Shown here: one piece after another, positions 1-64,000 of the stretch
Layout of the letters: every line of letters begins with the position of its first letter
How positions within the stretch are numbered: position 1 is the first letter of the stretch
IMG/VR virus record: IMGVR_UViG_3300005805_009925
Location: 1,284-65,283 of that record
Strand: one strand, 5' to 3'
DNA length: 64,000 bases
Source: a virus
Lineage: Duplodnaviria > Caudoviricetes
The notes under the pieces: generated by a model
What the model saw: only the letters and a program-made list of their open reading frames with translations
The model's database searches: none
Told to the model about the DNA's origin: nothing
Program-made: the position numbers and the translations under genes

Positions 1-73
1 GGCAATTGCAGGCATCCTTACAGCAACCTTCGATGTGGCAGCAATTTCTAAATTATATCATTGAGTAGTATTT

Positions 74-334
74 ATGAATAAGTCAGAGATGAAACCTGGC
101 AAATACTACAAGTCTGACCGCAAGGGCAAGAAGCTCATGATACGTGTCAAGGCTCGTGGTCAGGATAAGAAGGTACACTTTGGTGCTACTGGTTACTCTG
201 ACTTTACCAAGCACAAAGACCCTAAGCGTCGTCAGCGGTTTCTTGACCGTATGAAGGGAATTAAGAAGAACGGTAAGCCAGCATGGAAGGATATTCTATC
301 ACCTGCGTATCATGCGATAAAGAAACTCTGGTAA
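74..334 (+). CDS. small basic protein, DUF5754-like
   Basis: Lys/Arg-rich 86 aa with KKVHFGATGYSDFTKHKDPKRRQRFL...SPAYHAIKKLW, resembling the DUF5754 pattern from memory. Confidence 0.65.
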   Translation: MNKSEMKPGKYYKSDRKGKKLMIRVKARGQDKKVHFGATGYSDFTKHKDPKRRQRFLDRMKGIKKNGKPAWKDILSPAYHAIKKLW

Positions 335-338
335 AGAC

Positions 339-977
339 ATGGCACAGCAAGAATCAAAACCACAATCAACAAAAAACCGTATCAGGATAAGCACTGAATT
401 ACCTAAATCACGAAAAAACCGTATCAGGATAAACACGCTTTACCCAGATCCATTTCAGACTGGGAGTAGTGACGAGTACTACACAGCTCAATGGAAAGAA
501 GGGTTGGATATTCCATCCGCCCCTGATGGTGGCGCGCGGCGTTGGGTTGATGAGAATCTATATAAAACAAGACCTGGATATGTAAAAGGTTTCCATAGCA
601 CACTTCTACCAACTATTGACTGGAAACAGCTGTACAATCAAGAGCAATGGCCTGGATTACATAATTTGAATGTGGATGAAGCTCCATACGTCGGACTCAA
701 CTATGGTACGAATGACTATGATCGCATACAGACATACATAGATGAAGGTATGCCTGGTGTGAATCGTTATGATTTCATGCAATATCAGCGCCAGCATCCA
801 ATTACTCAAATCCCAATAAATCCTCAGCCAGTAGAACGCCCTCCTATACTACCTATAGATGCAGTCTTAGCTGGATATACTCCAATCAGCCAGCTTCCCA
901 AAGTTCCTAAGTCAGGCAACGAACAACAGTATGAAAGGGCGTCTGGTCATATTAAACAACTACGCAGACCTAAATAA
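339..977 (+). CDS. hypothetical protein
   Basis: 212-aa ORF in tight tandem with neighbours (gaps of 4 and 5 nt). Confidence 0.7.
   Translation: MAQQESKPQSTKNRIRISTELPKSRKNRIRINTLYPDPFQTGSSDEYYTAQWKEGLDIPSAPDGGARRWVDENLYKTRPGYVKGFHSTLLPTIDWKQLYNQEQWPGLHNLNVDEAPYVGLNYGTNDYDRIQTYIDEGMPGVNRYDFMQYQRQHPITQIPINPQPVERPPILPIDAVLAGYTPISQLPKVPKSGNEQQYERASGHIKQLRRPK
371..432 (+). repeat. 20-bp direct repeat, 42-bp period
   Basis: aaaaaaccgtatcaggataa at 371-390 and 413-432, encoding KNRIRI twice. Confidence 0.9.
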
Positions 978-982
978 AAGAT

Positions 983-1867
983 ATGGCAGTAGATTCACCT
1001 ATATACAGGCTAGTTCCCCGTCAGCGCTACGATACATTTGCGAGCCCTGAGTCCCGTGTTTTTCAGGCTGAACAGCAAGAGTCTATGAAACGCTCTGCAA
1101 AGCAGATGCCTAGTCAGGCTGAGCAAGATGCAGAGGTTATCAAGCAGCGTAAGTCGCGTCGTGCTAAATCCGATAAGCTGCGTGAGAAAGCTATGCCTAA
1201 ATCAGCGCAAGAACTCGCTGATAGAACAGCTGATTTAGGTGATGTGTTCCGTTTATTCCCAAATGAACCTGATAGTTTTGTAGACGAATGGTTAAACCCA
1301 ATGGTTGCTATAGGCAACATGGCGGCCTCTTTGGGTAGAGCACCATTATCAGTCCAGCAGGGGAACTATGGAGATGCAGCTATGGCTGTCGCTACTCCGC
1401 TTGCACTCGGTGCTGCAGAGGCACTCGTAGCCCCAGTAGCTAAGTATGCTGGTCAATACATAACTAGTCAGACACCTGTGCGCGATGCATATAAGCTAAA
1501 CCCATTTGCTTATACAGGAAACCCAGATATGCTCTACCGTGGTATCGGTAAAGAAGGTATGCAAGATGCTCTAAACATTGGGTATTTTAGAGGAAAGCCA
1601 GATGTTCCAAAGGAATACTTCCCCAATAGCACACTCAGAATGGACAAGTCTTTTGGTGATGTTACATATTGGTCTCCTGACCCAAATGTCGCTAGAACTT
1701 ATAGTGATGTAATAGCAGAAGTACCTTCAAACGTCGCTAACTTCAAGAACAGATATAAAAAATCTGACTGGAGTAAGCTAACGTCACAACAAATACCAGT
1801 AGAAAAAGCGAGATTTGTAGAACCTCACTGGCTCTATGGTCTGCGAGAAATAAGTAGAAAGCAATAA
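983..1867 (+). CDS. protein with putative C-terminal ADP-ribosyltransferase-like domain
   Basis: LYRGIG and TYWSPDPNVARTYS motifs after a helical/hydrophobic N-terminal part; the ORF is clear, the function is tentative. Confidence 0.45.
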   Translation: MAVDSPIYRLVPRQRYDTFASPESRVFQAEQQESMKRSAKQMPSQAEQDAEVIKQRKSRRAKSDKLREKAMPKSAQELADRTADLGDVFRLFPNEPDSFVDEWLNPMVAIGNMAASLGRAPLSVQQGNYGDAAMAVATPLALGAAEALVAPVAKYAGQYITSQTPVRDAYKLNPFAYTGNPDMLYRGIGKEGMQDALNIGYFRGKPDVPKEYFPNSTLRMDKSFGDVTYWSPDPNVARTYSDVIAEVPSNVANFKNRYKKSDWSKLTSQQIPVEKARFVEPHWLYGLREISRKQ

Positions 1868-1899
1868 TCAACTGTCAAACTATAAACAGGAGAACTTCC

Positions 1900-1974
1900 A
1901 TGAAGAAGTCTAAAGGCAAAGGCCAAGTCTACGGAGCCGTCAAGGTTGTAGGCAAGGGTGGCAAGAAGAAGTAA
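1900..1974 (+). CDS. 24-aa Lys/Gly-rich peptide (not in ORF track)
   Basis: AGGAGA RBS at 1888-1893; MKKSKGKGQVYGAVKVVGKGGKKK*; terminator follows immediately. Confidence 0.6.
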   Translation: MKKSKGKGQVYGAVKVVGKGGKKK

Positions 1975-1975
1975 C

Positions 1976-2001
1976 AAAAAGGGTCCCGAAGGACCCTTTT
2001 T
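1976..2001. terminator. bidirectional intrinsic terminator
   Basis: aaaaa-gggtcc-cgaa-ggaccc-ttttt between convergent ORFs. Confidence 0.85.
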
Positions 2002-2011
2002 ACTTATTGCA

Positions 2012-2218
2012 TTACCGTGATTGGTTGGGGTTCTGCATGATGCACTTAGGCGTTCCATCCTGATGGAAGAAGATAGGACGTGGCTTCTTTAGTTTAATGC
2101 CACATGCAGGGCAATTCACCATAAGCGTACCAGGATCTGGCTTGGATCCCTCGTCAATAACTAGGTCGGTGTTGCTGAAGTAATCATATACAACGCCACC
2201 AATAATAATTACAGGCAT
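2012..2218 (-). CDS. small hypothetical protein with CxxC (CPACG)
   Basis: AAGGAG RBS upstream; 68 aa. Confidence 0.6.
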   Translation of the reverse strand: MPVIIIGGVVYDYFSNTDLVIDEGSKPDPGTLMVNCPACGIKLKKPRPIFFHQDGTPKCIMQNPNQSR

Positions 2219-2252
2219 AAATACTCCTTAGTTTTTTTTTTGCAATCTATGC

Positions 2253-2282
2253 TTGCATATACGCAAAACCTCTGTATATTGC
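2253..2282 (+). promoter_or_regulatory. putative host-RNAP promoter TTG-N19-TATATTGC
   Basis: ttg at 2253-2255, tatattgc at 2275-2282; the same pattern recurs at 7541-7624 and 17980-18009. Confidence 0.55.
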
Positions 2283-2285
2283 GAT

Positions 2286-2435
2286 ATGCCGAAGCAAGGA
2301 TTATATAGCAACATTCACGCCAAGCGCAAGCGGATTGCCGCTGGTTCAGGCGAGAAGATGCGTACTCCTGGCACTAAAGGTGCTCCGACAGCTAAGGCAT
2401 TCAAGCAATCAGCTAAGACTGCGAGGAAGAAGTAA
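2286..2435 (+). CDS. 49-aa basic phage protein
   Basis: MPKQGLYSNIHAKRKRIAAGSGEKMRTPGTKGAPTAKAFKQSAK, a small-protein pattern common in environmental phages; ATG 2286 is preferred over the track start. Confidence 0.7.
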   Translation: MPKQGLYSNIHAKRKRIAAGSGEKMRTPGTKGAPTAKAFKQSAKTARKK

Positions 2436-2614
2436 TGCCAGCTAAGTCAAAAGCGCAGCAGAAATTCATGGGCATGGCTCTTGCTACAAAGCGAGGCGAG
2501 ATGAAGGGCGCAAGTCCTGCACTCAAGAAGGCCGCAAAGTCCATGACATCAAAAGAAATTAAGAAGTACGCAGGTACGAAACTTAAAGGACTCCCAAGTC
2601 GAGTCAAGAAATAG
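2435..2614 (+). CDS. DUF3008-family small basic protein (59 aa, not in ORF track)
   Basis: MPAKSKAQQKFMGMALATKRGE...GTKLKGLPSRVKK; TAATG coupling to the upstream gene. Confidence 0.75.
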   Translation: MPAKSKAQQKFMGMALATKRGEMKGASPALKKAAKSMTSKEIKKYAGTKLKGLPSRVKK

Positions 2615-2642
2615 GTTCGCATGAACCCCCTCCCCTCCCTGG

Positions 2643-2680
2643 ACCCTAGGTGTTTTGCCCTTTCACCTAGGGTTTTTTAT
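2643..2680 (+). terminator. intrinsic terminator
   Basis: accctaggtg/cacctagggt 10-bp stem followed by a T-tract. Confidence 0.75.
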
Positions 2681-2696
2681 TTGTGGTATGCACAAT

Positions 2697-2727
2697 AAAA
2701 AAAAGCCAGGCTTCCCAACCTGGCTTT
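2697..2727 (-). terminator. intrinsic terminator for the thyX operon
   Basis: aaagccagg/cctggcttt stem; A-run at 2697-2704 gives a U-tract on the minus strand. Confidence 0.75.
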
Positions 2728-2835
2728 ATTCCAAACCCTTCACACAATCCGTAGGCTGTGTGGTATTCGTTACCGACCGAGCCATCTTCGGCTCTAGTTA
2801 GTAAAAAATTAGGTTGCGAATCTAGTCAATCTGCG

Positions 2836-3549
2836 TCAAACTTCCCATAGTGCTTTAGCAATATTTGGGAATTTTTCCATGAAAATGTCCATTATTCCTT
2901 CGGCAATCTCACGATGTTCCTGCTGGGTCGTCTCATCCAGCCTCAGTTCGAGGTAATGAATCCATGAGCGCACAGATCCCTTCATATACATCGTAGTCTG
3001 TGTAGCTAAAGGCAGTACATCTCTGGCTACTTCACGCGCTACGCCTGCATGTATCAGATCTTTGTAGAGTTCGATAGCCCGTTCGGTATGCTCTTTGACT
3101 ATCTTAGAGGCATGTGTAAGCTGTTTCTGGCTGTTTATCACAGGGTCGAATACTTCTTCGCTGGATTGCCTGTTTTTAACCGACTGCTTGCGGAGTTCGA
3201 TGTCCTGTACGGTTGTCGCCTCAGCATATCTCTGTGAGAACTCTTGGAAGCTAAACGACTTATGGCGTAGAATCTGAGCAGCAATAGACCTACGGGTAAC
3301 AATCTCCACGGTCATATCTACGAACTCAAAGGGAGACCAGTGCTTGTGCTTTACAAGGTACTTTATCAGCCTATCAGATGTCTCCAAGTTCGCCTGATTG
3401 CTAGGGTTCGACACCCGTGCTATGTAGACGATAAGATCTTCTGGGCTGATATGGCGCTCAACGTGTTCTAGAATGCCATCAGTCATGACGGTAACAGTAC
3501 CAGCGATACCCTTGATAGGCTCTGTTACAGAGATAAATCTAACCGACAT
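2836..3549 (-). CDS. thyX: FAD-dependent thymidylate synthase
   Basis: ThyX motif RHKSFSFQEFSQRY, HWSPFE, AREVARDVLPL; start moved to ATG 3549 (GAGGA RBS). Confidence 0.95.
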   Translation of the reverse strand: MSVRFISVTEPIKGIAGTVTVMTDGILEHVERHISPEDLIVYIARVSNPSNQANLETSDRLIKYLVKHKHWSPFEFVDMTVEIVTRRSIAAQILRHKSFSFQEFSQRYAEATTVQDIELRKQSVKNRQSSEEVFDPVINSQKQLTHASKIVKEHTERAIELYKDLIHAGVAREVARDVLPLATQTTMYMKGSVRSWIHYLELRLDETTQQEHREIAEGIMDIFMEKFPNIAKALWEV

Positions 3550-4978
3550 ACTGTTCCTCGTACATTTTAATTGCATTGAATATCTGTAAAGCTACCTGTG
3601 GGACTATGGCGTTTCCGTATCCCTTAATGCTTTCTCTTCGCCATTTAGGAAGGGTAATACCGTCCAGTTCGGTGGGAATCCCATCATCTCCGCCACAAAC
3701 AGGGGGTTGAGTTGGGAAGATTTCCCAGTTTGTGCAAATGCGTCTGGAAGACTGTTGGTATGATTTCGACCTGATTTCTCCAGCGCTTCCGTTGATCGAG
3801 CCCCCTTGTAATCTCTCGTAGCTGGTGTAGGCAGTATTCCCATGCTCATCGCTCTGTTGAGTGTCACGCTGTGCATACTGCCTTCCTTGACTTGTGTAGA
3901 CTTCATCGTTGCCGTTGCGTTTGTTGAGTCCATTGCGGTTGGGGTTGGTAGCATCCCATTGAAATCCATATAATCCATTAATCCATTCGGTCTGTTCGCC
4001 CCATTCTTTCGACTCGCCATCGTTTCCGCTCCAGTTTCTTTCAATGCTTTCACCCTTTCCCGATGATGAATCTCGTTCGCCATTGGTGTCGGAAGCAATC
4101 CCCGTATCGCATGGTCGGCTAGGTTCAGAGAATGACTGTTTCCGTTGCTCGCTACTCTGCGTCCAGTTTCCGTCAGTTCCGCCTCGTAGTGCGGAGTCTC
4201 CTGTGTTGTCGGTGTCGGAAGCAATCCACTCTTGGCTAGTTGTGGCAGAGCTGCTCCGTACCTGACTCCCTTGCTGTTGACGTTCAGCCCGTTCTCGTCC
4301 AGCTTCCTGTTGCCCCTCTCCAAGTCCGAGGCTTTCGGAGTAGGGAGCAAACGCATCATTTGCACTTGTTGCGTTAGCCCCACTTGCGCTAGGCGTCCCG
4401 TGTGTTTGTCGTAAGCTCTTTTCCCTATTTCCGCAGGTTCCCCATTCTTGGTTACAAGACGGGTGTTCTTGATGCCTGGTTCCTGTGCTGACGGAGTACG
4501 CAACAATCCATACCCTGTCTCTTCTGTGGGGAGCCCCGACGGCTGCAGCTGGAATAATAAACGGCTGTACGGAGTAACCTTCAGCTTCAAGCTCAGCGCA
4601 CACCTCTTCGAGTACCACGCCCCCATTCCAATTAGTAAGGCCGAATACGTTTTCGCCCACGACCCAGCGAGGCTTGATTTCTCGAATAGCCCTAAGCATG
4701 TGAGGCCAGAGGTGACGGTCATCATCTTTCCCTTTTCGCTTGCCTGCCTGACTATACGGCTGACAAGGGAATCCTCCCGTAAGGATGTCGATTGTTCCTC
4801 GGTAAACATTGAAATCTGTCTTTGTGATGTCTCCATAGCTGTCAGCATTAGGCCAGTAGTGTTCAAGAATCTTACGTGGGAACTCTGCCCATTCACAGTG
4901 AAATACATTATCCCAGCCCATCCATTCGGAAGCTAGGTCGAATCCTCCTATGCCAGAGAATAGAGATCCATGTCTCAT
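3539..4978 (-). CDS. C5-cytosine DNA methyltransferase, alpha polypeptide
   Basis: motif I FSGIGG, IV GGFPCQPYS, VI ENV, VIII RRDRVW, X YGNAIVPQVA; motif IX not seen; low-complexity middle. Confidence 0.9.
   Translation of the reverse strand: MRHGSLFSGIGGFDLASEWMGWDNVFHCEWAEFPRKILEHYWPNADSYGDITKTDFNVYRGTIDILTGGFPCQPYSQAGKRKGKDDDRHLWPHMLRAIREIKPRWVVGENVFGLTNWNGGVVLEEVCAELEAEGYSVQPFIIPAAAVGAPHRRDRVWIVAYSVSTGTRHQEHPSCNQEWGTCGNREKSLRQTHGTPSASGANATSANDAFAPYSESLGLGEGQQEAGRERAERQQQGSQVRSSSATTSQEWIASDTDNTGDSALRGGTDGNWTQSSEQRKQSFSEPSRPCDTGIASDTNGERDSSSGKGESIERNWSGNDGESKEWGEQTEWINGLYGFQWDATNPNRNGLNKRNGNDEVYTSQGRQYAQRDTQQSDEHGNTAYTSYERLQGGSINGSAGEIRSKSYQQSSRRICTNWEIFPTQPPVCGGDDGIPTELDGITLPKWRRESIKGYGNAIVPQVALQIFNAIKMYEEQYVG
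3604..4848 (-). CDS. C5 methyltransferase beta polypeptide nested in an alternative frame
   Basis: more than 1.2 kb open alternative frame inside the MTase; ends in motif-IX-like LNPLFVAEMMGFPPNWT; six xLPTP modules; start uncertain (4908, 4848 or 4836). Confidence 0.75.
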   Translation of the reverse strand: MLTAMETSQRQISMFTEEQSTSLREDSLVSRIVRQASEKGKMMTVTSGLTCLGLFEKSSLAGSWAKTYSALLIGMGAWYSKRCALSLKLKVTPYSRLLFQLQPSGLPTEETGYGLLRTPSAQEPGIKNTRLVTKNGEPAEIGKRAYDKHTGRLAQVGLTQQVQMMRLLPTPKASDLERGNRKLDENGLNVNSKGVRYGAALPQLAKSGLLPTPTTQETPHYEAELTETGRRVASNGNSHSLNLADHAIRGLLPTPMANEIHHRERVKALKETGAETMASRKNGANRPNGLMDYMDFNGMLPTPTAMDSTNATATMKSTQVKEGSMHSVTLNRAMSMGILPTPATRDYKGARSTEALEKSGRNHTNSLPDAFAQTGKSSQLNPLFVAEMMGFPPNWTVLPFLNGEEKALRDTETP

Positions 4979-5160
4979 TTACCCCTATCCTCCCAGTGCT
5001 CGCACGACTGCACCCAGTACTTCGGCATAGGCTCCGTAGGCTCATCTGGGTCGAGGTTGCACTCGTTCCTGAATACAGCCATATATACCCCCTGATAGAA
5101 CTCATCTGCGTCACTCTCAGAGTAGTGCTTGCAGTTCTCGCACTTCCTTACTTTTTCCAT
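4975..5160 (-). CDS. small Cys-rich hypothetical protein
   Basis: CENCKHY...C...C; overlaps flanking genes as in an operon. Confidence 0.6.
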   Translation of the reverse strand: MEKVRKCENCKHYSESDADEFYQGVYMAVFRNECNLDPDEPTEPMPKYWVQSCEHWEDRGK

Positions 5161-5582
5161 GTCAGCACCTCTATTGTTTTAACACCAGATTCAATAAACA
5201 TCAGATCGGCAACTTTCAGGGATTCTTTCCATCTTTCCGAATAATCGCCATTAGGCTTGGGGTATACAATCCTAGTAATACCCCTCTGAATCATGTGACC
5301 AGCACAATGTGCGCATGGGGCAGCTGTGATATACATACTGCAACCACGCACGTCTCCAGCGAAATGCAGAGCATTAGCCTCAGCATGTATGGTTCTATCA
5401 AGCCTTTCCTCCCTAGAGAATCCAGAAGGCTCTAGAACCCCCTTGGGAGCACCGTTATAGCCACAGGAGATGATACGCCTATCCTTGTCTACTATAACCG
5501 CCCCTACCTTCGTAGACGGGTCTTTGCTCCACGTAGAGACAAGATACGCCATCTCCATGAATCTATCATCCCACTTACTCAT
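5148..5582 (-). CDS. dCMP deaminase
   Basis: SKDPSTKVGAVIV, HAEANAL, PCAHCA zinc motifs; start MSKWDDRF at 5582. Confidence 0.93.
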   Translation of the reverse strand: MSKWDDRFMEMAYLVSTWSKDPSTKVGAVIVDKDRRIISCGYNGAPKGVLEPSGFSREERLDRTIHAEANALHFAGDVRGCSMYITAAPCAHCAGHMIQRGITRIVYPKPNGDYSERWKESLKVADLMFIESGVKTIEVLTWKK

Positions 5583-5857
5583 ACTAACTCCGTATGAAGT
5601 GCGCAGTAGTGATCCCACTTGCTAATCATCTTCGGTTCGTCAGGGTGAATCATGCACAGGTACAGCGTAATCGTCGTATCCTCGAACTCATTCTCCAGTA
5701 CTTCGTCAGTGCAGTGCGCACATGTATCGCAACGTGGGTGCATCTCAGATACATCCTTATCGCTCAGCTCTTCCGTGTTAACCCACGTACCGAACTTGTC
5801 TTCTGCAAACAAAGCACAGGCATCCTTGCCTTCTACGTACATCCTGTAGGTTTTCAT
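5579..5857 (-). CDS. hypothetical protein with CxxC
   Basis: 92 aa; 4-nt ATGA overlaps with neighbours. Confidence 0.6.
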   Translation of the reverse strand: MKTYRMYVEGKDACALFAEDKFGTWVNTEELSDKDVSEMHPRCDTCAHCTDEVLENEFEDTTITLYLCMIHPDEPKMISKWDHYCALHTELV

Positions 5858-6264
5858 GCCCTACCTCCATAGACGTTCGTATAGCTTTCTATTAGCATGA
5901 CGTTTTTATTAGGCTCAGCCAACTTATATTTAACCGCCATACGTTCCTTACGCTCTGACTCAACCACCTTCTTGCGCTGCTGGATCTCCTCAATCACGCT
6001 CTTAGCACGGGTAATCTTCTTACCAGGTCTAAAGCCACTACCAAGCATCTTCTTACGCCACTGACGGCAGGAAGCTACAGCGAGTTCGATATTGTCCCGT
6101 TCGGTATTGACGCGGACAGTCTTCGTTACACACTTCCCGTCAATGGTAACGTGCGTCAGGACATACTCCCTGCCCTGGATGTTGCGCAAATAGATGTATG
6201 TCTCCAGCTCCAGAGACTTACCGTCCTTTTCAAACTTGGCAACAAGTGCCTCTTCCCGTGTCAT
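5854..6264 (-). CDS. hypothetical basic protein
   Basis: 136 aa; translationally coupled. Confidence 0.65.
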   Translation of the reverse strand: MTREEALVAKFEKDGKSLELETYIYLRNIQGREYVLTHVTIDGKCVTKTVRVNTERDNIELAVASCRQWRKKMLGSGFRPGKKITRAKSVIEEIQQRKKVVESERKERMAVKYKLAEPNKNVMLIESYTNVYGGRA

Positions 6265-6419
6265 GAACCCTCCTCAAGTGATAAATCAATGGCTACCGCC
6301 ATCTCGTCAATAATTTCCCATAGCTCCGAAGACTTCTCTTCATCTGCTAATACCGCAAGCCTTTCCTTTACCTTCTCCAGCCTGATGTATAGCTGGACGA
6401 GTTTAGATGCTGGAATCAC
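6261..6419 (-). CDS. 52-aa hypothetical protein (not in ORF track)
   Basis: GTG start after a G-rich RBS; VIPASKLVQLYIRLEKVKERL...; 4-nt overlaps at both ends. Confidence 0.5.
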   Translation of the reverse strand: MIPASKLVQLYIRLEKVKERLAVLADEEKSSELWEIIDEMAVAIDLSLEEGS

Positions 6420-6532
6420 AGCCACCCCCTCTTATTCAATTCTTTCAAAATAATCCCAACGCCAACCCCAGTGAAGATACCTACCATCCACATGGATATA
6501 ATTATCAGTGAGATTGCCTGTGTCGGTGTCAT
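6416..6532 (-). CDS. 38-aa single-pass membrane peptide (not in ORF track)
   Basis: MTPTQAISLIIISMWMVGIFTGVGVGIILKELNKRGWL*; fills the gap with 4-nt overlaps. Confidence 0.55.
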   Translation of the reverse strand: MTPTQAISLIIISMWMVGIFTGVGVGIILKELNKRGWL

Positions 6533-6966
6533 GGCATCACCTCGTTGTAGATGTCACAGATGCGTTGGGCGGCGTCATAGGAATTTTTGCTCAAATAGTA
6601 AAGACACGTTGTTTGAAAAGCTGTTGCATATTCACTGTCTTGTATTATCCAAGCATTGTGCTCCTTATCCCACTCCACCGTCCACCTCTTCGGCTTGACG
6701 TAGGGGGCGATGAGCTTGTGGATGGGAGCCCATGGTTGGCCTTCATTAACACCGTCATAGGTCCATAAAATCGCCTCGCTGCCGTTCCATACAAGAACAG
6801 TGTCCTCCATTGCATCCTCTATAGTTGGCAACCTGTCTGTTATCCATTCCGAAGATTTAGACATAATCTGATCCTCAACAACCATTTGAAGTTTATATGT
6901 GTCGTGCATACCTATGATTGCTCTTCTTCGGTTCTTCCAATGGCCGCCTGTTTTTTCTTTACTCAT
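6529..6966 (-). CDS. hypothetical protein, DUF551-like segment
   Basis: EWITDRLPT...VLVW pattern. Confidence 0.55.
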   Translation of the reverse strand: MSKEKTGGHWKNRRRAIIGMHDTYKLQMVVEDQIMSKSSEWITDRLPTIEDAMEDTVLVWNGSEAILWTYDGVNEGQPWAPIHKLIAPYVKPKRWTVEWDKEHNAWIIQDSEYATAFQTTCLYYLSKNSYDAAQRICDIYNEVMP

Positions 6967-7250
6967 TGCTGCTCTCCTTTGGCTTTGGTGATGGCTGATT
7001 TGATTCTATCGTGTATTCCCACAGGTACATCGTATTGTGACCAGTATGAGGCGCACTCGTCAAGTTCCTGTAATACCTCCAGCATGTCAGGGGCGGCGGC
7101 GATCAATAGTGCATTAGCGTTCTGATTCCGATAGTTCTTGTTTGTAGAAAATATGGCAGCAACCGTATTTCCATCATCAGACTTAATCTGTACATTTAAT
7201 GCAGCACCGCATAATCCTGGGGTCCATGGACCAGGTGTGTACTCGCTCAT
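6963..7250 (-). CDS. conserved phage protein (TPGPW...ANALLIAAAP type)
   Basis: characteristic YTPGPW and NANALLIAAAPDMLE. Confidence 0.75.
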   Translation of the reverse strand: MSEYTPGPWTPGLCGAALNVQIKSDDGNTVAAIFSTNKNYRNQNANALLIAAAPDMLEVLQELDECASYWSQYDVPVGIHDRIKSAITKAKGEQQ

Positions 7251-7513
7251 AGCGGCCTCCCTGCGTGTATTGTGTCTCCTACCTTCGTTAATGCAATGAT
7301 AGCTACCGTGCTCATCAGCATGGCTACAGCCTCTGGATCTGATTCAGGATCAGCTATGTGCTCGTCATACATGTCAGCAATCCTTGCTAACGTGTCTATA
7401 AGGCTCTGGGAGTTCTCCCATAACTTCTTGATCTCAGGCTTCATTGCATAGCCCAAAACCTCATTGTTCGCATCTCGGATTACTCCTACGTAACCCTGTT
7501 CCTTCTTGACCAT
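7247..7513 (-). CDS. hypothetical protein, first gene of the leftward operon
   Basis: GGAGG RBS before ATG 7513 (MVKKEQG). Confidence 0.65.
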   Translation of the reverse strand: MVKKEQGYVGVIRDANNEVLGYAMKPEIKKLWENSQSLIDTLARIADMYDEHIADPESDPEAVAMLMSTVAIIALTKVGDTIHAGRPL

Positions 7514-7540
7514 TCTACCTCCGTGTGAGAAATATATTTT

Positions 7541-7624
7541 GCAATGTAACACTTGTTGTGCAACAATGCAATACCCTGCTGCATAAATGTTGCGCAATGT
7601 ATATCAAAGTTAGACATGTTATCA
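7541..7624 (-). promoter_or_regulatory. tandem leftward promoters with palindromic operator-like sites
   Basis: minus strand TTG-N20-TACATTGC (7571 to 7541) and TTG-N21-TACATTGC (7624 to 7594); ttgttg/caacaa and ttgcgcaa palindromes. Confidence 0.5.
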
Positions 7625-7882
7625 AATAAGGATAATTTCGACATGTCAGGGGTATATGTCGAAGGTGTGATCGTTTTGTTGAGGCTAACAATACGTTCGT
7701 TTCATTATGGCTATTTCGCCATAGTTAGAATAGGGTACTACCATATTGGTGACGCTAACAAAATGGTCGTTCAGTTGTAAAGGATTCCTTAATAACTGGT
7801 GTGTATTTGGAATACGCACTAGTGTGTATTGTGGAGCCTGGATTACGTTATGGGTTCTGCTACGGTTTTTGTGGAGTGTGGG

Positions 7883-8039
7883 GACTACACTAGTTTTCAA
7901 AAATTGGAAATCCGTGTGAGGTGACTAGCCTACTATTAGCCACCCCCTGGGTGTGAGGTGCACCCCCCTCGCGCGTGCGTGCGTGCGCGATCGTGCAGCG
8001 TGCGTGCACGGTTCCATTAGAGCGCAAGGTAGTGTAGTC
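7883..8039. other. GC-rich divergence element, candidate packaging/terminus or origin site
   Basis: 10-bp inverted repeat gactacacta (7883-7892) / tagtgtagtc (8030-8039) enclosing gtgtgaggtg x2, C-runs and GCGT tandem repeats. Confidence 0.45.
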
Positions 8040-8046
8040 TTGTTGG

Positions 8047-8074
8047 CAATACAACCACATCGACCGTTAAAGTG
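8047..8074 (+). repeat. 28-bp early-region motif, copy 1
   Basis: caatacaaccacatcgaccgttaaagtg. Confidence 0.7.
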
Positions 8075-8170
8075 TAGGTTATGTTGGAAAACAATATTAC
8101 CTACAAGCAGACAAGGTTCACTACGCAAAAACGAACCTATACTTTTCCTAAACATTACAAGGGTGTCCCT

Positions 8171-8581
8171 ATGGATACGTTCAACGCAGATTCGCAGATA
8201 CTGTACTGCGAGATATTTGATACACTGGGTGAGATACTTCCGCGAGAATTGGAGGTAGGTAACCAGACTGCCGAGTTTGACGAGTTTCACTGGATTCACG
8301 GGTGGATAGACTATAACTTGAGTGAGTCTGATGTTGTAAATAACTTCGGTATTTACTTTGACGAGTCTGAACCAATAGTTTATCTGTTCTTATCAGACTG
8401 TTTTGGACGCAGACTAGAGTTTAAGTTATGCGCTATTGAACCAGACTACACGACTGGCAACGTCCAATTGCAGACTGCACGCAATATCTGCCAGTTTATC
8501 AAGAACAATGTTCCTGCAATTGTGAATCACTACAACGTGAATCCAGATAGGATACCTACAATTGGCAAGAACGTAGACTGA
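8171..8581 (+). CDS. early hypothetical protein
   Basis: AAGGG RBS before ATG 8171; acidic; ends ...NVD*. Confidence 0.7.
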   Translation: MDTFNADSQILYCEIFDTLGEILPRELEVGNQTAEFDEFHWIHGWIDYNLSESDVVNNFGIYFDESEPIVYLFLSDCFGRRLEFKLCAIEPDYTTGNVQLQTARNICQFIKNNVPAIVNHYNVNPDRIPTIGKNVD

Positions 8582-8589
8582 TAGTATAA

Positions 8590-8635
8590 ATACCTAGCTG
8601 GCGTTTTAGTCTGGGTTCGATTCCCAGATAGGTAT
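8590..8635 (+). ncRNA. anticodon-less tRNA-like element 1
   Basis: ataccta-gctggcgttttag-tctggg-ttcgatt-cccaga-taggtat: 7-bp stem plus 6-bp T-stem with TTCGATT loop. Confidence 0.7.
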
Positions 8636-8663
8636 CAAAACAACCAATTTGACCGTAATAGTA
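8636..8663 (+). repeat. 28-bp early-region motif, copy 2
   Basis: caaaacaaccaatttgaccgtaatagta. Confidence 0.8.
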
Positions 8664-8684
8664 ACAATCACAACGGAGGCGCAT

Positions 8685-9029
8685 ATGCGCGAACCAACAA
8701 ACATACTGTTCGACTGCTTGACTGGTACAATAGGTAGCTTCTTGTACACTGACGTTATCGAAGATATTGTACGTGAAAACAACAAGTTTGACCGTAGCTA
8801 CGGCAATAGGTCAAGGAAGTACAGTGTTGATAGGACGGCAGAAGAATTACGTACCTATTTTCAGGACGAATTGGAACATAACGATATTGACGCGAAGAGT
8901 TTAGCTGACCTGCTATGTTCTTGGGCATTGTATGGTTGCGTAACTCTTGAGGAACGGCAGTCTATTACTTTTGACAACATAGACTGGAACAAGCTGGCAA
9001 AACTGCTGATAACTGAATACGTAGACTGA
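8685..9029 (+). CDS. early hypothetical protein
   Basis: GGAGG RBS, ATG 8685; ends ...YVD*. Confidence 0.7.
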   Translation: MREPTNILFDCLTGTIGSFLYTDVIEDIVRENNKFDRSYGNRSRKYSVDRTAEELRTYFQDELEHNDIDAKSLADLLCSWALYGCVTLEERQSITFDNIDWNKLAKLLITEYVD

Positions 9030-9063
9030 CAACCAATTTTTCACAATTTTCAAGGGCGGAAGT

Positions 9064-9324
9064 ATGAGATTCAAAACTTCGCAGGAATTAGCAGACTGCA
9101 TCGACTATCCTAGCACATACACCAAATACTTCATGAATACAGATGGTGAAGTATGCTGCGGATCTTGTGCGACAAAAAATAAGCAGCAAATTGTCCAGGA
9201 ATTTGAAGAAAATACTGGCTATGTGAATAGTCCTAGGATTCAATATGCAGATTTCAATTTTGAAGATACAAGTCTGTATTGCGACTGGTGCAATGAACGT
9301 ATTGCGCCAGACTATGTAGACTGA
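9064..9324 (+). CDS. early hypothetical protein with two CxxC
   Basis: AAGGGC RBS; CCGSC and CDWC; ends ...YVD*. Confidence 0.7.
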   Translation: MRFKTSQELADCIDYPSTYTKYFMNTDGEVCCGSCATKNKQQIVQEFEENTGYVNSPRIQYADFNFEDTSLYCDWCNERIAPDYVD

Positions 9325-9327
9325 TAG

Positions 9328-9355
9328 CAAAACAACCAGTCTGACAGTATAAGTA
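9328..9355 (+). repeat. 28-bp early-region motif, copy 3
   Basis: caaaacaaccagtctgacagtataagta. Confidence 0.85.
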
Positions 9356-9389
9356 ACAACCAATTTTCACAATTTTCAAGGGCGATAGA

Positions 9390-9755
9390 ATGGACTTCCA
9401 ACATGCACTGCGACTGCTTAACGGTAAGCATAGCAAAACAATAGCACACTGCACGTATTTAGAGACTGGCTGGCACACTGGTACACGTCCAGAACACATG
9501 CACCCAGAGAACCCAGACTTCATCAAGTTATACTACCATAGCACTGCAGTAGTTACGTACTATCCTAATGGCAGCACAAAGATCACGTCTGGGGGATATT
9601 TGACTGCGACAACCAAAAAACGCATCAATAAGTACAGTAACGCAGGTATTCACCAGAAAAACTACGTATGGTACTATCCAGACGGCAGAAAGTTTAGGGA
9701 CGGAGATACACTGACAGCAGACGGCTACATACTATCTATTCCAGATAGGTATTGA
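9390..9755 (+). CDS. conserved early phage protein
   Basis: AAGGGC RBS; SGGYLTATTKKRIN pattern. Confidence 0.7.
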   Translation: MDFQHALRLLNGKHSKTIAHCTYLETGWHTGTRPEHMHPENPDFIKLYYHSTAVVTYYPNGSTKITSGGYLTATTKKRINKYSNAGIHQKNYVWYYPDGRKFRDGDTLTADGYILSIPDRY

Positions 9756-9756
9756 G

Positions 9757-9784
9757 CAGAACAACCAGTCTGGCAGTATAAGTA
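9757..9784 (+). repeat. 28-bp early-region motif, copy 4
   Basis: cagaacaaccagtctggcagtataagta. Confidence 0.85.
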
Positions 9785-9816
9785 ACAACCAACAACCAAT
9801 TTTTAAGGGCAGAACA

Positions 9817-9960
9817 ATGAAGACAATAGCAAGATCTTTTGATAGCATTAAGCAGGCAGACAAATATCAGTTTTGGTTATACGGAAAGTATGATAGCGTC
9901 AAGCTAGTCCAGAGTCCTATGTTTACAGAGCAGGGTATCTACGTCTGGATAGTAGGTTGA
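9817..9960 (+). CDS. 47-aa early protein (not in ORF track)
   Basis: AAGGGCAGAACA-ATG; MKTIARSFDSIKQADKYQFWLYGKYDSVKLVQSPMFTEQGIYVWIVG*. Confidence 0.7.
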   Translation: MKTIARSFDSIKQADKYQFWLYGKYDSVKLVQSPMFTEQGIYVWIVG

Positions 9961-9969
9961 ACCTACACA

Positions 9970-10013
9970 CTACGTGAACGGCAGCCACCAAGGTTCGAGT
10001 CCTTGGCACGTAG
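9970..10013 (+). ncRNA. anticodon-less tRNA-like element 2
   Basis: ctacgtg-aacggcagcca-ccaagg-ttcgagt-ccttgg-cacgtag. Confidence 0.7.
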
Positions 10014-10041
10014 CAAAAGAACCAGTACGACCGTACTGGTA
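10014..10041 (+). repeat. 28-bp early-region motif, copy 5
   Basis: caaaagaaccagtacgaccgtactggta; this copy is also self-complementary (accagtac/gtactggt). Confidence 0.85.
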
Positions 10042-10072
10042 ACGATTCACAACCAATTTCAAGGGCAGAAGT

Positions 10073-10390
10073 ATGAACGCAGATGCAAATATCTTACGCA
10101 AAGTAAGACTGGCAGTAGCTAACAAGCTAACCAAAGACTATACTTGGGACGACAACCAACATACTATGGCAGAAGAGTGCCTAGCTTATGCAGCTGAAAA
10201 GTATGGGCTCAAGTATTGCGATATTCAGTCCGTAGAAATTGACGGAAACTATCGTGAACCTATCTACTACCTCAACACTGGCGATATTTACGACCAGACT
10301 GTATACGTGCACCTATTCGCAGCTATTGCAGGCACGCACAAGATCAAGGTAGGTTCAATAGGTGCAATCCTTGAACGGAGTCTGGCATGA
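10073..10390 (+). CDS. early hypothetical protein
   Basis: AAGGGC RBS; YLNTGDIYDQT pattern. Confidence 0.7.
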   Translation: MNADANILRKVRLAVANKLTKDYTWDDNQHTMAEECLAYAAEKYGLKYCDIQSVEIDGNYREPIYYLNTGDIYDQTVYVHLFAAIAGTHKIKVGSIGAILERSLA

Positions 10391-10455
10391 TCCTATACTT
10401 GGCAGTTTTCGTTATCTGTTTAGCCGTTGTTGCATACGTATGGCGCAACGGCTAG
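10387..10455 (+). CDS. possible 22-aa hydrophobic peptide
   Basis: ATGA overlap; MILYLAVFVICLAVVAYVWRNG*; coincides with a strong hairpin. Confidence 0.35.
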   Translation: MILYLAVFVICLAVVAYVWRNG

Positions 10456-10456
10456 G

Positions 10457-10484
10457 CAAAACAACCAGTACGACCGTAGAAGTA
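10457..10484 (+). repeat. 28-bp early-region motif, copy 6
   Basis: caaaacaaccagtacgaccgtagaagta. Confidence 0.85.
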
Positions 10485-10515
10485 TAACCAACACTAACTT
10501 TTCAAGGGCAGAACA

Positions 10516-10698
10516 ATGGACACATACACGGCAGTCGGTATCGCAGAAGGATTCATAGAGGTAGACAGCGAAGAGCAGGCAATAGCTGCTTGGCAGTACC
10601 TGGTAGACACTGGCATATGCTGGCAGTTACAGGGCAGATTCGGTCGAACGGCTATGGATCTTATTGAAGCAGGCATTATTGACGGTCCCTGCGAATAA
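10516..10698 (+). CDS. conserved small phage protein
   Basis: AAGGGC RBS; AWQYLVDTGICWQLQGRFGRTA pattern. Confidence 0.75.
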   Translation: MDTYTAVGIAEGFIEVDSEEQAIAAWQYLVDTGICWQLQGRFGRTAMDLIEAGIIDGPCE

Positions 10699-10704
10699 CC
10701 ACAC

Positions 10705-10750
10705 AACCTATGCTGGTGCATTGTGGCATGTTCGATTCATGCCATAGGTT
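10705..10750 (+). ncRNA. anticodon-less tRNA-like element 3
   Basis: aacctat-gctggtgcattgt-ggcatg-ttcgatt-catgcc-ataggtt. Confidence 0.7.
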
Positions 10751-10797
10751 CAAGGGCAGATACACTGCCACAATACTAACAATTTAAGGGCTAAACA

Positions 10798-11046
10798 ATG
10801 CGTACAACCTGGACGGAAGAGCAGGCAGAGAACATGCACGACGACTTCCTGCGTGACTGCACTGAATCAGTGGACGGAACAGTGAACATAGCAGGACTGC
10901 GTTACGACGTAGCGCATGCGTTCAAGAGACTGGATCCTATTGCATACAGAGAGTCTTTCTTATGCTGGCTCAGCGATAACTGTATGGACTGGGACGATAA
11001 AGCAGGAGTCTATTACTATGAGAGCTACAATGAAGCACCATACTGA
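10798..11046 (+). CDS. early hypothetical protein
   Basis: AAGGGC RBS; LDPIAYRE pattern; acidic. Confidence 0.7.
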   Translation: MRTTWTEEQAENMHDDFLRDCTESVDGTVNIAGLRYDVAHAFKRLDPIAYRESFLCWLSDNCMDWDDKAGVYYYESYNEAPY

Positions 11047-11049
11047 TAG

Positions 11050-11077
11050 CAAAACAACCAACACGACCGTAGAAGTA
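11050..11077 (+). repeat. 28-bp early-region motif, copy 7
   Basis: caaaacaaccaacacgaccgtagaagta. Confidence 0.85.
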
Positions 11078-11110
11078 TAACTAACATTCACTTTTCTAAA
11101 GGGCAGAACA

Positions 11111-11455
11111 ATGGCATACAACGGATGGACAAACAGCGAAACCTGGACAGTCAACCTATGGTGCGAGCAGGAGATTTACAATATGGCCAAGGATGTATTG
11201 TCAGAAAACTTGGACGACTATGATCTTGATGAAGAGTCTGGTGCTGATGAATACATACGAGACACCAGAGAAACTATCAAGGAATACTTTGAAGACTACG
11301 TAGATAACTCTGGCATTGACGGTGTATTCCGTGATCTTCTGCCACTGCAAAAGATTGACTGGCACGAGCTCGCAGAGCACCACTGCCAAGAATTGTGGGA
11401 AGAAGCAGTCAAAGAACATAACGAGAACAAGGAGGATGACAATGAGCAGGACTAA
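11111..11455 (+). CDS. conserved acidic phage protein (YNGWTN.ETW type)
   Basis: N-terminal YNGWTNSETWTVNLW; strongly acidic. Confidence 0.75.
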   Translation: MAYNGWTNSETWTVNLWCEQEIYNMAKDVLSENLDDYDLDEESGADEYIRDTRETIKEYFEDYVDNSGIDGVFRDLLPLQKIDWHELAEHHCQELWEEAVKEHNENKEDDNEQD

Positions 11456-11687
11456 TTATCTGGTAACAGTTACCGATACGTTCGGTAACGACGTAAACTA
11501 CGGATGGGTACGTAAGTACAACGTGCAGGCAACGACGGAGCTGGCTGCTATTAGACTCGTGTCTAGGCAGCATGGATACAAGGGATTCCGTCGGTCGTAT
11601 GAATCATGGGATCATGTTCGTTATGATCTTCGGTCGTGCAACATTTGTGCATTTGTTGAACCAGTTACAGAAGGGGCAGAAGCGTGA
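11442..11687 (+). CDS. early hypothetical protein
   Basis: AAGGAGG RBS, ATG 11442; VTDTFG..VNYGWVR pattern. Confidence 0.65.
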   Translation: MSRTNYLVTVTDTFGNDVNYGWVRKYNVQATTELAAIRLVSRQHGYKGFRRSYESWDHVRYDLRSCNICAFVEPVTEGAEA

Positions 11688-11917
11688 AAGTATACATGAA
11701 TAATAAGGAACGCACACCAATCTGGTGCGCATCAAACAGTAAGCATACAGCGTTCCTATACTTCGAGCCGTTCAACTGCAACGATCAAACACCAAATTGG
11801 CTATATGAATTTTGCCAGGCATTAAATAAGCAGGCCATATATCCTACTGGCAATAGACGTGAGAACCTTATTGACTGGCAAAACTATTATCTAACAACAG
11901 AAGGGGCACAGGCATGA
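11684..11917 (+). CDS. early hypothetical protein
   Basis: AAGGGGC RBS, GTG start, coupled. Confidence 0.6.
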   Translation: MKVYMNNKERTPIWCASNSKHTAFLYFEPFNCNDQTPNWLYEFCQALNKQAIYPTGNRRENLIDWQNYYLTTEGAQA

Positions 11918-12219
11918 AGCAAACGCAGGCAATCAGTTACAGAAAATACTACTGGGATGCAGACGTAAAAGCGTGGAAGTTGCAGCGCGAATCGCAGAGC
12001 ATGGACGACTGGGACTCATTAGATACGTGGGCTTTCCGAACTATACTTGGCGAGCGTATACAAAAAGAAGTTGAAGAGTTACACTCTGCTAACAGCGTGT
12101 GGAGCATCAACAACCTATGGAAAGAAACAGAATCGGGTGACAGGATTCGTTTTGAAGTGACCCCACGGTCAGCAGTATTAGAAAAACATAACGCAATACA
12201 GGAAGGGGCACAGTCATGA
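11914..12219 (+). CDS. early hypothetical protein
   Basis: AAGGGGC RBS, coupled. Confidence 0.65.
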   Translation: MKQTQAISYRKYYWDADVKAWKLQRESQSMDDWDSLDTWAFRTILGERIQKEVEELHSANSVWSINNLWKETESGDRIRFEVTPRSAVLEKHNAIQEGAQS

Positions 12220-12530
12220 GTAAGCAGACGTTTCATTTCAACATCGAATCAAAGCAGACGATATGGTATACCTATCCAGTAACCGTAACTGCCGAGAGCG
12301 AAGAGCAAGCAAAGAAAATACTGTGTGAGGCTCTAGAAAAGATACAGGAGCTTCCAGATTTGCATACGGACGAGGTAAATGTAGGCTACTTTTGTGAGGA
12401 GGTAGAAGGGTCACGCGAATACATGACACCGCGAGAGAACTACGGTATGCCTACGATAGTGGTCATGGACGATGAAACTTGCGAAGAGATTTACAGTAAC
12501 GAACTAATTTCACTAGAGGAAAGGGAATAG
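12216..12530 (+). CDS. early hypothetical protein
   Basis: AAGGGGC RBS; VTVTAESEEQA pattern. Confidence 0.65.
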   Translation: MSKQTFHFNIESKQTIWYTYPVTVTAESEEQAKKILCEALEKIQELPDLHTDEVNVGYFCEEVEGSREYMTPRENYGMPTIVVMDDETCEEIYSNELISLEERE

Positions 12531-12532
12531 TC

Positions 12533-12712
12533 ATGCTAATAGGCATCGAGTTCAAGCGTACCAAGGTACACATCATCGAAGAAGGTAGGACCGTCTGGTT
12601 CTGGCGCATTGCGCCTTACGTCCGAGGCGTAGACTCTACCAAGGTAGGAGCTGCCGTATTCTTTGTAGTAGCAATGTCAATCATATACCTTATCGGGGAG
12701 AATGTGCGATGA
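12533..12712 (+). CDS. 59-aa protein with C-terminal hydrophobic segment (not in ORF track)
   Basis: MLIGIEFKRTK...GAAVFFVVAMSIIYLIGENVR*; fills the gap exactly. Confidence 0.55.
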   Translation: MLIGIEFKRTKVHIIEEGRTVWFWRIAPYVRGVDSTKVGAAVFFVVAMSIIYLIGENVR

Positions 12713-13029
12713 GTAAAGTACCTGTAATAGCAGCTGGCGAGAAAGACTATATCACACTGGTCTTCCCTACTATTCCTGCCGATGAGTCTGGAAACTACAT
12801 GACCTGTTGGGATAAGTACGCAGGGCATGGATCATCGAGCACTGGCTGGCTCAGCAAACAGCCAATACATACAGACCTAGATGCCAGAGAATTGCTGGCA
12901 CAGTACGTCCATTACTATCATGAAGGTAACGAGAATGAATACGGGCTGGTAGATAACGTCAGCCAGGATTATCACGAACAGCGCAGGGCAGAAGCTGCCA
13001 AGTGGCGCACACTGATTGCGAGTAACTAA
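12709..13029 (+). CDS. early hypothetical protein
   Basis: LVFPTIP...YMTCW...GHG pattern; coupled. Confidence 0.65.
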   Translation: MSKVPVIAAGEKDYITLVFPTIPADESGNYMTCWDKYAGHGSSSTGWLSKQPIHTDLDARELLAQYVHYYHEGNENEYGLVDNVSQDYHEQRRAEAAKWRTLIASN

Positions 13030-13301
13030 TGATTGAGTGGCAAGTAAATATCCTAGAGACTGCGCCAAGTGAATTGGCCAAGAGCATGGTGATTGGCTAC
13101 GTTAATATGCGTGACGTGGCCGAATCACTGAACAGCATCTTCATGTGCGTAAATGCCACGATGTTGGATAGAAAGATTGGCGGAGATCCAGATCTTCCAC
13201 CACCAGAAGACGACATTCCTAGTATGTGGACTGAAGTTATGACTGATGACGAGCTGAAAGATACACGAGAGTGGCTCATCATGCTTGCCAGTTACGAGTA
13301 A
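13029..13301 (+). CDS. hypothetical protein
   Basis: TAATG coupling; 90 aa. Confidence 0.6.
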   Translation: MIEWQVNILETAPSELAKSMVIGYVNMRDVAESLNSIFMCVNATMLDRKIGGDPDLPPPEDDIPSMWTEVMTDDELKDTREWLIMLASYE

Positions 13302-13318
13302 CATACATATCTTTGCAC

Positions 13319-13540
13319 ATGAAACTAAAGCGTTTAAGCTGGGCGGCTAACAGGGCAGACAACCTGATCTGCACGTACAGTGTAGACATCACTGATAACA
13401 AAGACTTCAGAGTCAGTAGCCCTACATTCCAGTGGTATCCTGCCGACATATTCCGTAGCAAGAAGACAGCTATGGAGGCGTGCCAACGTCATTATGAATC
13501 AATGGTTTACAGTCTGTTTGAGGACACCGATGGAGAATGA
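13319..13540 (+). CDS. hypothetical protein
   Basis: start moved to ATG 13319; KKTAMEACQRHY pattern. Confidence 0.55.
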   Translation: MKLKRLSWAANRADNLICTYSVDITDNKDFRVSSPTFQWYPADIFRSKKTAMEACQRHYESMVYSLFEDTDGE

Positions 13541-13745
13541 GAAAGAAGATTTAATCAAAACAGTAAGAGCCGTAGCACACTACGCTATGGACAGGGCTTA
13601 CATTGCAACGATGGAACAGAACAAGTATGCAGTATCGACATGGCATCACGTAGCTTCTACGCTACTGGATCTTGTCGAGCAGGCCGAGAGCTGGGATGAG
13701 GATTCCATACGTCTGATTCAGAGCCACAAGGATAGGATGCCATGA
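13530..13745 (+). CDS. hypothetical protein
   Basis: GAGGA RBS, ATG 13530. Confidence 0.55.
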   Translation: MENEKEDLIKTVRAVAHYAMDRAYIATMEQNKYAVSTWHHVASTLLDLVEQAESWDEDSIRLIQSHKDRMP

Positions 13746-13924
13746 ACAGGGACATAGCTTACTGTGCTGGCAAGAACTGCCCGAAGAAGGCAGAGTGCAA
13801 GCGATACATGGATCAACCTATCGGTGACAAATATATCTCACGGTTCATCACACCACCGTGGGATTCCAAGAAGAAGAAGTGCGAGCATTACATTCCATTA
13901 TATTCACAGGGAGAAAAGGTATGA
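13742..13924 (+). CDS. small Cys-rich phage protein
   Basis: DIAYCAGKNCPKKAECKRY pattern. Confidence 0.7.
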   Translation: MNRDIAYCAGKNCPKKAECKRYMDQPIGDKYISRFITPPWDSKKKKCEHYIPLYSQGEKV

Positions 13925-14400
13925 GGACGATTCTATCACTGGCACTGGGCATGGTGCTGGTCACTGGCGCACTGGCGCAGGAGGTCGATGTTTGCGGTGA
14001 GGTATATGCACCGTGGGGTAGCTCAACTGCCGACGTTATCAGGGCAGGAACCAAGGCGAACCTTAACTTTAAGGAGGTAACCAAGCAGGATGCTCAAGGC
14101 ATTACGCAGGTGACGTTCGTCAACGGATCGATAGCCAGGGTATTTACTATGCTAAAGGGTAGGTATGTTAGTTTCAACCTACTTCACATGGACAAGGATG
14201 AGTACAAGCGCAACAAGTATACGTCGAATCAGATGCTGAACGTCATGTCGCAGGATGCCAAGCTGAATAACGATGCAGGATGGATGATTACGTGCGGAGA
14301 ATCTACGCTGAAAGCAACGATGGAAACCAAGTCAGATCAGGCTTCGTTCTTTCTTATGAGTCTTACTGCAATTAAAGGTGTAGTGCAAAGCGGAGATTAG
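13921..14400 (+). CDS. putative exported protein
   Basis: start 13921 gives signal-peptide-like MRTILSLALGMVLVTGALA-QE. Confidence 0.6.
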   Translation: MRTILSLALGMVLVTGALAQEVDVCGEVYAPWGSSTADVIRAGTKANLNFKEVTKQDAQGITQVTFVNGSIARVFTMLKGRYVSFNLLHMDKDEYKRNKYTSNQMLNVMSQDAKLNNDAGWMITCGESTLKATMETKSDQASFFLMSLTAIKGVVQSGD

Positions 14401-14426
14401 AGTTTGCCTTACACGACCCGTAATTT

Positions 14427-14463
14427 AGGGGTGACTGCATAGCGCGGTCGCCCCTTATTTATT
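14427..14463 (+). terminator. terminator closing the early region
   Basis: aggggtgac/gtcgcccct stem followed by tatttattt. Confidence 0.6.
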
Positions 14464-14475
14464 TCGGAGAATACA

Positions 14476-15945
14476 ATGGCTAAACAACGAATAGACTACC
14501 TCAAGGTAGACCGACTGGATATTCAGGAGACGCTGGTCGCAGGCGGAACGAACATTGATATTGCTACTCTTGGTTCTGGTACCGATGAGAAGGCAAAGGT
14601 ATCATCGAATGATACGACCCCAGGATTTCTGAATGGGAAGCTGGTGGCAGGAACCAATGTTACTCTCACAGAGAATAACAACGGTGGCAATGAGACGCTG
14701 ACAATTAGTGCAAACTTTACAGACGCAGATGACAAGTCAAAAGTATCTGCGAATGATACGACCGCTGGTTTCCTGAATGGCAAACTAGTAGCTGGAACAA
14801 ATGTTACTCTCACAGAAAACAATAACGGTGGCAATGAGACACTTACCATCAGTGCAACAGTACCAGTAACGTCAGTCAATACACTAACAGGTGCAGTGAC
14901 TCTTACAGCAGCCAACGTAGGTGCAGCCCCAACATCACACACTCACGCTGCGTCCGACGTTACTTCAGGTGTGTTCGCAACAGCACGACTTGCTTCAAGT
15001 GGAACAGCTTCTGCGTCTACCTACCTACGTGGAGATCAGACGTGGGCTACGGTAGCTTCGGGCGGTGGATTGACAGGTACGAACTATGTCTATGTTGCAG
15101 CAGATGGAACAGATTTGCAAAATGGAACAGCTCTTTTGAATGCCTATACATCAGCCGTAGCAAAGACGCCATCAGCAAGTAAAAGAGTTACCGTTATTGC
15201 AGCGGCAGGTCGATACGACTTTAACGGCAGTACCTTAACTATGAATACCGCTTATGTTGACTTGGTATCGTTAGATGGTAACCGTAGTGTGATTTTAACT
15301 AACGGTAGTATCAATGTTACTGCCAACAATGTATTTGTTTGTGGCATAGACACATCGAATCAACGATTTCAAATTGCAACAAACCTTACCAATCTATACG
15401 TCAAAAACTGCATAGCGCTTGGTAGTAATTCTTTTGGTGGTAGTGGGATTGTTGTCTCAGGTAAGTTTGAAGATTGCGACGCTGGCAGCAATGGGTTTGG
15501 TGGTGAGTGTACTGCATCGGGAACATTTGTCAGATGTACAGGTGCAAATAATTCTTTCGGTGGGTTTGGTGGTACTGCATCGGGAATCTTTACAGACTGT
15601 ATTGCTTCTGATTATGGCTTCGCTGCAAATGGTGGAGCTGTATCATCAGGTACATTTTATAGATGCCGCGGTGGTTTCTTATCTTTTGGAGGCAGTTCAT
15701 CAATTTCATCAGGCACATACTACAACTGCATTGGAGGACGCTATGCCTTTGGTGGAAGTGCCCAAGTCAGAGGAAATTACTACAACTGCATTGGAGACGA
15801 AGGTTCTTGGAATCCCGATACTCCATCTAACTTTACAGGCAAATTGTATTACTGCAGAAAACTGGTTGGCGCATTTGATACGGTTGCAGTTGGTGGTCGC
15901 GTTTACTATTCAGTAGACGGCAATGGAAATGTAAACAATCAATAA
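14476..15945 (+). CDS. tail fibre/spike-like protein 1
   Basis: Gly/Thr/Asn/Ser-rich; duplicated N-terminal module; C-terminal FGG..G.F..C beta-helix-like repeats. Confidence 0.7.
   Translation: MAKQRIDYLKVDRLDIQETLVAGGTNIDIATLGSGTDEKAKVSSNDTTPGFLNGKLVAGTNVTLTENNNGGNETLTISANFTDADDKSKVSANDTTAGFLNGKLVAGTNVTLTENNNGGNETLTISATVPVTSVNTLTGAVTLTAANVGAAPTSHTHAASDVTSGVFATARLASSGTASASTYLRGDQTWATVASGGGLTGTNYVYVAADGTDLQNGTALLNAYTSAVAKTPSASKRVTVIAAAGRYDFNGSTLTMNTAYVDLVSLDGNRSVILTNGSINVTANNVFVCGIDTSNQRFQIATNLTNLYVKNCIALGSNSFGGSGIVVSGKFEDCDAGSNGFGGECTASGTFVRCTGANNSFGGFGGTASGIFTDCIASDYGFAANGGAVSSGTFYRCRGGFLSFGGSSSISSGTYYNCIGGRYAFGGSAQVRGNYYNCIGDEGSWNPDTPSNFTGKLYYCRKLVGAFDTVAVGGRVYYSVDGNGNVNNQ
14584..14856 (+). 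repeat. internal duplication, 144-nt period
   Basis: KVS(S/A)NDTT(P/A)GFLNGKLVAGTNVTLTENNNGGNETLTISA twice (14584-14712, 14728-14856). Confidence 0.9.
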
Positions 15946-15956
15946 GGTAAAACAAT

Positions 15957-16214
15957 ATGAACATCTATCATTCTAATCAAGAAGGTGTTTGGCTAACACC
16001 CAACCCCAATACTGGAGCAGATGAGCCGAAGTATATCTCAGCTGAAGAATCCGCCTCGGTTGCATTAAACCAACTATACGATGCTAATAAGCCTGCACTG
16101 CAAGAAGATGATCGGTATGAGTATATCTCTATGGATGTAAGCGAAGACTCTGGTTCGTACTGGGGAATCTTAAATTGCCGAGTCAATAATGAACACGTAC
16201 AAGTACGCTTCTAA
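15957..16214 (+). CDS. small protein after fibre 1, possible chaperone
   Basis: position and size only. Confidence 0.5.
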   Translation: MNIYHSNQEGVWLTPNPNTGADEPKYISAEESASVALNQLYDANKPALQEDDRYEYISMDVSEDSGSYWGILNCRVNNEHVQVRF

Positions 16215-16224
16215 AGGATAACCC

Positions 16225-17694
16225 ATGCACCCAAGAACCGAAGTCATACAATCAGGTAAGGTTCGTAACCTAGATGTTACGGAGTTGCTAACATACAGAG
16301 GAGTAGAAGTAGTACCAGGAGGAGGCGGTGGAGAACTCCCTATCGGATTCCAGTATGTTACTAATAGTCAGGCAATTAATCCCTATCTACCTGTATATAC
16401 CAGCCTTTTAGGCAATGCTGCAAAGTGGATCTGGTCGCAAGCCATTAACACTTTAATCAAATCAGGGATGGAAGGTTACGCATATACCCATTACTTTCCT
16501 CCAATAAACGTAGCAAACCAGTATAGGGTTATATTTGTGACTGGTGGAGTTGCTAATGTAGACAATAGTGTTTGCTCCTTTAGGTATACATCCACAACTG
16601 GAACAAGTTGGAGTACATTAGACTTGTGGACTGCTGGATCAGGAACTGCAAAATTTCGAGATCAAGCTAGTTATTTGTGTAGAGATTTATCCAATGGGGA
16701 TGTCTACCAACTTCCGACCTTAATTACAAATTTTATTTACAAAACTTCTGGAAGTACAGTTACACGATCTACCCTGCCACTAACTAGCCAATTCGACTCA
16801 TACGCCACAGCTTCATTGGCTGCGAGCAATGGAGTTATTTCAGTTACAAAAACGAATGCTGAGACAGGTGTTGTTACTCGCTGGTACTCATCCGATTTTG
16901 TTAATTGGCAGCAGGCAACTCTTGCAGCAGGACAGTCTGTATTAGCAGGTATGACAGATGATAGATTCTTTTCTTTTGCTGGGACCAGTACCGTCTGGTT
17001 CATGAATACAAGTGGAACAACGCAGTATTTTTCTTCTGACAATGGCGTAACATACACTTCATCTACCTTACCATTTACGCCAAGCTCATCTAGCTACGCA
17101 TTTTGTGTGAGTTCTGGTAAATATATACTTGGGAATAATTCAGCCACACTCTATACTTCTACTGATTTATCTAGCTGGACAACAGTATCAACTGGTCTTA
17201 CTAACCGTTCTGTGTCTTTGTTTGCTATCGATTCTACCGAGGTTTTTGCTTTAAGCTATTCAACGGCAACGAATAGCTTATTCTATTCGTCAGATAGTGG
17301 TGCAACTTGGAGTACCCTGACTACTAATCTGCCAAGTACGCATACGCAAAAACAAATCTTAAAAATTGGCAGCACGTATTACATCGTAACTCGTGATAGT
17401 AATTCTGGACTCGATGCAAGAATGGCTCTTTATAGCAGCACCGACAGAACTAATTGGACTTTGATATTCTCAGCTTATACCGTACTGAGTAGTACGGCAT
17501 CGGTTTCTAAAAATAAATTTAGTGCAAGTAATACTGCAACACATTGGAATTTTTGCGTCGATGTCGTGAACAACAATGTTGCCGTTGTAACTGGAAGATC
17601 TTTGCAGTATTACGATGGAACAAGCTGGACGCAGCATTCAGAATTGGCTGCTGCATTAACATTACCACCAAATGCATTCGTTAAAATAGCTTGA
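16225..17694 (+). CDS. tail fibre/receptor-binding-like protein 2 with BNR-type repeats
   Basis: repeated YSSDxGxTW / STDxxxW beta-propeller (Asp-box) motifs; Ser/Thr-rich. Confidence 0.7.
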   Translation: MHPRTEVIQSGKVRNLDVTELLTYRGVEVVPGGGGGELPIGFQYVTNSQAINPYLPVYTSLLGNAAKWIWSQAINTLIKSGMEGYAYTHYFPPINVANQYRVIFVTGGVANVDNSVCSFRYTSTTGTSWSTLDLWTAGSGTAKFRDQASYLCRDLSNGDVYQLPTLITNFIYKTSGSTVTRSTLPLTSQFDSYATASLAASNGVISVTKTNAETGVVTRWYSSDFVNWQQATLAAGQSVLAGMTDDRFFSFAGTSTVWFMNTSGTTQYFSSDNGVTYTSSTLPFTPSSSSYAFCVSSGKYILGNNSATLYTSTDLSSWTTVSTGLTNRSVSLFAIDSTEVFALSYSTATNSLFYSSDSGATWSTLTTNLPSTHTQKQILKIGSTYYIVTRDSNSGLDARMALYSSTDRTNWTLIFSAYTVLSSTASVSKNKFSASNTATHWNFCVDVVNNNVAVVTGRSLQYYDGTSWTQHSELAAALTLPPNAFVKIA

Positions 17695-17704
17695 GGCAAA
17701 CAAC

Positions 17705-17890
17705 ATGAAAACTATCGCATGGATCAATAACGTAAATAACATCGTAGTGGATGTTGTCCAATATGGCGAGGGTATATCAGTATCCGAATCACCGACTAGC
17801 TACCCTATTGAAGTTACTGAATCCGAGATACCTGTGATTGGTTCTAGGTACGACCTAGAATCTGGAACCTTTATTGCACAAGCTATTTGA
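17705..17890 (+). CDS. small protein after fibre 2, possible chaperone
   Basis: IVVDVVQ...IGSRYD...F pattern often seen next to fibre genes. Confidence 0.55.
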   Translation: MKTIAWINNVNNIVVDVVQYGEGISVSESPTSYPIEVTESEIPVIGSRYDLESGTFIAQAI

Positions 17891-17934
17891 GAACCGAAGT
17901 AATACAATAAGGTAAGGCACCAACCTTGGCAATG

Positions 17935-17961
17935 AAGCCTACCTTCGGGTGGGCTTTTTTT
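17935..17961 (+). terminator. intrinsic terminator
   Basis: aagcctacc-ttcg-ggtgggctt plus T-tract. Confidence 0.85.
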
Positions 17962-17979
17962 ATTTAGGTAAAATTTATT

Positions 17980-18024
17980 TTGAATATAACCGTGTGATAT
18001 GTAAGTTGCATTATTCACTTACAT
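17980..18024 (+). promoter_or_regulatory. recombinase promoter overlapped by an 8-bp inverted repeat
   Basis: TTG(17980)-N19-TAAGTTGC(18002-18009); atgtaagt(17999-18006)-N10-acttacat(18017-18024). Confidence 0.5.
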
Positions 18025-18040
18025 CTTAAAGGGCACTACG

Positions 18041-19000
18041 ATGGTTACATTCACAAGCGCAGCAGCAGTAGACGAGGGGCTGGAGCACTACTCACTACGA
18101 CCAAGCAAGATGACAGGGCGTCCACTTGCCGACACGACTGTACGCAGAATACGCTACTTCATGACACCTAAAGCCAAGGACGTATTCACGTCTGGGCTTA
18201 CTGGTCATGAGCTTATGATTGCTATTGACAGGGCGTTCGAGACTGAATCGAAGACGCACCGTAGCATAGGCATAATCATGATAGCACAGTTCGCAAACTA
18301 CTATGGACTGATTGACGACGAGGTGTATGCTTGGTGGTCTAAGGAAGGCGACAAGAGATATAAGCCAAACAAACCAGTAGCAGAGCGCATCATCCAACGG
18401 GATAAGCTCAAGCGTTACTTCGACCGCTTCCTTCAGGATGACCCTAATCACTTCACTGCAGCTAGGTTATATTGTTTCAGTAGCATCCTTCTGCTAACAG
18501 GAGCGCGTCAGCACGCCATCGTAGAGCTGAAGATGGATGAGTTCACCCTTACAGAGACGGAGATGACCATCAACATCAAGCGTCTCAAGTCTGCCAACTC
18601 AGCGATGCATACAATCCATGTTCCACTGGATGTGCTTCTTCCCAACGGCAGACCTTTCGGTGAGGCTCTCTATCGTTATCTTTCCCTGCGGTTCAACAAC
18701 GAATACTTCTTCATGGACACGGAGAACAGGCACGGCTCAGGACTTCACATGTCACTTCGCCATCAGATGGAACGTCATGGTAAGCTGGCAGACTGTGGTC
18801 ACATCACACCGCACATGTTTAGGTTTACCTGTGCGAGTATCATCAGCGATCACATTGGTGTACGCCAAGCACAGCAACTTCTCGGTCATACAAACATGAA
18901 GACAACGATGCGATACGCTGGACACTTCTACGATAATGTATCTAAATCAACAATCTCTAACGGCTTTAGTTCATTCACCAATCACTACAAGGCACAGTAA
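18041..19000 (+). CDS. tyrosine recombinase/integrase (XerC/D-like)
   Basis: LTGAR, H-x-x-R (PHMFR), LLGH and RY catalytic set. Confidence 0.92.
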   Translation: MVTFTSAAAVDEGLEHYSLRPSKMTGRPLADTTVRRIRYFMTPKAKDVFTSGLTGHELMIAIDRAFETESKTHRSIGIIMIAQFANYYGLIDDEVYAWWSKEGDKRYKPNKPVAERIIQRDKLKRYFDRFLQDDPNHFTAARLYCFSSILLLTGARQHAIVELKMDEFTLTETEMTINIKRLKSANSAMHTIHVPLDVLLPNGRPFGEALYRYLSLRFNNEYFFMDTENRHGSGLHMSLRHQMERHGKLADCGHITPHMFRFTCASIISDHIGVRQAQQLLGHTNMKTTMRYAGHFYDNVSKSTISNGFSSFTNHYKAQ

Positions 19001-19263
19001 TGCAAATCATTATCGTTCCTGCCTGCATCATTCTGTACTTCTGGGGTGTTGCTGCACTAGAGAAGAGCCCGACAATAGGTCACATCATGACTGTGCCTGC
19101 TCGAATTATGTGGATTGTATTATGCAGCATGGCTTGGCCTGGCATGCATGGCATACTTATGGGCTGTGGATTGGCATTGCTTATGAGTTTCGAGCGCAAT
19201 AGATTGTGGATGATTGGACTTGTACTCATTATCGTAGCGCAACTATGGCCTTACGTCGGGTAG
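19000..19263 (+). CDS. small multi-pass membrane protein
   Basis: 87 aa, almost entirely hydrophobic; TAATG coupling. Confidence 0.6.
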   Translation: MQIIIVPACIILYFWGVAALEKSPTIGHIMTVPARIMWIVLCSMAWPGMHGILMGCGLALLMSFERNRLWMIGLVLIIVAQLWPYVG

Positions 19264-20192
19264 AACTTAGCTTAGCAACAGATGAAATCAATGGTCCGTT
19301 TCCTACGGCTGATGCTGTCAGCGCGGTAGGGGCGGACACATTGAGTCTTATGTCTAAGACTGGAGGAATCTTCTGGGCAGATCATAGTAAGCAGTCATAC
19401 TATTCCTTCGGTGAAATCAATAGCAACTATGCTGTCAATACACCATGGACATACAAGATAGCACACCCAAAAGATGAATGCAGTGTGCAGTACGGCAGAG
19501 TTAAAATCATGCAGTACGATAGCGCATGCCTTATACTAGACTGCTTTACACGAGAGAACTATGTGTCGCGCACACTGCAACAGGCATTCGAGATAGCAGT
19601 ATATGTCGTTCACTTCTATCCAGACGACAGAGTTCTTCCAGATGTCGATGATGGTAAGGTTGTCATACTACCTAAAGTACATCCTACAAAGGCAGACTTC
19701 CAGCCTGTCGTAGCTTTGGAACAGGGTGGTGTATGGGTAGATAATTCTAAGGTTCCTGTATCCTTAGACAGAACAGTTACTGTCACGCTGGCTGATGCAG
19801 TGTCTCTACTGTACGGAGAAAAGCCATCTATAAAACTACTGGCTGATATAGCGATGACCTATCCGCAGGCACTCGTTGCTACATACGGATCACCGCTTAT
19901 CTGCTACAATCGAGATACCACCATACTATCAGTAGCGCAGAGCATAACGTCTCTTGCTCTGACACTGGGTATTAATCCTCACGATGCCTTCGATACCTTT
20001 AGCAAGAATAAGTCTGTTGGCAGCTACGCCATAGTGGGCGGTTGGGGTTACAACATGATGATGCAGGTATACCCAGACATGAATCAGGTAGCAGCAATAG
20101 ATCTAGCCCTAGCGTATTCCAGTTCTCCTGAAATCACTAGGGCTACCGTTGACCTATTACGTCTTAACGCTGGCGAGCTGTCCGACGGATGA
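19245..20192 (+). CDS. hypothetical protein
   Basis: long ORF; start likely ATG 19245; converges on and overlaps the giant gene by 29 nt. Confidence 0.65.
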   Translation: MALRRVELSLATDEINGPFPTADAVSAVGADTLSLMSKTGGIFWADHSKQSYYSFGEINSNYAVNTPWTYKIAHPKDECSVQYGRVKIMQYDSACLILDCFTRENYVSRTLQQAFEIAVYVVHFYPDDRVLPDVDDGKVVILPKVHPTKADFQPVVALEQGGVWVDNSKVPVSLDRTVTVTLADAVSLLYGEKPSIKLLADIAMTYPQALVATYGSPLICYNRDTTILSVAQSITSLALTLGINPHDAFDTFSKNKSVGSYAIVGGWGYNMMMQVYPDMNQVAAIDLALAYSSSPEITRATVDLLRLNAGELSDG

Positions 20193-23100
20193 GTCCCGTC
20201 TGGTATGCTCGTGCGTATATCTCGCCCAGCTTGCTGAGTGCAAAGTCACTAGCCGTAGGAGCTTCGAGACCGCCAGTTGGTTTGACCTGTACTTCACCAC
20301 CGTAATACTCTATCACGGCATCTCCTGCTGCACGGCTTCTACCCCACTGGTCTGCGTATGTCAGGAGCTTATTACGCATGCTCTCTGCTCCTTTACCCTT
20401 GAGCTCTGTCTCAGGTAGCACACCAGACATAGCAGCTTCAGCTAGGATTTGTCTGAATGGTACGACTTCACCATTTCCAAGATCAATGAGTTCATTGTTC
20501 CTGTACATAGTGTTTATGAAGTTACGTCCTTCTTCAATAGCTGGCTTGTAACTACGATAGCTTCTGGTAATCAGTGACTGCAAGGCTTCAGCATCACGCT
20601 CGAAGAGAGCTGCGTTTGATTGTTCCTTAACTCCCTTGCCACGCAGCCCAGCTCCGAATGATACGTATGGTGTAGCCACAAGGTCGTTAGCCCATGCCAG
20701 CTTATCGTTAGGTGTGTACAGTGGAGTTCCACCTTCACGAGCTACAAGCATACTGCGTGTGTCAGTCCAAGGCTTACCAAGGAATGTCTGCTTTGTAAGA
20801 TCCCAGCCTGATAGATAGCGAGGCTTTCCTGTGAATGGGTCGATGATTGCATTGCCATCACGATCGAGCTTGACTGCACCCTGTCCACCCCATGATGTAG
20901 GAGCAAGGTTGAGAGCTGTCTGGCTGATACGCTTGGCTGATGTAGGAAGTGCTCCTGCTATACTCCACATAAAGTCGTATGGCGTAGCATTTCCACCCAT
21001 CATGGATGCAATCTCACCAGCTGCATTAAAGATTCCCTTGCCTGTGCTTAGGATAGTTCCTGATGGAGCACCACCTGTAAGGATGTCGAGCACGCCAGCA
21101 CTAGCGTTCACATTGATGTCACGGTAGTATCGAATCAATCCTTCAGACCAAGCAGCACGAACGAAGTTCACTGCCTGCTTTTCAGGTATGCCATACTTAG
21201 CTGCCATGTCAGCGGCTAGTTTCTCCCATGTCTGACGCGGAGCAATCTTATCCAGCTTCTCGTTCTCATCATTGTTCATGTAGTGATAGAGATACTCAGC
21301 AAGGTATGCTATGTCAGCCAAGAGTACACCACCTGGTAGTGAGGCTGTGCTTGCAGCTCCACCGAGTAGGACTGTCAGGATAGAAGCACCCATCAGCGGA
21401 GCTGCTGCTCTTCCTAGCTTAGCGCCAGCGCCACCTTCTGTAGCTCCTGCACGCCTAAACATACCCTGCCATGAGTTCATAGCGCGTAGCATAGGGGCAG
21501 TCATCGTCATAGCCAGACGTCCACCAGGCTTTGACAAGAGCCAGTTCTCGAAGCGTGACTTGTTAATCTTATCCCAGTTACCTTGCTCAAACCCTCGGTT
21601 GAATACTAGGTAATCTGTCAGCTTGCCAATAAGTATGTCGGTCTCAGTCTCAATGCGGTTGAGCTTATCTACCTTCAAATCTATCTGGCGCTGGATGTTG
21701 TCAGCTTCCCTGCCAGTCATCGTTGCCTTTGTCTCACGTAGCTTCTCTATCTCACTAAGGATTAGCTTACGAGCCGCTTCGCTTTGTGCTGTGTTCTGCT
21801 TGTACGGAGACATTGCCTGAGAGACAACATCATTCTTCTGCCGTGCATTAAGGATAGCCCAGTCATTAGCAGTCAGACCGAACTTGTTCTCAGCATTAGC
21901 AGCAGCCATCAGAATAGAGCTAAAGTTATTCTGCTTCTCTACGAAGTTTGTGATTGCAGTTATACGCTCAGCTGCTACCTGTGCTTTTGTTCCAGTCTTG
22001 AGACCTTCGCGGATAGCATAGCTACCTATGACACCGCCTTGTTCAAGATTACTACGACGTACTGCATCGTACACCGTAGCCCAGTATCCTTGCTCAGTCT
22101 TTGGTAGCGTGCCGTAACCATCCTTCTTAGCGAGATACCTGATTGTTGTTTCAGGAGCAGCCATTGCAGCAATAGCAAATCCATACTGCTTAGGGCTAAA
22201 CAATCCGCCTGCCTTGAATCCTTCTACTGTTCTCCAGCCTGTCTCACCTTGCTCCTGCTTTGCGAAAACATGTGCTCGCGCGGCTGTCTCGCTAGGCATC
22301 CACTGAATCTCACCCTTGGTTCCGTCAGGGTTAGTGCGACGCACACCATACTTGGTTGATGCATCCTGCATACCATGAGCGAACGCCATCGTAGCACCCT
22401 GTACGCGGTTACCGATTGCGCTTCCAAGATTAGCAAACAAAGTACCCTGAGAAATCACACGGCTAATTTGAGACTCATAGTCGCTAAGCGTACCAATCAC
22501 ACTGTCATTAAATGTAGGGCTGTTGTACTCAAGCATACCATTGACATACTCACGCAGACCATTGTTGATGTTCCACCTATCGAGCCAGTCATTTGCATTC
22601 GAGATTGCCTCACGCAGAGATGTCTGCTGGTTGTAGTTCTTGATGCGAGCCTGCATAGATTCAAGTGATTGAACCGTATAAGCCGCCTTCTGAATTGCAG
22701 TCCAGTTACTGTCAGGATTATAGTAGCCAATCCAGTTGTTGCGCTTGACAAGGTTAGGAACGTAAGGATCTAGGTATGCTTCAGCCGCCTTGCGGATAGC
22801 ACCCATGTCAATCCATACTGTATCAATCTGTGTTCCATTAGCTGCGATAGTTTTATCACGATATGTATAGAACTTCTCAATCATGTCACGCAGTTGAGCG
22901 CGGTCAATAGGTTCATCAACACGAGATGAGATTGCATCCACAAGGTCGTCTACCTGCGGTGCATCCTTACCTGTGTACATCATGACCTCACCATTGTTCA
23001 CGTCAGCAAGGCTGGCATTACCTTTACCCTTAATATAGTTAGGGTTGATAGCGCCTTCACCAATTGTGCGTGATACAATCTGAGCCCGTGCGACATCGCT

Positions 23101-26100
23101 ACTTGCAAGCACTTGGTCGATAACCATCTGCGCTGCTGCTGTTCCACGTCGGATAGACTTCTTATTACGCATATCTTGGATTGTCTTCTGTGATCCAAGT
23201 ATATCATTCGTCTGGGCAAAACGCATGATTTCGGCATCGGTCATCTCTGACACTGGCTTGAAACCATCCATCTTGCTGAGCTCGTCATTGATAGAAGCGA
23301 TACGTGAATCCATATCTGGAGTCACATCTTCTGACTGTAAGATATTGTCAAGCTCATCTTGCAGGGCAGTACGCTTAGCAACCATCTTCTGGTACGAATC
23401 CATATTCTTGGTTGCCTTCATCACTGCCTCACGTAGATACTCCATGCGACCAAGTTCAGCATCAGTCATGTTGCTGTACTCACGACGTACAGAAGGTATC
23501 TTCGTATCCTTATCAAACTCAAGACGTAGTACGAATGGAGTCTTTCCATCACGATGTCGATTCATATACATGTTCGACATTGACTTGTCTATCATGGCAT
23601 CGAGCTGTTCGATGCGACCCATGCGCTTGTCTACGTTGCTAAGCTCACGAGTCATCTGGCGCATGTTAGCTTCTGCCTGCATCTTCTCTTTACGAAGGAG
23701 ACCTAGTTGCTCCTTGTATCCTGGCATGACTTCATTGAATGCGTCCCTACCATTAGTCTTAACAAAAGACTTGCGCTCTTGTACCAGTGCTTTGATTTGC
23801 TCATCAACAATATCACGAGCTTCTTTAGCAGCACCGTATGTTTCTGTTAGTGCATCCTTACGAATCTTCAGTTCACCGTAATGTTCCTCAATCTTCCAGC
23901 TGTTGATTCCCATTGACTTGGCAGTAAGAGAACGTAAGTCTTCCTTACGCAAACTATTTACTGCACGTTGGAATGACATGAAGTCATCCCACATCTTTTC
24001 ATCAACTACATCTTTAACTCCACGGCTTTCTTGTTTTACAACTTTACCATTTACTGTAAGTGTTGATTCGTACTCAGCAACTTGCTTAGTAAAGTAGTTC
24101 TTCTTGATGTCATCCATAACCTCTTGGCGTGCGAGAGCTAGTGCGCTTGCTGACATCTGGTCTGCCGTAAACTCAATCGCGCTCATCTCATAATCAGCAC
24201 GCCAGATAGCATCCCAGAAGTTGTCATCTTTCTGGTACTGACGGATGATGTTCGGAAGAACAGCATTGATAGGATCCTCAACAACCTTAACGAGCTGTCT
24301 AATCTGAGACTGCATAGCATTGTAAGGCTCGATGATATAGTCCTTAACAAACGGAGAGCGCATGCCAAGGTTGTTTATATCAGCAAAGTACTTAGACATA
24401 ATGCCTACCGTACCAGCTGAACTTGTCCTGCTTATCCTATTAAAGATGTCTGATATTTTTCCGCCTGATGCGTCAGCTTCAAACTGTGCATCAATGAACT
24501 GAGCCTTCGTCTGATTGTATTCGTCTGTGCCTGGCTTGATAGTCGGAAACCTTTCAGCCATAAACATATCAGCACGCTGGCTTTGCATCTCTGGTGTAAG
24601 ACGGGCAAATGAAGTGTATTTAGATTCAGCCAGTCTCTTACCTGCGTCAATAGTCTTACGCATAGAATCACCTACGCGAGCGCGGAATCCTACACGCTGT
24701 CCATGCTTAGCTCCTGTCTTGGTAGCTACGCCAAACAAACCAGCCATAGCATACTTCGTAGTCTCTCCATCACCCAAAAACTTCTTAGCAACAGAACCTG
24801 GTATGCCGAAGTATGTCTCGTCATCCTCCATCTTCTCAACATAATTGTCAAGAGCATAGAGTCCAGACGTGAGAATAGCTGAGCGCATGATAGGCAAGTT
24901 CCTTAGACCCATCAAAGGATTCTTAGGATTGCCTAACATGTTGTAGTCCATGATGTCACGGAAAGCCTTAGCACCATTGTCAGCATTGACATAGTTACTT
25001 AGCTGGTCATAGGCAAAGAACACATCTCCGTTCTTAGCCATGGTGCTTTCAATACGCTGTGCTATAGAAGTAGCATAGTCATCATCAAACTTTACGTTCT
25101 GTCCTGATGAACTATTCCAGCGGTCAAGCAGCTTAGTCTTCTGCTCTGGTTTCTTGCCAGACTTCTGCCATTCGACATAACGCCATACGTCACGTACATC
25201 ACTAATGCCTGTAGCTTTAGCTATAATTGCTGCATGCTCCTGAGCTTCAACGAACTTAGGAACATACGTGTCGTACATCTTGTCGAAGTATGAGTCAGGT
25301 ACGTTTGCTGAAATCTCATACAGCTTTTCAATTGGTGTACTGTAGGCCAGCTCTTCAGTTCGCTTAGCTCCCCTTGCTGCCGATGACTTGCCAGAACTAG
25401 GATTAGCTTTAGAAGAAAGCAGAGCATTGTCTACCGCTTCCTCCATCATTGCTCGTTTTTCTGGTGTCATCGTGCGAGCTAGATACAAATCACCTAGCGT
25501 CTGCCACGGACCAGATCCAGCTCTAGATATTAGATAGTTGCGGATGTCTGACTTAGTTAGCTTGAGGTTATCAAAGTCTCCAGACTTCTTGAGAATCTTT
25601 TCCGTGAAGTCAACGGCAGACCTGAGAGCTGGAATCCATGATGCACGCCATGTGCTGATGTGATCTTCGATAGTCCTAGAATCATCAACCAAGATTGGGT
25701 CTTCGCCTAGTGCTTCATACTCTGCTCTAACTTCGCTTGCTGCTTCCATCGGTATATCAGGCTGGTCTGGGTCAATCCTAGCCATGCTTGTTTCTTCATC
25801 AAACAAAGCACGGAACTCATCGGCTGATCCGTACAGCCTGTCCAACTTTGTCTTTGCCTCACGCCTTTCAGCTATCTCTTCGCGTACTACAGGGTCAAGA
25901 TTATTCCGTGTCGCATGATAAGCATCGGACATATCCTGAATGATAGACTTATCCTCAAAGCGAACAACATGCTCATTGTCAAGAGATGCTCTAGGCTTGA
26001 GAGATTTCTTGACTGCTTCGAGTGCATCGTCATAGCTTGACGTAGATAGCTGGTCACGTACAAAAGATTTGTAGGTATCGAACTGACCTATCCTATCCTG

Positions 26101-29100
26101 TATCGTAGCCCTATTACCGCCATCGTATACCAAGAACACTACGTCTGGTGTTCCGTCACTCCACTGCGCGAATGTTTCTTTTTCCCATCCTGCATGGTTG
26201 AATCCATACTGGTCGGTGTATGCAGTAGGAGCTTGCGTTGGGTCGAATGGAGTCTTTGCTACAGCTCTGAATCCGAATTGAGCATAGTAATCAGGGAGCA
26301 CAGTATCAAAGCAATCTGCCTTGGTCGCGCCTTCCTTGATACCAATGAGCATCATGTTCGCTAGGCGATTACGCTTGCCTTCTACTGGGGCAGAGAACCC
26401 TGAAACCAAATCTCCGTCTGGCTTGAGTGCTGCTCCGCACTTTCCATCCTCAGTAATAAAGAGTCGCATGTCAGCATACTCTTCCACTGGGTATACATAT
26501 ACAGCAGCACCCTTTGAGTTGGCGACCTTTGCTTCTGAGATATAACGGTGGAATGCTTCAGGGCTTCCTGTTATCTCAAGAATCTTATTATCTACTGTCG
26601 CACCAGGAAATGCCTTCTGAATTGCCTTAACAGTAGATTCTGTTGGAGCATATTCAGCTACAACATTTACATCGTTTGATCCAATTCGTGCATTGTAGCT
26701 AGTACCTGTTCTTTCGTATGACCCCTCTCTAGCGCTTCCAGCATCCATCCTTGATGAACTCGGTGAAACTGGAGTACCCACTCTGCGTTTGATAGGTTCT
26801 CCTGTTGTGATGAGGTTGTACGCGATGTCTTCTGTTGTTCCATACTTTTGGAAATTAAAAATTGATGGAAGTAAACCAATCTTTGGTTCTGCGAATTTGA
26901 ATAGACGTCCTGCTTGCTCTCTTAATTGTTCAGCTTCCTTCTTGTTCCCTGCTTTTTCTGCCGCGCGAGCTTGCTTATATAGAGCATTGGCCTCTTCATT
27001 TGCCCCACTAAAGTTTACCCAGCTATTTTGACCACGAGTCTGAGCGATAACAGCTGGAGCCGCCTTGTCAGTGAACAACGAGAGATGCTGCAATGTAGCA
27101 TTTTCTTCGCCAATAGCACCAAATTCATTTCCTAAAATTCCGTGACCAAAGTAATCATGGACTACTCGGAACACTTCGCTATTGGTAAGTTCATACCCAT
27201 CATCAAGTTTGAACCCACTCTTTTGTAGACCAATATTATCCTTGTAAGCAGCAGCACCTTCAGCTCCAAATGCCTCATCGTTAGGCAGGAACTTGAGCTG
27301 GTTGTTATTACGCAGGTCAGCGAGCATAGCCTTTGATGAGCTATATGGCTCTCCTGCACCATCATGACGGACAACCTTTACGCCAGCATCAATGATAAAC
27401 TTATACTGTTTTTTGGTTTCTTTCATCATTGCTTCGTATGCTTCACGAACTACTGGGTTGGTAGGGTCGTGCTTCATCTTGACATAAGCATCAGCAATAG
27501 CTTGAGATACCCTTGTCTGCAACTTGTATACTGGAGGATGGTCGCTCTTAACTATACCTGCCTGCTTTTTATATGCATCTGATACCTGCTTAACCTTGTC
27601 TATACCTTGCGAGAAACCTACAGACTTCTCTGGTACAGATACCATGGCATCATAAGTCAAAGGCAACTGCAACTTGGTAATCGAAATCTTACCATCTGCA
27701 AAAGATGTAACGCCATTGGTCACAGCTTTACGGAACTCCTTGACAGTCATATCGCTGAGGTCAGCAAGCATCTGTTCAAACATTGAGTGCTTGCCACCGC
27801 CAGACGGCTTACGGATAGTCGTTACAGCTCCATCTCCACGCAAGAACTCATTCAACCTTTCTGCTGCAGCTTCCACATAACGCTTCTTGCCACGGGTAGA
27901 TTGTGATAGCAGATTGAAATTATCTACAACCTGAGCAATCTTAGTTCCGAACTTTACAGCGATTGACTGAGCAGGGTCAGTAGATGGTGATGCTGTGATT
28001 GTAGCTACCGTCGTATCTGGTACTTGCTCTACGATTGACTCCGCAGCTGTAGCTTCTACTTCAGTCTTGGCAGCTTCACGAACGATACGCTTACGCTTCT
28101 TCTTCTTAACTTCACCACTAGCATCAGGAGAAACAAGAACATCTTCTCCTGCGATAGCTCCCTCTGATTGGGCTACTGTCTCAGGTGTTTGTGGAGTAGT
28201 TGTCTCTTCCTGCTTGGTTGCTACATAAGCATCCTTAATTGGAGAACCTTCAGGTAGGATTTCTTCTACTGGAATACCAGTTAGTTCTGATAATGTTTCT
28301 GCCTGATCCAACTGACCGCGAGCTTGCGGATCTTGCTCAAGCATCTGCGCAAGTCTTGCCTGTGCTGGCATCTCCATAGGTTGACCAGGAGTATACTCAG
28401 TACGCACAGGAATCTGACCCATTTGCGTAGACTCAAAGCGGTATAGGTTAGGATCTGGGAAGAACGTAGCTGTAGCTGGAAGACGTGATATACGTTGAGA
28501 TGCAACTCCAGTTACTGGCTCATTGTATTCTGCTGGTAAGTAGCGCGGACCTGCTGGACCTGCAGCCCATGTTCCTTCAGGTGTTCTGTATGCACTAACT
28601 CTCTCACCTGGGATGTTTTCTACTGGCGTAGGCTGGTATCCCTGTGGATTGTAAGGCTCGACACCTCTAGGTGTTGGCTGATATACCGTAGTTCCAGAAG
28701 CAGGACGTGGTATGATTGCTCCAGCATTTGCAATTTCGTATTGTTCGGCTGGAGTAGGAGCACTCGATCGAGGAGCTTGGATAGTTCCATCAGGCATGCG
28801 CACTGCACCAGTAACTGGAGCATTTACATCTGCCGTAGACTTAACACCTTCGAGACCTACCGCTGTAAGCCTTTGCTCTACGTTACCAAGTCCCTTGCCA
28901 TTTGATGCCTGAACAAGCCACTCGTTTTCTATACGGCTTGCCAACACTTGAGTTGCATTCTCAGGTGTAAGCTCGCCTGGCTTAACATCAAGATCAAGAG
29001 CACGGATAAGAACTTCTGGATTAGATGCGTACTTAGCAGCAAGTGTCTGAGCGTACACCTGACGTTCCGTTGTAGCCGCGTTATCAAGCACAGACTCTGG

Positions 29101-30480
29101 AACATTTGGATATAGTTGCTGAGCTTCACCGCGCAGGTATGCGTCAGAAAGAGACCTTACATTTCCTTGCTCATCCATCTGCAAAGTCTGCAATTCAGCA
29201 CCTGAGCGAGCACGCATCTGCTGCATAGCTTGTGCTGCTTCTTCTGGCGTAGCATCTGGTCTGAGAGTAGGCTCACCACCGAACAACATAGACTCTGTTT
29301 GACGTGCAATGTCTACTGGTTTAGAAGTAAAGCCTGCAGCTTCTACTGGAGTAGGAGCTGGCTCCACCTTACGACCGAATACAGCACGCTCACCAGGTCC
29401 TTGAATCTTGCCACTGTTCATGAGGCCGAATGCCGTACCAAGTCCTGCACCATAGAGCATATTCTTCCATGCTTGTGTCGGGTCAAACTCAGCACCACCT
29501 GGAAGAAGTGTTACAGCTTCTGCAGCACCTTGAGTTCCTACATTAACTGCCATGTCAGATAGAACATTGACAAGTCGTCCTCCACCCCATTGACCTGCCG
29601 CAAGAGTACCGCCCAGTCCACCGAGTGCAGTTTGCAATCCTGCCTCAACTCCAGACATTCTTCCTGATACAACTTCAGGAGCTACATTCAGTGCAGTAGG
29701 AACTGCTCCTGCCAATGTAGCTGCTACACGCTCACCACGAAGTGCAGCTGGAGTAACAGCACGACCAAATGCTTTAATAGCAGTAGGCGCAGCGCCTTCA
29801 GCACCCATAGCAAACCTACCTAGCCTTGAGAGTGCATTGATTTTAGAGCCAGCCATAGCACTCTGTGCAGCCATAGAGCCACCGTATGTTGCAATAGCTA
29901 GTCCGATGTCAGGTGCAATTGATCCAAGAGTCTGAGCTACACCACCATATTCGGCATAGTCTTCAGGACGATTACCTTTGATGAGATAGTTCTGACCCTT
30001 GTCTGTATTTCCAGTAACATAGTCAGCGACAGCACCACCAACATCTGCTATTGTCTGCGGTATAGAATATCCAGCCGCACGCAAGAAGTCACCAGTGGCT
30101 CCAAACTCAGATGGCTTTTTAGCATAGTCCTCAGCTCGAACACCATAGCGAGCTCCCTCGGCTTTCATAACATTGTCAAATGCACTGCCAATGTACTGAG
30201 CAAACTTCTCACCTATGGTTGGTTCTCTTTCTTCGCCACCTATTCTCTGAGCTTTTTCATATCCGTATTGATCGTATCTAGGAGAAGGACCTCTTTCATA
30301 TTCATCAATACTACGAGCTTCTTCAGGTGACATGTATACAGGCTGTCTAGCTATACCAAGACGCCTAGATTCCCAGTCATTCGGTCCAGCCCAGGTATAA
30401 TAATCCCATGAACTTAAATCTGGCTTTTTTTTAGATTCATTGTCATCGACAATGTTCAACCAATTCATTTTAGTTGGCAT
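20164..30480 (-). CDS. giant virion ejection / large polyvalent protein (3438 aa)
   Basis: last gene of the virion operon; HDYFGH zincin-like segment (about 27142-27159) and GNAT-like LPDYYAQFGF segment (about 26270-26300). Confidence 0.8.
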   Translation of the reverse strand: MPTKMNWLNIVDDNESKKKPDLSSWDYYTWAGPNDWESRRLGIARQPVYMSPEEARSIDEYERGPSPRYDQYGYEKAQRIGGEEREPTIGEKFAQYIGSAFDNVMKAEGARYGVRAEDYAKKPSEFGATGDFLRAAGYSIPQTIADVGGAVADYVTGNTDKGQNYLIKGNRPEDYAEYGGVAQTLGSIAPDIGLAIATYGGSMAAQSAMAGSKINALSRLGRFAMGAEGAAPTAIKAFGRAVTPAALRGERVAATLAGAVPTALNVAPEVVSGRMSGVEAGLQTALGGLGGTLAAGQWGGGRLVNVLSDMAVNVGTQGAAEAVTLLPGGAEFDPTQAWKNMLYGAGLGTAFGLMNSGKIQGPGERAVFGRKVEPAPTPVEAAGFTSKPVDIARQTESMLFGGEPTLRPDATPEEAAQAMQQMRARSGAELQTLQMDEQGNVRSLSDAYLRGEAQQLYPNVPESVLDNAATTERQVYAQTLAAKYASNPEVLIRALDLDVKPGELTPENATQVLASRIENEWLVQASNGKGLGNVEQRLTAVGLEGVKSTADVNAPVTGAVRMPDGTIQAPRSSAPTPAEQYEIANAGAIIPRPASGTTVYQPTPRGVEPYNPQGYQPTPVENIPGERVSAYRTPEGTWAAGPAGPRYLPAEYNEPVTGVASQRISRLPATATFFPDPNLYRFESTQMGQIPVRTEYTPGQPMEMPAQARLAQMLEQDPQARGQLDQAETLSELTGIPVEEILPEGSPIKDAYVATKQEETTTPQTPETVAQSEGAIAGEDVLVSPDASGEVKKKKRKRIVREAAKTEVEATAAESIVEQVPDTTVATITASPSTDPAQSIAVKFGTKIAQVVDNFNLLSQSTRGKKRYVEAAAERLNEFLRGDGAVTTIRKPSGGGKHSMFEQMLADLSDMTVKEFRKAVTNGVTSFADGKISITKLQLPLTYDAMVSVPEKSVGFSQGIDKVKQVSDAYKKQAGIVKSDHPPVYKLQTRVSQAIADAYVKMKHDPTNPVVREAYEAMMKETKKQYKFIIDAGVKVVRHDGAGEPYSSSKAMLADLRNNNQLKFLPNDEAFGAEGAAAYKDNIGLQKSGFKLDDGYELTNSEVFRVVHDYFGHGILGNEFGAIGEENATLQHLSLFTDKAAPAVIAQTRGQNSWVNFSGANEEANALYKQARAAEKAGNKKEAEQLREQAGRLFKFAEPKIGLLPSIFNFQKYGTTEDIAYNLITTGEPIKRRVGTPVSPSSSRMDAGSAREGSYERTGTSYNARIGSNDVNVVAEYAPTESTVKAIQKAFPGATVDNKILEITGSPEAFHRYISEAKVANSKGAAVYVYPVEEYADMRLFITEDGKCGAALKPDGDLVSGFSAPVEGKRNRLANMMLIGIKEGATKADCFDTVLPDYYAQFGFRAVAKTPFDPTQAPTAYTDQYGFNHAGWEKETFAQWSDGTPDVVFLVYDGGNRATIQDRIGQFDTYKSFVRDQLSTSSYDDALEAVKKSLKPRASLDNEHVVRFEDKSIIQDMSDAYHATRNNLDPVVREEIAERREAKTKLDRLYGSADEFRALFDEETSMARIDPDQPDIPMEAASEVRAEYEALGEDPILVDDSRTIEDHISTWRASWIPALRSAVDFTEKILKKSGDFDNLKLTKSDIRNYLISRAGSGPWQTLGDLYLARTMTPEKRAMMEEAVDNALLSSKANPSSGKSSAARGAKRTEELAYSTPIEKLYEISANVPDSYFDKMYDTYVPKFVEAQEHAAIIAKATGISDVRDVWRYVEWQKSGKKPEQKTKLLDRWNSSSGQNVKFDDDYATSIAQRIESTMAKNGDVFFAYDQLSNYVNADNGAKAFRDIMDYNMLGNPKNPLMGLRNLPIMRSAILTSGLYALDNYVEKMEDDETYFGIPGSVAKKFLGDGETTKYAMAGLFGVATKTGAKHGQRVGFRARVGDSMRKTIDAGKRLAESKYTSFARLTPEMQSQRADMFMAERFPTIKPGTDEYNQTKAQFIDAQFEADASGGKISDIFNRISRTSSAGTVGIMSKYFADINNLGMRSPFVKDYIIEPYNAMQSQIRQLVKVVEDPINAVLPNIIRQYQKDDNFWDAIWRADYEMSAIEFTADQMSASALALARQEVMDDIKKNYFTKQVAEYESTLTVNGKVVKQESRGVKDVVDEKMWDDFMSFQRAVNSLRKEDLRSLTAKSMGINSWKIEEHYGELKIRKDALTETYGAAKEARDIVDEQIKALVQERKSFVKTNGRDAFNEVMPGYKEQLGLLRKEKMQAEANMRQMTRELSNVDKRMGRIEQLDAMIDKSMSNMYMNRHRDGKTPFVLRLEFDKDTKIPSVRREYSNMTDAELGRMEYLREAVMKATKNMDSYQKMVAKRTALQDELDNILQSEDVTPDMDSRIASINDELSKMDGFKPVSEMTDAEIMRFAQTNDILGSQKTIQDMRNKKSIRRGTAAAQMVIDQVLASSDVARAQIVSRTIGEGAINPNYIKGKGNASLADVNNGEVMMYTGKDAPQVDDLVDAISSRVDEPIDRAQLRDMIEKFYTYRDKTIAANGTQIDTVWIDMGAIRKAAEAYLDPYVPNLVKRNNWIGYYNPDSNWTAIQKAAYTVQSLESMQARIKNYNQQTSLREAISNANDWLDRWNINNGLREYVNGMLEYNSPTFNDSVIGTLSDYESQISRVISQGTLFANLGSAIGNRVQGATMAFAHGMQDASTKYGVRRTNPDGTKGEIQWMPSETAARAHVFAKQEQGETGWRTVEGFKAGGLFSPKQYGFAIAAMAAPETTIRYLAKKDGYGTLPKTEQGYWATVYDAVRRSNLEQGGVIGSYAIREGLKTGTKAQVAAERITAITNFVEKQNNFSSILMAAANAENKFGLTANDWAILNARQKNDVVSQAMSPYKQNTAQSEAARKLILSEIEKLRETKATMTGREADNIQRQIDLKVDKLNRIETETDILIGKLTDYLVFNRGFEQGNWDKINKSRFENWLLSKPGGRLAMTMTAPMLRAMNSWQGMFRRAGATEGGAGAKLGRAAAPLMGASILTVLLGGAASTASLPGGVLLADIAYLAEYLYHYMNNDENEKLDKIAPRQTWEKLAADMAAKYGIPEKQAVNFVRAAWSEGLIRYYRDINVNASAGVLDILTGGAPSGTILSTGKGIFNAAGEIASMMGGNATPYDFMWSIAGALPTSAKRISQTALNLAPTSWGGQGAVKLDRDGNAIIDPFTGKPRYLSGWDLTKQTFLGKPWTDTRSMLVAREGGTPLYTPNDKLAWANDLVATPYVSFGAGLRGKGVKEQSNAALFERDAEALQSLITRSYRSYKPAIEEGRNFINTMYRNNELIDLGNGEVVPFRQILAEAAMSGVLPETELKGKGAESMRNKLLTYADQWGRSRAAGDAVIEYYGGEVQVKPTGGLEAPTASDFALSKLGEIYARAYQTGLIRRTARQR

Positions 30481-30492
30481 TATTTACCTCTG

Positions 30493-33400
30493 TTATGGAT
30501 TCAATCTAGGCCAAGGAGTAGAATCGCCAATACTCCTTCTGGATATTCTTACACGATTTTGAGGAAATACAGAGCCAAGAATCAATGCATCAATTGATGA
30601 CTGAGAAACAACCTTTTGGCTTCCTTCATTAAATCGTGTTTTCCTATCTTCTGTAGTTCTAATACCCGTTGCATTTTCCCACATGTTTTCCCTGTGGTTC
30701 GCACGAGCTCTGCTTACTATTGCATCATCTGCTTTTTTCCAGAAGTCATAGAGTGGTTGCATGTAGTTACCAACAAGACTACTTACATCTCTCAGCAAAA
30801 CTGGTAGAGTTGGATCGCTGTTCATTGGTAATGTTCTAGCTGAACCTTCTGACGTGCCGCCAGATATTCCTTGCTGAGTAGCATAATTAATTAGTGCTGG
30901 ATTTGCAGTTTCGCTTCTTAGTACTGTTGGCATTGTAACAACAGATTGATTTGTTGTTGTAGTATCGAATGGATTAATAATCCAAGTAATCTTCTTGTAG
31001 TTGTCATTGGTAAATGATGATCTGTTCCTACCAGCTTCATAGAACAAACGACCAAGCTCGTAACCAGATTCTACTATTTGGTCAAACAGTTGAATCTTTG
31101 CTTTGCCTGGTATCGCAGTTAAGTTACCACTGTACGAACCTTGAACAGTATCCGCAGTAGGTCCCCTAAAACTTTGTATAATTGATTGCACTAATGACGT
31201 GCGATACAAATCTGCTCTAGCATTTCTTGCCCCAGAATTTGATGTATTATCAAGGAAGTTTGATTTCATAAATCTATCCAAAGCATTCTTACCTTCTTCT
31301 GGGCTACGTTGAGCAGCAAGGTAAATATCATTCAGCATAGATTCAAATCCACTATATCCATTTGCACGAGATATGTTATATCCTAATTTTTCAAGACCGC
31401 TATAGAAGATTTGAGCAAAGACTCCTCTTGCTGCACGAGCTTCAGGCTTTACAATCTCCTGATTGAATTTATCTATCGACTGTGTTACGGCCTGTACTTC
31501 TTGCCCTTCAGCTACACCATTGTCTTTCAGCATTGATCTAGCAACCATGTCCTGTGCAGTTCCCCTAGCTTTCGCAGGAGTTCTCAATCCTACTTGCACA
31601 TCATAATTCTGTGGAGTGGTATTTATTTGTTCATATACATTAAATGACCCATCATATTTCTTGTATGAACCTGCGTCATTGACTGCACCACCTACATAAA
31701 TATAAGGATATACAGGAACAGATGCAGTTGTATCTGTCCTTTCTCTAGCATCCCGTGTAACATCTACAGGAGCGGCTTTGATTTCAGCCTGAGCTGATAC
31801 TGTAGCAGTCCTACCAGGGATTGAGTAGTCTGTAACTGGTTGCGCCTGCATCATAGATGGTGCATTAGCGAGTGCTATCTGTTCTGCTGTCGATGGGTCG
31901 TAAGTCCCAATTCCTTCTATTGAGATTTTACCAGATAGTGGTTTAGCCGCTGCAAGCAAAAGCGACTTATTCATAGAGTTCGGATTGCTCTTATATGCTT
32001 TATCAGCTAACGTAAAATTATCTATAGCTTCATTAAGAGTTCCGTCGAAGGACTGCCATGACCTACTATCATAATCGAAGTAATCGAATTTCGCTGGCAT
32101 ATCCATAACCTTATATGCCTGATCTCCAAGCTCATCAACAGCATCGCTTTCAATTTGTTGAAGCCTAGAAGATAAAGCTCCTACTCCAGTCTTGTATGCT
32201 TGCTGGGTTCTGAGTCTAACAGGTTCCGTAAATTTCTTTGATGCGCTATCTACAACTAAGGCTGCGTAATCATCCATAGTTGGTTGAACAGTAACTTCAT
32301 CTTTTCCAGGAGTTCCTACACCTGCTCCGAACATAATAGCTAGAGCACCTTGCACTGTATTAGGGTCAAGTGTAAAGGCTCGTTGTGTAGCACCGCCTTC
32401 AATAATAGTTGTACCGCCAGGGCCACGAGTTGCAGATGCTGTGCTTGCAAGAAGTCTATCTCTTGTGCTTTGTAAATCTGCCTTAGTTCTATTAAGCTCT
32501 GTGATTCTTTCAGCCGTAGGAGGCGAGTCTACGTTATCAAGTTCAGCCTGAATAGCAGTAAGACTTTCTTCTATCCTAGATAATTGCGCATCACGCATGC
32601 CTTGAGGTTCTACTTCTTGATAACCAGACATAGCTAGTGCTTGCTGACGTACAGTATTCTTTAATTCTTTTTCAGATGCCTGAACCGATGCTAAAGTTCC
32701 AGAAGGAACAATGCCTCTTTTCTCGGCTTCATCTAAACTGATAATACCATCCTGTGTTTTATATCCCCAGTTAATAGAAGGAATAGATTCTTTCCCAGTA
32801 TCAACTGGATTAGTTGACTGAATTACTATGTTCTGCTTAACTTCTGCTATCGGAGCTGTTGTAGTTACATCCCTTGCCGCGCCATATACAGATTCGAGTT
32901 TAGGCTTTAAGAATGCACGACGTGATTGTTGTGCTTCCCTAAGTTCAGACATAGGGTCCCCTGTAGTAGTTACTGGTGGACGGTAATTACCTTCGTCTGG
33001 ATTGTTAGGGTCATACTGCAATTCTGATAGATTCTGATATACTACATCTCCAAGATCTGGGTCTTTGTATACCATTCTCTGAATACCAGTATTTGGGTCG
33101 CCAACAAATTTTGCTGGCAACCATCTACCATCGACAAGTACGCTATGACCGTAGTCCTTCATCTCTTCCGATGAACTAGCTTTAGAAATACGATTATCAA
33201 ACTCTTCAATAATCTGGTTGTAGTATTGGTTTGTAGGATCAATACTTATTACGCGATTAGTTTGAGGGTTTCGTATAGATATAGCTTCTGGATTATTCTT
33301 ACGATCAAGTCCAGGTCGTGTTCCATATTGTTCTATAACGTATGGAATATTATTGATATTGACTTCAAATGCATTGCCAGGACGCCATGCCTTAGCCTGT

Positions 33401-34035
33401 TCTTCAGCGATACGTTTCTGTTGCTGTTCTGGAGTTTCTTCGACTTTAGCTGGGGTCTCAACTGGTTGCTCTGCCATAGCCAATTCCTGACCTGGCATAA
33501 CTGGCATAGTCATAAACGGGGCAGCATCAGTCATGCCCTGCGGAGGACGAGGCGAGAAAGCCATCGGCTCTTCTACTGGCTGTTGCATTGCACCGCGAAT
33601 TGGGATAGGAGGCATCTTGAATACCTGCGCTTGCTGCGGAACAGGTTGCTCAAAAGATGGCATACCACCCGATACACCTGCCATAGCCTGCGGATTATAT
33701 GCGAACATCTGCTGAGTATCAGGCGTAGGTGGCGCTCCATAGAGTTCGGCAAATGCTGGGCTTGCTTCCTGTGGCATATATCCCATAGTTGCACGAGGTA
33801 CGTCAGCTACTACTTCAGGTGCTGCATAAGTAGGCATAGCACCATAAGGCAATGCAGGACCAGTAGATGCCTGTGCCGCCAATGGTGATAGCGTATATGC
33901 TTGTTCTTCTGCTTGTGGTGTAAACTGAGTTGCTATTTGTGACCAGTCTACATTAGGTTGCTTGCGCTGCTGTGATGCATAATCTTGCATTTGATTTGCA
34001 TACTGCATCATAGCTAAGGCTTGACCTATATCCAT
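30493..34035 (-). CDS. internal virion/ejection protein
   Basis: about 1180 aa between the tail gene and the giant protein; P/Q/M-rich N-terminus; start likely ATG 34035. Confidence 0.65.
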   Translation of the reverse strand: MDIGQALAMMQYANQMQDYASQQRKQPNVDWSQIATQFTPQAEEQAYTLSPLAAQASTGPALPYGAMPTYAAPEVVADVPRATMGYMPQEASPAFAELYGAPPTPDTQQMFAYNPQAMAGVSGGMPSFEQPVPQQAQVFKMPPIPIRGAMQQPVEEPMAFSPRPPQGMTDAAPFMTMPVMPGQELAMAEQPVETPAKVEETPEQQQKRIAEEQAKAWRPGNAFEVNINNIPYVIEQYGTRPGLDRKNNPEAISIRNPQTNRVISIDPTNQYYNQIIEEFDNRISKASSSEEMKDYGHSVLVDGRWLPAKFVGDPNTGIQRMVYKDPDLGDVVYQNLSELQYDPNNPDEGNYRPPVTTTGDPMSELREAQQSRRAFLKPKLESVYGAARDVTTTAPIAEVKQNIVIQSTNPVDTGKESIPSINWGYKTQDGIISLDEAEKRGIVPSGTLASVQASEKELKNTVRQQALAMSGYQEVEPQGMRDAQLSRIEESLTAIQAELDNVDSPPTAERITELNRTKADLQSTRDRLLASTASATRGPGGTTIIEGGATQRAFTLDPNTVQGALAIMFGAGVGTPGKDEVTVQPTMDDYAALVVDSASKKFTEPVRLRTQQAYKTGVGALSSRLQQIESDAVDELGDQAYKVMDMPAKFDYFDYDSRSWQSFDGTLNEAIDNFTLADKAYKSNPNSMNKSLLLAAAKPLSGKISIEGIGTYDPSTAEQIALANAPSMMQAQPVTDYSIPGRTATVSAQAEIKAAPVDVTRDARERTDTTASVPVYPYIYVGGAVNDAGSYKKYDGSFNVYEQINTTPQNYDVQVGLRTPAKARGTAQDMVARSMLKDNGVAEGQEVQAVTQSIDKFNQEIVKPEARAARGVFAQIFYSGLEKLGYNISRANGYSGFESMLNDIYLAAQRSPEEGKNALDRFMKSNFLDNTSNSGARNARADLYRTSLVQSIIQSFRGPTADTVQGSYSGNLTAIPGKAKIQLFDQIVESGYELGRLFYEAGRNRSSFTNDNYKKITWIINPFDTTTTNQSVVTMPTVLRSETANPALINYATQQGISGGTSEGSARTLPMNSDPTLPVLLRDVSSLVGNYMQPLYDFWKKADDAIVSRARANHRENMWENATGIRTTEDRKTRFNEGSQKVVSQSSIDALILGSVFPQNRVRISRRSIGDSTPWPRLNP

Positions 34036-34088
34036 ATTAGGCTCCGATTGTATAGGGAGCAAAATACGGATTTTATATAGTCAAAACC

Positions 34089-37000
34089 TCAGCGCTCGTA
34101 CTGGTTTATTGGTTTCCAATAGAATCCGAAATATTCCATCTGGAACGAACCAGAACCTTCCACATTAAACGTATGGCGTTCACCACGGTTTTGGCTAGGA
34201 GAACTTGTCTGTCCAGCTGATTCCGTAGGCACTGCCATGATTTCGCCTGTCACGCTGTAGTTAGCTCTAGGCGAACTAGGTCGAGTATCTACGTAGCCAT
34301 ACTGCCATGCTGTATCTGTCGTAGCCGTCTCACCCATTGGACTTGTATGGACAACTCCACGTAGGATTACTGGGTCGTCAGATGCAGCTATGTAAGCAAA
34401 GACCTTACGAATACGCTTGAGTACAGTCTTGTCTTCTGCTGTCCAATCCTTTGAGCTCCAGAACACGCGGACAAATTTTGTTACTGGTGTAATCTGGTAT
34501 GTCAGTGAGATAGGATTATACGTGAACATCAAGTAGTCGTCATTCGGCTTATCTAGATTATTGTCAACCTTAGTCGGTGATTCAATAAACATAGATATAC
34601 GCATAAACTCCATTGACGCTTCAGCTGCCGATGGTACAAAAGGCAGAAGGTAGTTCTTTGTACGTGGTGTAAGTGCCTCAGCAGAACGGAGTTGGCCTAA
34701 TGTATTCGTATAGTACAGACGGCTGTAAACCCTTGGTGCTCTTTGGGTTGGAGCTACTGAATATAACTGCTGCATCCATGTTGCTGGATCAGTAAAGTAT
34801 ACTGCATCATCCATATAGCGATACTTGGTAGCTAATCCAGTATCTATATTGATAGCATAGGTAATTCCACGTAGCTGACGAAGACCCTTATTATCTGTAA
34901 TAGTTATTCCAGATGTGTTAGTTCCTTCAGAATTTCCTTCGTTACTTGATGTAGTCATGACTGGAATTGTCAGGTACAACTCACGGTATGTAGGATTCCA
35001 ACCACAAGATGCGTCACGGATAGCTGGATTCATGACTCCGTTTTGCGCTGAGCGTAAACGAAGTTGCAGTTCTTCTGAAAACTTACCATCTACCTTCGAC
35101 AGAACATTGTTATCATACTTGTAGAAACCTGCCCACGATAGGAAGTAAAGTGTATTGTTTACAGTGATAACTGTATTCGGAGCAATACAGCCTACGTTGT
35201 TTGATATTTCGTCAACACGCGAGATTGGAACTTGAGATCCTTGTACTGCCAACCTGTGGATGCTTCGCTCCTTTAAGACAATCAAGTTGCCATAAAGCAT
35301 GGCTAGTCCAGTAATCTGGTCTCCGTCGCCTGCACGAACTTCCATCAGTGATGGCAACTTAATCTTGTTTGGCTGATATGGCTCTGACCAGCGGAGTCCT
35401 GCTGGCATGTCATCTTCGTTCTGGAATAACTGCTTAATAGGCAGCCTGCCAATAGATGGAAGATCATTATCGTAGAATATACCTTCGTCCTCTGGTTTAA
35501 TTGTTCCTATCTTTTCAATCCATTGAGGACCAGATCCTTCATCATAGCGCCCCGTAATATCAAGGATAATTGGCTGGCAGTAAGAACTAGCAAGACCACG
35601 GTCTAGCGCTGGCGCTGGTGTGTCAAAATAGTTCCAGAAGAAATTCATTCTTGTACCGTCATATCCTACGTCACCACCATGGAATGCCTGAATGACTGAG
35701 TTGGGATAGTAGATTACTCCATTGTATTCTACAACGCCCTGAGCTACAAAGTATACATTGCCAACTGTTGCGGTGTTTGTTGACTTCCTACCAGTAAAAG
35801 CTACTGTAGGCAAAGGTGCTGGCGTATTCAACCTATAAATATTCAACTGCTCGATTGCAGGATCATAAGCCGAAGGCAAACCAAACATCACAACTTTATT
35901 ATTGAGCGCAGCTGTGCGATCTATCTGTCCTGAATAAGATGCCAATGAGTATGATCGAGCTTGGTCGTTATATGCAGTAAAGTAGTATAGGTATCTATGC
36001 GGAATATTAGTTGGCGCTGCACCATCGACGACAAGTCTATATGACCACAGTCTTTCAAGCTCAATGTTCGTACCTACATTAAGATTCTTGTGTGCAGTTA
36101 CGGTAGCATCAGATGGATTTGTAGTCTCAATCTTAACTGCATTTCTTGGTGAGTGTGGCTTGTACGCTTCCTTGATGTTCGCATAGAATACACGCTCATT
36201 CAAAGGAAGGCAGAACCTAGACTTGAGAGGATTTGTAAAACCATCATAGTCAGGTACACTATAAGAATAGTCAAGCTCGCTACTCTTTACGTCATCAAGA
36301 AACTCAACTTTTGAATCTACTGGATTACCAGTTGTTCCGTCACGAACTATATCGACTGCTTTAACGAGACCGTATTCATGCGGTTGCCATGCATTATCAT
36401 GACTTGCACGAGTTCGGAAGATAAGCAACTGGCGTGCACGACGTGGGATACGATTAGATGGAACAACAATCTTTACATGTGGAGCTTCAAAAAGAAGTGA
36501 AGCTGGGACATACATAGAAAGTTGCTCTGGTATTGTCAGACGTTCACCAACACCAGATAGAATTACACGGAGATTTTTGAATCTAATTTTAGTATCAGGA
36601 GTACCAAGGGAACTAGAATAAATCCAATTAGAATAGTTGTTAGTTTGAACTCCATTCGCCAAAGCTCCAAAAGAATATGTTTCTTGACTAGCACCTGCAA
36701 ATGGATAAGCATCTTGATATGCCCTAGCATTACCTCTAACTAATTTGTCAGTATAGTTTTGTGGTGTATAGTTATAGATTTGTTGTTGGAATGTCCAAGT
36801 TCCAACATCACCAAAATCACATAGTTGTATTTGACCTGTACCAGATAAAGCTATTCTTGATGTTACTTCCGCTGGTATAGATGGTTTAAGATAAAGCAAT
36901 CTATCAGACTCTTTCTTAACACCGCGCACTACAGTCATGTTGCGGAATTCCCATGGCTTGTATGGAGGGAATACACTAGCATCATCATCAGGCCAGTTAT

Positions 37001-39395
37001 TCCTTTCAACCGTCATAAGCATAGGAGTTGGCACCAAGATAAATCCACCTTGGAATGGAACTGGATTAAACCAAACACTCTGCCCCTTTTTAATGACATC
37101 ATTAATAACCCAGCCCCTGCCAGAATTAGCAGCTGGATCACTCGTATCTATTCCAAACCTGATTGCGCCTTGGAATATGACTTGATATGCAGGGTAAAAT
37201 CCAGCTGGGTTATTATTATCGTAATAAACTGAAGCAGAATTTCTAGCTACATTTTGGTACGACGTTCTAAGAACGCCATAGTTACTAAACACACTGTTAT
37301 ATGTATGCGATCCATTACCTTCGTTGGCGAACAAAGGCACTCGCATTGACACTGTATTTGTTTTGTACGACTGTGTGTTTTTATACTGCCAACGACCATT
37401 ACCTTTATCTTCTACTTCTACTTCTGTATCAGCTAACTCTACTTGAGTCCCAGAAAGAACTGCATAATCATTGACCCAGTATGTTGTACATACGACACTT
37501 AGCTGACCTTTAGCTAAGTTAGATTCAGTAGTCCAGTTAGTTGGCCAAGAAGCTCCCGAAGTGCTTGCATACCTAGCTGAGAATGTATGACTTGCATCAA
37601 ACAATATAGTTTTTAACTTTAGAAAATTCTGTCCGTATGGCGTTAGTGCTCCTGAAGAATCAAATATTGAAACTCCTTGCATCCTTGGCGATGTATTGAC
37701 AAAGTATGTATTTGATAAAGTTAAACTTGTCTGTTCTGCTTCATTGAATGAAGAAGTTCCAAATGGTCTCTTGTAAGATCCTAGAGATGTTGTTATGTCA
37801 GAATCTTTAATACCACTGAACAACATATCTGGCACAATCAATTCAGATGATGGAGCACTATATTCTCCATTACCCATATACCAGACGAATCTATACCGCC
37901 ACACACCAAGAGGAACTTCCTGTTCAACTCCTGTGTGAGTCTTCAACTTGATAAGTTTTGTTCCTGCACTTGATGTCTTATTCCATACACGGTCAAGCGA
38001 CGTCAATAAGTATCTACCAGATACCGTACCTGATACTGGGTAGTATGTAATCTTCTGATCTTTCCAAAGGTATACATCAGAAGAAACTTGGTCATCTTCT
38101 TTAATATCTGGATTCTTGAGTGTCAAAGAAGCGAACAAGTCGTTGTACTCGTCTGCTTCAGAGTTATTTGTAAAGATGAAATTTGTTTGGTCATTAATGG
38201 TTATGCCAGAAATAAAGGCTTGACCAAATCCAGTTACTGTAATAAACTCACTGGTGATAAAAGCTGATGTCTCCCTTGGTGTTACCCAAGCACGAACTTC
38301 ATTCTGATACTTCTTTACTTGTGGACTCTCATCATAGTTTGCATAATATGGGGTGTAATTATCTTGGCTTGCCTCAAGTCTATTCCGTTGTAAATAGAAC
38401 TTATACAAAGCCATTGGCGCTTCAACACCCTTCTCATTGAAGTTTAATCCACCAATGCCAAAGTCAATAACTACATCGTCTACATCAAACTTAGCCAAGG
38501 TATTTTCACGCAACGAGAACCTATGCTTCTTTGTTTCAGTATACTCTGATTCAGAATATTCATCAACAAGATACATGTCCCCATTGGTCATATCGGATAT
38601 GACTATAGAATCCCTGTACTGCTGCATGGTAACATAGTGTTCAATCCAGTTTAGATCTTTAGGTATGTTACCGTCAGAGAATGTATTGTGTACCCCAAGC
38701 CATCGAGAAGGTGCGTAGATTTGCAACTTGCTTGGCTTGTCATCAGCCCGATTGATTGTACGAGCACCAATTGTTGAATACAGCGTTGGAAGAGTATTGT
38801 CTCTTACCTCATAGTTTACAGCATTAAGAACATTACCATTAGGAGCAAATGCAAATTGATCCTTGAAGTTATCAGGACCAGTCAGTGGGACCAAGATATA
38901 AGCTGCCTTGTAGCGCCATGTATACCTATTGATTGTAGTATCCTCAAAACCAGATACTAATTTTGCTCCCTCATTATTGGCGTCAGTAGTAGGATTGGAC
39001 GCAGCTACCTTTTTAGCAGGAATACGCAACGCATATACCATAAATCTATCGGTATGCTTAGGACCGACAATGCTTTGTGTAAATGCATTAAGCGTACTAT
39101 CATCGTATGGTGGCCACGAGATTGTTCCAGAACCAAATCCCCATGGCTTTTCAATAACATACTCAGTCAAACCCATAGCACCAATTGACCAGAAGGTTCC
39201 CTTAATGTCAGCTATGTTTAGATAGCGTTCCATTAAGATAGACTTTCCAGCAACACCATTGCGGTTAACTAGGTAGCCCAGCTTTTCAAAGCGAAGATTC
39301 TCAATGTCTGATGCTTCTTCATTCTTAATTAGTTCAGGACGTAAGTTATTGTCTAGTCCTAAAAAAGAATTGACGTTGGTCTTTTGGTATTCCAT
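34089..39395 (-). CDS. tail nozzle/stabilisation protein (P22 gp10/T7 gp12-like)
   Basis: GDGDQITGL...LIVLKERSIHRL...NVGCIAPNTV...LYFLS segment; follows the ring genes. Confidence 0.8.
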   Translation of the reverse strand: MEYQKTNVNSFLGLDNNLRPELIKNEEASDIENLRFEKLGYLVNRNGVAGKSILMERYLNIADIKGTFWSIGAMGLTEYVIEKPWGFGSGTISWPPYDDSTLNAFTQSIVGPKHTDRFMVYALRIPAKKVAASNPTTDANNEGAKLVSGFEDTTINRYTWRYKAAYILVPLTGPDNFKDQFAFAPNGNVLNAVNYEVRDNTLPTLYSTIGARTINRADDKPSKLQIYAPSRWLGVHNTFSDGNIPKDLNWIEHYVTMQQYRDSIVISDMTNGDMYLVDEYSESEYTETKKHRFSLRENTLAKFDVDDVVIDFGIGGLNFNEKGVEAPMALYKFYLQRNRLEASQDNYTPYYANYDESPQVKKYQNEVRAWVTPRETSAFITSEFITVTGFGQAFISGITINDQTNFIFTNNSEADEYNDLFASLTLKNPDIKEDDQVSSDVYLWKDQKITYYPVSGTVSGRYLLTSLDRVWNKTSSAGTKLIKLKTHTGVEQEVPLGVWRYRFVWYMGNGEYSAPSSELIVPDMLFSGIKDSDITTSLGSYKRPFGTSSFNEAEQTSLTLSNTYFVNTSPRMQGVSIFDSSGALTPYGQNFLKLKTILFDASHTFSARYASTSGASWPTNWTTESNLAKGQLSVVCTTYWVNDYAVLSGTQVELADTEVEVEDKGNGRWQYKNTQSYKTNTVSMRVPLFANEGNGSHTYNSVFSNYGVLRTSYQNVARNSASVYYDNNNPAGFYPAYQVIFQGAIRFGIDTSDPAANSGRGWVINDVIKKGQSVWFNPVPFQGGFILVPTPMLMTVERNNWPDDDASVFPPYKPWEFRNMTVVRGVKKESDRLLYLKPSIPAEVTSRIALSGTGQIQLCDFGDVGTWTFQQQIYNYTPQNYTDKLVRGNARAYQDAYPFAGASQETYSFGALANGVQTNNYSNWIYSSSLGTPDTKIRFKNLRVILSGVGERLTIPEQLSMYVPASLLFEAPHVKIVVPSNRIPRRARQLLIFRTRASHDNAWQPHEYGLVKAVDIVRDGTTGNPVDSKVEFLDDVKSSELDYSYSVPDYDGFTNPLKSRFCLPLNERVFYANIKEAYKPHSPRNAVKIETTNPSDATVTAHKNLNVGTNIELERLWSYRLVVDGAAPTNIPHRYLYYFTAYNDQARSYSLASYSGQIDRTAALNNKVVMFGLPSAYDPAIEQLNIYRLNTPAPLPTVAFTGRKSTNTATVGNVYFVAQGVVEYNGVIYYPNSVIQAFHGGDVGYDGTRMNFFWNYFDTPAPALDRGLASSYCQPIILDITGRYDEGSGPQWIEKIGTIKPEDEGIFYDNDLPSIGRLPIKQLFQNEDDMPAGLRWSEPYQPNKIKLPSLMEVRAGDGDQITGLAMLYGNLIVLKERSIHRLAVQGSQVPISRVDEISNNVGCIAPNTVITVNNTLYFLSWAGFYKYDNNVLSKVDGKFSEELQLRLRSAQNGVMNPAIRDASCGWNPTYRELYLTIPVMTTSSNEGNSEGTNTSGITITDNKGLRQLRGITYAINIDTGLATKYRYMDDAVYFTDPATWMQQLYSVAPTQRAPRVYSRLYYTNTLGQLRSAEALTPRTKNYLLPFVPSAAEASMEFMRISMFIESPTKVDNNLDKPNDDYLMFTYNPISLTYQITPVTKFVRVFWSSKDWTAEDKTVLKRIRKVFAYIAASDDPVILRGVVHTSPMGETATTDTAWQYGYVDTRPSSPRANYSVTGEIMAVPTESAGQTSSPSQNRGERHTFNVEGSGSFQMEYFGFYWKPINQYER

Positions 39396-40441
39396 TAGTT
39401 GCTATATGGGCTAATGTTGTACGGAGATGAAAGTTCGTGTGATAGGACTGGCTTGAGCATAATTGCCTGCTCAACATACTGGCGGAACTCTTGGTCATAC
39501 TGTTGCCACAGTGGTTGTTGTCCAGAAAGAACATTCTGTGAGCGTAAGTACTGTCCTGCTGCATAAGATACAAACGCAGGAGCCCACTTGGTTAGCTGTA
39601 GTGGTGGAGTCAATGTAGCAAAGTTAGTTTCAAATGCTGCTTCGCTTGCCCACCACGCTGTCCACTGTGGAGATACAGATGAATAGATGTCATATTGTGG
39701 TTTATACTTGATTGTAAACCAAGCATCATTAGTTAGCGTTACTGGCTGCCATACAACCCCAGGTGTGTTGGGCGTGGTAATAGCTGTATTGACAAGTATT
39801 ACCGTTCCTACTGGAACAGCTGCTAGGTTTGTAGGGTTAGGCACTGGAGCTACAATAGTATAGTTTCCAGTGTATGGTGCTGCATTCAGTGCAGGGGTTC
39901 CTGCTGATACACGATAGTAAGAACCTGCCGCCAATATATTAGTACCGTTGGCAGGAACCGTAGTAGCAAGAGAAGCTCCTGTAGATGGATAGCGAAACAT
40001 CTGGTCTGCGAATATAGTGCAAATACGAGCCATGCCTCGATCTGCATTCAACTGCCATCGCTCATCCATGATAGTGGGTCTAGTACGCACACGGGAAAAG
40101 TGTGCTGGATTCTCGTTAAACCCAACAGGTCCTGCTGCTCTACGCTCAATAATGTCGTTGTACTGCTGGTACGATACTGGCAGCATGACGTATCCATTGC
40201 TATCCAGAACTTCAATAATCTCCAATATGTCATTGCTGACTGGATATGGGATTGTTGTCTGTGTTAAGTCTCCTGCTGTAACAACCACCTTTGTATCTTC
40301 AGCTATAGCAGTTAGTCTTTGGAACTCAGATACCGCACGAGTAAGATACCTCATGCCTTGCTGTGGAGTCATCTTTAGCTCTTCTTGATAAAGAGCAAGC
40401 TCCTGCAACAAATCGTCGTATAGTTCTTTCCACGTAGTCAT
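39395..40441 (-). CDS. tail ring/adaptor paralog 5
   Basis: helical N-terminus, LNRA..EF-like motif, central beta insertion; position. Confidence 0.55.
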   Translation of the reverse strand: MTTWKELYDDLLQELALYQEELKMTPQQGMRYLTRAVSEFQRLTAIAEDTKVVVTAGDLTQTTIPYPVSNDILEIIEVLDSNGYVMLPVSYQQYNDIIERRAAGPVGFNENPAHFSRVRTRPTIMDERWQLNADRGMARICTIFADQMFRYPSTGASLATTVPANGTNILAAGSYYRVSAGTPALNAAPYTGNYTIVAPVPNPTNLAAVPVGTVILVNTAITTPNTPGVVWQPVTLTNDAWFTIKYKPQYDIYSSVSPQWTAWWASEAAFETNFATLTPPLQLTKWAPAFVSYAAGQYLRSQNVLSGQQPLWQQYDQEFRQYVEQAIMLKPVLSHELSSPYNISPYSN

Positions 40442-41253
40442 TAGGCCCTCACAGCACTTGCGTCAATTATAGGTACATTAGGTATAACGGATTCACGAGC
40501 TTCGACAAGAAGCCTACTACGATCAATCTCTGCCTCATACTGACGTTGCAGAGAAGCAATCATCATTTCAATATCTTGCCGTATTAATACATTCGATGCA
40601 GGCAATCCTAAAGTTTCCATTGTTTTTAGACAAGAAATAAGAACAACAAGTTCTTCCAAGTCATAACCAATACGAACTTCAGGGTCAGATGTTCCAGTAG
40701 TGTTTTCAATCTGAAGCCATGGCAACTTTGCCAAATACCATATTTCGACTTTTTCTGCGGCTAGAACATCAGTGCCGATACTTACAAGCAACCTTGTTTG
40801 TAAGTTGCCAACGAGCTTCTCAATGCAGTATACTGGGTTGCGTGGAGATGGCTTGGAGAATGATTTTGTTAGCACGGTATACAAGTCACGCTTAGATACA
40901 GCACGAGCTGGCCACCAGTTGTCTTCTGTAAGAACTGAAACTGTTACATCAGTTATGAAGTCTTCTGGTAGATTTAGAACGAAAACTTGATTAACAAGCG
41001 TTCTTGCTGCGTTTGTATTAGTATCGTATTCAAACATTCTGGCAGAGTCTACCCATGATACAGTTGGGGCTGCTGTTGGAATATGAATACGAGCATAGCG
41101 TTCAGGTACAGCTTGTAACGTAGCCATCTGCACGTCAAAGCGTGCTTGGTTGATAATGTTCTCAAGCATACCTACGTCAACAGACTTAGCTACATCGTAG
41201 CGGTTAAGTCTATGCATGACTTCGGTAGCGTAGGTTTGCATTGTATATGGCAT
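40441..41253 (-). CDS. tail ring/adaptor paralog 4
   Basis: INQARFDV...ELVVLISCLK architecture; position. Confidence 0.55.
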   Translation of the reverse strand: MPYTMQTYATEVMHRLNRYDVAKSVDVGMLENIINQARFDVQMATLQAVPERYARIHIPTAAPTVSWVDSARMFEYDTNTNAARTLVNQVFVLNLPEDFITDVTVSVLTEDNWWPARAVSKRDLYTVLTKSFSKPSPRNPVYCIEKLVGNLQTRLLVSIGTDVLAAEKVEIWYLAKLPWLQIENTTGTSDPEVRIGYDLEELVVLISCLKTMETLGLPASNVLIRQDIEMMIASLQRQYEAEIDRSRLLVEARESVIPNVPIIDASAVRA

Positions 41254-42014
41254 TAGAGTAGACCTCCTGGTGTCTGAGGCTTAGTTCTTACGATAGCTGG
41301 CTCAGGATTAGGAATAGCCTGAGCGCTGACAGCTACTGCCTGAGATGCCGCAACCTGTGTAGCCTGATACTGATAGACCTTCTGAGCCACTTCCTGCGCA
41401 GCCGTAACCATTCTTTGTGGATCTGCAACATCATCTAGGAATCTACTTATTGCCATATCAATAAGCAAGCCTTCCAACTCGACTGGAACCTTAACTGTAC
41501 TGGTGTAAGTATTTAAGTCAGCATCACCGAAAGATGCAACGTAATCTAGTTGACCGACAAGATTGTTAGGGTAAATCCATATTGCAAGATTGTTAGCAGC
41601 CCAATTCAATCCATCGACAGAGTTAGCCCATACCATATAAACGCCAGTCTTCACCCAGCCTTTAGTAAAACTGATTGGCCTAGCTGTATTAGTCAAGGAA
41701 CGCCATTCACGAGGATCTGCCATACGAGCTTCATAGCGAACACCCAATGTAGGGTCTGCACCAGGGAGTGCGGTTGTTAGGCGCACAGGACGTATGAAGT
41801 TTTGAGGTAGACTCTGCAAGTGAGTTACACTAATGGTTGCCTGATATGACCATTCTTTGTAAGCGTTCGTCCTATTAAAAAGGTCGCGACGTGCATCACG
41901 TACATACTGAGCTAGGGTCTGCCAGTCAGAATTATATGGCGTCATGTAATCAGCTATACGCATTTCCATAGCTGTCACTGCATCACTAAGCGTCATTGAG
42001 GATATAGCTATCAT
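41253..42014 (-). CDS. tail ring/adaptor paralog 3
   Basis: VRDARRDL...VPVELEGLLIDMA architecture. Confidence 0.55.
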   Translation of the reverse strand: MIAISSMTLSDAVTAMEMRIADYMTPYNSDWQTLAQYVRDARRDLFNRTNAYKEWSYQATISVTHLQSLPQNFIRPVRLTTALPGADPTLGVRYEARMADPREWRSLTNTARPISFTKGWVKTGVYMVWANSVDGLNWAANNLAIWIYPNNLVGQLDYVASFGDADLNTYTSTVKVPVELEGLLIDMAISRFLDDVADPQRMVTAAQEVAQKVYQYQATQVAASQAVAVSAQAIPNPEPAIVRTKPQTPGGLL

Positions 42015-42691
42015 TGCTTCTGATCCCTCATTGATTTGTAAAGCGCTGCTTCGACATCAATAATACCACCAATAACTTGACGGTCATCGCCAGGATGCTC
42101 CTTGCGATAAAGGATTTCAGCCGCCTTATCACAGATAACTGGATGCATATAATCAGCAAGAGGCAATTGGTTTGCTGATTGAAACGGTATGGTTGGTACT
42201 GTGATATAGCTTACGGTGATGTTTTTGTTTGGTGTAACTGAAAGTGTATTACTGGTAGCATAGATATTACTACCAATGATTGTATACTCAGCCCGTCCTA
42301 AGAATCTGTTTCTACCATTGAACTGATTTCCTGATGCAGTCTCAAATGGTGTTCTATGACGACGACGTGAGAATACGGCAGGCGATACATATTTATGTGG
42401 CCATTGCTTGTTAGACTGAATCTGATAGTTAGAACGGACAGATTCAATAAACAGAAATGGAGCTGGCATCACACCCATCTGATTTGCATCTAATGTCAAA
42501 ACTGTCTCAGCCCATTGTGGCCTAAGAGCTTCCTTCTCACCACGATACCAGCACTCACGCGCTACAATTGTAGCTGCTTCACGTAAGGCATCTCGGAAGA
42601 TTGTATCCAAGTCTGTGCTAGAACCAAAGTATTCGTACTTAGGTTCATCCAGAATATTCCTTACGAAATCTATTCCATTTGTTACTGTCAT
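42011..42691 (-). CDS. tail ring/adaptor paralog 2
   Basis: VRNILDE...LADYMHPVICDKAA architecture. Confidence 0.55.
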   Translation of the reverse strand: MTVTNGIDFVRNILDEPKYEYFGSSTDLDTIFRDALREAATIVARECWYRGEKEALRPQWAETVLTLDANQMGVMPAPFLFIESVRSNYQIQSNKQWPHKYVSPAVFSRRRHRTPFETASGNQFNGRNRFLGRAEYTIIGSNIYATSNTLSVTPNKNITVSYITVPTIPFQSANQLPLADYMHPVICDKAAEILYRKEHPGDDRQVIGGIIDVEAALYKSMRDQKQ

Positions 42692-43311
42692 GCGTCAGTA
42701 TTCTGATTGAGATTCATAGGATACATTTCAACTGGCTCGCTTAACAGCGGAGTCAATACTGCCTGCATATTCTTCAGAGCACGCTGACATTGACCCCAGT
42801 CTTTTTGCTGCAGTATCGCTAATGCATGATACACTATAGCATCATAGCAAGGATCAATCATTTCAGTGTGATTAGAAACTCCAGTAATCTTAGTAGGAAG
42901 TCTGTAGTAATACAGAGTTCCATAAACTGGAGTCAGACCCATCTTAAATTCTACGGTCGTATTTTTAATATATGACACATAGCGTACTGGGTCGGTGTCA
43001 AACAGACTTCCAGACCAGCCAATGTATAACACGGCAGGGTAATTTACTCCGTCGTTATCAATTGTAGCCGATGCATAAAACATATAGTTGGCAGGCAACG
43101 TAACGGGAGACAAGCCATAAACATTGGTAAACAGTTGCGATATTAAATGCCACTGTTTCTTCAAATAACAATAACGCACAAATGCAAACTGAGCAGCGTC
43201 TAGTGCCGCGTCAAGCTGTGCATCCGTCCACATAGTTCCTTGCTTCCAGAGCGATGTTTCATCGTCAAGAACTGCTCTGAGCTTGCTTCTCATTTGGGCT
43301 GCTGTTGGCAT
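42688..43311 (-). CDS. tail ring/adaptor paralog 1
   Basis: LRAVLDDE...LDAAQ...CYDAIVYHA architecture. Confidence 0.55.
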   Translation of the reverse strand: MPTAAQMRSKLRAVLDDETSLWKQGTMWTDAQLDAALDAAQFAFVRYCYLKKQWHLISQLFTNVYGLSPVTLPANYMFYASATIDNDGVNYPAVLYIGWSGSLFDTDPVRYVSYIKNTTVEFKMGLTPVYGTLYYYRLPTKITGVSNHTEMIDPCYDAIVYHALAILQQKDWGQCQRALKNMQAVLTPLLSEPVEMYPMNLNQNTDA

Positions 43312-43344
43312 AGACTTAAATTACTCAAACAGAAAGGCAACCCC

Positions 43345-43400
43345 TAAAAAGAAAAAGCCGTCGTAAGATAGCGTGCTTGCGCAGAGGCCCGACGGCTGTA
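43345..43400 (-). terminator. terminator-like hairpin (coordinates approximate)
   Basis: agccgtcg/cgacggct stem with a large loop and U-rich tail on the minus strand. Confidence 0.45.
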
Positions 43401-43416
43401 ATCTTATGTATGTCTA

Positions 43417-43863
43417 TTACATCATTGGAGGCATACCACCCATTGGTGGTTCCATAGGAGGCATACCGCCACCCATAGGAGCGCTAGTCATAGGTGCAGG
43501 AGGCATACCACCCATACCCATATCCGTAGGTGCTCCACCCATAGGAGGCATTCCAATCTCTCCGCCTGGTCCTACAGGAACACCACCCATACCAAGACCT
43601 GCTGAGACACCAGCTGTAGCTCCTGCGGCTGCTCCCATCATAGATGCTGCTTGAGCTTGGGCGCTAAGAAGTTGCTGAATCACAGCTGCCTTCTGTTGCT
43701 CGAATAGAATCTTTTCTTCATTCAGCTTTGTCCGTTCATTCTCAAGTTTTGCAGACTGGTATCCAAGACGAAATGCCTTACCATCTACCGTGTCCTTGGT
43801 TGCTTGGGAACTCTTCACGGGAATCCCACCCATGAACTCTTCAAAGCTAAATATGGTATTCAT
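43417..43863 (-). CDS. hypothetical virion-module protein with Gly/Pro/Met-rich C-terminus
   Basis: coiled-coil middle, (GMPPM)-like tail. Confidence 0.65.
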   Translation of the reverse strand: MNTIFSFEEFMGGIPVKSSQATKDTVDGKAFRLGYQSAKLENERTKLNEEKILFEQQKAAVIQQLLSAQAQAASMMGAAAGATAGVSAGLGMGGVPVGPGGEIGMPPMGGAPTDMGMGGMPPAPMTSAPMGGGMPPMEPPMGGMPPMM

Positions 43864-44327
43864 CGTGCAATCCTAAATGGGTCTTCGTATTGTTCTTTAT
43901 CTCTCGTCAGTTGTTCTGACTCGATACGATCTTGCTTTTGAAGTTCTTCAGGAAGATTTCCAGCATAAAACAAAGCGGCTCGTGCATTCGATGGGATGTC
44001 AGAGAAATCCTTTGAATACGTACCACCAAAGTTCATGTGCTTCTTGAGGGCAGCGACTACATTTTCATCCGCAGCCCTAAACTTCCCGTCACGAAAAGTA
44101 ATTGTCGTTTGAGAATAATATCCTGGCTGACTTGGTTCTTCAACCATAACTCCGCGTAGACACAATCCTCGGTGACGACTAATAAAAAGTTCAGCTTCAT
44201 TATCTAGTGAAGCCTGTGGTAAGTCTACTTGGTCATATACATTTTGGACTGGAAGAAGTTCTTTCTCTTCCTCACCTTTTTGTAGATATGACTTAGCAGC
44301 CTTTGATTTCTTTTGATTCAGATCCAT
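43860..44327 (-). CDS. hypothetical virion-module protein
   Basis: 155 aa, coupled to the next gene. Confidence 0.65.
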   Translation of the reverse strand: MDLNQKKSKAAKSYLQKGEEEKELLPVQNVYDQVDLPQASLDNEAELFISRHRGLCLRGVMVEEPSQPGYYSQTTITFRDGKFRAADENVVAALKKHMNFGGTYSKDFSDIPSNARAALFYAGNLPEELQKQDRIESEQLTRDKEQYEDPFRIAR

Positions 44328-44352
44328 AGTTGTTCTTCAAAGTAAAAAGATT

Positions 44353-44390
44353 AAACAAAGAAAGGGGGCTGGCAAATACCAACCCCCTAT
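44353..44390 (-). terminator. intrinsic terminator after capsid genes
   Basis: agggggttgg/ccagccccct stem with U-rich tail on the minus strand. Confidence 0.75.
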
Positions 44391-44395
44391 TTAGA

Positions 44396-44995
44396 TTAGC
44401 GAACGTACTTAGGGTCCTTTGTGCGAGCACTGTATGTCTTGGCATTCCATGAGCTTTCATCCTTGAATGTTGTGAGTTCATTCATGATAAAGGCTTCTGA
44501 GCGCAAGTTGTGCTCTTGGTCATCAAGATAGCGTGGCGTCAGAGACAGAGCCCATGTAGCATCACCAGCAGGTACTGTTATTGCTGCTGTAGCCTTAATC
44601 ACAAAGCCAAGTGGGAAATCAGCAAGATCGAGCGAAGGCACTTGTGATGGAAGTACAAGCGTGTACTTTCCAGCATAGTTAGCGCCCGTCAAATCTGCTG
44701 TTCCACTAAGCAGTGTGTAATAGCTACCAGATGCAAGTGTTCCAGCTGCTACAATAGGAGGTGCTTGGAAGAAGATTTCATCCAAACCTACCTTAGCAAG
44801 ATCTGTAGCTCCAGCAGGGTAGAGCGTCTGCATCTTTGAATCTAGGTCTGTTCCTGCAAGATCTGGAACGATTTCGTTTCCAGCGCCAGTTCCAGTGGCC
44901 GTGCCTACTTGAAGCACGCCATTCTTAAACTGATACTTGATCTTCCCACTGGCTGCGAGGAGGGTCAAGCTGTCATCAATAGCGATATAACGCAT
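44396..44995 (-). CDS. probable auxiliary/minor capsid protein
   Basis: directly after the MCP with strong RBS; Ala/Gly/Thr-rich. Confidence 0.5.
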   Translation of the reverse strand: MRYIAIDDSLTLLAASGKIKYQFKNGVLQVGTATGTGAGNEIVPDLAGTDLDSKMQTLYPAGATDLAKVGLDEIFFQAPPIVAAGTLASGSYYTLLSGTADLTGANYAGKYTLVLPSQVPSLDLADFPLGFVIKATAAITVPAGDATWALSLTPRYLDDQEHNLRSEAFIMNELTTFKDESSWNAKTYSARTKDPKYVR

Positions 44996-45023
44996 TGTGG
45001 TCTTCCTTTATTTCGTTAATTAA

Positions 45024-46313
45024 TTAGGCGGTACGGAGAAGGGCGTGATGCTCTTCGAGGTGGAAGGACAGCGTGCCAGACCATTCAACCATGAGCTTCT
45101 TGTCGCGCTCGTTGTTGTTCGAGTATTCGCGTACATCGTAGTTCTTCGCTACGTGGTAGTCAATTTGCTCTGGGTCGATAACGCAGCACCAGTGTGATTG
45201 CGGAGTTCCAAGACGGAATGTCTCGTTGCGGATAAGATCAAGCGTATAGCCCATCCACTCATACGTCGTGATGTTGAGACCTGGTGTCTGCTTAGAAACA
45301 TTAAGGTCAGAACGACGATACTCGCGGAATGCCTTGTTAAAGTTATTCAGGAAGTCTGCGCCTACGAAAGCCCACTTGCGCTTAGCACCTTGATGAAGGA
45401 ATGCTTGCTTGTACATGAACTCGCTAACGAGGTTCTCGAAATCAAGACCTGCTTGAGCTGGGTTGTATACCGTTACGTTCGTGCGGATAGCATTGAGAAC
45501 GCCACGCATGTGGTGCGTAGGACGACCATTCTGATCGTAGTTTACAGCACGCTCGGAATACCAGCATGTGAGGTTGATTTGCTTCTTGAACTCTTCAATA
45601 ACTTCACGCTTTTGGAAGTCGAAGTCCTTCATTGAACCGTATGTCTGAACATACTCAAGCTCATCTTCTGTAACTTCAAGAACAGCTTCCTTGTGCTCGA
45701 CGAAGTTATAGTCGAATACAACGTCACGCTGATAGCCTGAAGCCTCGATTGGCTGAGATTCCCAGATTGTACGACCAAGATGCCAGAAATCTGATGTCGT
45801 TGGGGCTACAAATGCAACTGGCTCAACAACGCGAACAACAATTGTTCCTGGCGCTGTGCGTGTTTGCGATGCGCCATTGTTTACAAGTGCTGTCGAAAGT
45901 TGCATTTCAGTTCCATTGATACGGTAAGCCGCATCTGGAGTCGTCACGACTTCAACTGTCTGACCTGTAGCAACAATGTAGAGCTTATCCTGTGGCTGGT
46001 AAAGCATACCAGTTACACCAGGACGCGACGACTGAGCTACGCTCAAACGACCAAAGCGCGTTTCATTGTTTGCTAGAAGACCAGCTGTTGACGCTGTGAT
46101 TTGATCCAAGAAGTCAGTAGCATAGTACTTACGTACTTGTACCTTCTTGGTCTTAGGACGGCCTGCTGCTGAGATTTTCTCCATCAACGTAATGATTGGC
46201 GTAGCCTCTGGGTAGAGGGTGCGAATCTGTTCGCTGACATCAGGCTTTTGATTCTGTGGGTTGACCGTTTGGGTGGTCCGAATCCCACGTCGGGTGCTGT
46301 TAAGATATGCCAT
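45024..46313 (-). CDS. major capsid protein (HK97 fold)
   Basis: position after scaffold and portal; TPIITL, MRGVLNAI, VEWSGTL features; AAGGAG RBS. Confidence 0.85.
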   Translation of the reverse strand: MAYLNSTRRGIRTTQTVNPQNQKPDVSEQIRTLYPEATPIITLMEKISAAGRPKTKKVQVRKYYATDFLDQITASTAGLLANNETRFGRLSVAQSSRPGVTGMLYQPQDKLYIVATGQTVEVVTTPDAAYRINGTEMQLSTALVNNGASQTRTAPGTIVVRVVEPVAFVAPTTSDFWHLGRTIWESQPIEASGYQRDVVFDYNFVEHKEAVLEVTEDELEYVQTYGSMKDFDFQKREVIEEFKKQINLTCWYSERAVNYDQNGRPTHHMRGVLNAIRTNVTVYNPAQAGLDFENLVSEFMYKQAFLHQGAKRKWAFVGADFLNNFNKAFREYRRSDLNVSKQTPGLNITTYEWMGYTLDLIRNETFRLGTPQSHWCCVIDPEQIDYHVAKNYDVREYSNNNERDKKLMVEWSGTLSFHLEEHHALLRTA

Positions 46314-46344
46314 GTGGCGTCTCCTTAATTAAATAATAACTAAA

Positions 46345-47283
46345 TTACAATCCTAATCCTAGCAAAGCCTTTCGCCTATCCTCAACTGTATATCCAAGTT
46401 TCTGTTGAATTTGGCGCTTATTGGTTCCAGCGGACTTTGATCCGCCAACAACTCGTGGAGCTGACTTTGCTTTGTTCACTTGCTGAATCTTTGCGCTCGT
46501 AGCCGAGCCACGCTTATTCAGACCTGCATAACGAAGAATAGCTTGGGCTTGCTGCTTACTAAACTTAAATGTTCGAGCATCAATATTTGGATACAAATCC
46601 GCAACAGCTTTTTGAATCTTAGGGATGTCAGCATCACCTGAATAATCTAGACCGAGTTCTGTAAGCGCATCATCAAATACTTTTGAGTTGTGTGATGCTA
46701 CAGATTCTGCTACTCGTTCATTCTGCAATGAAGCAAGTTGTTTTTCAAGTTCGATACGCTTGGATTCTTCTTCCTTTACCTTCATGTAAATCTGCTTTTG
46801 CGTATCGTCAAGCTCGTCTAGGTATGGGTCAGTGTTGGAGTTTGTATTCATGTTGCTTACAATTTGTTGTAGATCGTTAAGAATTTCCTGCTCAGAATAA
46901 CCATTTGCCTTCATGTATGTCATACGTGAAAGCAAAGGATCCTTTGCTACAAAGTCAACAAGAGCTTTAGATTGGTTAGCTTGTTGCTGATAGTATTGAG
47001 CTTGGTGTAAAAGCTCGTCAAAGTGCTGACCTTTAGATACAACCTCGGTTAGACTGTCTTGGTCAAAGACTGACTCGACATAAGAACCGTCAAGCTGGCG
47101 TACTGGTACAGCTAGTTGGAAATCATCTGGAGCATCTACGACATTATCATCTAGTTCATCAGTCGCCTGCTCTTCGTCGTCGAAGACTTCGGGTTCTTCT
47201 AGTAACCCTTCTTCGTCGAACCCTTCTTGGTTGACTTCTTCTTCATTGTATTCTTCCTCTTGGTTAAGAAATTCTGAATCCAT
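46345..47283 (-). CDS. capsid scaffolding protein
   Basis: acidic N-terminus, coiled coil, basic C-terminus; between portal and MCP. Confidence 0.7.
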   Translation of the reverse strand: MDSEFLNQEEEYNEEEVNQEGFDEEGLLEEPEVFDDEEQATDELDDNVVDAPDDFQLAVPVRQLDGSYVESVFDQDSLTEVVSKGQHFDELLHQAQYYQQQANQSKALVDFVAKDPLLSRMTYMKANGYSEQEILNDLQQIVSNMNTNSNTDPYLDELDDTQKQIYMKVKEEESKRIELEKQLASLQNERVAESVASHNSKVFDDALTELGLDYSGDADIPKIQKAVADLYPNIDARTFKFSKQQAQAILRYAGLNKRGSATSAKIQQVNKAKSAPRVVGGSKSAGTNKRQIQQKLGYTVEDRRKALLGLGL

Positions 47284-47302
47284 AATACATCCTCAAGGTA
47301 AT

Positions 47303-49294
47303 CTACATAGTAGATTGGTTTCCGCCCAAAGTAGGATTTGCAGAACCCTGCGTGGCGGTGACAGCATTCTGCATTTCTAGTTGTTCTTTCATTTGCTTCT
47401 TCATAACAGAATCCTGAACAGACTGCTGCATCTTCTGCATCTTCTGTTGCTCTGCCTGCTGTTGCTGGTATTGCTGTATAGAAGGAATAAGAGCTAGGAT
47501 TCTATCTTTTGTAGTCTGCTCAAGAGATGAGTACTCTAGCAACGTAGTAATTATCACATCAGGTGGAAGTGCTGGTCCGATTGTTTGGAACAGCTCTTTG
47601 ACCTGTACGAACTGACGTTCTTTCGCAGTTACGGTATCTACTGCCTCTGAGATTACTATATCCATCCTAGCGCTGGCTAGGGAATCTAGGATAGGCTGTT
47701 CAAGTAGTATCCATTCTGGCTTACCGTCCTCACCTAGTATTCGCATTTGCTGCTCTGGTGCTAGGTAACGACGCATATACCAAAGCGCCATCTCGGTAAC
47801 CTTGCGACGCCAAGAATTAATGTGTGCAAATACTGGCATACGAGCCATGCCTGCTGCTTCTTGGCGAGCACGAACGGCTGCGCCAGATTCCGCTGCGTTC
47901 TCCTGCAAGCCTAGAGCATTTCGACCACCAACAATATCAGTCATGTGGCTAATAGCCATGCTAATAGCTGGAACGAGGTCTGACTGTGCAGGCTGGTTTG
48001 GAACTACATTGATAGCATCGTGAGCTAATACAGGAATCTTAGGAGATACCTTAGATGCTTCGCGGTTTAGGTTCTCAATGCTAAACCCTCGCTTGAGCTT
48101 AGCTTCGATTACAGTCATGATGTTCTTATTGCCACGACCAATCTGGTTGTCGAGCTCAGAAATCATACGGTTCTGGAACATCTGTGGGTCAATCAATTGA
48201 TCCACAAATGACCAGTACTCACCGTCATCATGATAACAGAATGATACCTGATATGGGAAGTCAGGTAGATCAGTTACTTCACGGGATACAGCCTCATCAC
48301 CAAAAATTAAGGTTTGAATAACAATGTCTTTAGAAAGCGTAACAATTGAAACGAGGTCATTTCCCTCGCCATCAATCATATTTGTATCGCCCTCCATGTA
48401 TTGTTGCATCAAACCTTCAAGATGGCTCTGTGCCTGCGATTGCTCATCGTATTCAGTTAGTTCATTTGAGATTTGGTCAACTACAATATAAATGTATTGA
48501 CGTGCTTTCTCGAAATGCTCAACTGCAATGATGTCTCCACGGAGATCGGTTTCCTTCAGTGCGCGACCAGCTTCAGCCATATACTGCTGACGTGGCGTCA
48601 TGATTTCAAAACGAGCTATAGTAGACTCATTGCCAAATCCAGCTGCATTACGAACTGCTTCTTCAAACTCAGGCCAGCGCTCAATAGCGTCTTGGCGTGA
48701 GATTGGGATAATGCGTGCCATCCACTTTGCGTCTGATAGACTGACATCTACCGAATTAGCATCCCACATCATTTGATAGATTGGGATTCTTTCAACTACT
48801 GGACGACCAGATAATCCGTCAGTAAGAGCCCATCGTGTAACAGTGCATCCAGCTTTCTTAACAATCATGTCATAGAAAACTTCAGACTCTACTTCATCCA
48901 TGCGATTGATTTGATCGCACCATTTGATAAGTCGATTGGCTACGTATGCTGTTGGCTCATCACCTGGCTCCATAGGAATAACACTAGCTTCGACTCTACG
49001 TGCTGAGTGAACTCCCAATACAGCATTTACTTTAGGCGAGATTTGGTCGAATACGTAAGGTATACGATTCTGGCGCAAGTGAGCTTCGCGCTCTTCGTCA
49101 TCCCACTGATCTCCCTGAACGAATGCTGAGTTACGACGTGCTTCATCCCATGCCTGAATAAACAGTGGGCGAGCCGTTTCGATGTCTTCCCAAATTCTAG
49201 TGTAGACATCTGAAAGATTTTCTTCAGCGAATATATCTTTTGCTATAACGCTGTTCGGTACTTCAGATACCCTGAATGGGGTGTACTCAGTCAT
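47303..49294 (-). CDS. portal protein (P22-like)
   Basis: FVQGDQW, NRIPYVFDQISPKVNAVLG, LIDPQ, SGAAVRARQ; Q-rich barrel. Confidence 0.9.
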   Translation of the reverse strand: MTEYTPFRVSEVPNSVIAKDIFAEENLSDVYTRIWEDIETARPLFIQAWDEARRNSAFVQGDQWDDEEREAHLRQNRIPYVFDQISPKVNAVLGVHSARRVEASVIPMEPGDEPTAYVANRLIKWCDQINRMDEVESEVFYDMIVKKAGCTVTRWALTDGLSGRPVVERIPIYQMMWDANSVDVSLSDAKWMARIIPISRQDAIERWPEFEEAVRNAAGFGNESTIARFEIMTPRQQYMAEAGRALKETDLRGDIIAVEHFEKARQYIYIVVDQISNELTEYDEQSQAQSHLEGLMQQYMEGDTNMIDGEGNDLVSIVTLSKDIVIQTLIFGDEAVSREVTDLPDFPYQVSFCYHDDGEYWSFVDQLIDPQMFQNRMISELDNQIGRGNKNIMTVIEAKLKRGFSIENLNREASKVSPKIPVLAHDAINVVPNQPAQSDLVPAISMAISHMTDIVGGRNALGLQENAAESGAAVRARQEAAGMARMPVFAHINSWRRKVTEMALWYMRRYLAPEQQMRILGEDGKPEWILLEQPILDSLASARMDIVISEAVDTVTAKERQFVQVKELFQTIGPALPPDVIITTLLEYSSLEQTTKDRILALIPSIQQYQQQQAEQQKMQKMQQSVQDSVMKKQMKEQLEMQNAVTATQGSANPTLGGNQSTM

Positions 49295-49532
49295 ACTCCT
49301 CTTCCATAGAATCTTCGCTGTGCATATCCTTACACATAGCTACTGCTTCGTCAATTATATCGTATGCTTCTTCTACGTTTCCTTCATCAATCATATCAGC
49401 TGCTTGACGAAGCATAGAACTAGGAGAAGATTCTTCTTCTTCTGGCTCTTCCATCTTTTCTTCGCGCATAGACTTAGGCTTAATCTTGTAAGTGATTTTA
49501 AGCATGTCTTTGCCTATTGATGGCTTTTCCAT
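49287..49532 (-). CDS. small acidic hypothetical protein
   Basis: between terminase and portal. Confidence 0.6.
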   Translation of the reverse strand: MEKPSIGKDMLKITYKIKPKSMREEKMEEPEEEESSPSSMLRQAADMIDEGNVEEAYDIIDEAVAMCKDMHSEDSMEEEYD

Positions 49533-49539
49533 AATTCAC

Positions 49540-50985
49540 CTAGTAAATTGCGTAACGTGAAACGACTAAATCTTCATACTCCACAAAGTCAGAAGAGTAC
49601 CCAGATTGTTGCAAAAATGCATACCTATTTCTGTCAGTCCCTAATTCTTTTTCCGAATTGTCAATAGTTCCATCATAATTGATGGTAGCTCCATAGGGTA
49701 TATGGCTAAGCAGATAGCGCATAGCATCCACATAGTCATCCTGACCACGAGTGTTTAAGTCTGGCTTATTATTAGCATATCTCTGCAATGGAATAGTTTC
49801 AATAAGCCCAGAACAGTTAGCAAAGATTTTCAGCTTTGTAGGCTTTGACGGAGGATTATTAGACATATAGGTCTTAATATTAATCCATCCATTAACGCGC
49901 TCATTGATAGCTGGCTGAACATACATTCCAGCCTGCTCAAACATCATAGCAGGAGATAAAGCATCTGCGGTTTCGCCACGCCTCGACTTCATAGAATTAG
50001 GGTCAAAGTATGTAGCAGCATAGTCTGCATCACCACTGGCACTCAATATCATGTCTATGAATATATCCGTAGTGTCCTTAGTGGATACTTCGTCGTAGAT
50101 ATATACTGTACCATTCTTGGGGTCTTGCGCTGCAAATAGACACACCGATGGGTGTAATCCATACCCCAAGTCAACAGCTCTCCATCTAACCCAGTCTTTG
50201 GGTATCTCAAATGTGTCAATAACTACGTGTACCCTAGGGTCCCATTCTCCGAAGAATGCACCACTCATGACATCCCATGAGCCGAGAAGCCACTGGGCGC
50301 GAAGATCTTCAGGAAGAGTTTCTAGGTAGTCAATGTAGTCCTGAGTAGCATGGGGATTATCGTACACACCAAATGGTATGTAAGCGTACTCGTCTTTTTT
50401 AACAAGCTCCTTTGGTTCCCACTTGTTATAGTCTGGCATAGCCCAATACTTCTTGACATACCCATCACACGTACCGCCTGGGTTACAGGTCATAATCATG
50501 GTAGGCTTAAACCCACTATCACCAAAGTCACGCAAAGAACCTAAGAGTCGTCTGATTGCGTTTTCTGTTAGCTGGTTTCCTTCATCAAGAATGAGTAGAC
50601 CAATTTCAATACCTTGAAGTTTCGATACATCGGTTTCTTCTTCGATGGACCTAAAATAGATAACGGAACCGTTGGCAAAATATGCTGACTTTTTTGTTTC
50701 TCGCCAAGTAAATAACTTACCTGGATAATATCTTTTAAGTAGTTCATTTTCAATGATTTGCTGACGCAATTCATCAAGAGACTTACGTATAATCATAATG
50801 CGCAAGCCTGGAAATAGTACAGCGCAGAGCACTGCTATTGCCACTACTAGATAAGTTTTACCACCGCCACGGGCTCCACCAGCTACGATGTAAGACTTTC
50901 TACCGATGAAGTTAAATACTTCTTGCTGTTTAGGCGAGAACTGAATTAGTTCAGATATATTTATTTCCTGAACCTTTTTATTCAT
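49540..50985 (-). CDS. terL: terminase large subunit
   Basis: Walker A GGARGGGKT, Walker B LLILDEG, TCNPGG, AVDLG nuclease, DDYVDAMRY; start at ATG 50985 coupled to terS. Confidence 0.95.
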   Translation of the reverse strand: MNKKVQEINISELIQFSPKQQEVFNFIGRKSYIVAGGARGGGKTYLVVAIAVLCAVLFPGLRIMIIRKSLDELRQQIIENELLKRYYPGKLFTWRETKKSAYFANGSVIYFRSIEEETDVSKLQGIEIGLLILDEGNQLTENAIRRLLGSLRDFGDSGFKPTMIMTCNPGGTCDGYVKKYWAMPDYNKWEPKELVKKDEYAYIPFGVYDNPHATQDYIDYLETLPEDLRAQWLLGSWDVMSGAFFGEWDPRVHVVIDTFEIPKDWVRWRAVDLGYGLHPSVCLFAAQDPKNGTVYIYDEVSTKDTTDIFIDMILSASGDADYAATYFDPNSMKSRRGETADALSPAMMFEQAGMYVQPAINERVNGWINIKTYMSNNPPSKPTKLKIFANCSGLIETIPLQRYANNKPDLNTRGQDDYVDAMRYLLSHIPYGATINYDGTIDNSEKELGTDRNRYAFLQQSGYSSDFVEYEDLVVSRYAIY

Positions 50986-51349
50986 CCTTGCTTGGCAATC
51001 TTGGTGGTACGTGTGTTGCGGATACATTTACCGTAATAGATCCGCCTTCTTCCAATTGAAGCTCTCGACGTTTGATGATGTGGTTAGCTATCGAGGTTAA
51101 GCTATTTACGGCTTTAATTCTTATGTCGTCGTCAGCAGCATTGCCTATTATATCGGTAAGCCTATCTATAGAAAGAAGCATGCCAGCAGTAGCACCTTTC
51201 TGTAAAGCATCCAAATCAATGTCTAATCCGTCAATGATTCTATTGACAGCTAGTACTATTTGGTTGTCTGTAGATCGGATTCCACTTGAAGATATTTGCA
51301 TACCCTGCAAGTCATCTTCTGTGATACTTTTAGGTTTTGCTTTTTTCAT
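50978..51349 (-). CDS. probable terminase small subunit
   Basis: 123 aa, helical, directly upstream of and overlapping terL. Confidence 0.6.
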   Translation of the reverse strand: MKKAKPKSITEDDLQGMQISSSGIRSTDNQIVLAVNRIIDGLDIDLDALQKGATAGMLLSIDRLTDIIGNAADDDIRIKAVNSLTSIANHIIKRRELQLEEGGSITVNVSATHVPPRLPSKDE

Positions 51350-51385
51350 GTTCTAATTTACGACAAAATATCAGAAATGTAAAAT

Positions 51386-52288
51386 ATGGCATTCGACTGG
51401 AATCTACTAACGCAAGCACTTGGTGCTGGTGCGTCCATGATACCTGGAATTGGTCCTCTAGGTGGACTTGCTACTGGAGTATTGCAAGGACTTGGTGATG
51501 CCTTTGGTATTAGCAGTGGTGGTGGCAGTGGACTGCAATCACCAGAAACGCAACAAGGATTAGACAAGCTGTCCCAAATCCAGCAGATGGCATCATACAC
51601 CTCGACTGGTGCAGAAGGCGCTGCTGCTAACCGAGAATCGGCAGAAGCTGCCCGTAGATTTATTGGCCAGCAAACAGCAGAAGGACGACTTGCATCACAG
51701 CAACAGCAAGCACTTGGTTCGGCTGCATTAGGTGGCGCTCAGGCTACAACAGATTTAGCACGTAGCGCAGCCATGATGAATCTTGGCAACCAGAATCGCA
51801 ATCTTATGCAACAGGCTGCAGCCGCTGGTGGAAGTCCTGCGGCACTGGCTGGAATAGCTTCAAACCTTGGACAAGCCAACACTCAGACTTTGAACTCATT
51901 GGCACAACAGGGAGCGGCCGCTCAGCAAGCAGGACTATCCCAAGCTGGTCAAGCGTTTGCAGCATCCGAGCAAGTACGCAATGCAGATTTAGCTCAGCAG
52001 CTAGCTAACTTCCAGCCGTATGCTTTGCAGAAGTTTGGTGGAACTACAGCTGGTGGACTAGGACAGCTTGGTCAATATCAGCAGACTATGGCTCAGACTA
52101 ATGCGATGGAAGATCCACTTGCACTTCTCAAGCAGATGGGTGGCAAGGGAGCTAACTTGCTACAGGATCAGCCTTACAGTGAAGCTACAATTAACGATAT
52201 GATTCAGAAGGCGCTTGGTCGTTTTGGTGCACCTCAAGCACCTTATACTGGACCTTTAAGCCCAGGATATAAATACGGTAAACGGTAA
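51386..52288 (+). CDS. DNA pilot/ejection-like protein
   Basis: Gly-rich hydrophobic N-terminus (LGAGASMIPGIGPLGGL) then A/Q-rich coiled coil. Confidence 0.6.
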   Translation: MAFDWNLLTQALGAGASMIPGIGPLGGLATGVLQGLGDAFGISSGGGSGLQSPETQQGLDKLSQIQQMASYTSTGAEGAAANRESAEAARRFIGQQTAEGRLASQQQQALGSAALGGAQATTDLARSAAMMNLGNQNRNLMQQAAAAGGSPAALAGIASNLGQANTQTLNSLAQQGAAAQQAGLSQAGQAFAASEQVRNADLAQQLANFQPYALQKFGGTTAGGLGQLGQYQQTMAQTNAMEDPLALLKQMGGKGANLLQDQPYSEATINDMIQKALGRFGAPQAPYTGPLSPGYKYGKR

Positions 52289-52290
52289 AT

Positions 52291-52815
52291 ATGGCACAGT
52301 ACATCCAACACCCAGCGCTTATGGGCGCACAAATGGCTGGTGATCTTACTAAGCAGCGTATGAACTTAGTTGGTCAGGGAGTAACACAAGCAGTAGATGC
52401 TCTTAATCGTCAGGCTGCTGCCGATGCCGCCAGCATGGATAAATTAATGCAGTATCAAAGTCTCATAAAGGCTAACATTAATCCTTTGACAATGCAGAAC
52501 TATGCACAAGGAACTGCACCATCTTTAGATTTTATGAAGAATTTCATAGAATATGATATGCTAAAGAAGGCTGCTCGTGGTGGGTACAATCCTACGAAAG
52601 TTCCTGGTACTCCAGGATGGTATACTGGAGCTCCTAATCTTACTCCTGCTGCTGAAACACCTATTGTATCTGGTGTGTACAACCCTGAGTACCAGCCTAC
52701 TACTGGAGCAACATTTGAAATTCCTATTTCACAAAGAAATTATCCAGTACAGCAACAACGATCTTTGGCTAGGGATATTCTTAATCTAGATATTTTTGGT
52801 ATACAAAATCCATGA
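52291..52815 (+). CDS. possible second internal virion protein
   Basis: A/Q/G-rich, coupled to the pilot-like gene. Confidence 0.5.
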   Translation: MAQYIQHPALMGAQMAGDLTKQRMNLVGQGVTQAVDALNRQAAADAASMDKLMQYQSLIKANINPLTMQNYAQGTAPSLDFMKNFIEYDMLKKAARGGYNPTKVPGTPGWYTGAPNLTPAAETPIVSGVYNPEYQPTTGATFEIPISQRNYPVQQQRSLARDILNLDIFGIQNP

Positions 52816-52964
52816 GTAAACCAAAGAAAACGGGGCTTGGTTCGGGCCCCATTCATATTGCTGGCAAACCTAAGAAAACACGTCAGGGCGCATCTAAGCG
52901 CACCAAGCATAGCCCTACCCCTAGCAATAAAGCTACTAAGGCTTATCGCGGTCAGGGACGCTAG
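52812..52964 (+). CDS. 50-aa basic peptide (not in ORF track)
   Basis: MSKPKK...KPKKTRQG...KAYRGQGR*, a pattern known from marine and freshwater phage small proteins. Confidence 0.65.
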   Translation: MSKPKKTGLGSGPIHIAGKPKKTRQGASKRTKHSPTPSNKATKAYRGQGR

Positions 52965-53262
52965 TCTTAGGATACTTAGCTGTCTTATACAGCTGATAAT
53001 ACATTTGCTCTAATCCTGCTGCAAGTTCTTCATCATCCTCTTTGCCGAGGATGTGCAGTGCTGCATGTACGAACTCATGTAGAAATGTCTGAAACATAGA
53101 ATCGTCAGACACCTTTTTGCTGTTTACAGTTTTAGCAATATGTATGATATGCTCTGTAGTATAACAGATTCCATGTACATACTCACCTGGCTCGCCAATA
53201 CTCTTGACTAGCTTGACTTTCCAAGTGTGAGCTCCTAGCTTGAATGACGTAGGTATCCTCAT
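52936..53262 (-). CDS. HExxH zincin-like metallopeptidase
   Basis: TFLHEFVHAALH...E motif. Confidence 0.75.
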   Translation of the reverse strand: MRIPTSFKLGAHTWKVKLVKSIGEPGEYVHGICYTTEHIIHIAKTVNSKKVSDDSMFQTFLHEFVHAALHILGKEDDEELAAGLEQMYYQLYKTAKYPKTSVPDRDKP

Positions 53263-54371
53263 ATCGTCTTACCATCCATAATGATGCGGTTGTAAAATAC
53301 GAAGCTACCATCATCCTCAACAGTCAATTCTCCATAGCCATGATTCCAAGCAGGACGGCTGGCATAGTGAGGGTTAAGATCACACAAACATCCAGTAGTA
53401 TAAACCTGTAAGAACTCACCGTCGATAGGTTTACGGACTACTGAGTTACTTGTCTTGTGTACGTGACCAACAATAAGATTATCGTATGCCTTTAAGAAAT
53501 AACCACGCGCAGGGTTCACTGATCCACCGCTACCAAAGTATTCGTGACCGTGGTCGATATTCATGTTGCCAGCCTTCATCTTAGCTCGCTCGTTTACCCA
53601 TTCAATTCCATACTTATGAAGGTGTAACATTTCATTCAGGTGTATCGTACCCTGAAACTCAGCTGCCTTGCGAGCTATATACGCAGCAAAGCGTTCCTCA
53701 TGGTTTCCTTCTCGGTAAACAATGCGTACATTATCTCCAAAGAATTGCCTAAGATGTTCTAGCATTTTACGACTAACATCAAGTTCCCATGCCCAGTTTC
53801 GTTTTGCCTCAACCTTCTCGTGACGCGATAGATTGTAAACATCCATCATGTCGCCATTCAATACTAAAGTATCGACACCCCAGTCTTTAAGATTGCTAAT
53901 TGCTGTGTAGTATGCTCCCTTAATCTTGCCATCACCATCCTTATACATATCATGGAAAGGCCAGTGAGCATCAGATATAATGCCAATCTTACCTGGGTTA
54001 ATTTCGCAAGTAATGTCTGGGCGAAGTTCCCCCATCATTGGTGTTACTTCTTCATCCATACCGAACACGTATCCACGGGGTTGGTTAGGCAGAGTAGCAG
54101 CGTTATACTCATCAGAAACCTTCTTTAGCTCCTGACTTGTAACCTTGCCGCCTTTAGACTTGTACTCAGGATTCTGTGGTGGCACGGTAGTACGAACCTT
54201 TCTAGCTATACGCTTGAGCTTCTGTTCTCTTGCGTCAGCTACACTGTCAAAAGCATTTTTAATCTGAGCACCCCTAGCACGACCACCTGCACGTTTAAGA
54301 TCGAGCAGCCGTTCTTCACGTTGTTCTCTGATTATCTCAAATTCTTCATCACTTATGCGTACTCTAGGCAT
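53259..54371 (-). CDS. calcineurin-like metallophosphoesterase
   Basis: DAH, GDMMD, GNHE, HGH, GHVH motifs. Confidence 0.88.
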   Translation of the reverse strand: MPRVRISDEEFEIIREQREERLLDLKRAGGRARGAQIKNAFDSVADAREQKLKRIARKVRTTVPPQNPEYKSKGGKVTSQELKKVSDEYNAATLPNQPRGYVFGMDEEVTPMMGELRPDITCEINPGKIGIISDAHWPFHDMYKDGDGKIKGAYYTAISNLKDWGVDTLVLNGDMMDVYNLSRHEKVEAKRNWAWELDVSRKMLEHLRQFFGDNVRIVYREGNHEERFAAYIARKAAEFQGTIHLNEMLHLHKYGIEWVNERAKMKAGNMNIDHGHEYFGSGGSVNPARGYFLKAYDNLIVGHVHKTSNSVVRKPIDGEFLQVYTTGCLCDLNPHYASRPAWNHGYGELTVEDDGSFVFYNRIIMDGKTI

Positions 54372-54372
54372 A

Positions 54373-54756
54373 TTACAGTATTGTGCAGAATGCGGTTAGA
54401 TGAAATGTTTCAGCGTTATTAGTAGTAAAGCGTAACTCTTGGTTGGTATGCAGTTTCAGATTTATCGGCCTAAGTGTAATCTTCCACGTAGGCGTGAGAG
54501 ATCCTGCAGCAACGCCAGGAGTAGGAACAGCGGTTACTGGGTATTCAGCAAGCAGTGTTGTGGTTGGGCCAGTAGTGCTATATGCATACATTCGGATAGC
54601 GCCGCCTGTAGTTACTCCAGCTGCTGAAATCTGGATTTCATCTATTACTGTCCCTGGGTTAGTACCAGTAACAAGTGTTACATACGCACCAGTAGCACCG
54701 CTAATATTTGTGTTTGCAGTGTTAAGGGTTGCGTTGTTATACATGTGAATTGACAT
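54373..54756 (-). CDS. small beta-rich structural protein
   Basis: Thr/Ala/Gly-rich; downstream of fibre-like genes. Confidence 0.55.
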   Translation of the reverse strand: MSIHMYNNATLNTANTNISGATGAYVTLVTGTNPGTVIDEIQISAAGVTTGGAIRMYAYSTTGPTTTLLAEYPVTAVPTPGVAAGSLTPTWKITLRPINLKLHTNQELRFTTNNAETFHLTAFCTIL

Positions 54757-54768
54757 TCAAACCTCTTA

Positions 54769-56319
54769 TTAAACATTAATAAACTGCATTTGATGGTATG
54801 CTGTATATGGATCTGGTTCATTGATAGGATTAAGATTTACCTGAGTCAATGGATCTAGGGTTTTCTCATCCGCTAACAGTATACCTTCAAAAGCATGATA
54901 ACATACTTGGTAGCTTATTCTTGTTTCTCCGCCATTACCACCATTGTAACTTATCATGTGTGCTATTTCATCGTCTTCTTCAAGCCATATTTGAGCAGTA
55001 CCCTGTACACTCCATGGTAGACTACTCATTTTCTCGATGAATAAAGCTCTGGCAGTATTGTCAATTGTCACGCTAGGCCAAGTCCATAAATCCCACGGCT
55101 CTATATCTAGACTTTTATATATTCTATTGACGTATAAATCAGCAATCCTACGTCGAACCAATAGGTAATAGTGTATCCTAGTGTTTATGAATGGGATCAT
55201 GTCTGATGCCACTTGAGGACTAACCCATCTATATCCTTGAGTAGTACCACTGATTAGATATAAACCAGATTTTGATACTTTGCCGAATCTAGTGTAAGCA
55301 CTTTGTATTTGTGATCGTTGCGAGCTACCCCAATCCCATTGAGTATCTTTAGCATTGTTACTGTAGTTACTGAGATTGTATGGTATCGTTGATCCAGGTG
55401 CATTCTGCCATCCCCAAGGACCTATAAAAAGAGTATTGATGAAAGCTGCTCCATCGTATCCAAAGCCTACCGCAGTATCTCCTGCTTGATCTTTAATCCA
55501 AACTGTAGATAAAGCACCTTCCAGACTTGACTCAGTTGCTTCTAAGACTATGTTCCCACCCTTTACTGAATCAGTTGCGTAGCCAGCTAAAATACCTGCT
55601 CTATTTCGGTATTTTATACTTATGCCTGAGCCTGCTTCTAATTGCGCTGCAGTAACAAACTCATCTTCAAAAAGACCTTTCTCTCCAGCTACACGAGTGT
55701 TGAGTTCTGTTCGGTCTGGTATTTCATCATATATCCTGTAACCAGATGGGGTTATATTAAACGCTGCATCGTATTGCAATGAATGCAAACCATTCTGATT
55801 CCAGCATAAGTCATAATATCCACCTTCCCTAATACCAGTATTCCTTACTTTAGGAAGATCTGATTGTGGAACTGTAATTGTGTATATAGTGGCGGTAACA
55901 GAATAAGCTAATACAGTTCCAGCATTAACTTTCTGCACTAGTCTAACCCAGACTCCACCCAGATATTCCCAGTATGAATTGTCAGAAGTTACTAGAGCGG
56001 TGTTATACTGGTACATACCAGTAATAGCAAACAATGCAGTTCTGTCGGCTACAGTATATGTTGTTGTAGGTGGAAGTGATGTAGTTGCTACAGAAACTAC
56101 ATAATGATTATCATCTGTTGTATCTGTGCCCCACCTTCCATGACCAAAGATTGGAATGTCAGGGTTAGTATATGTCCCGTCCTCTATCCATTTAAGGACT
56201 ACATTCGTTCCATACGTAAATGAAACTGTAGTAGATTGAGGTAATTCATTGCCAGCACCTGCATCTATACGCCCATTCATCCATGGAACTATACCACTAG
56301 AACTAGGTGGAAATGCCAT
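54769..56319 (-). CDS. putative tail-associated structural protein
   Basis: 516 aa, beta-rich, aromatic-rich. Confidence 0.5.
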   Translation of the reverse strand: MAFPPSSSGIVPWMNGRIDAGAGNELPQSTTVSFTYGTNVVLKWIEDGTYTNPDIPIFGHGRWGTDTTDDNHYVVSVATTSLPPTTTYTVADRTALFAITGMYQYNTALVTSDNSYWEYLGGVWVRLVQKVNAGTVLAYSVTATIYTITVPQSDLPKVRNTGIREGGYYDLCWNQNGLHSLQYDAAFNITPSGYRIYDEIPDRTELNTRVAGEKGLFEDEFVTAAQLEAGSGISIKYRNRAGILAGYATDSVKGGNIVLEATESSLEGALSTVWIKDQAGDTAVGFGYDGAAFINTLFIGPWGWQNAPGSTIPYNLSNYSNNAKDTQWDWGSSQRSQIQSAYTRFGKVSKSGLYLISGTTQGYRWVSPQVASDMIPFINTRIHYYLLVRRRIADLYVNRIYKSLDIEPWDLWTWPSVTIDNTARALFIEKMSSLPWSVQGTAQIWLEEDDEIAHMISYNGGNGGETRISYQVCYHAFEGILLADEKTLDPLTQVNLNPINEPDPYTAYHQMQFINV

Positions 56320-57863
56320 TAGCTTTTCCTCAAGATATATCTGAATCGCATTTCTGTCGGTTTCATTCTGCTCATTGTAGCATATATTCTAACGGTATTT
56401 CCATTCAAACCAATTACATGTGGGAAGTTTCTGAATCTAATCTTTCCTGCATCATTATCAGCTGGACCCATACTTTCACCAGCCATTGTAAGAGAGCCGC
56501 TTCTATAATAAATCAGTTGTCCAGCTGCATTAAGATTTATATCAAATAGCTGAAACTCAAAATTGCTTGGATTTCCCAAATTCCAGTTATGGACAATATC
56601 TACATACTTACGATAACCATAACGGTAGTCTGGCTTAATTGTAGTTATGTAGTCAAAATTGCTGTTTTCAAATACTATTTCACCAAATAACACTACGTTA
56701 TTTGTTCCTGGTGGGTATATTATTTTTTCTGGATCTATAGATATGTCAATATCGTCATTGTTTCTTGTCGCTATAATTCCGTTAAGACCAGTAAACTTAA
56801 CAGTAGCTCCAGATACTACGGCCTGCGTCCCTACAGTTCCACTAGCCTGAATATTCCAAGTGTAGGATGCAGCACTTGGTGCTATCCAGGTTTTAATTGT
56901 TCTCTGACCAGTGCCATTATCTATAACTTCATGCCATGCTTGACTTGTATATCCAGCTGGCTTTGTTACAGTGTCATTATCCCAGTTGATAATTGTAGTA
57001 TCCTGAGCACCTACATTAGTTCCATCTTGGCGTAGTTGAAGTGGTCTATTGATTGTAAATAGATTGCCGATTGGGTTTAATGTAACCGTTACACCGTTCG
57101 TTCCAGTCCATGTTACGGTATCAGTATCAGCTACATTTACAGTAGTAGTACCGTCGGAAGCATTCCAATCCGTTCCACCACCCCCACCACCTCCACCGCC
57201 TCTATGATACCAGCCAATAATTCGCCTAATTCCATTTCCCATTTCTTGAACTTGGAAATGAATTTGGTCTTGGTAATCAAAAGGTTTTTGATTGCCTTCA
57301 TTAAAGAAGTCTAATCCTATTGTTCCAGCATCACCAATAGCTATACTGCGTTGATAAACAGTCAACGGACGATCTATTAGTATACCGCCATTCTGAGTAC
57401 CGACAATTACACCATTAGTTCCATTGAATGCCAGAACAGAATTATACTTAACATCTATGGTATTTCCGCCTGCACGAGCAATCCACTTATAGTTGATTGC
57501 ACTAATAGTAAGTTTACGACCAGGTTGCGCAAATACATCTATACCATTATCGCCTATGAACTCTACAGTGTCATTATTGTTAACTGGCTGGCTATTGTAC
57601 GCTTTAGCCTTTACGTTCCACTTGTAGGTCGTAGACACAGGCTTAGGTTGTTCTGGAGTCTGCTGTGCTGATTGAGTTTGTAGGGCTATCTGTTGAGCCG
57701 TAGCATCAGCTGCCTGCTGTTCTTGAACTTGCTGGAGAGCCATCTTGAGACGACGCATCTCCTCGTTAGCCATTGAAGCGCCATCGGGAGTAGAGTAGTC
57801 ACGTACATCCTGTACAGATAAATTAGTCTGGGATGGTACTATTCTGGGTCGCTTCGGTGGCAT
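56319..57863 (-). CDS. putative tail fibre with four W-x(12-15)-V-x-F-x-G-x-N-G repeats
   Basis: DTVEFIGDNG, VLAFNGTNG, DTVTWTGTNG, ATVKFTGLNG; N-terminal coiled coil; poly-Gly hinge. Confidence 0.6.
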   Translation of the reverse strand: MPPKRPRIVPSQTNLSVQDVRDYSTPDGASMANEEMRRLKMALQQVQEQQAADATAQQIALQTQSAQQTPEQPKPVSTTYKWNVKAKAYNSQPVNNNDTVEFIGDNGIDVFAQPGRKLTISAINYKWIARAGGNTIDVKYNSVLAFNGTNGVIVGTQNGGILIDRPLTVYQRSIAIGDAGTIGLDFFNEGNQKPFDYQDQIHFQVQEMGNGIRRIIGWYHRGGGGGGGGGTDWNASDGTTTVNVADTDTVTWTGTNGVTVTLNPIGNLFTINRPLQLRQDGTNVGAQDTTIINWDNDTVTKPAGYTSQAWHEVIDNGTGQRTIKTWIAPSAASYTWNIQASGTVGTQAVVSGATVKFTGLNGIIATRNNDDIDISIDPEKIIYPPGTNNVVLFGEIVFENSNFDYITTIKPDYRYGYRKYVDIVHNWNLGNPSNFEFQLFDINLNAAGQLIYYRSGSLTMAGESMGPADNDAGKIRFRNFPHVIGLNGNTVRIYATMSRMKPTEMRFRYILRKS

Positions 57864-58074
57864 CTTTAATTTTCTCGATTGGTATCATTATGAAGAATTT
57901 CGGGTATTCATGTACTACGTCAACTAACCAGATTTCTCCTTCATTAAGTGCACAGCCTTGGTAGCGTTTGGATAACAATCCAACGCGACCTTGCCTAGTC
58001 TTACCTATCAAACTGGTTTCACCAGAATGTATCTTAACGGTAGTCCTAGGTCTATGTAACCAGTCCTGATGCAT
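57823..58074 (-). CDS. small hypothetical protein
   Basis: 83-aa ORF filling the gap. Confidence 0.45.
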   Translation of the reverse strand: MHQDWLHRPRTTVKIHSGETSLIGKTRQGRVGLLSKRYQGCALNEGEIWLVDVVHEYPKFFIMIPIEKIKDATEATQNSTIPD

Positions 58075-58117
58075 AAAAAACCAATAGGGCGTAACTATAC
58101 GAAGTTACCGCCCTATT
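58075..58117 (-). terminator. intrinsic terminator after SSB
   Basis: aatagggcg/cgccctatt stem; A-run at 58075-58080 gives the U-tract. Confidence 0.7.
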
Positions 58118-58139
58118 AGCTCTTATCTTTCAGGCATTG

Positions 58140-58508
58140 CTAGAATGGAATGTCATCCATGAATTTCTGTTGTGATGGGGTCATCTGAACTGGAGCATCC
58201 TGACTTGGTGCAGGAGTTTGCGCTGTTTGTCCAGTAGGTACAACATCACACTTCCATCCATTAAGATAGCAAAAGGCTTGAGTGCTATCACCTTTCTTAA
58301 CACGTCCACCTGGAAACGTATCTACTTCTACGTAATCCCCTACCTTAACTGAGTCAACAGCCGACATCTTATCTCCATAAAATGTCACAGGAAAGTAGTT
58401 TGGATATTTCTCCCCAGATTCAACAATAATTCTTTTCGACTCTTTCCCCATGCCGAACTTTTCTACGGGTGATACGTAAGTAACCACCCCTGCAAACTTG
58501 AAGTTCAT
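58140..58508 (-). CDS. single-stranded DNA-binding protein, DUF3127-like
   Basis: OB-fold pattern YPNYFPVTF..DK...VKVGD.VEV...LNGWK; acidic DDIPF tail. Confidence 0.85.
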   Translation of the reverse strand: MNFKFAGVVTYVSPVEKFGMGKESKRIIVESGEKYPNYFPVTFYGDKMSAVDSVKVGDYVEVDTFPGGRVKKGDSTQAFCYLNGWKCDVVPTGQTAQTPAPSQDAPVQMTPSQQKFMDDIPF

Positions 58509-59386
58509 TCTTGAACATCCTCTTGTAAAGTTGATAATTTAGACCAGTCTATGTGCCGATATACATCGTAGAGTCTATGCACACTTCCTATCTCTAGGTG
58601 CGGTGCATTATCTCCACGACTAGATCCGTAGCCATGAATCGTAATGTTGTATCCACGACCGCGCTTCCATAATCGCATTGTGTGCTCAGTCATCGGATTC
58701 TCATTTTTTTCTTGGTCGTCATCCTGAGCTTTACCGACATTGCCTTTAATACCAAAAGTATGGATAGGCAAGGTTAAGTTCTTATTACACCAAGAATCTA
58801 TACCACCGTACTGTTGCATGAAGGAACGAAATTCCTCCATATAGTTGTAATGACGCATTACCGTTACATCCTTTATCAAAGTTGGTTTCTTGTGCTGTAG
58901 CCTTGGACTCTTAACACTGCGTACATTTAAGATATTCCTTGGCTTATTAAATTTGAAGTCAGGGAACTTTGATTTAACAGCACTGTAATCCCTGTTGTTT
59001 TTCCAAAATGAAGCTAGGGCAGCTTTTATGAATATAGTTGATACCGCATAAACTAGAGCTTTAGCAGTACAATTAAGCGCCTTCGCCTCTTCAAATACTC
59101 TCTCTTTAACATCGCGTCGCATTTTAACTGGGACTAATTCCTCTTCAGAATCTGCATAGAATCTTGCTATTATCTTGACGTTATTCCTAGATAACTTTAG
59201 CACTGATTCCATGGCAACCAATAGTGCATCTCCTTGAGTATGCTTTATCAATCTACGTTCTTCTAAAAGCATAGCCGTGGCTTGCAGTGTCATAACTACA
59301 GACTTAGGCAGACTGATTTTATAGTGCTCGGTAGATTTCTGCGGCATGGTTGCATTCGTAAGCATAAGCAGCATAAGATGCGGCAA
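58505..59386 (-). CDS. hypothetical protein, possibly DNA-binding
   Basis: basic; start uncertain. Confidence 0.55.
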   Translation of the reverse strand: MPHLMLLMLTNATMPQKSTEHYKISLPKSVVMTLQATAMLLEERRLIKHTQGDALLVAMESVLKLSRNNVKIIARFYADSEEELVPVKMRRDVKERVFEEAKALNCTAKALVYAVSTIFIKAALASFWKNNRDYSAVKSKFPDFKFNKPRNILNVRSVKSPRLQHKKPTLIKDVTVMRHYNYMEEFRSFMQQYGGIDSWCNKNLTLPIHTFGIKGNVGKAQDDDQEKNENPMTEHTMRLWKRGRGYNITIHGYGSSRGDNAPHLEIGSVHRLYDVYRHIDWSKLSTLQEDVQE

Positions 59387-59996
59387 CTGTCTCCCAATTG
59401 ACTGAACTTATCTGCAATCCCTCAGACTTACATTGATTGCATCTTGTCAGCAATAATCCATTGTGTTCCATCAACTCTGGATCTTCTGCATCAGAGGTGC
59501 AAAACGAGCACCTCTGATACAGAAAGAAATTGCGATCTATAGTAGACCAAGCAGTTGGGGGGATTCTGCCCATCAGCCAAGACCGCAAGTGACCCAAAGT
59601 AGCATGCGCGATTTCAGGATCAGCAGTACCTTGCGCTACCATAGCCACACGCTGCACGGCTGCTTTGATATATGCTAGTATATCGTTGGCTTCCCTTTGG
59701 CTTATAGTGTTAATACCCAAAGCCAGTAGGAATGTACCCCATGTTTTATATGGTGAGCCAGCGCTTACCTGATGATCCTGAAATGCCTTCAAAAAGTCAG
59801 CATCATTATCATACAAGTCAGAAACTTGTATGCATTCTCTTAATGCCGACATACTCAGACCTGTCATGATACAAAGTTGTCGTATGCTCACGCCTAGCGT
59901 AGATGCTAGTTTGCACTCCTTACCTATACGGTAAAGCCTGAGTGCTTCGGAGACAGCAAGACCAGGACTGTCCTCATATTGAGGTTTAATTTGCAT
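59319..59996 (-). CDS. hypothetical protein with CxxC pairs
   Basis: CSFC...CNQC. Confidence 0.6.
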   Translation of the reverse strand: MQIKPQYEDSPGLAVSEALRLYRIGKECKLASTLGVSIRQLCIMTGLSMSALRECIQVSDLYDNDADFLKAFQDHQVSAGSPYKTWGTFLLALGINTISQREANDILAYIKAAVQRVAMVAQGTADPEIAHATLGHLRSWLMGRIPPTAWSTIDRNFFLYQRCSFCTSDAEDPELMEHNGLLLTRCNQCKSEGLQISSVNWETVAASYAAYAYECNHAAEIYRAL

Positions 59997-60205
59997 TACT
60001 TGCCATCACCTAAAGAAGACGCAAGCAGATGTGCTTTGAAGATTTCGATAGCACCAAGTTGCTCTAGTGCTGTAAGATTACTACTTACATTAATCTTTAC
60101 ACCTTCTGTAGTAAAGATTAGCTCTATACCGAGCTTACGCTCTACTGAAGACACTTCGTCTGTTGATGGAATTTCTTCCGCTGTTGCGCCAATGATTTCA
60201 CTCAT
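59996..60205 (-). CDS. small hypothetical protein
   Basis: coupled ORF. Confidence 0.6.
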   Translation of the reverse strand: MSEIIGATAEEIPSTDEVSSVERKLGIELIFTTEGVKINVSSNLTALEQLGAIEIFKAHLLASSLGDGK

Positions 60206-60492
60206 GACTTTACCTTTCTTGGGTTGCGTGGAACTTTAACTGTTTTCTTTATTATTTCTTCAGACTTCGGTTTACCAGATACACGTCCATCAAGAACTGC
60301 AACTGTTCTATTTGTCTTAGCAACAACAGACTCAAGCTCAGCAATTCTTTGGTTTGTAACATGTACCTTATGGCTAATCCATTCATGGAAGTTGTTGATT
60401 TCCTTAACAACTCCTTGTATGTGCCATATTGCATATAACGCTATTAGAAGCGTTACGAAAACTACACTCAGAATGACTTCATTCATGTGCAT
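60202..60492 (-). CDS. N-terminal membrane anchor plus coiled-coil protein
   Basis: VILSVVFVTLLIALYAIW then heptads. Confidence 0.55.
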   Translation of the reverse strand: MHMNEVILSVVFVTLLIALYAIWHIQGVVKEINNFHEWISHKVHVTNQRIAELESVVAKTNRTVAVLDGRVSGKPKSEEIIKKTVKVPRNPRKVKS

Positions 60493-60497
60493 CTCCT

Positions 60498-60764
60498 TTA
60501 ATGAATAATACTTGGTTTTTCTTGATCGCCTTCATCTGGATTTAGTAAAAGCATTTTGCGATTTGTAGCCGTACCGAGACAGGACATAAGCTCCATTACT
60601 CCAATCTTCGGAAGATTGTGTTGTTTACAGAACTCCAGCGCGAGCTTATCTCCATGTCGGATGCCACCCTTGCCCACAACTGCTTCTATAAGATCTACTG
60701 TGTTTAGCAGTTTATCTACGCTAAATCCAGTAAGAACTGCTACTATATTGTCTTTCTCATTCAT
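60498..60764 (-). CDS. hypothetical protein
   Basis: coupled ORF, GGAG RBS downstream. Confidence 0.55.
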   Translation of the reverse strand: MNEKDNIVAVLTGFSVDKLLNTVDLIEAVVGKGGIRHGDKLALEFCKQHNLPKIGVMELMSCLGTATNRKMLLLNPDEGDQEKPSIIH

Positions 60765-61107
60765 CGAATAGACTTTCTACCGTTGGTAAATTAAGCCCAG
60801 TACTGCTTGAATTTTCGCTCAAATCAATCAGCGAGCAAATATGCGATAATGCCTGCTGCTCACTTGGACTTGTCACTAAGTTCCCGTTTGACTCCGCTCC
60901 TGCTACGATTAGGTTTCCTTTTTTGGCTACGCTGATCCAGCCCCTCATCCCCATCAGTGGAGTTATGTAGAGAACCCTGACCTCGAACCCCTTGTACTTG
61001 CATTTCGTAGGCAATTGCTTGGTCAAGTGAATCAACGAAGGCTCCTTGACCTCCGTGTTTTTTGACTGCTTCGATGAACTCTTTTTGCTTTTCTCGTTTT
61101 GCGCCAT
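60757..61107 (-). CDS. hypothetical protein overlapping VRR-NUC
   Basis: real start probably downstream of 61107. Confidence 0.45.
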   Translation of the reverse strand: MAQNEKSKKSSSKQSKNTEVKEPSLIHLTKQLPTKCKYKGFEVRVLYITPLMGMRGWISVAKKGNLIVAGAESNGNLVTSPSEQQALSHICSLIDLSENSSSTGLNLPTVESLFDE

Positions 61108-61330
61108 TTTTCCTTTTAACCTCTATCCAGAATTGTACATTTTTCCCAAAGACAAAAAGGTCTGGAACCCCACTATGAGATTTACCACCTACTTTGCCAA
61201 ACCAGGTATAATACCATACCCAGTTACCACTCCCTGCTTTGCCACCACCGCTATTAAATCGTATCACTTCGTAACCAAGTTTGACAAAATAATCGCAAAT
61301 GCTGGCCTGAACCTGGGACTCAGGTATTAT
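60860..61330 (-). CDS. VRR-NUC domain nuclease (Holliday-junction resolvase-like)
   Basis: GVPDL...WIEVK...QKEF; conserved N-terminal helix lies upstream of GTG 61267, so the start is uncertain. Confidence 0.8.
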   Translation of the reverse strand: MIPESQVQASICDYFVKLGYEVIRFNSGGGKAGSGNWVWYYTWFGKVGGKSHSGVPDLFVFGKNVQFWIEVKRKNGAKREKQKEFIEAVKKHGGQGAFVDSLDQAIAYEMQVQGVRGQGSLHNSTDGDEGLDQRSQKRKPNRSRSGVKRELSDKSK

Positions 61331-61353
61331 TGGCTTGCCTTCTTTGTCTAGCT

Positions 61354-62373
61354 TTAAGACTCTGTTGCTACGGATAATACTTCTTCCTTTCTAATGGATC
61401 CAGTTTTGAATGTCCTCTTCCCATTCTTATCTGCTTTCCATGTAATCTTCCCAAATCTTTCTCCGAAATCTAGCACTGGTGCATCAGCTAAACGCTCACG
61501 TAACCGTTGCTCGCGCAGTGCTAGTGCTCGCTGAAGACTTTCCTGTTCATCCTTAATTATCAGAAGCTCTGCTAGAGTAGCTAAATCTTCTTCAGTAGCA
61601 CGAACTATAGTGTCTACTTCTTTAGTACCATCACGATATTTCTCTTTCAAGAAATCGGTGTATGCGTCAGAGCCATCAGGAGGAGGAACGAGATGCTGAA
61701 TGTCAAGCTCCATACCACCAGCTTCAAGAATCTTACGTGCTTCAAGTAAATCCTCCCAGAAACTCCCTACTTTCTCGATAATTCGTTCTTGAATTTCTCG
61801 GCTTGCTTCAAATGGAATCACGTCAATTTTACTGTTTGACTCCAAGATAGCAAGCTCGGCATACTTCACTTCACAGACTAGCATGTAGTGCTGAATCTGA
61901 ATGATATAGTGAATAGGTACACCTGACTCCCACTTCTGCGCTTCCCAGTGATTGATTGTCTTAATCTCTAAAACTGCTCGGTCCTTACCCTGCTTAAACA
62001 ATCTATCAGGGTTAGCAAATAGAAATGGGTACTTAGGATTTGTTATGATACGGCTTAACTTCATAGGCTTGCGTATAACTTTGCCAGCCTCATAGTTAGA
62101 TGCGATTGAATCTACGCCTATGTTTGGATCATAGAATGACCATAAGCGAGCAATCTTATCCTCATCTTCGTTCCCAATAATCATTGCTAACGAAGTGTGC
62201 CTTTTCGACGCCAAGCCGAGCTTCTCATAGAATACCTGAGCAGAGCAAGAATAAGGAGAAAGCCCAAGAATAGAGGCACTTTCAGAACCTCCAACACCCA
62301 TCTGCTGACGTTGTTCAAGCCAGTCCTCACGGTTGGTAAACGCATGAAACTTCAAACCACCCCACGGCTTCAT
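61354..62373 (-). CDS. YqaJ/lambda-exonuclease family recombinase nuclease
   Basis: WLEQR..GVGGSE, ANPDR, LEIKT, YIIQIQHY. Confidence 0.92.
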   Translation of the reverse strand: MKPWGGLKFHAFTNREDWLEQRQQMGVGGSESASILGLSPYSCSAQVFYEKLGLASKRHTSLAMIIGNEDEDKIARLWSFYDPNIGVDSIASNYEAGKVIRKPMKLSRIITNPKYPFLFANPDRLFKQGKDRAVLEIKTINHWEAQKWESGVPIHYIIQIQHYMLVCEVKYAELAILESNSKIDVIPFEASREIQERIIEKVGSFWEDLLEARKILEAGGMELDIQHLVPPPDGSDAYTDFLKEKYRDGTKEVDTIVRATEEDLATLAELLIIKDEQESLQRALALREQRLRERLADAPVLDFGERFGKITWKADKNGKRTFKTGSIRKEEVLSVATES

Positions 62374-62374
62374 A

Positions 62375-63085
62375 TTAATTCTCCCCTAATGCTTTTACTG
62401 CGCGATTATTTAATCTAGCTCCGCGCTTAGCTGCGTCCTCAGTATCTGGCGAGGCTGAGTTTGACTGAGCTAGTTCTTCTGCGGTGTAAAGGCCAGCAAG
62501 TGTTTCAGGGAAACCACGTCGTAGAGCTTTAGCCTCAGCGCACTTCTCAAGCATCGTATGTCCCATTTTAGCCCACATCTGCGTAGGCTTACGTGTGCGC
62601 GAAGCTGAGTCATAAAAGAATACGCAGTACTCTTCATACATAGCTGTGGCGCTGAACTGGTTCCACTGATTGCTCTCAGGATGGTAGCGCTTTACGTACA
62701 CAGTGGCTGATAGCAGGCTGCCGTCTTCCTTGTACTTAAACACAGTATCATCACCAGGCGCATACAGTCCAGTACGGATAGCCATGGATCGGTAACCATC
62801 AATTCCTACGATAATCGTATATCGAACTTCGCCTGTCTTTGACATCGTATGCGACTGTAGGATAATCTGACCGCTCATTGGGTCCAAACCCAAAGCCTTG
62901 GCACGACTCAAAAATGCAAAGGCTTCATCAATAGGAACACCTTGTGGCATCTTTGACCAAATCATTTTAAGCTCTTCTGGACTCCAGCCTAGCTCCCTGA
63001 TTCTGGACTTGTAATAGTCAGCATCAAAACTGACACGCTTGTCAGGAACTTGATCCTGCTGCAATTCAACGATTTCGCTTGACAT
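62375..63085 (-). CDS. bet: phage single-strand annealing protein Bet (Red-beta/RecT family)
   Basis: GLDPMSGQI, IVGIDGYR, W.KMGHTMLEKCAEAKALRRGFP. Confidence 0.9.
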   Translation of the reverse strand: MSSEIVELQQDQVPDKRVSFDADYYKSRIRELGWSPEELKMIWSKMPQGVPIDEAFAFLSRAKALGLDPMSGQIILQSHTMSKTGEVRYTIIVGIDGYRSMAIRTGLYAPGDDTVFKYKEDGSLLSATVYVKRYHPESNQWNQFSATAMYEEYCVFFYDSASRTRKPTQMWAKMGHTMLEKCAEAKALRRGFPETLAGLYTAEELAQSNSASPDTEDAAKRGARLNNRAVKALGEN

Positions 63086-63542
63086 TTTCTTCCTTTTGGT
63101 TTTTAATAAATTCCTCGTTCCCCAACACTGTCATAGTAACCCAGCCTAGCTGCTTTACTTTATAGCCTGCGCACGGCTTGCCTCGTATAGCCGCGAAGTA
63201 AAGAGACTTATACCTTTCAGGAAAGTTCTCTTTCATCCAGCCTAGTAGATTATTGATTTCAAACTCTTTCCCGTTTGGATCAGTAATCAATACTCTTGAT
63301 ACCCTTGTAGGTGCTCGCTCTTTTGTAGATACAGCCCTTTGTCTTTTAGGCTTACCTATCTCTAAATGATTCGTTATTGCCTCCAGTACATCGACTCCGT
63401 GCTCAACATGAAAAGGACCTCCCTCGAAGTAAAAAAACTCAACACCAGACTTTATTAGGTCAGCAACAACCCTTAACGGTACTTGCAAAGAACGAGTACC
63501 AACATCTAATTTGCCAGACCCGTCTGGATAAATTATGTTCAT
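63066..63542 (-). CDS. hypothetical protein with NUMOD1-like C-terminal segment
   Basis: LITDPNGKEFEI.NL..W...GYKVK pattern. Confidence 0.55.
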   Translation of the reverse strand: MNIIYPDGSGKLDVGTRSLQVPLRVVADLIKSGVEFFYFEGGPFHVEHGVDVLEAITNHLEIGKPKRQRAVSTKERAPTRVSRVLITDPNGKEFEINNLLGWMKENFPERYKSLYFAAIRGKPCAGYKVKQLGWVTMTVLGNEEFIKNQKEENVKRNR

Positions 63543-64000
63543 GCCTGAATGTTGTTTAATTCTAATACCTCTAAAGCAAGTGTGTCTTTTATAGGTATAC
63601 TATATCCAGATATATTTCTGTAGATATAGTGATCTCCTACACGCAATAGCGCTGGAGGACTTGCTCCATGACGAGTGTCGTGAAATGATGCTACTGTAGC
63701 TACAATATCGTACTTGCCAGTATCATTTATTTCAACAATCCTAGCAACACTACTAGGCTTGTATATGCGCCAGCTAGAACCATCGCTTCTTGTAGCAATA
63801 AGCTGGTGAATTTCTTCAGCACCTATAGCAACAATCCACGATGCGCCCAACACATTATCACAAGCCTGCCATATACCCCAATCGCGATTGATTGGGCTAA
63901 TAGAGTCTATGGTTCTAATCTGCGAAAATCGGTCAGCCTCATCGAGACCACCGATATGCATGAGAAAACCTGCGACTATATTAGCGTAGCTCAGTTCCAT
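63539..64000 (-). CDS. hypothetical protein, possibly 5'-truncated by the window edge
   Basis: ORF reaches position 64000. Confidence 0.5.
   Translation of the reverse strand: MELSYANIVAGFLMHIGGLDEADRFSQIRTIDSISPINRDWGIWQACDNVLGASWIVAIGAEEIHQLIATRSDGSSWRIYKPSSVARIVEINDTGKYDIVATVASFHDTRHGASPPALLRVGDHYIYRNISGYSIPIKDTLALEVLELNNIQA

Follow-up and report, generated by a model that had tools for sequence, protein, structure and literature searches.

An oriented 28-bp repeat at early gene boundaries of a phage, a candidate box for a phage-type-specific regulator

In the early region of the uncultured phage represented by IMG/VR record IMGVR_UViG_3300005805_009925, a 28-bp motif recurs in the gaps between small genes. 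We analyzed a stretch of 64,000 nucleotides (the window), which covers 98% of the 65,283-bp record, and asked what this repeat is for: whether it starts transcription, is read as RNA, serves recombination, is a by-product of duplication, or is bound by a regulator. A first-pass annotation, made from the letters of the window, had proposed a phage-specific promoter, a repressor site, or a homology handle for the shuffling of gene cassettes.

RESULTS

The 28-bp repeat is genuine and private to this phage. Of the seven gap-free copies in the first-pass annotation, six were confirmed as strong copies on the + strand, with 0 to 3 mismatches to the consensus and position weight matrix (PWM) scores of 42 to 47 bits (shuffle maximum, 13.5 bits); the seventh, at 8047, proved much weaker, and an eighth, borderline copy was found within a gene. 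No match to the box occurred in 100 shuffles. The copies are as follows.

8047 to 8074, + strand: box copy 1, weak and divergent (18.6 bits), with a geometry unlike that of the strong copies, about 10 nt downstream of GGTAGTGTA
8636 to 8663, + strand: strong box, first base directly after minihelix 1, ATG at 8685 (21 nt on)
8775 to 8796, + strand: borderline partial box within gene 8685 to 9029, 3' block missing (14.7 bits)
9328 to 9355, + strand: strong box, 3 nt past the TGA of the zinc-ribbon gene 9064 to 9324
9757 to 9784, + strand: strong box, 1 nt past the TGA of gene 9390 to 9755
10014 to 10041, + strand: strong box abutting minihelix 2, the sole copy with its own 8-bp hairpin
10457 to 10484, + strand: consensus copy, 1 nt past the TAG of the 22-codon hydrophobic open reading frame (ORF) 10387 to 10455
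11050 to 11077, + strand: last strong box, at the head of the coupled operon 11111 to 14400

All seven intergenic copies lie on the strand of the early genes, and neighboring copies are 257 to 692 bp apart (rather than 286 to 692 bp, as first given). Mean pairwise identity was 0.80 within the box, compared with 0.31 over the preceding 28 nt and 0.39 over the following 28 nt; copies 9328 and 9757, like copies 10457 and 11050, resemble each other well past the box. The box is asymmetric and bipartite, with conserved blocks at positions 1 to 11 and 16 to 22 that lie about one helical turn apart and a third block at positions 25 to 28. The gap between the first two blocks is constant in length (4 nt), and positions 12 to 15 and 23 to 24 vary, so that the claim of conservation along the full length did not hold. 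The left block is close to a copy of the leader word AACAACCA. A motif scan over the whole 65,283-bp record, suggested along with the first-pass annotation, placed every copy inside 8047 to 11077, with no further copy on either strand. Beyond the record, viral contigs yielded 38 loci with one match each and no multicopy locus, a genome scan yielded 27 single matches (chance level), and nothing was found in metagenomes.

The position of the box relative to the genes is regular. As first annotated, all intergenic copies sit between a stop codon and the next SD and ATG. Strong copies start 0 to 4 nt after a stop codon or right behind a tRNA-like minihelix, and the box is followed on its 3' side by a G-poor leader, an SD, and an ATG 21 to 34 nt downstream (31 to 34 nt in five copies). 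Eight early genes carry such a G-poor, A/C-rich leader with an SD-like AAGGGC word. The features around the boxes are as follows.

8590 to 8635, + strand: tRNA-like minihelix 1 (acceptor-like stem and T-arm-like hairpin), not called by ARAGORN
9030 to 9063, + strand: boundary without a box, which aligns to the unit at 9325 to 9389 minus the 24- to 28-nt core between two AACAACCA words
9356 to 9389, + strand: example of the G-poor, A/C-rich leader with the SD-like AAGGGC word
9970 to 10013, + strand: tRNA-like minihelix 2 (acceptor-like and T-arm-like stems)
10706 to 10749, + strand: tRNA-like minihelix 3, next to an AAGGGCA word, no box
14427 to 14455, + strand: terminator-like hairpin ending the early rightward operon

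The two copies said to begin right after a mini-tRNA, at 8636 and 10014, do follow minihelices 1 and 2; the remaining five of the seven copies have no upstream hairpin. The sequence does contain the unpaired AACCA that had been placed behind the tRNA-like fold, and no support for any function of it was obtained. No terminators were found between the box copies. The units had been described as single-gene cassettes, which is true of some; others contain two genes, and the last copy stands in front of a translationally coupled 3.3-kb operon, which runs up to the hairpin at 14427 to 14455.

We next consider the signals that the box might contain. A consensus scan detected no σ70-like hexamer pair at any copy, which agrees with the earlier observation that the box is unlike the promoters elsewhere in the phage, and no TAnnnT hexamer was present at a common offset between −45 and +70 around the copies; such a hexamer lies 11 to 12 nt upstream of copies 8047 and 9328. 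Sigma-54, ECF, Bacteroidota −33/−7, NtcA, and LexA boxes were compared by eye, and none fits across the copies. The box has no dyad symmetry and no conserved RNA fold (it folds no better than shuffles, except at copy 10014), and box and flanks are unstructured and G-poor. Pairing of the box with a trans-acting RNA or ribozyme was rejected, as no Rfam family (ribozymes included) matched and no complementary arms were present elsewhere in the genome.

A second, complete genome, that of the relative G005 (portal, 87% identical; integrases, 65% identical), was informative. It has no copy of the 28-bp box and carries, in the equivalent slots, four copies of an unrelated box of approximately 33 bp that consists of two direct 9-mers 13 nt apart. 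One exact reversed 9-mer, a half-site, lies in the G005 control region, where approximately 0.5 exact 9-mers are expected by chance genome-wide; this reversed half-site points to recognition on DNA rather than RNA. The element GGTAGTGTA (8028 to 8036) occurs once in the present record; in both phages it is restricted to the control region, where a box copy or half-site lies no more than approximately 10 nt away. That it marks a promoter is a guess, and its upstream sequence offers no convincing −35 element. In the control region of the present phage, a reversed partial box to the left of a GC-rich element was not significant (P ~ 0.24). Searches with the portal, three early proteins, and P0001 and P0002 as queries returned only G005 with an early region, among relatives other than the contigs of the close relatives P0001, P0002, and P0008 to P0010.

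The protein that would read the box was sought in the whole record. The first-pass annotation had suggested that a phage RNA polymerase or a sigma factor might be encoded outside the window and advised looking for it in the rest of the genome. That proposal was not supported: a six-frame search of the record with T7-like RNA polymerase (PF00940) and Sigma70_r2 returned nothing, and the approximately 5 kb by which relatives extend past the record end encode a primase-helicase, not a polymerase. A very divergent polymerase might escape such searches. Scans of approximately 85 ORFs against Pfam and PHROGs gave no polymerase, sigma, or HTH protein, and no HTH, RHH, or repressor family, DNA-binding protein, or RNA-binding protein was recognized in the phage. 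The sole lead for a regulator, a basic protein encoded at 5854 to 6264, was modeled with low confidence at a pLDDT of 60 and had no PDB match at an E value of ≤0.001; three small proteins had no PDB match by sequence. Three giant proteins lack a DxDxD motif and have no Pfam or PDB matches. They resemble a polyvalent or DarB-type protein and a crAss muzzle-like tail protein, and the nearest atlas clusters of the 3,438-aa protein are LPD (polyvalent protein) clusters; the 1,189-aa protein and parts of the 3,438-aa protein are large and without assigned function. Two specific polymerases were rejected. Hairpin promoters for an N4-like virion RNA polymerase, an idea that came from the 3,438-aa ORF, were discarded given the absence of a polymerase in PHROGs and Pfam, the conserved copies without a hairpin, and the LPD clusters as nearest neighbors; for a crAss-type two-barrel polymerase, DxDxD was absent from the three giant proteins, and motif-B-like matches were wrongly spaced and ordered.

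The recognized genes include an integrase (a tyrosine recombinase gene at 18041 to 19000, 7 kb from the box region), RecE/RecT, and an SSB-like protein. The distant structural relatives are temperate podophages that have repressor switches and encode a giant DarB-like protein; one of them, Parlo, has an integrase, CI/Cro-like regulators, and such a giant DarB-like protein but lacks an RNA polymerase. On the strength of the integrase and RecE/RecT, together with the integrase and CI/Cro-like regulators of Parlo, a temperate lifestyle is plausible for the present phage.

DISCUSSION

Our preferred reading, which we hold tentatively at a probability of roughly 40%, is that the repeat is an oriented DNA box for a phage-type-specific regulator, set within a portable boundary module resembling the promoter-early stem-loop (PeSL) cassettes. 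A protein would bind the box, most likely a repressor of the immunity type, and its binding would block transcription. This is consistent with an asymmetric, bipartite site that is oriented in short intergenic gaps and is more conserved than its flanks, with a different box in the equivalent slots of G005 and the reversed half-site there, with the plausible temperate lifestyle, and with the failure to find a polymerase or sigma factor. Of the functions first suggested, a repressor or regulator site is thus compatible with the data and now preferred, given the private box, the direct-repeat box with reversed half-site in G005, and the temperate look of the phage, with the reservation that no repressor was found.

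Phage-specific operators that are multiple, asymmetric, and oriented have been described before (PMC1934351, PMC6550527, PMC9283540). Like the box, the stoperators of the L5/Bxb1 cluster A mycobacteriophages and the P1/P7 C1 and phi105 operators are nonpalindromic, are present several times per genome, are aligned with transcription, and lie in short intergenic gaps, with one site at an early promoter. The consensus of stoperators differs between related, presumably heteroimmune phages, as the box differs from that of G005. Several points weigh against the comparison. Stoperators are 13 to 17 bp long, whereas the box is 28 bp and bipartite; 20 to 30 stoperators are spread genome-wide, as in L5-type phages, whereas the seven box sites lie within 3 kb, the copy nearest the presumed early promoter being the weakest; stoperators have a cognate repressor that binds them and stops elongation, whereas no repressor family was recognized here; and the early-region comparison is with a single relative. 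Should the preferred reading hold, the regulator would have one site of action near the early rightward promoter, at the weak copy 1, and others at the six cassette boundaries inside the early operon, where the boxes would serve as roadblocks or local operator sites, in the manner of the multiple asymmetric operators of P1, phi105, and L5/Bxb1.

Oriented repeats ahead of phage early genes have usually proved to be promoters, and the strongest competitor, unlikely at about the level of one chance in four, is a private promoter at which an unrecognized phage-encoded or virion-delivered polymerase, or host RNA polymerase redirected by an unrecognized phage factor, would start once per cassette, as at T7 class II promoters or T4 middle promoters. 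Approximately 28 bp of high information in a single orientation, the regular distance to the ATG in five copies, the difference in boxes between relatives, and the large proteins that still lack an explanation (the 1,189-aa protein and parts of the 3,438-aa protein) would all suit it. It is opposed by the lack of a T7-like polymerase, a DxDxD motif in the three giant proteins, or a sigma domain; by the polyvalent/DarB-type and muzzle-type tail character of those proteins; and, for a factor-assisted host promoter, by the lack of a −10-like TAnnnT hexamer at a fixed offset. No box precedes middle or late genes, no terminators lie between the copies, and the minihelices need transcription from upstream regardless. 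The 4 variable nucleotides between the first two blocks, like the tandem direct 9-mers of the G005 box, have the look of factor binding, not of a core promoter. The T7 group, whose promoters are interleaved with RNase III processing sites, likewise combines a long, conserved, oriented, phage-specific motif with RNA-processing structures in a read-through operon, but here no phage RNA polymerase was found, late-gene copies are absent, and the processing site lies before the motif and is tRNA-like. A narrower form, in which the polymerase is invisible to profiles, for example as a domain of a giant ejected virion protein (1,189 or 3,438 aa), seems improbable; if true, the host-takeover cassettes would start independently of the host sigma factor, and G005 would have a differently specified enzyme-promoter pair.

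Somewhat less probable again is that the box is the 5' segment of early messages, read as single-stranded RNA by a phage RNA-binding protein or nuclease. The 5' ends would come from transcription starting at copy 1, from RNase Z/P cleavage behind the minihelices, and from a further cut downstream of stop codons. On its 5' side, the box does abut the 3' edge of both adjoining minihelices and otherwise begins 0 to 4 nt past stop codons, the box and its flanks are G-poor and unfolded, and the hexamers ahead of copies 8047 and 9328 would position initiation close to the first box base. Yet in G005 the box does not follow the minihelices, the control region contains an exact reversed half-site that would be useless to an RNA reader, and neither an Rfam family nor a complementary partner RNA nor an RNA-binding protein was recognized.

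We think it quite unlikely that the repeats have no function of their own and are leftovers of the duplication or recombination of one intergenic unit, homogenized by gene conversion. Two pairs of copies are indeed alike well past the box, and deletion variants and scars are present; however, nonpaired copies are approximately 80% identical in the box and 30 to 40% in the flanks, and G005 keeps a different box in the same slots. A site for the tyrosine recombinase, like integron attC or 28-bp pdif/dif sites, is very improbable: the length of 28 bp, the short direct repeats around small cassettes, and a recombinase gene 7 kb away recall these systems, but the box has no inverted arms around a central spacer, no dyad, and no foldable hairpin, all copies are direct repeats, the recombinase is not adjacent, and integrases 65% identical between the two phages go with unrelated boxes.

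An oriented regulator box would also be a handle on the regulation of an otherwise opaque lineage, in which no regulator, polymerase, or replication protein is recognizable beyond RecE/RecT, the SSB-like protein, and the primase-helicase of relatives. The 28-bp duplex could be used as bait for the putative reader protein, and the two phages, whose boxes are unrelated yet occupy the same slots, provide a natural specificity-swap pair.

The regulator box would be one part of a portable module whose order is stop codon, optional tRNA-like minihelix, box, G-poor leader, SD, and ATG. PeSL cassettes of T4-type phages (PMC2839356, PMC4122927) are similar in being composite modules (structured element, conserved box, SD, and ATG) between small accessory early genes, in marking the edges of insertions, deletions, and replacements between relatives, and in having been proposed as recombination handles. 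They differ in that the σ70 promoter that defines PeSL (−35, 17-nt spacer, and −10) is absent from the box element, in having a terminator stem-loop where a tRNA-like minihelix accompanies two of seven copies here, and in belonging to T4-type phages rather than to an apparently temperate, podovirus-like phage. The principle that regulatory repeats are recombination seams of accessory early genes would reach past T4-type phages and σ70 promoters and would here be joined with tRNA-like processing elements.

Since box and leader are directly repeated every 0.26 to 0.7 kb, they could double as short homologies for RecE/RecT, at which cassettes would be lost, gained, and reordered. Sequence comparison supports the view that the box sits at seams where small early genes are swapped between related phages, and the homology handle for cassette shuffling that had been suggested at first pass is supported by such comparative data. 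Two of approximately 10 cassettes are common to this phage and G005, in swapped order; the boundary at 9030 to 9063 is a precise deletion variant of the unit; neighboring early genes share 3' ends; and another relative, P0002, has a different cassette behind the same upstream stretch.

Copies and conservation of the box

A consensus search returned six + strand copies of the 28-bp box (8636, 9328, 9757, 10014, 10457 and 11050) with 0 to 3 mismatches, and none in shuffled sequences. A position weight matrix (PWM) derived from these six copies scored them at 42 to 47 bits (shuffle maximum, 13.5 bits). The first-pass annotation had counted seven copies; the one at 8047 is weak (18.6 bits), and an intragenic site at 8775 scored 14.7 bits. 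All other sites in the PWM scan were at or below the shuffle maximum, with no outstanding site on the minus strand. All six strong copies begin either 0 to 4 nt past a stop codon or at the first base beyond a tRNA-like minihelix (an acceptor-like stem plus a T-arm-like stem), and the measured distance between box copies is 257 to 692 bp, not 286 to 692 bp as previously given. Downstream lie a G-poor, A/C-rich leader, the SD-like word AAGGGC and an ATG at 21 to 34 nt. Pairwise identity was 0.80 within the box versus 0.31 and 0.39 in the flanks. The box is not conserved along its whole length, as had been claimed: positions 12 to 15 and 23 to 24 vary, and the conserved blocks are 1 to 11, 16 to 22 and 25 to 28. 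The leader word AACAACCA recurs in its left block, and the boundary at 9030-9063 is a box-leader unit minus the core, deleted between two AACAACCA words.

Box replacement in a close relative

Portal searches yielded five related contigs, and the early region was present only in G005, a complete related genome (66,456 bp). The box of this phage is absent from G005, where the same kind of slot is occupied four times by an unrelated ~33-bp box; each consists of CAATATCCG twice in direct orientation, 13 nt apart, with a similar A/C-rich leader downstream. The exact 9-mer CAATATCCG also occurs once, reversed, within the G005 control region (the divergent non-coding stretch ahead of the early genes), where ~0.003 occurrences are expected by chance. 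A 24-nt non-coding word, GTTTTCAAAAATTGGAAATCCGTG (7893-7916), and GGTAGTGTA (8028-8039) are conserved between the control regions of both phages; GGTAGTGTA is restricted to these regions, in each ~10 nt or less from a box copy or half-site. The remaining control-region sequence differs between the two (rearranged C-runs, GC-rich tracts). G005 has two minihelices, neither with a G005 box directly after it. The word AAGGGCA(A/G) follows three of the five minihelices of the two phages and also one G005 box:

Sites of AAGGGCA(A/G)
Window, 10750-10760
G005, 34881-34986, reverse strand
G005, 35305-35452, reverse strand
G005, 36025-36130, reverse strand

Since the word lies 35 to 45 nt upstream of an ATG in G005, it is not an SD there; a lost cassette may have left it as a scar, or it could be a signal in its own right.

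Signs of cassette shuffling in the early block

Early block
8.0-14.4 kb, + strand, small ORFs, opening at a divergent non-coding region (7.6-8.08 kb)
14427-14455, terminator-like hairpin closing the + strand block

The first ORF (starting at 8081) was queried against 1.8 billion proteins in a profile-free search. P0001, from a close relative, is 76% identical to it and begins at ORF residue 31. Residues 1 to 30 of P0002, likewise from a close relative, match first-ORF codons 1 to 30 (8081-8170), and its remainder is homologous to the fourth cassette, gene 9390-9755 (47% identity). Judged by these alignments, one upstream stretch is therefore joined to different cassettes among relatives, and the SD/ATG marks the seam. 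In this phage the first cassette probably starts at 8171, an ATG preceded by an SD-like AAGGGT; for 8081-8170 there are two readings, a shared N-terminal tag and a conserved leader that is open by chance. G005 homologues were found for only 2 of the ~10 ORFs in 8081-11455, in swapped order, which together with the P0002 seam supports the earlier suggestion of a handle for cassette shuffling. Three adjacent, unrelated genes share the ending GTAGACTGA, and the 3' half of minihelix 1 (8590-8635) is contained in the end of gene 9390-9755.

In the 86-aa cassette protein at 9064-9324, the two CxxC pairs (CxxC ... CxxC) are spaced as is typical for zinc ribbons; the others are mostly strongly acidic (pI 4.1 to 5.5), as expected for host-takeover or anti-defence proteins. 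A strongly hydrophobic 22-codon ORF (10387-10455) overlaps the stop of gene 10073-10390 (ATGA) and stops 1 nt short of a box copy.

Promoter, RNA and recombination-site readings

Genes recognised in the record
Structural and packaging: TerL, portal, major capsid protein
Integration: tyrosine integrase
Nucleotide and DNA modification: ThyX, dCMP deaminase, C5 methyltransferase
Recombination: RecE and RecT
Minus strand: three giant proteins (1768, 1189 and 3438 aa)

A host-type promoter was rejected: in agreement with the first-pass annotation, a sigma-70-type hexamer pair was present at none of the copies, nor was there a TAnnnT hexamer at a shared offset. A private promoter is a viable reading, though less likely than the operator proposed below. 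The polymerase or sigma factor that had been proposed to lie outside the window was not borne out: PF00940 and Sigma70_r2 gave zero matches in six frames, and when virtually all ORFs were scanned with Pfam and PHROGs, none was recognised as a polymerase, sigma factor or HTH protein. A DxDxD motif is absent from the giant proteins, and sequence searches linked none of them to a PDB entry; in language-model features the 3438-aa protein lies near LPD38/39 polyvalent-protein clusters and the 1768-aa protein near crAss muzzle-like proteins, and the 1189-aa protein has just four relatives, all unannotated. The relatives G001 and G005 extend past the record start by ~5 kb (L066; L059:1092-6143), which encodes a DUF6371-Toprim-AAA primase-helicase (695 to 697 aa) and small unknown proteins. 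Given these scans, the giant-protein checks and the relatives' extra DNA, a phage-encoded polymerase is unlikely, a very divergent enzyme being possible.

An RNA leader, its 5' end set by initiation or minihelix processing, is likewise a viable reading, of slightly lower probability. No conserved structure was found, and shuffled sequences fold as well as the leaders do, the exception being copy 10014, which alone has a private hairpin; Rfam gave zero matches in the early region and whole window, and no sequence complementary to the box was found elsewhere in the genome. A recombinase core site was dismissed, the box being without the dyad symmetry that tyrosine recombinase core sites need.

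A putative operator

What has to be explained is a reader that is not the same in two phages with an 87%-identical portal, and that works in one orientation and without an RNA fold, in G005 on tandem direct repeats plus a reversed half-site. Neither a core promoter nor an RNA element fits this pattern as well as a sequence-specific DNA-binding regulator does. We tentatively propose (probability, roughly 0.4) that the box is a site of the multiple-asymmetric-operator type, read by a putative phage-specific regulator that would act on the oriented boxes, at the early promoter and as an elongation block. The earlier repressor-site suggestion is compatible with the box pattern, but the Pfam and PHROGs scans returned no regulator; further weak points of the operator reading are that the weakest copy is the promoter-adjacent one and that the sites are limited to 3 kb. 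A basic 136-aa protein (5854-6264, minus strand; pI 9.8) is 83 to 92% identical in three short metagenomic contigs versus only 26% in G005, so that as a type-specific nucleic-acid binder it is a weak candidate; its model, a four-stranded sheet plus helix (pLDDT 60), had no significant PDB match.

In P1/P7, phi105 and L5/Bxb1, the multiple asymmetric operators are transcription-oriented and intergenic, serve as early-promoter sites and elongation blocks, and differ among heteroimmune relatives (PMC1934351, PMC6550527, PMC9283540). For this temperate-looking phage, which seems to lack a polymerase of its own, they would be the closest working models. Cultured phages are distant, the closest sharing only ~23% identity in the portal. 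Among these, Serratia phage Parlo, a temperate podophage, encodes an integrase, CI/Cro-type regulators, internal virion proteins and a terminal 3.7-k-aa DarB-like protein but no RNA polymerase.

By analogy, the box would work like both PeSL cassettes and stoperators, each in different respects. Under any reading the whole module resembles a PeSL in its behaviour, in that a conserved regulatory repeat marks the junctions between accessory early genes that have been shuffled; unlike a PeSL it has no sigma-70 promoter, for which reason it is not classed as one, and tRNA-like elements replace the stem-loops. Nor is it classed as a stoperator, because its copies are not spread genome-wide and no cognate repressor was found. 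Distinctive here are three points: there is no host-type promoter, the box is paired with tRNA-like minihelices, and in a close relative it is cleanly replaced by another box.

Other features of the record

The IMG/VR record (65,283 bp), of which the window covers bases 1284-65283, is labelled a provirus. As G001 and G005 continue past its start, the record, rated '100% complete', is probably short by ~5 kb. Bases 1 to 215 of the record lie upstream of the window, and the first ~45 nt (~69% GC) share a reading frame with a truncated phage ORF (MSRAEYYREY...), in which they encode a VDEYGG..GLVT stretch, a putative CorC/HlyC-type host motif; this start reflects a host junction or else a chimeric assembly.

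Terminator-like hairpins flank, one on each side, a pair of 489-aa genes. The first (14476-15945) has weak tail-protein matches and internal tandem repeats of ~144 nt and ~60 nt (14584-14857, 15420-15564), and the second (16225-17694) has weak sub-threshold Pfam matches (Sortilin-Vps10, Reelin subrepeat B). Four + strand ORFs (51072-52964) form an island within the minus-strand late genes; unlike most of the genome, the first two are preceded by AT-rich sequence without an evident SD, and the island could represent a moron or a unit expressed during lysogeny.
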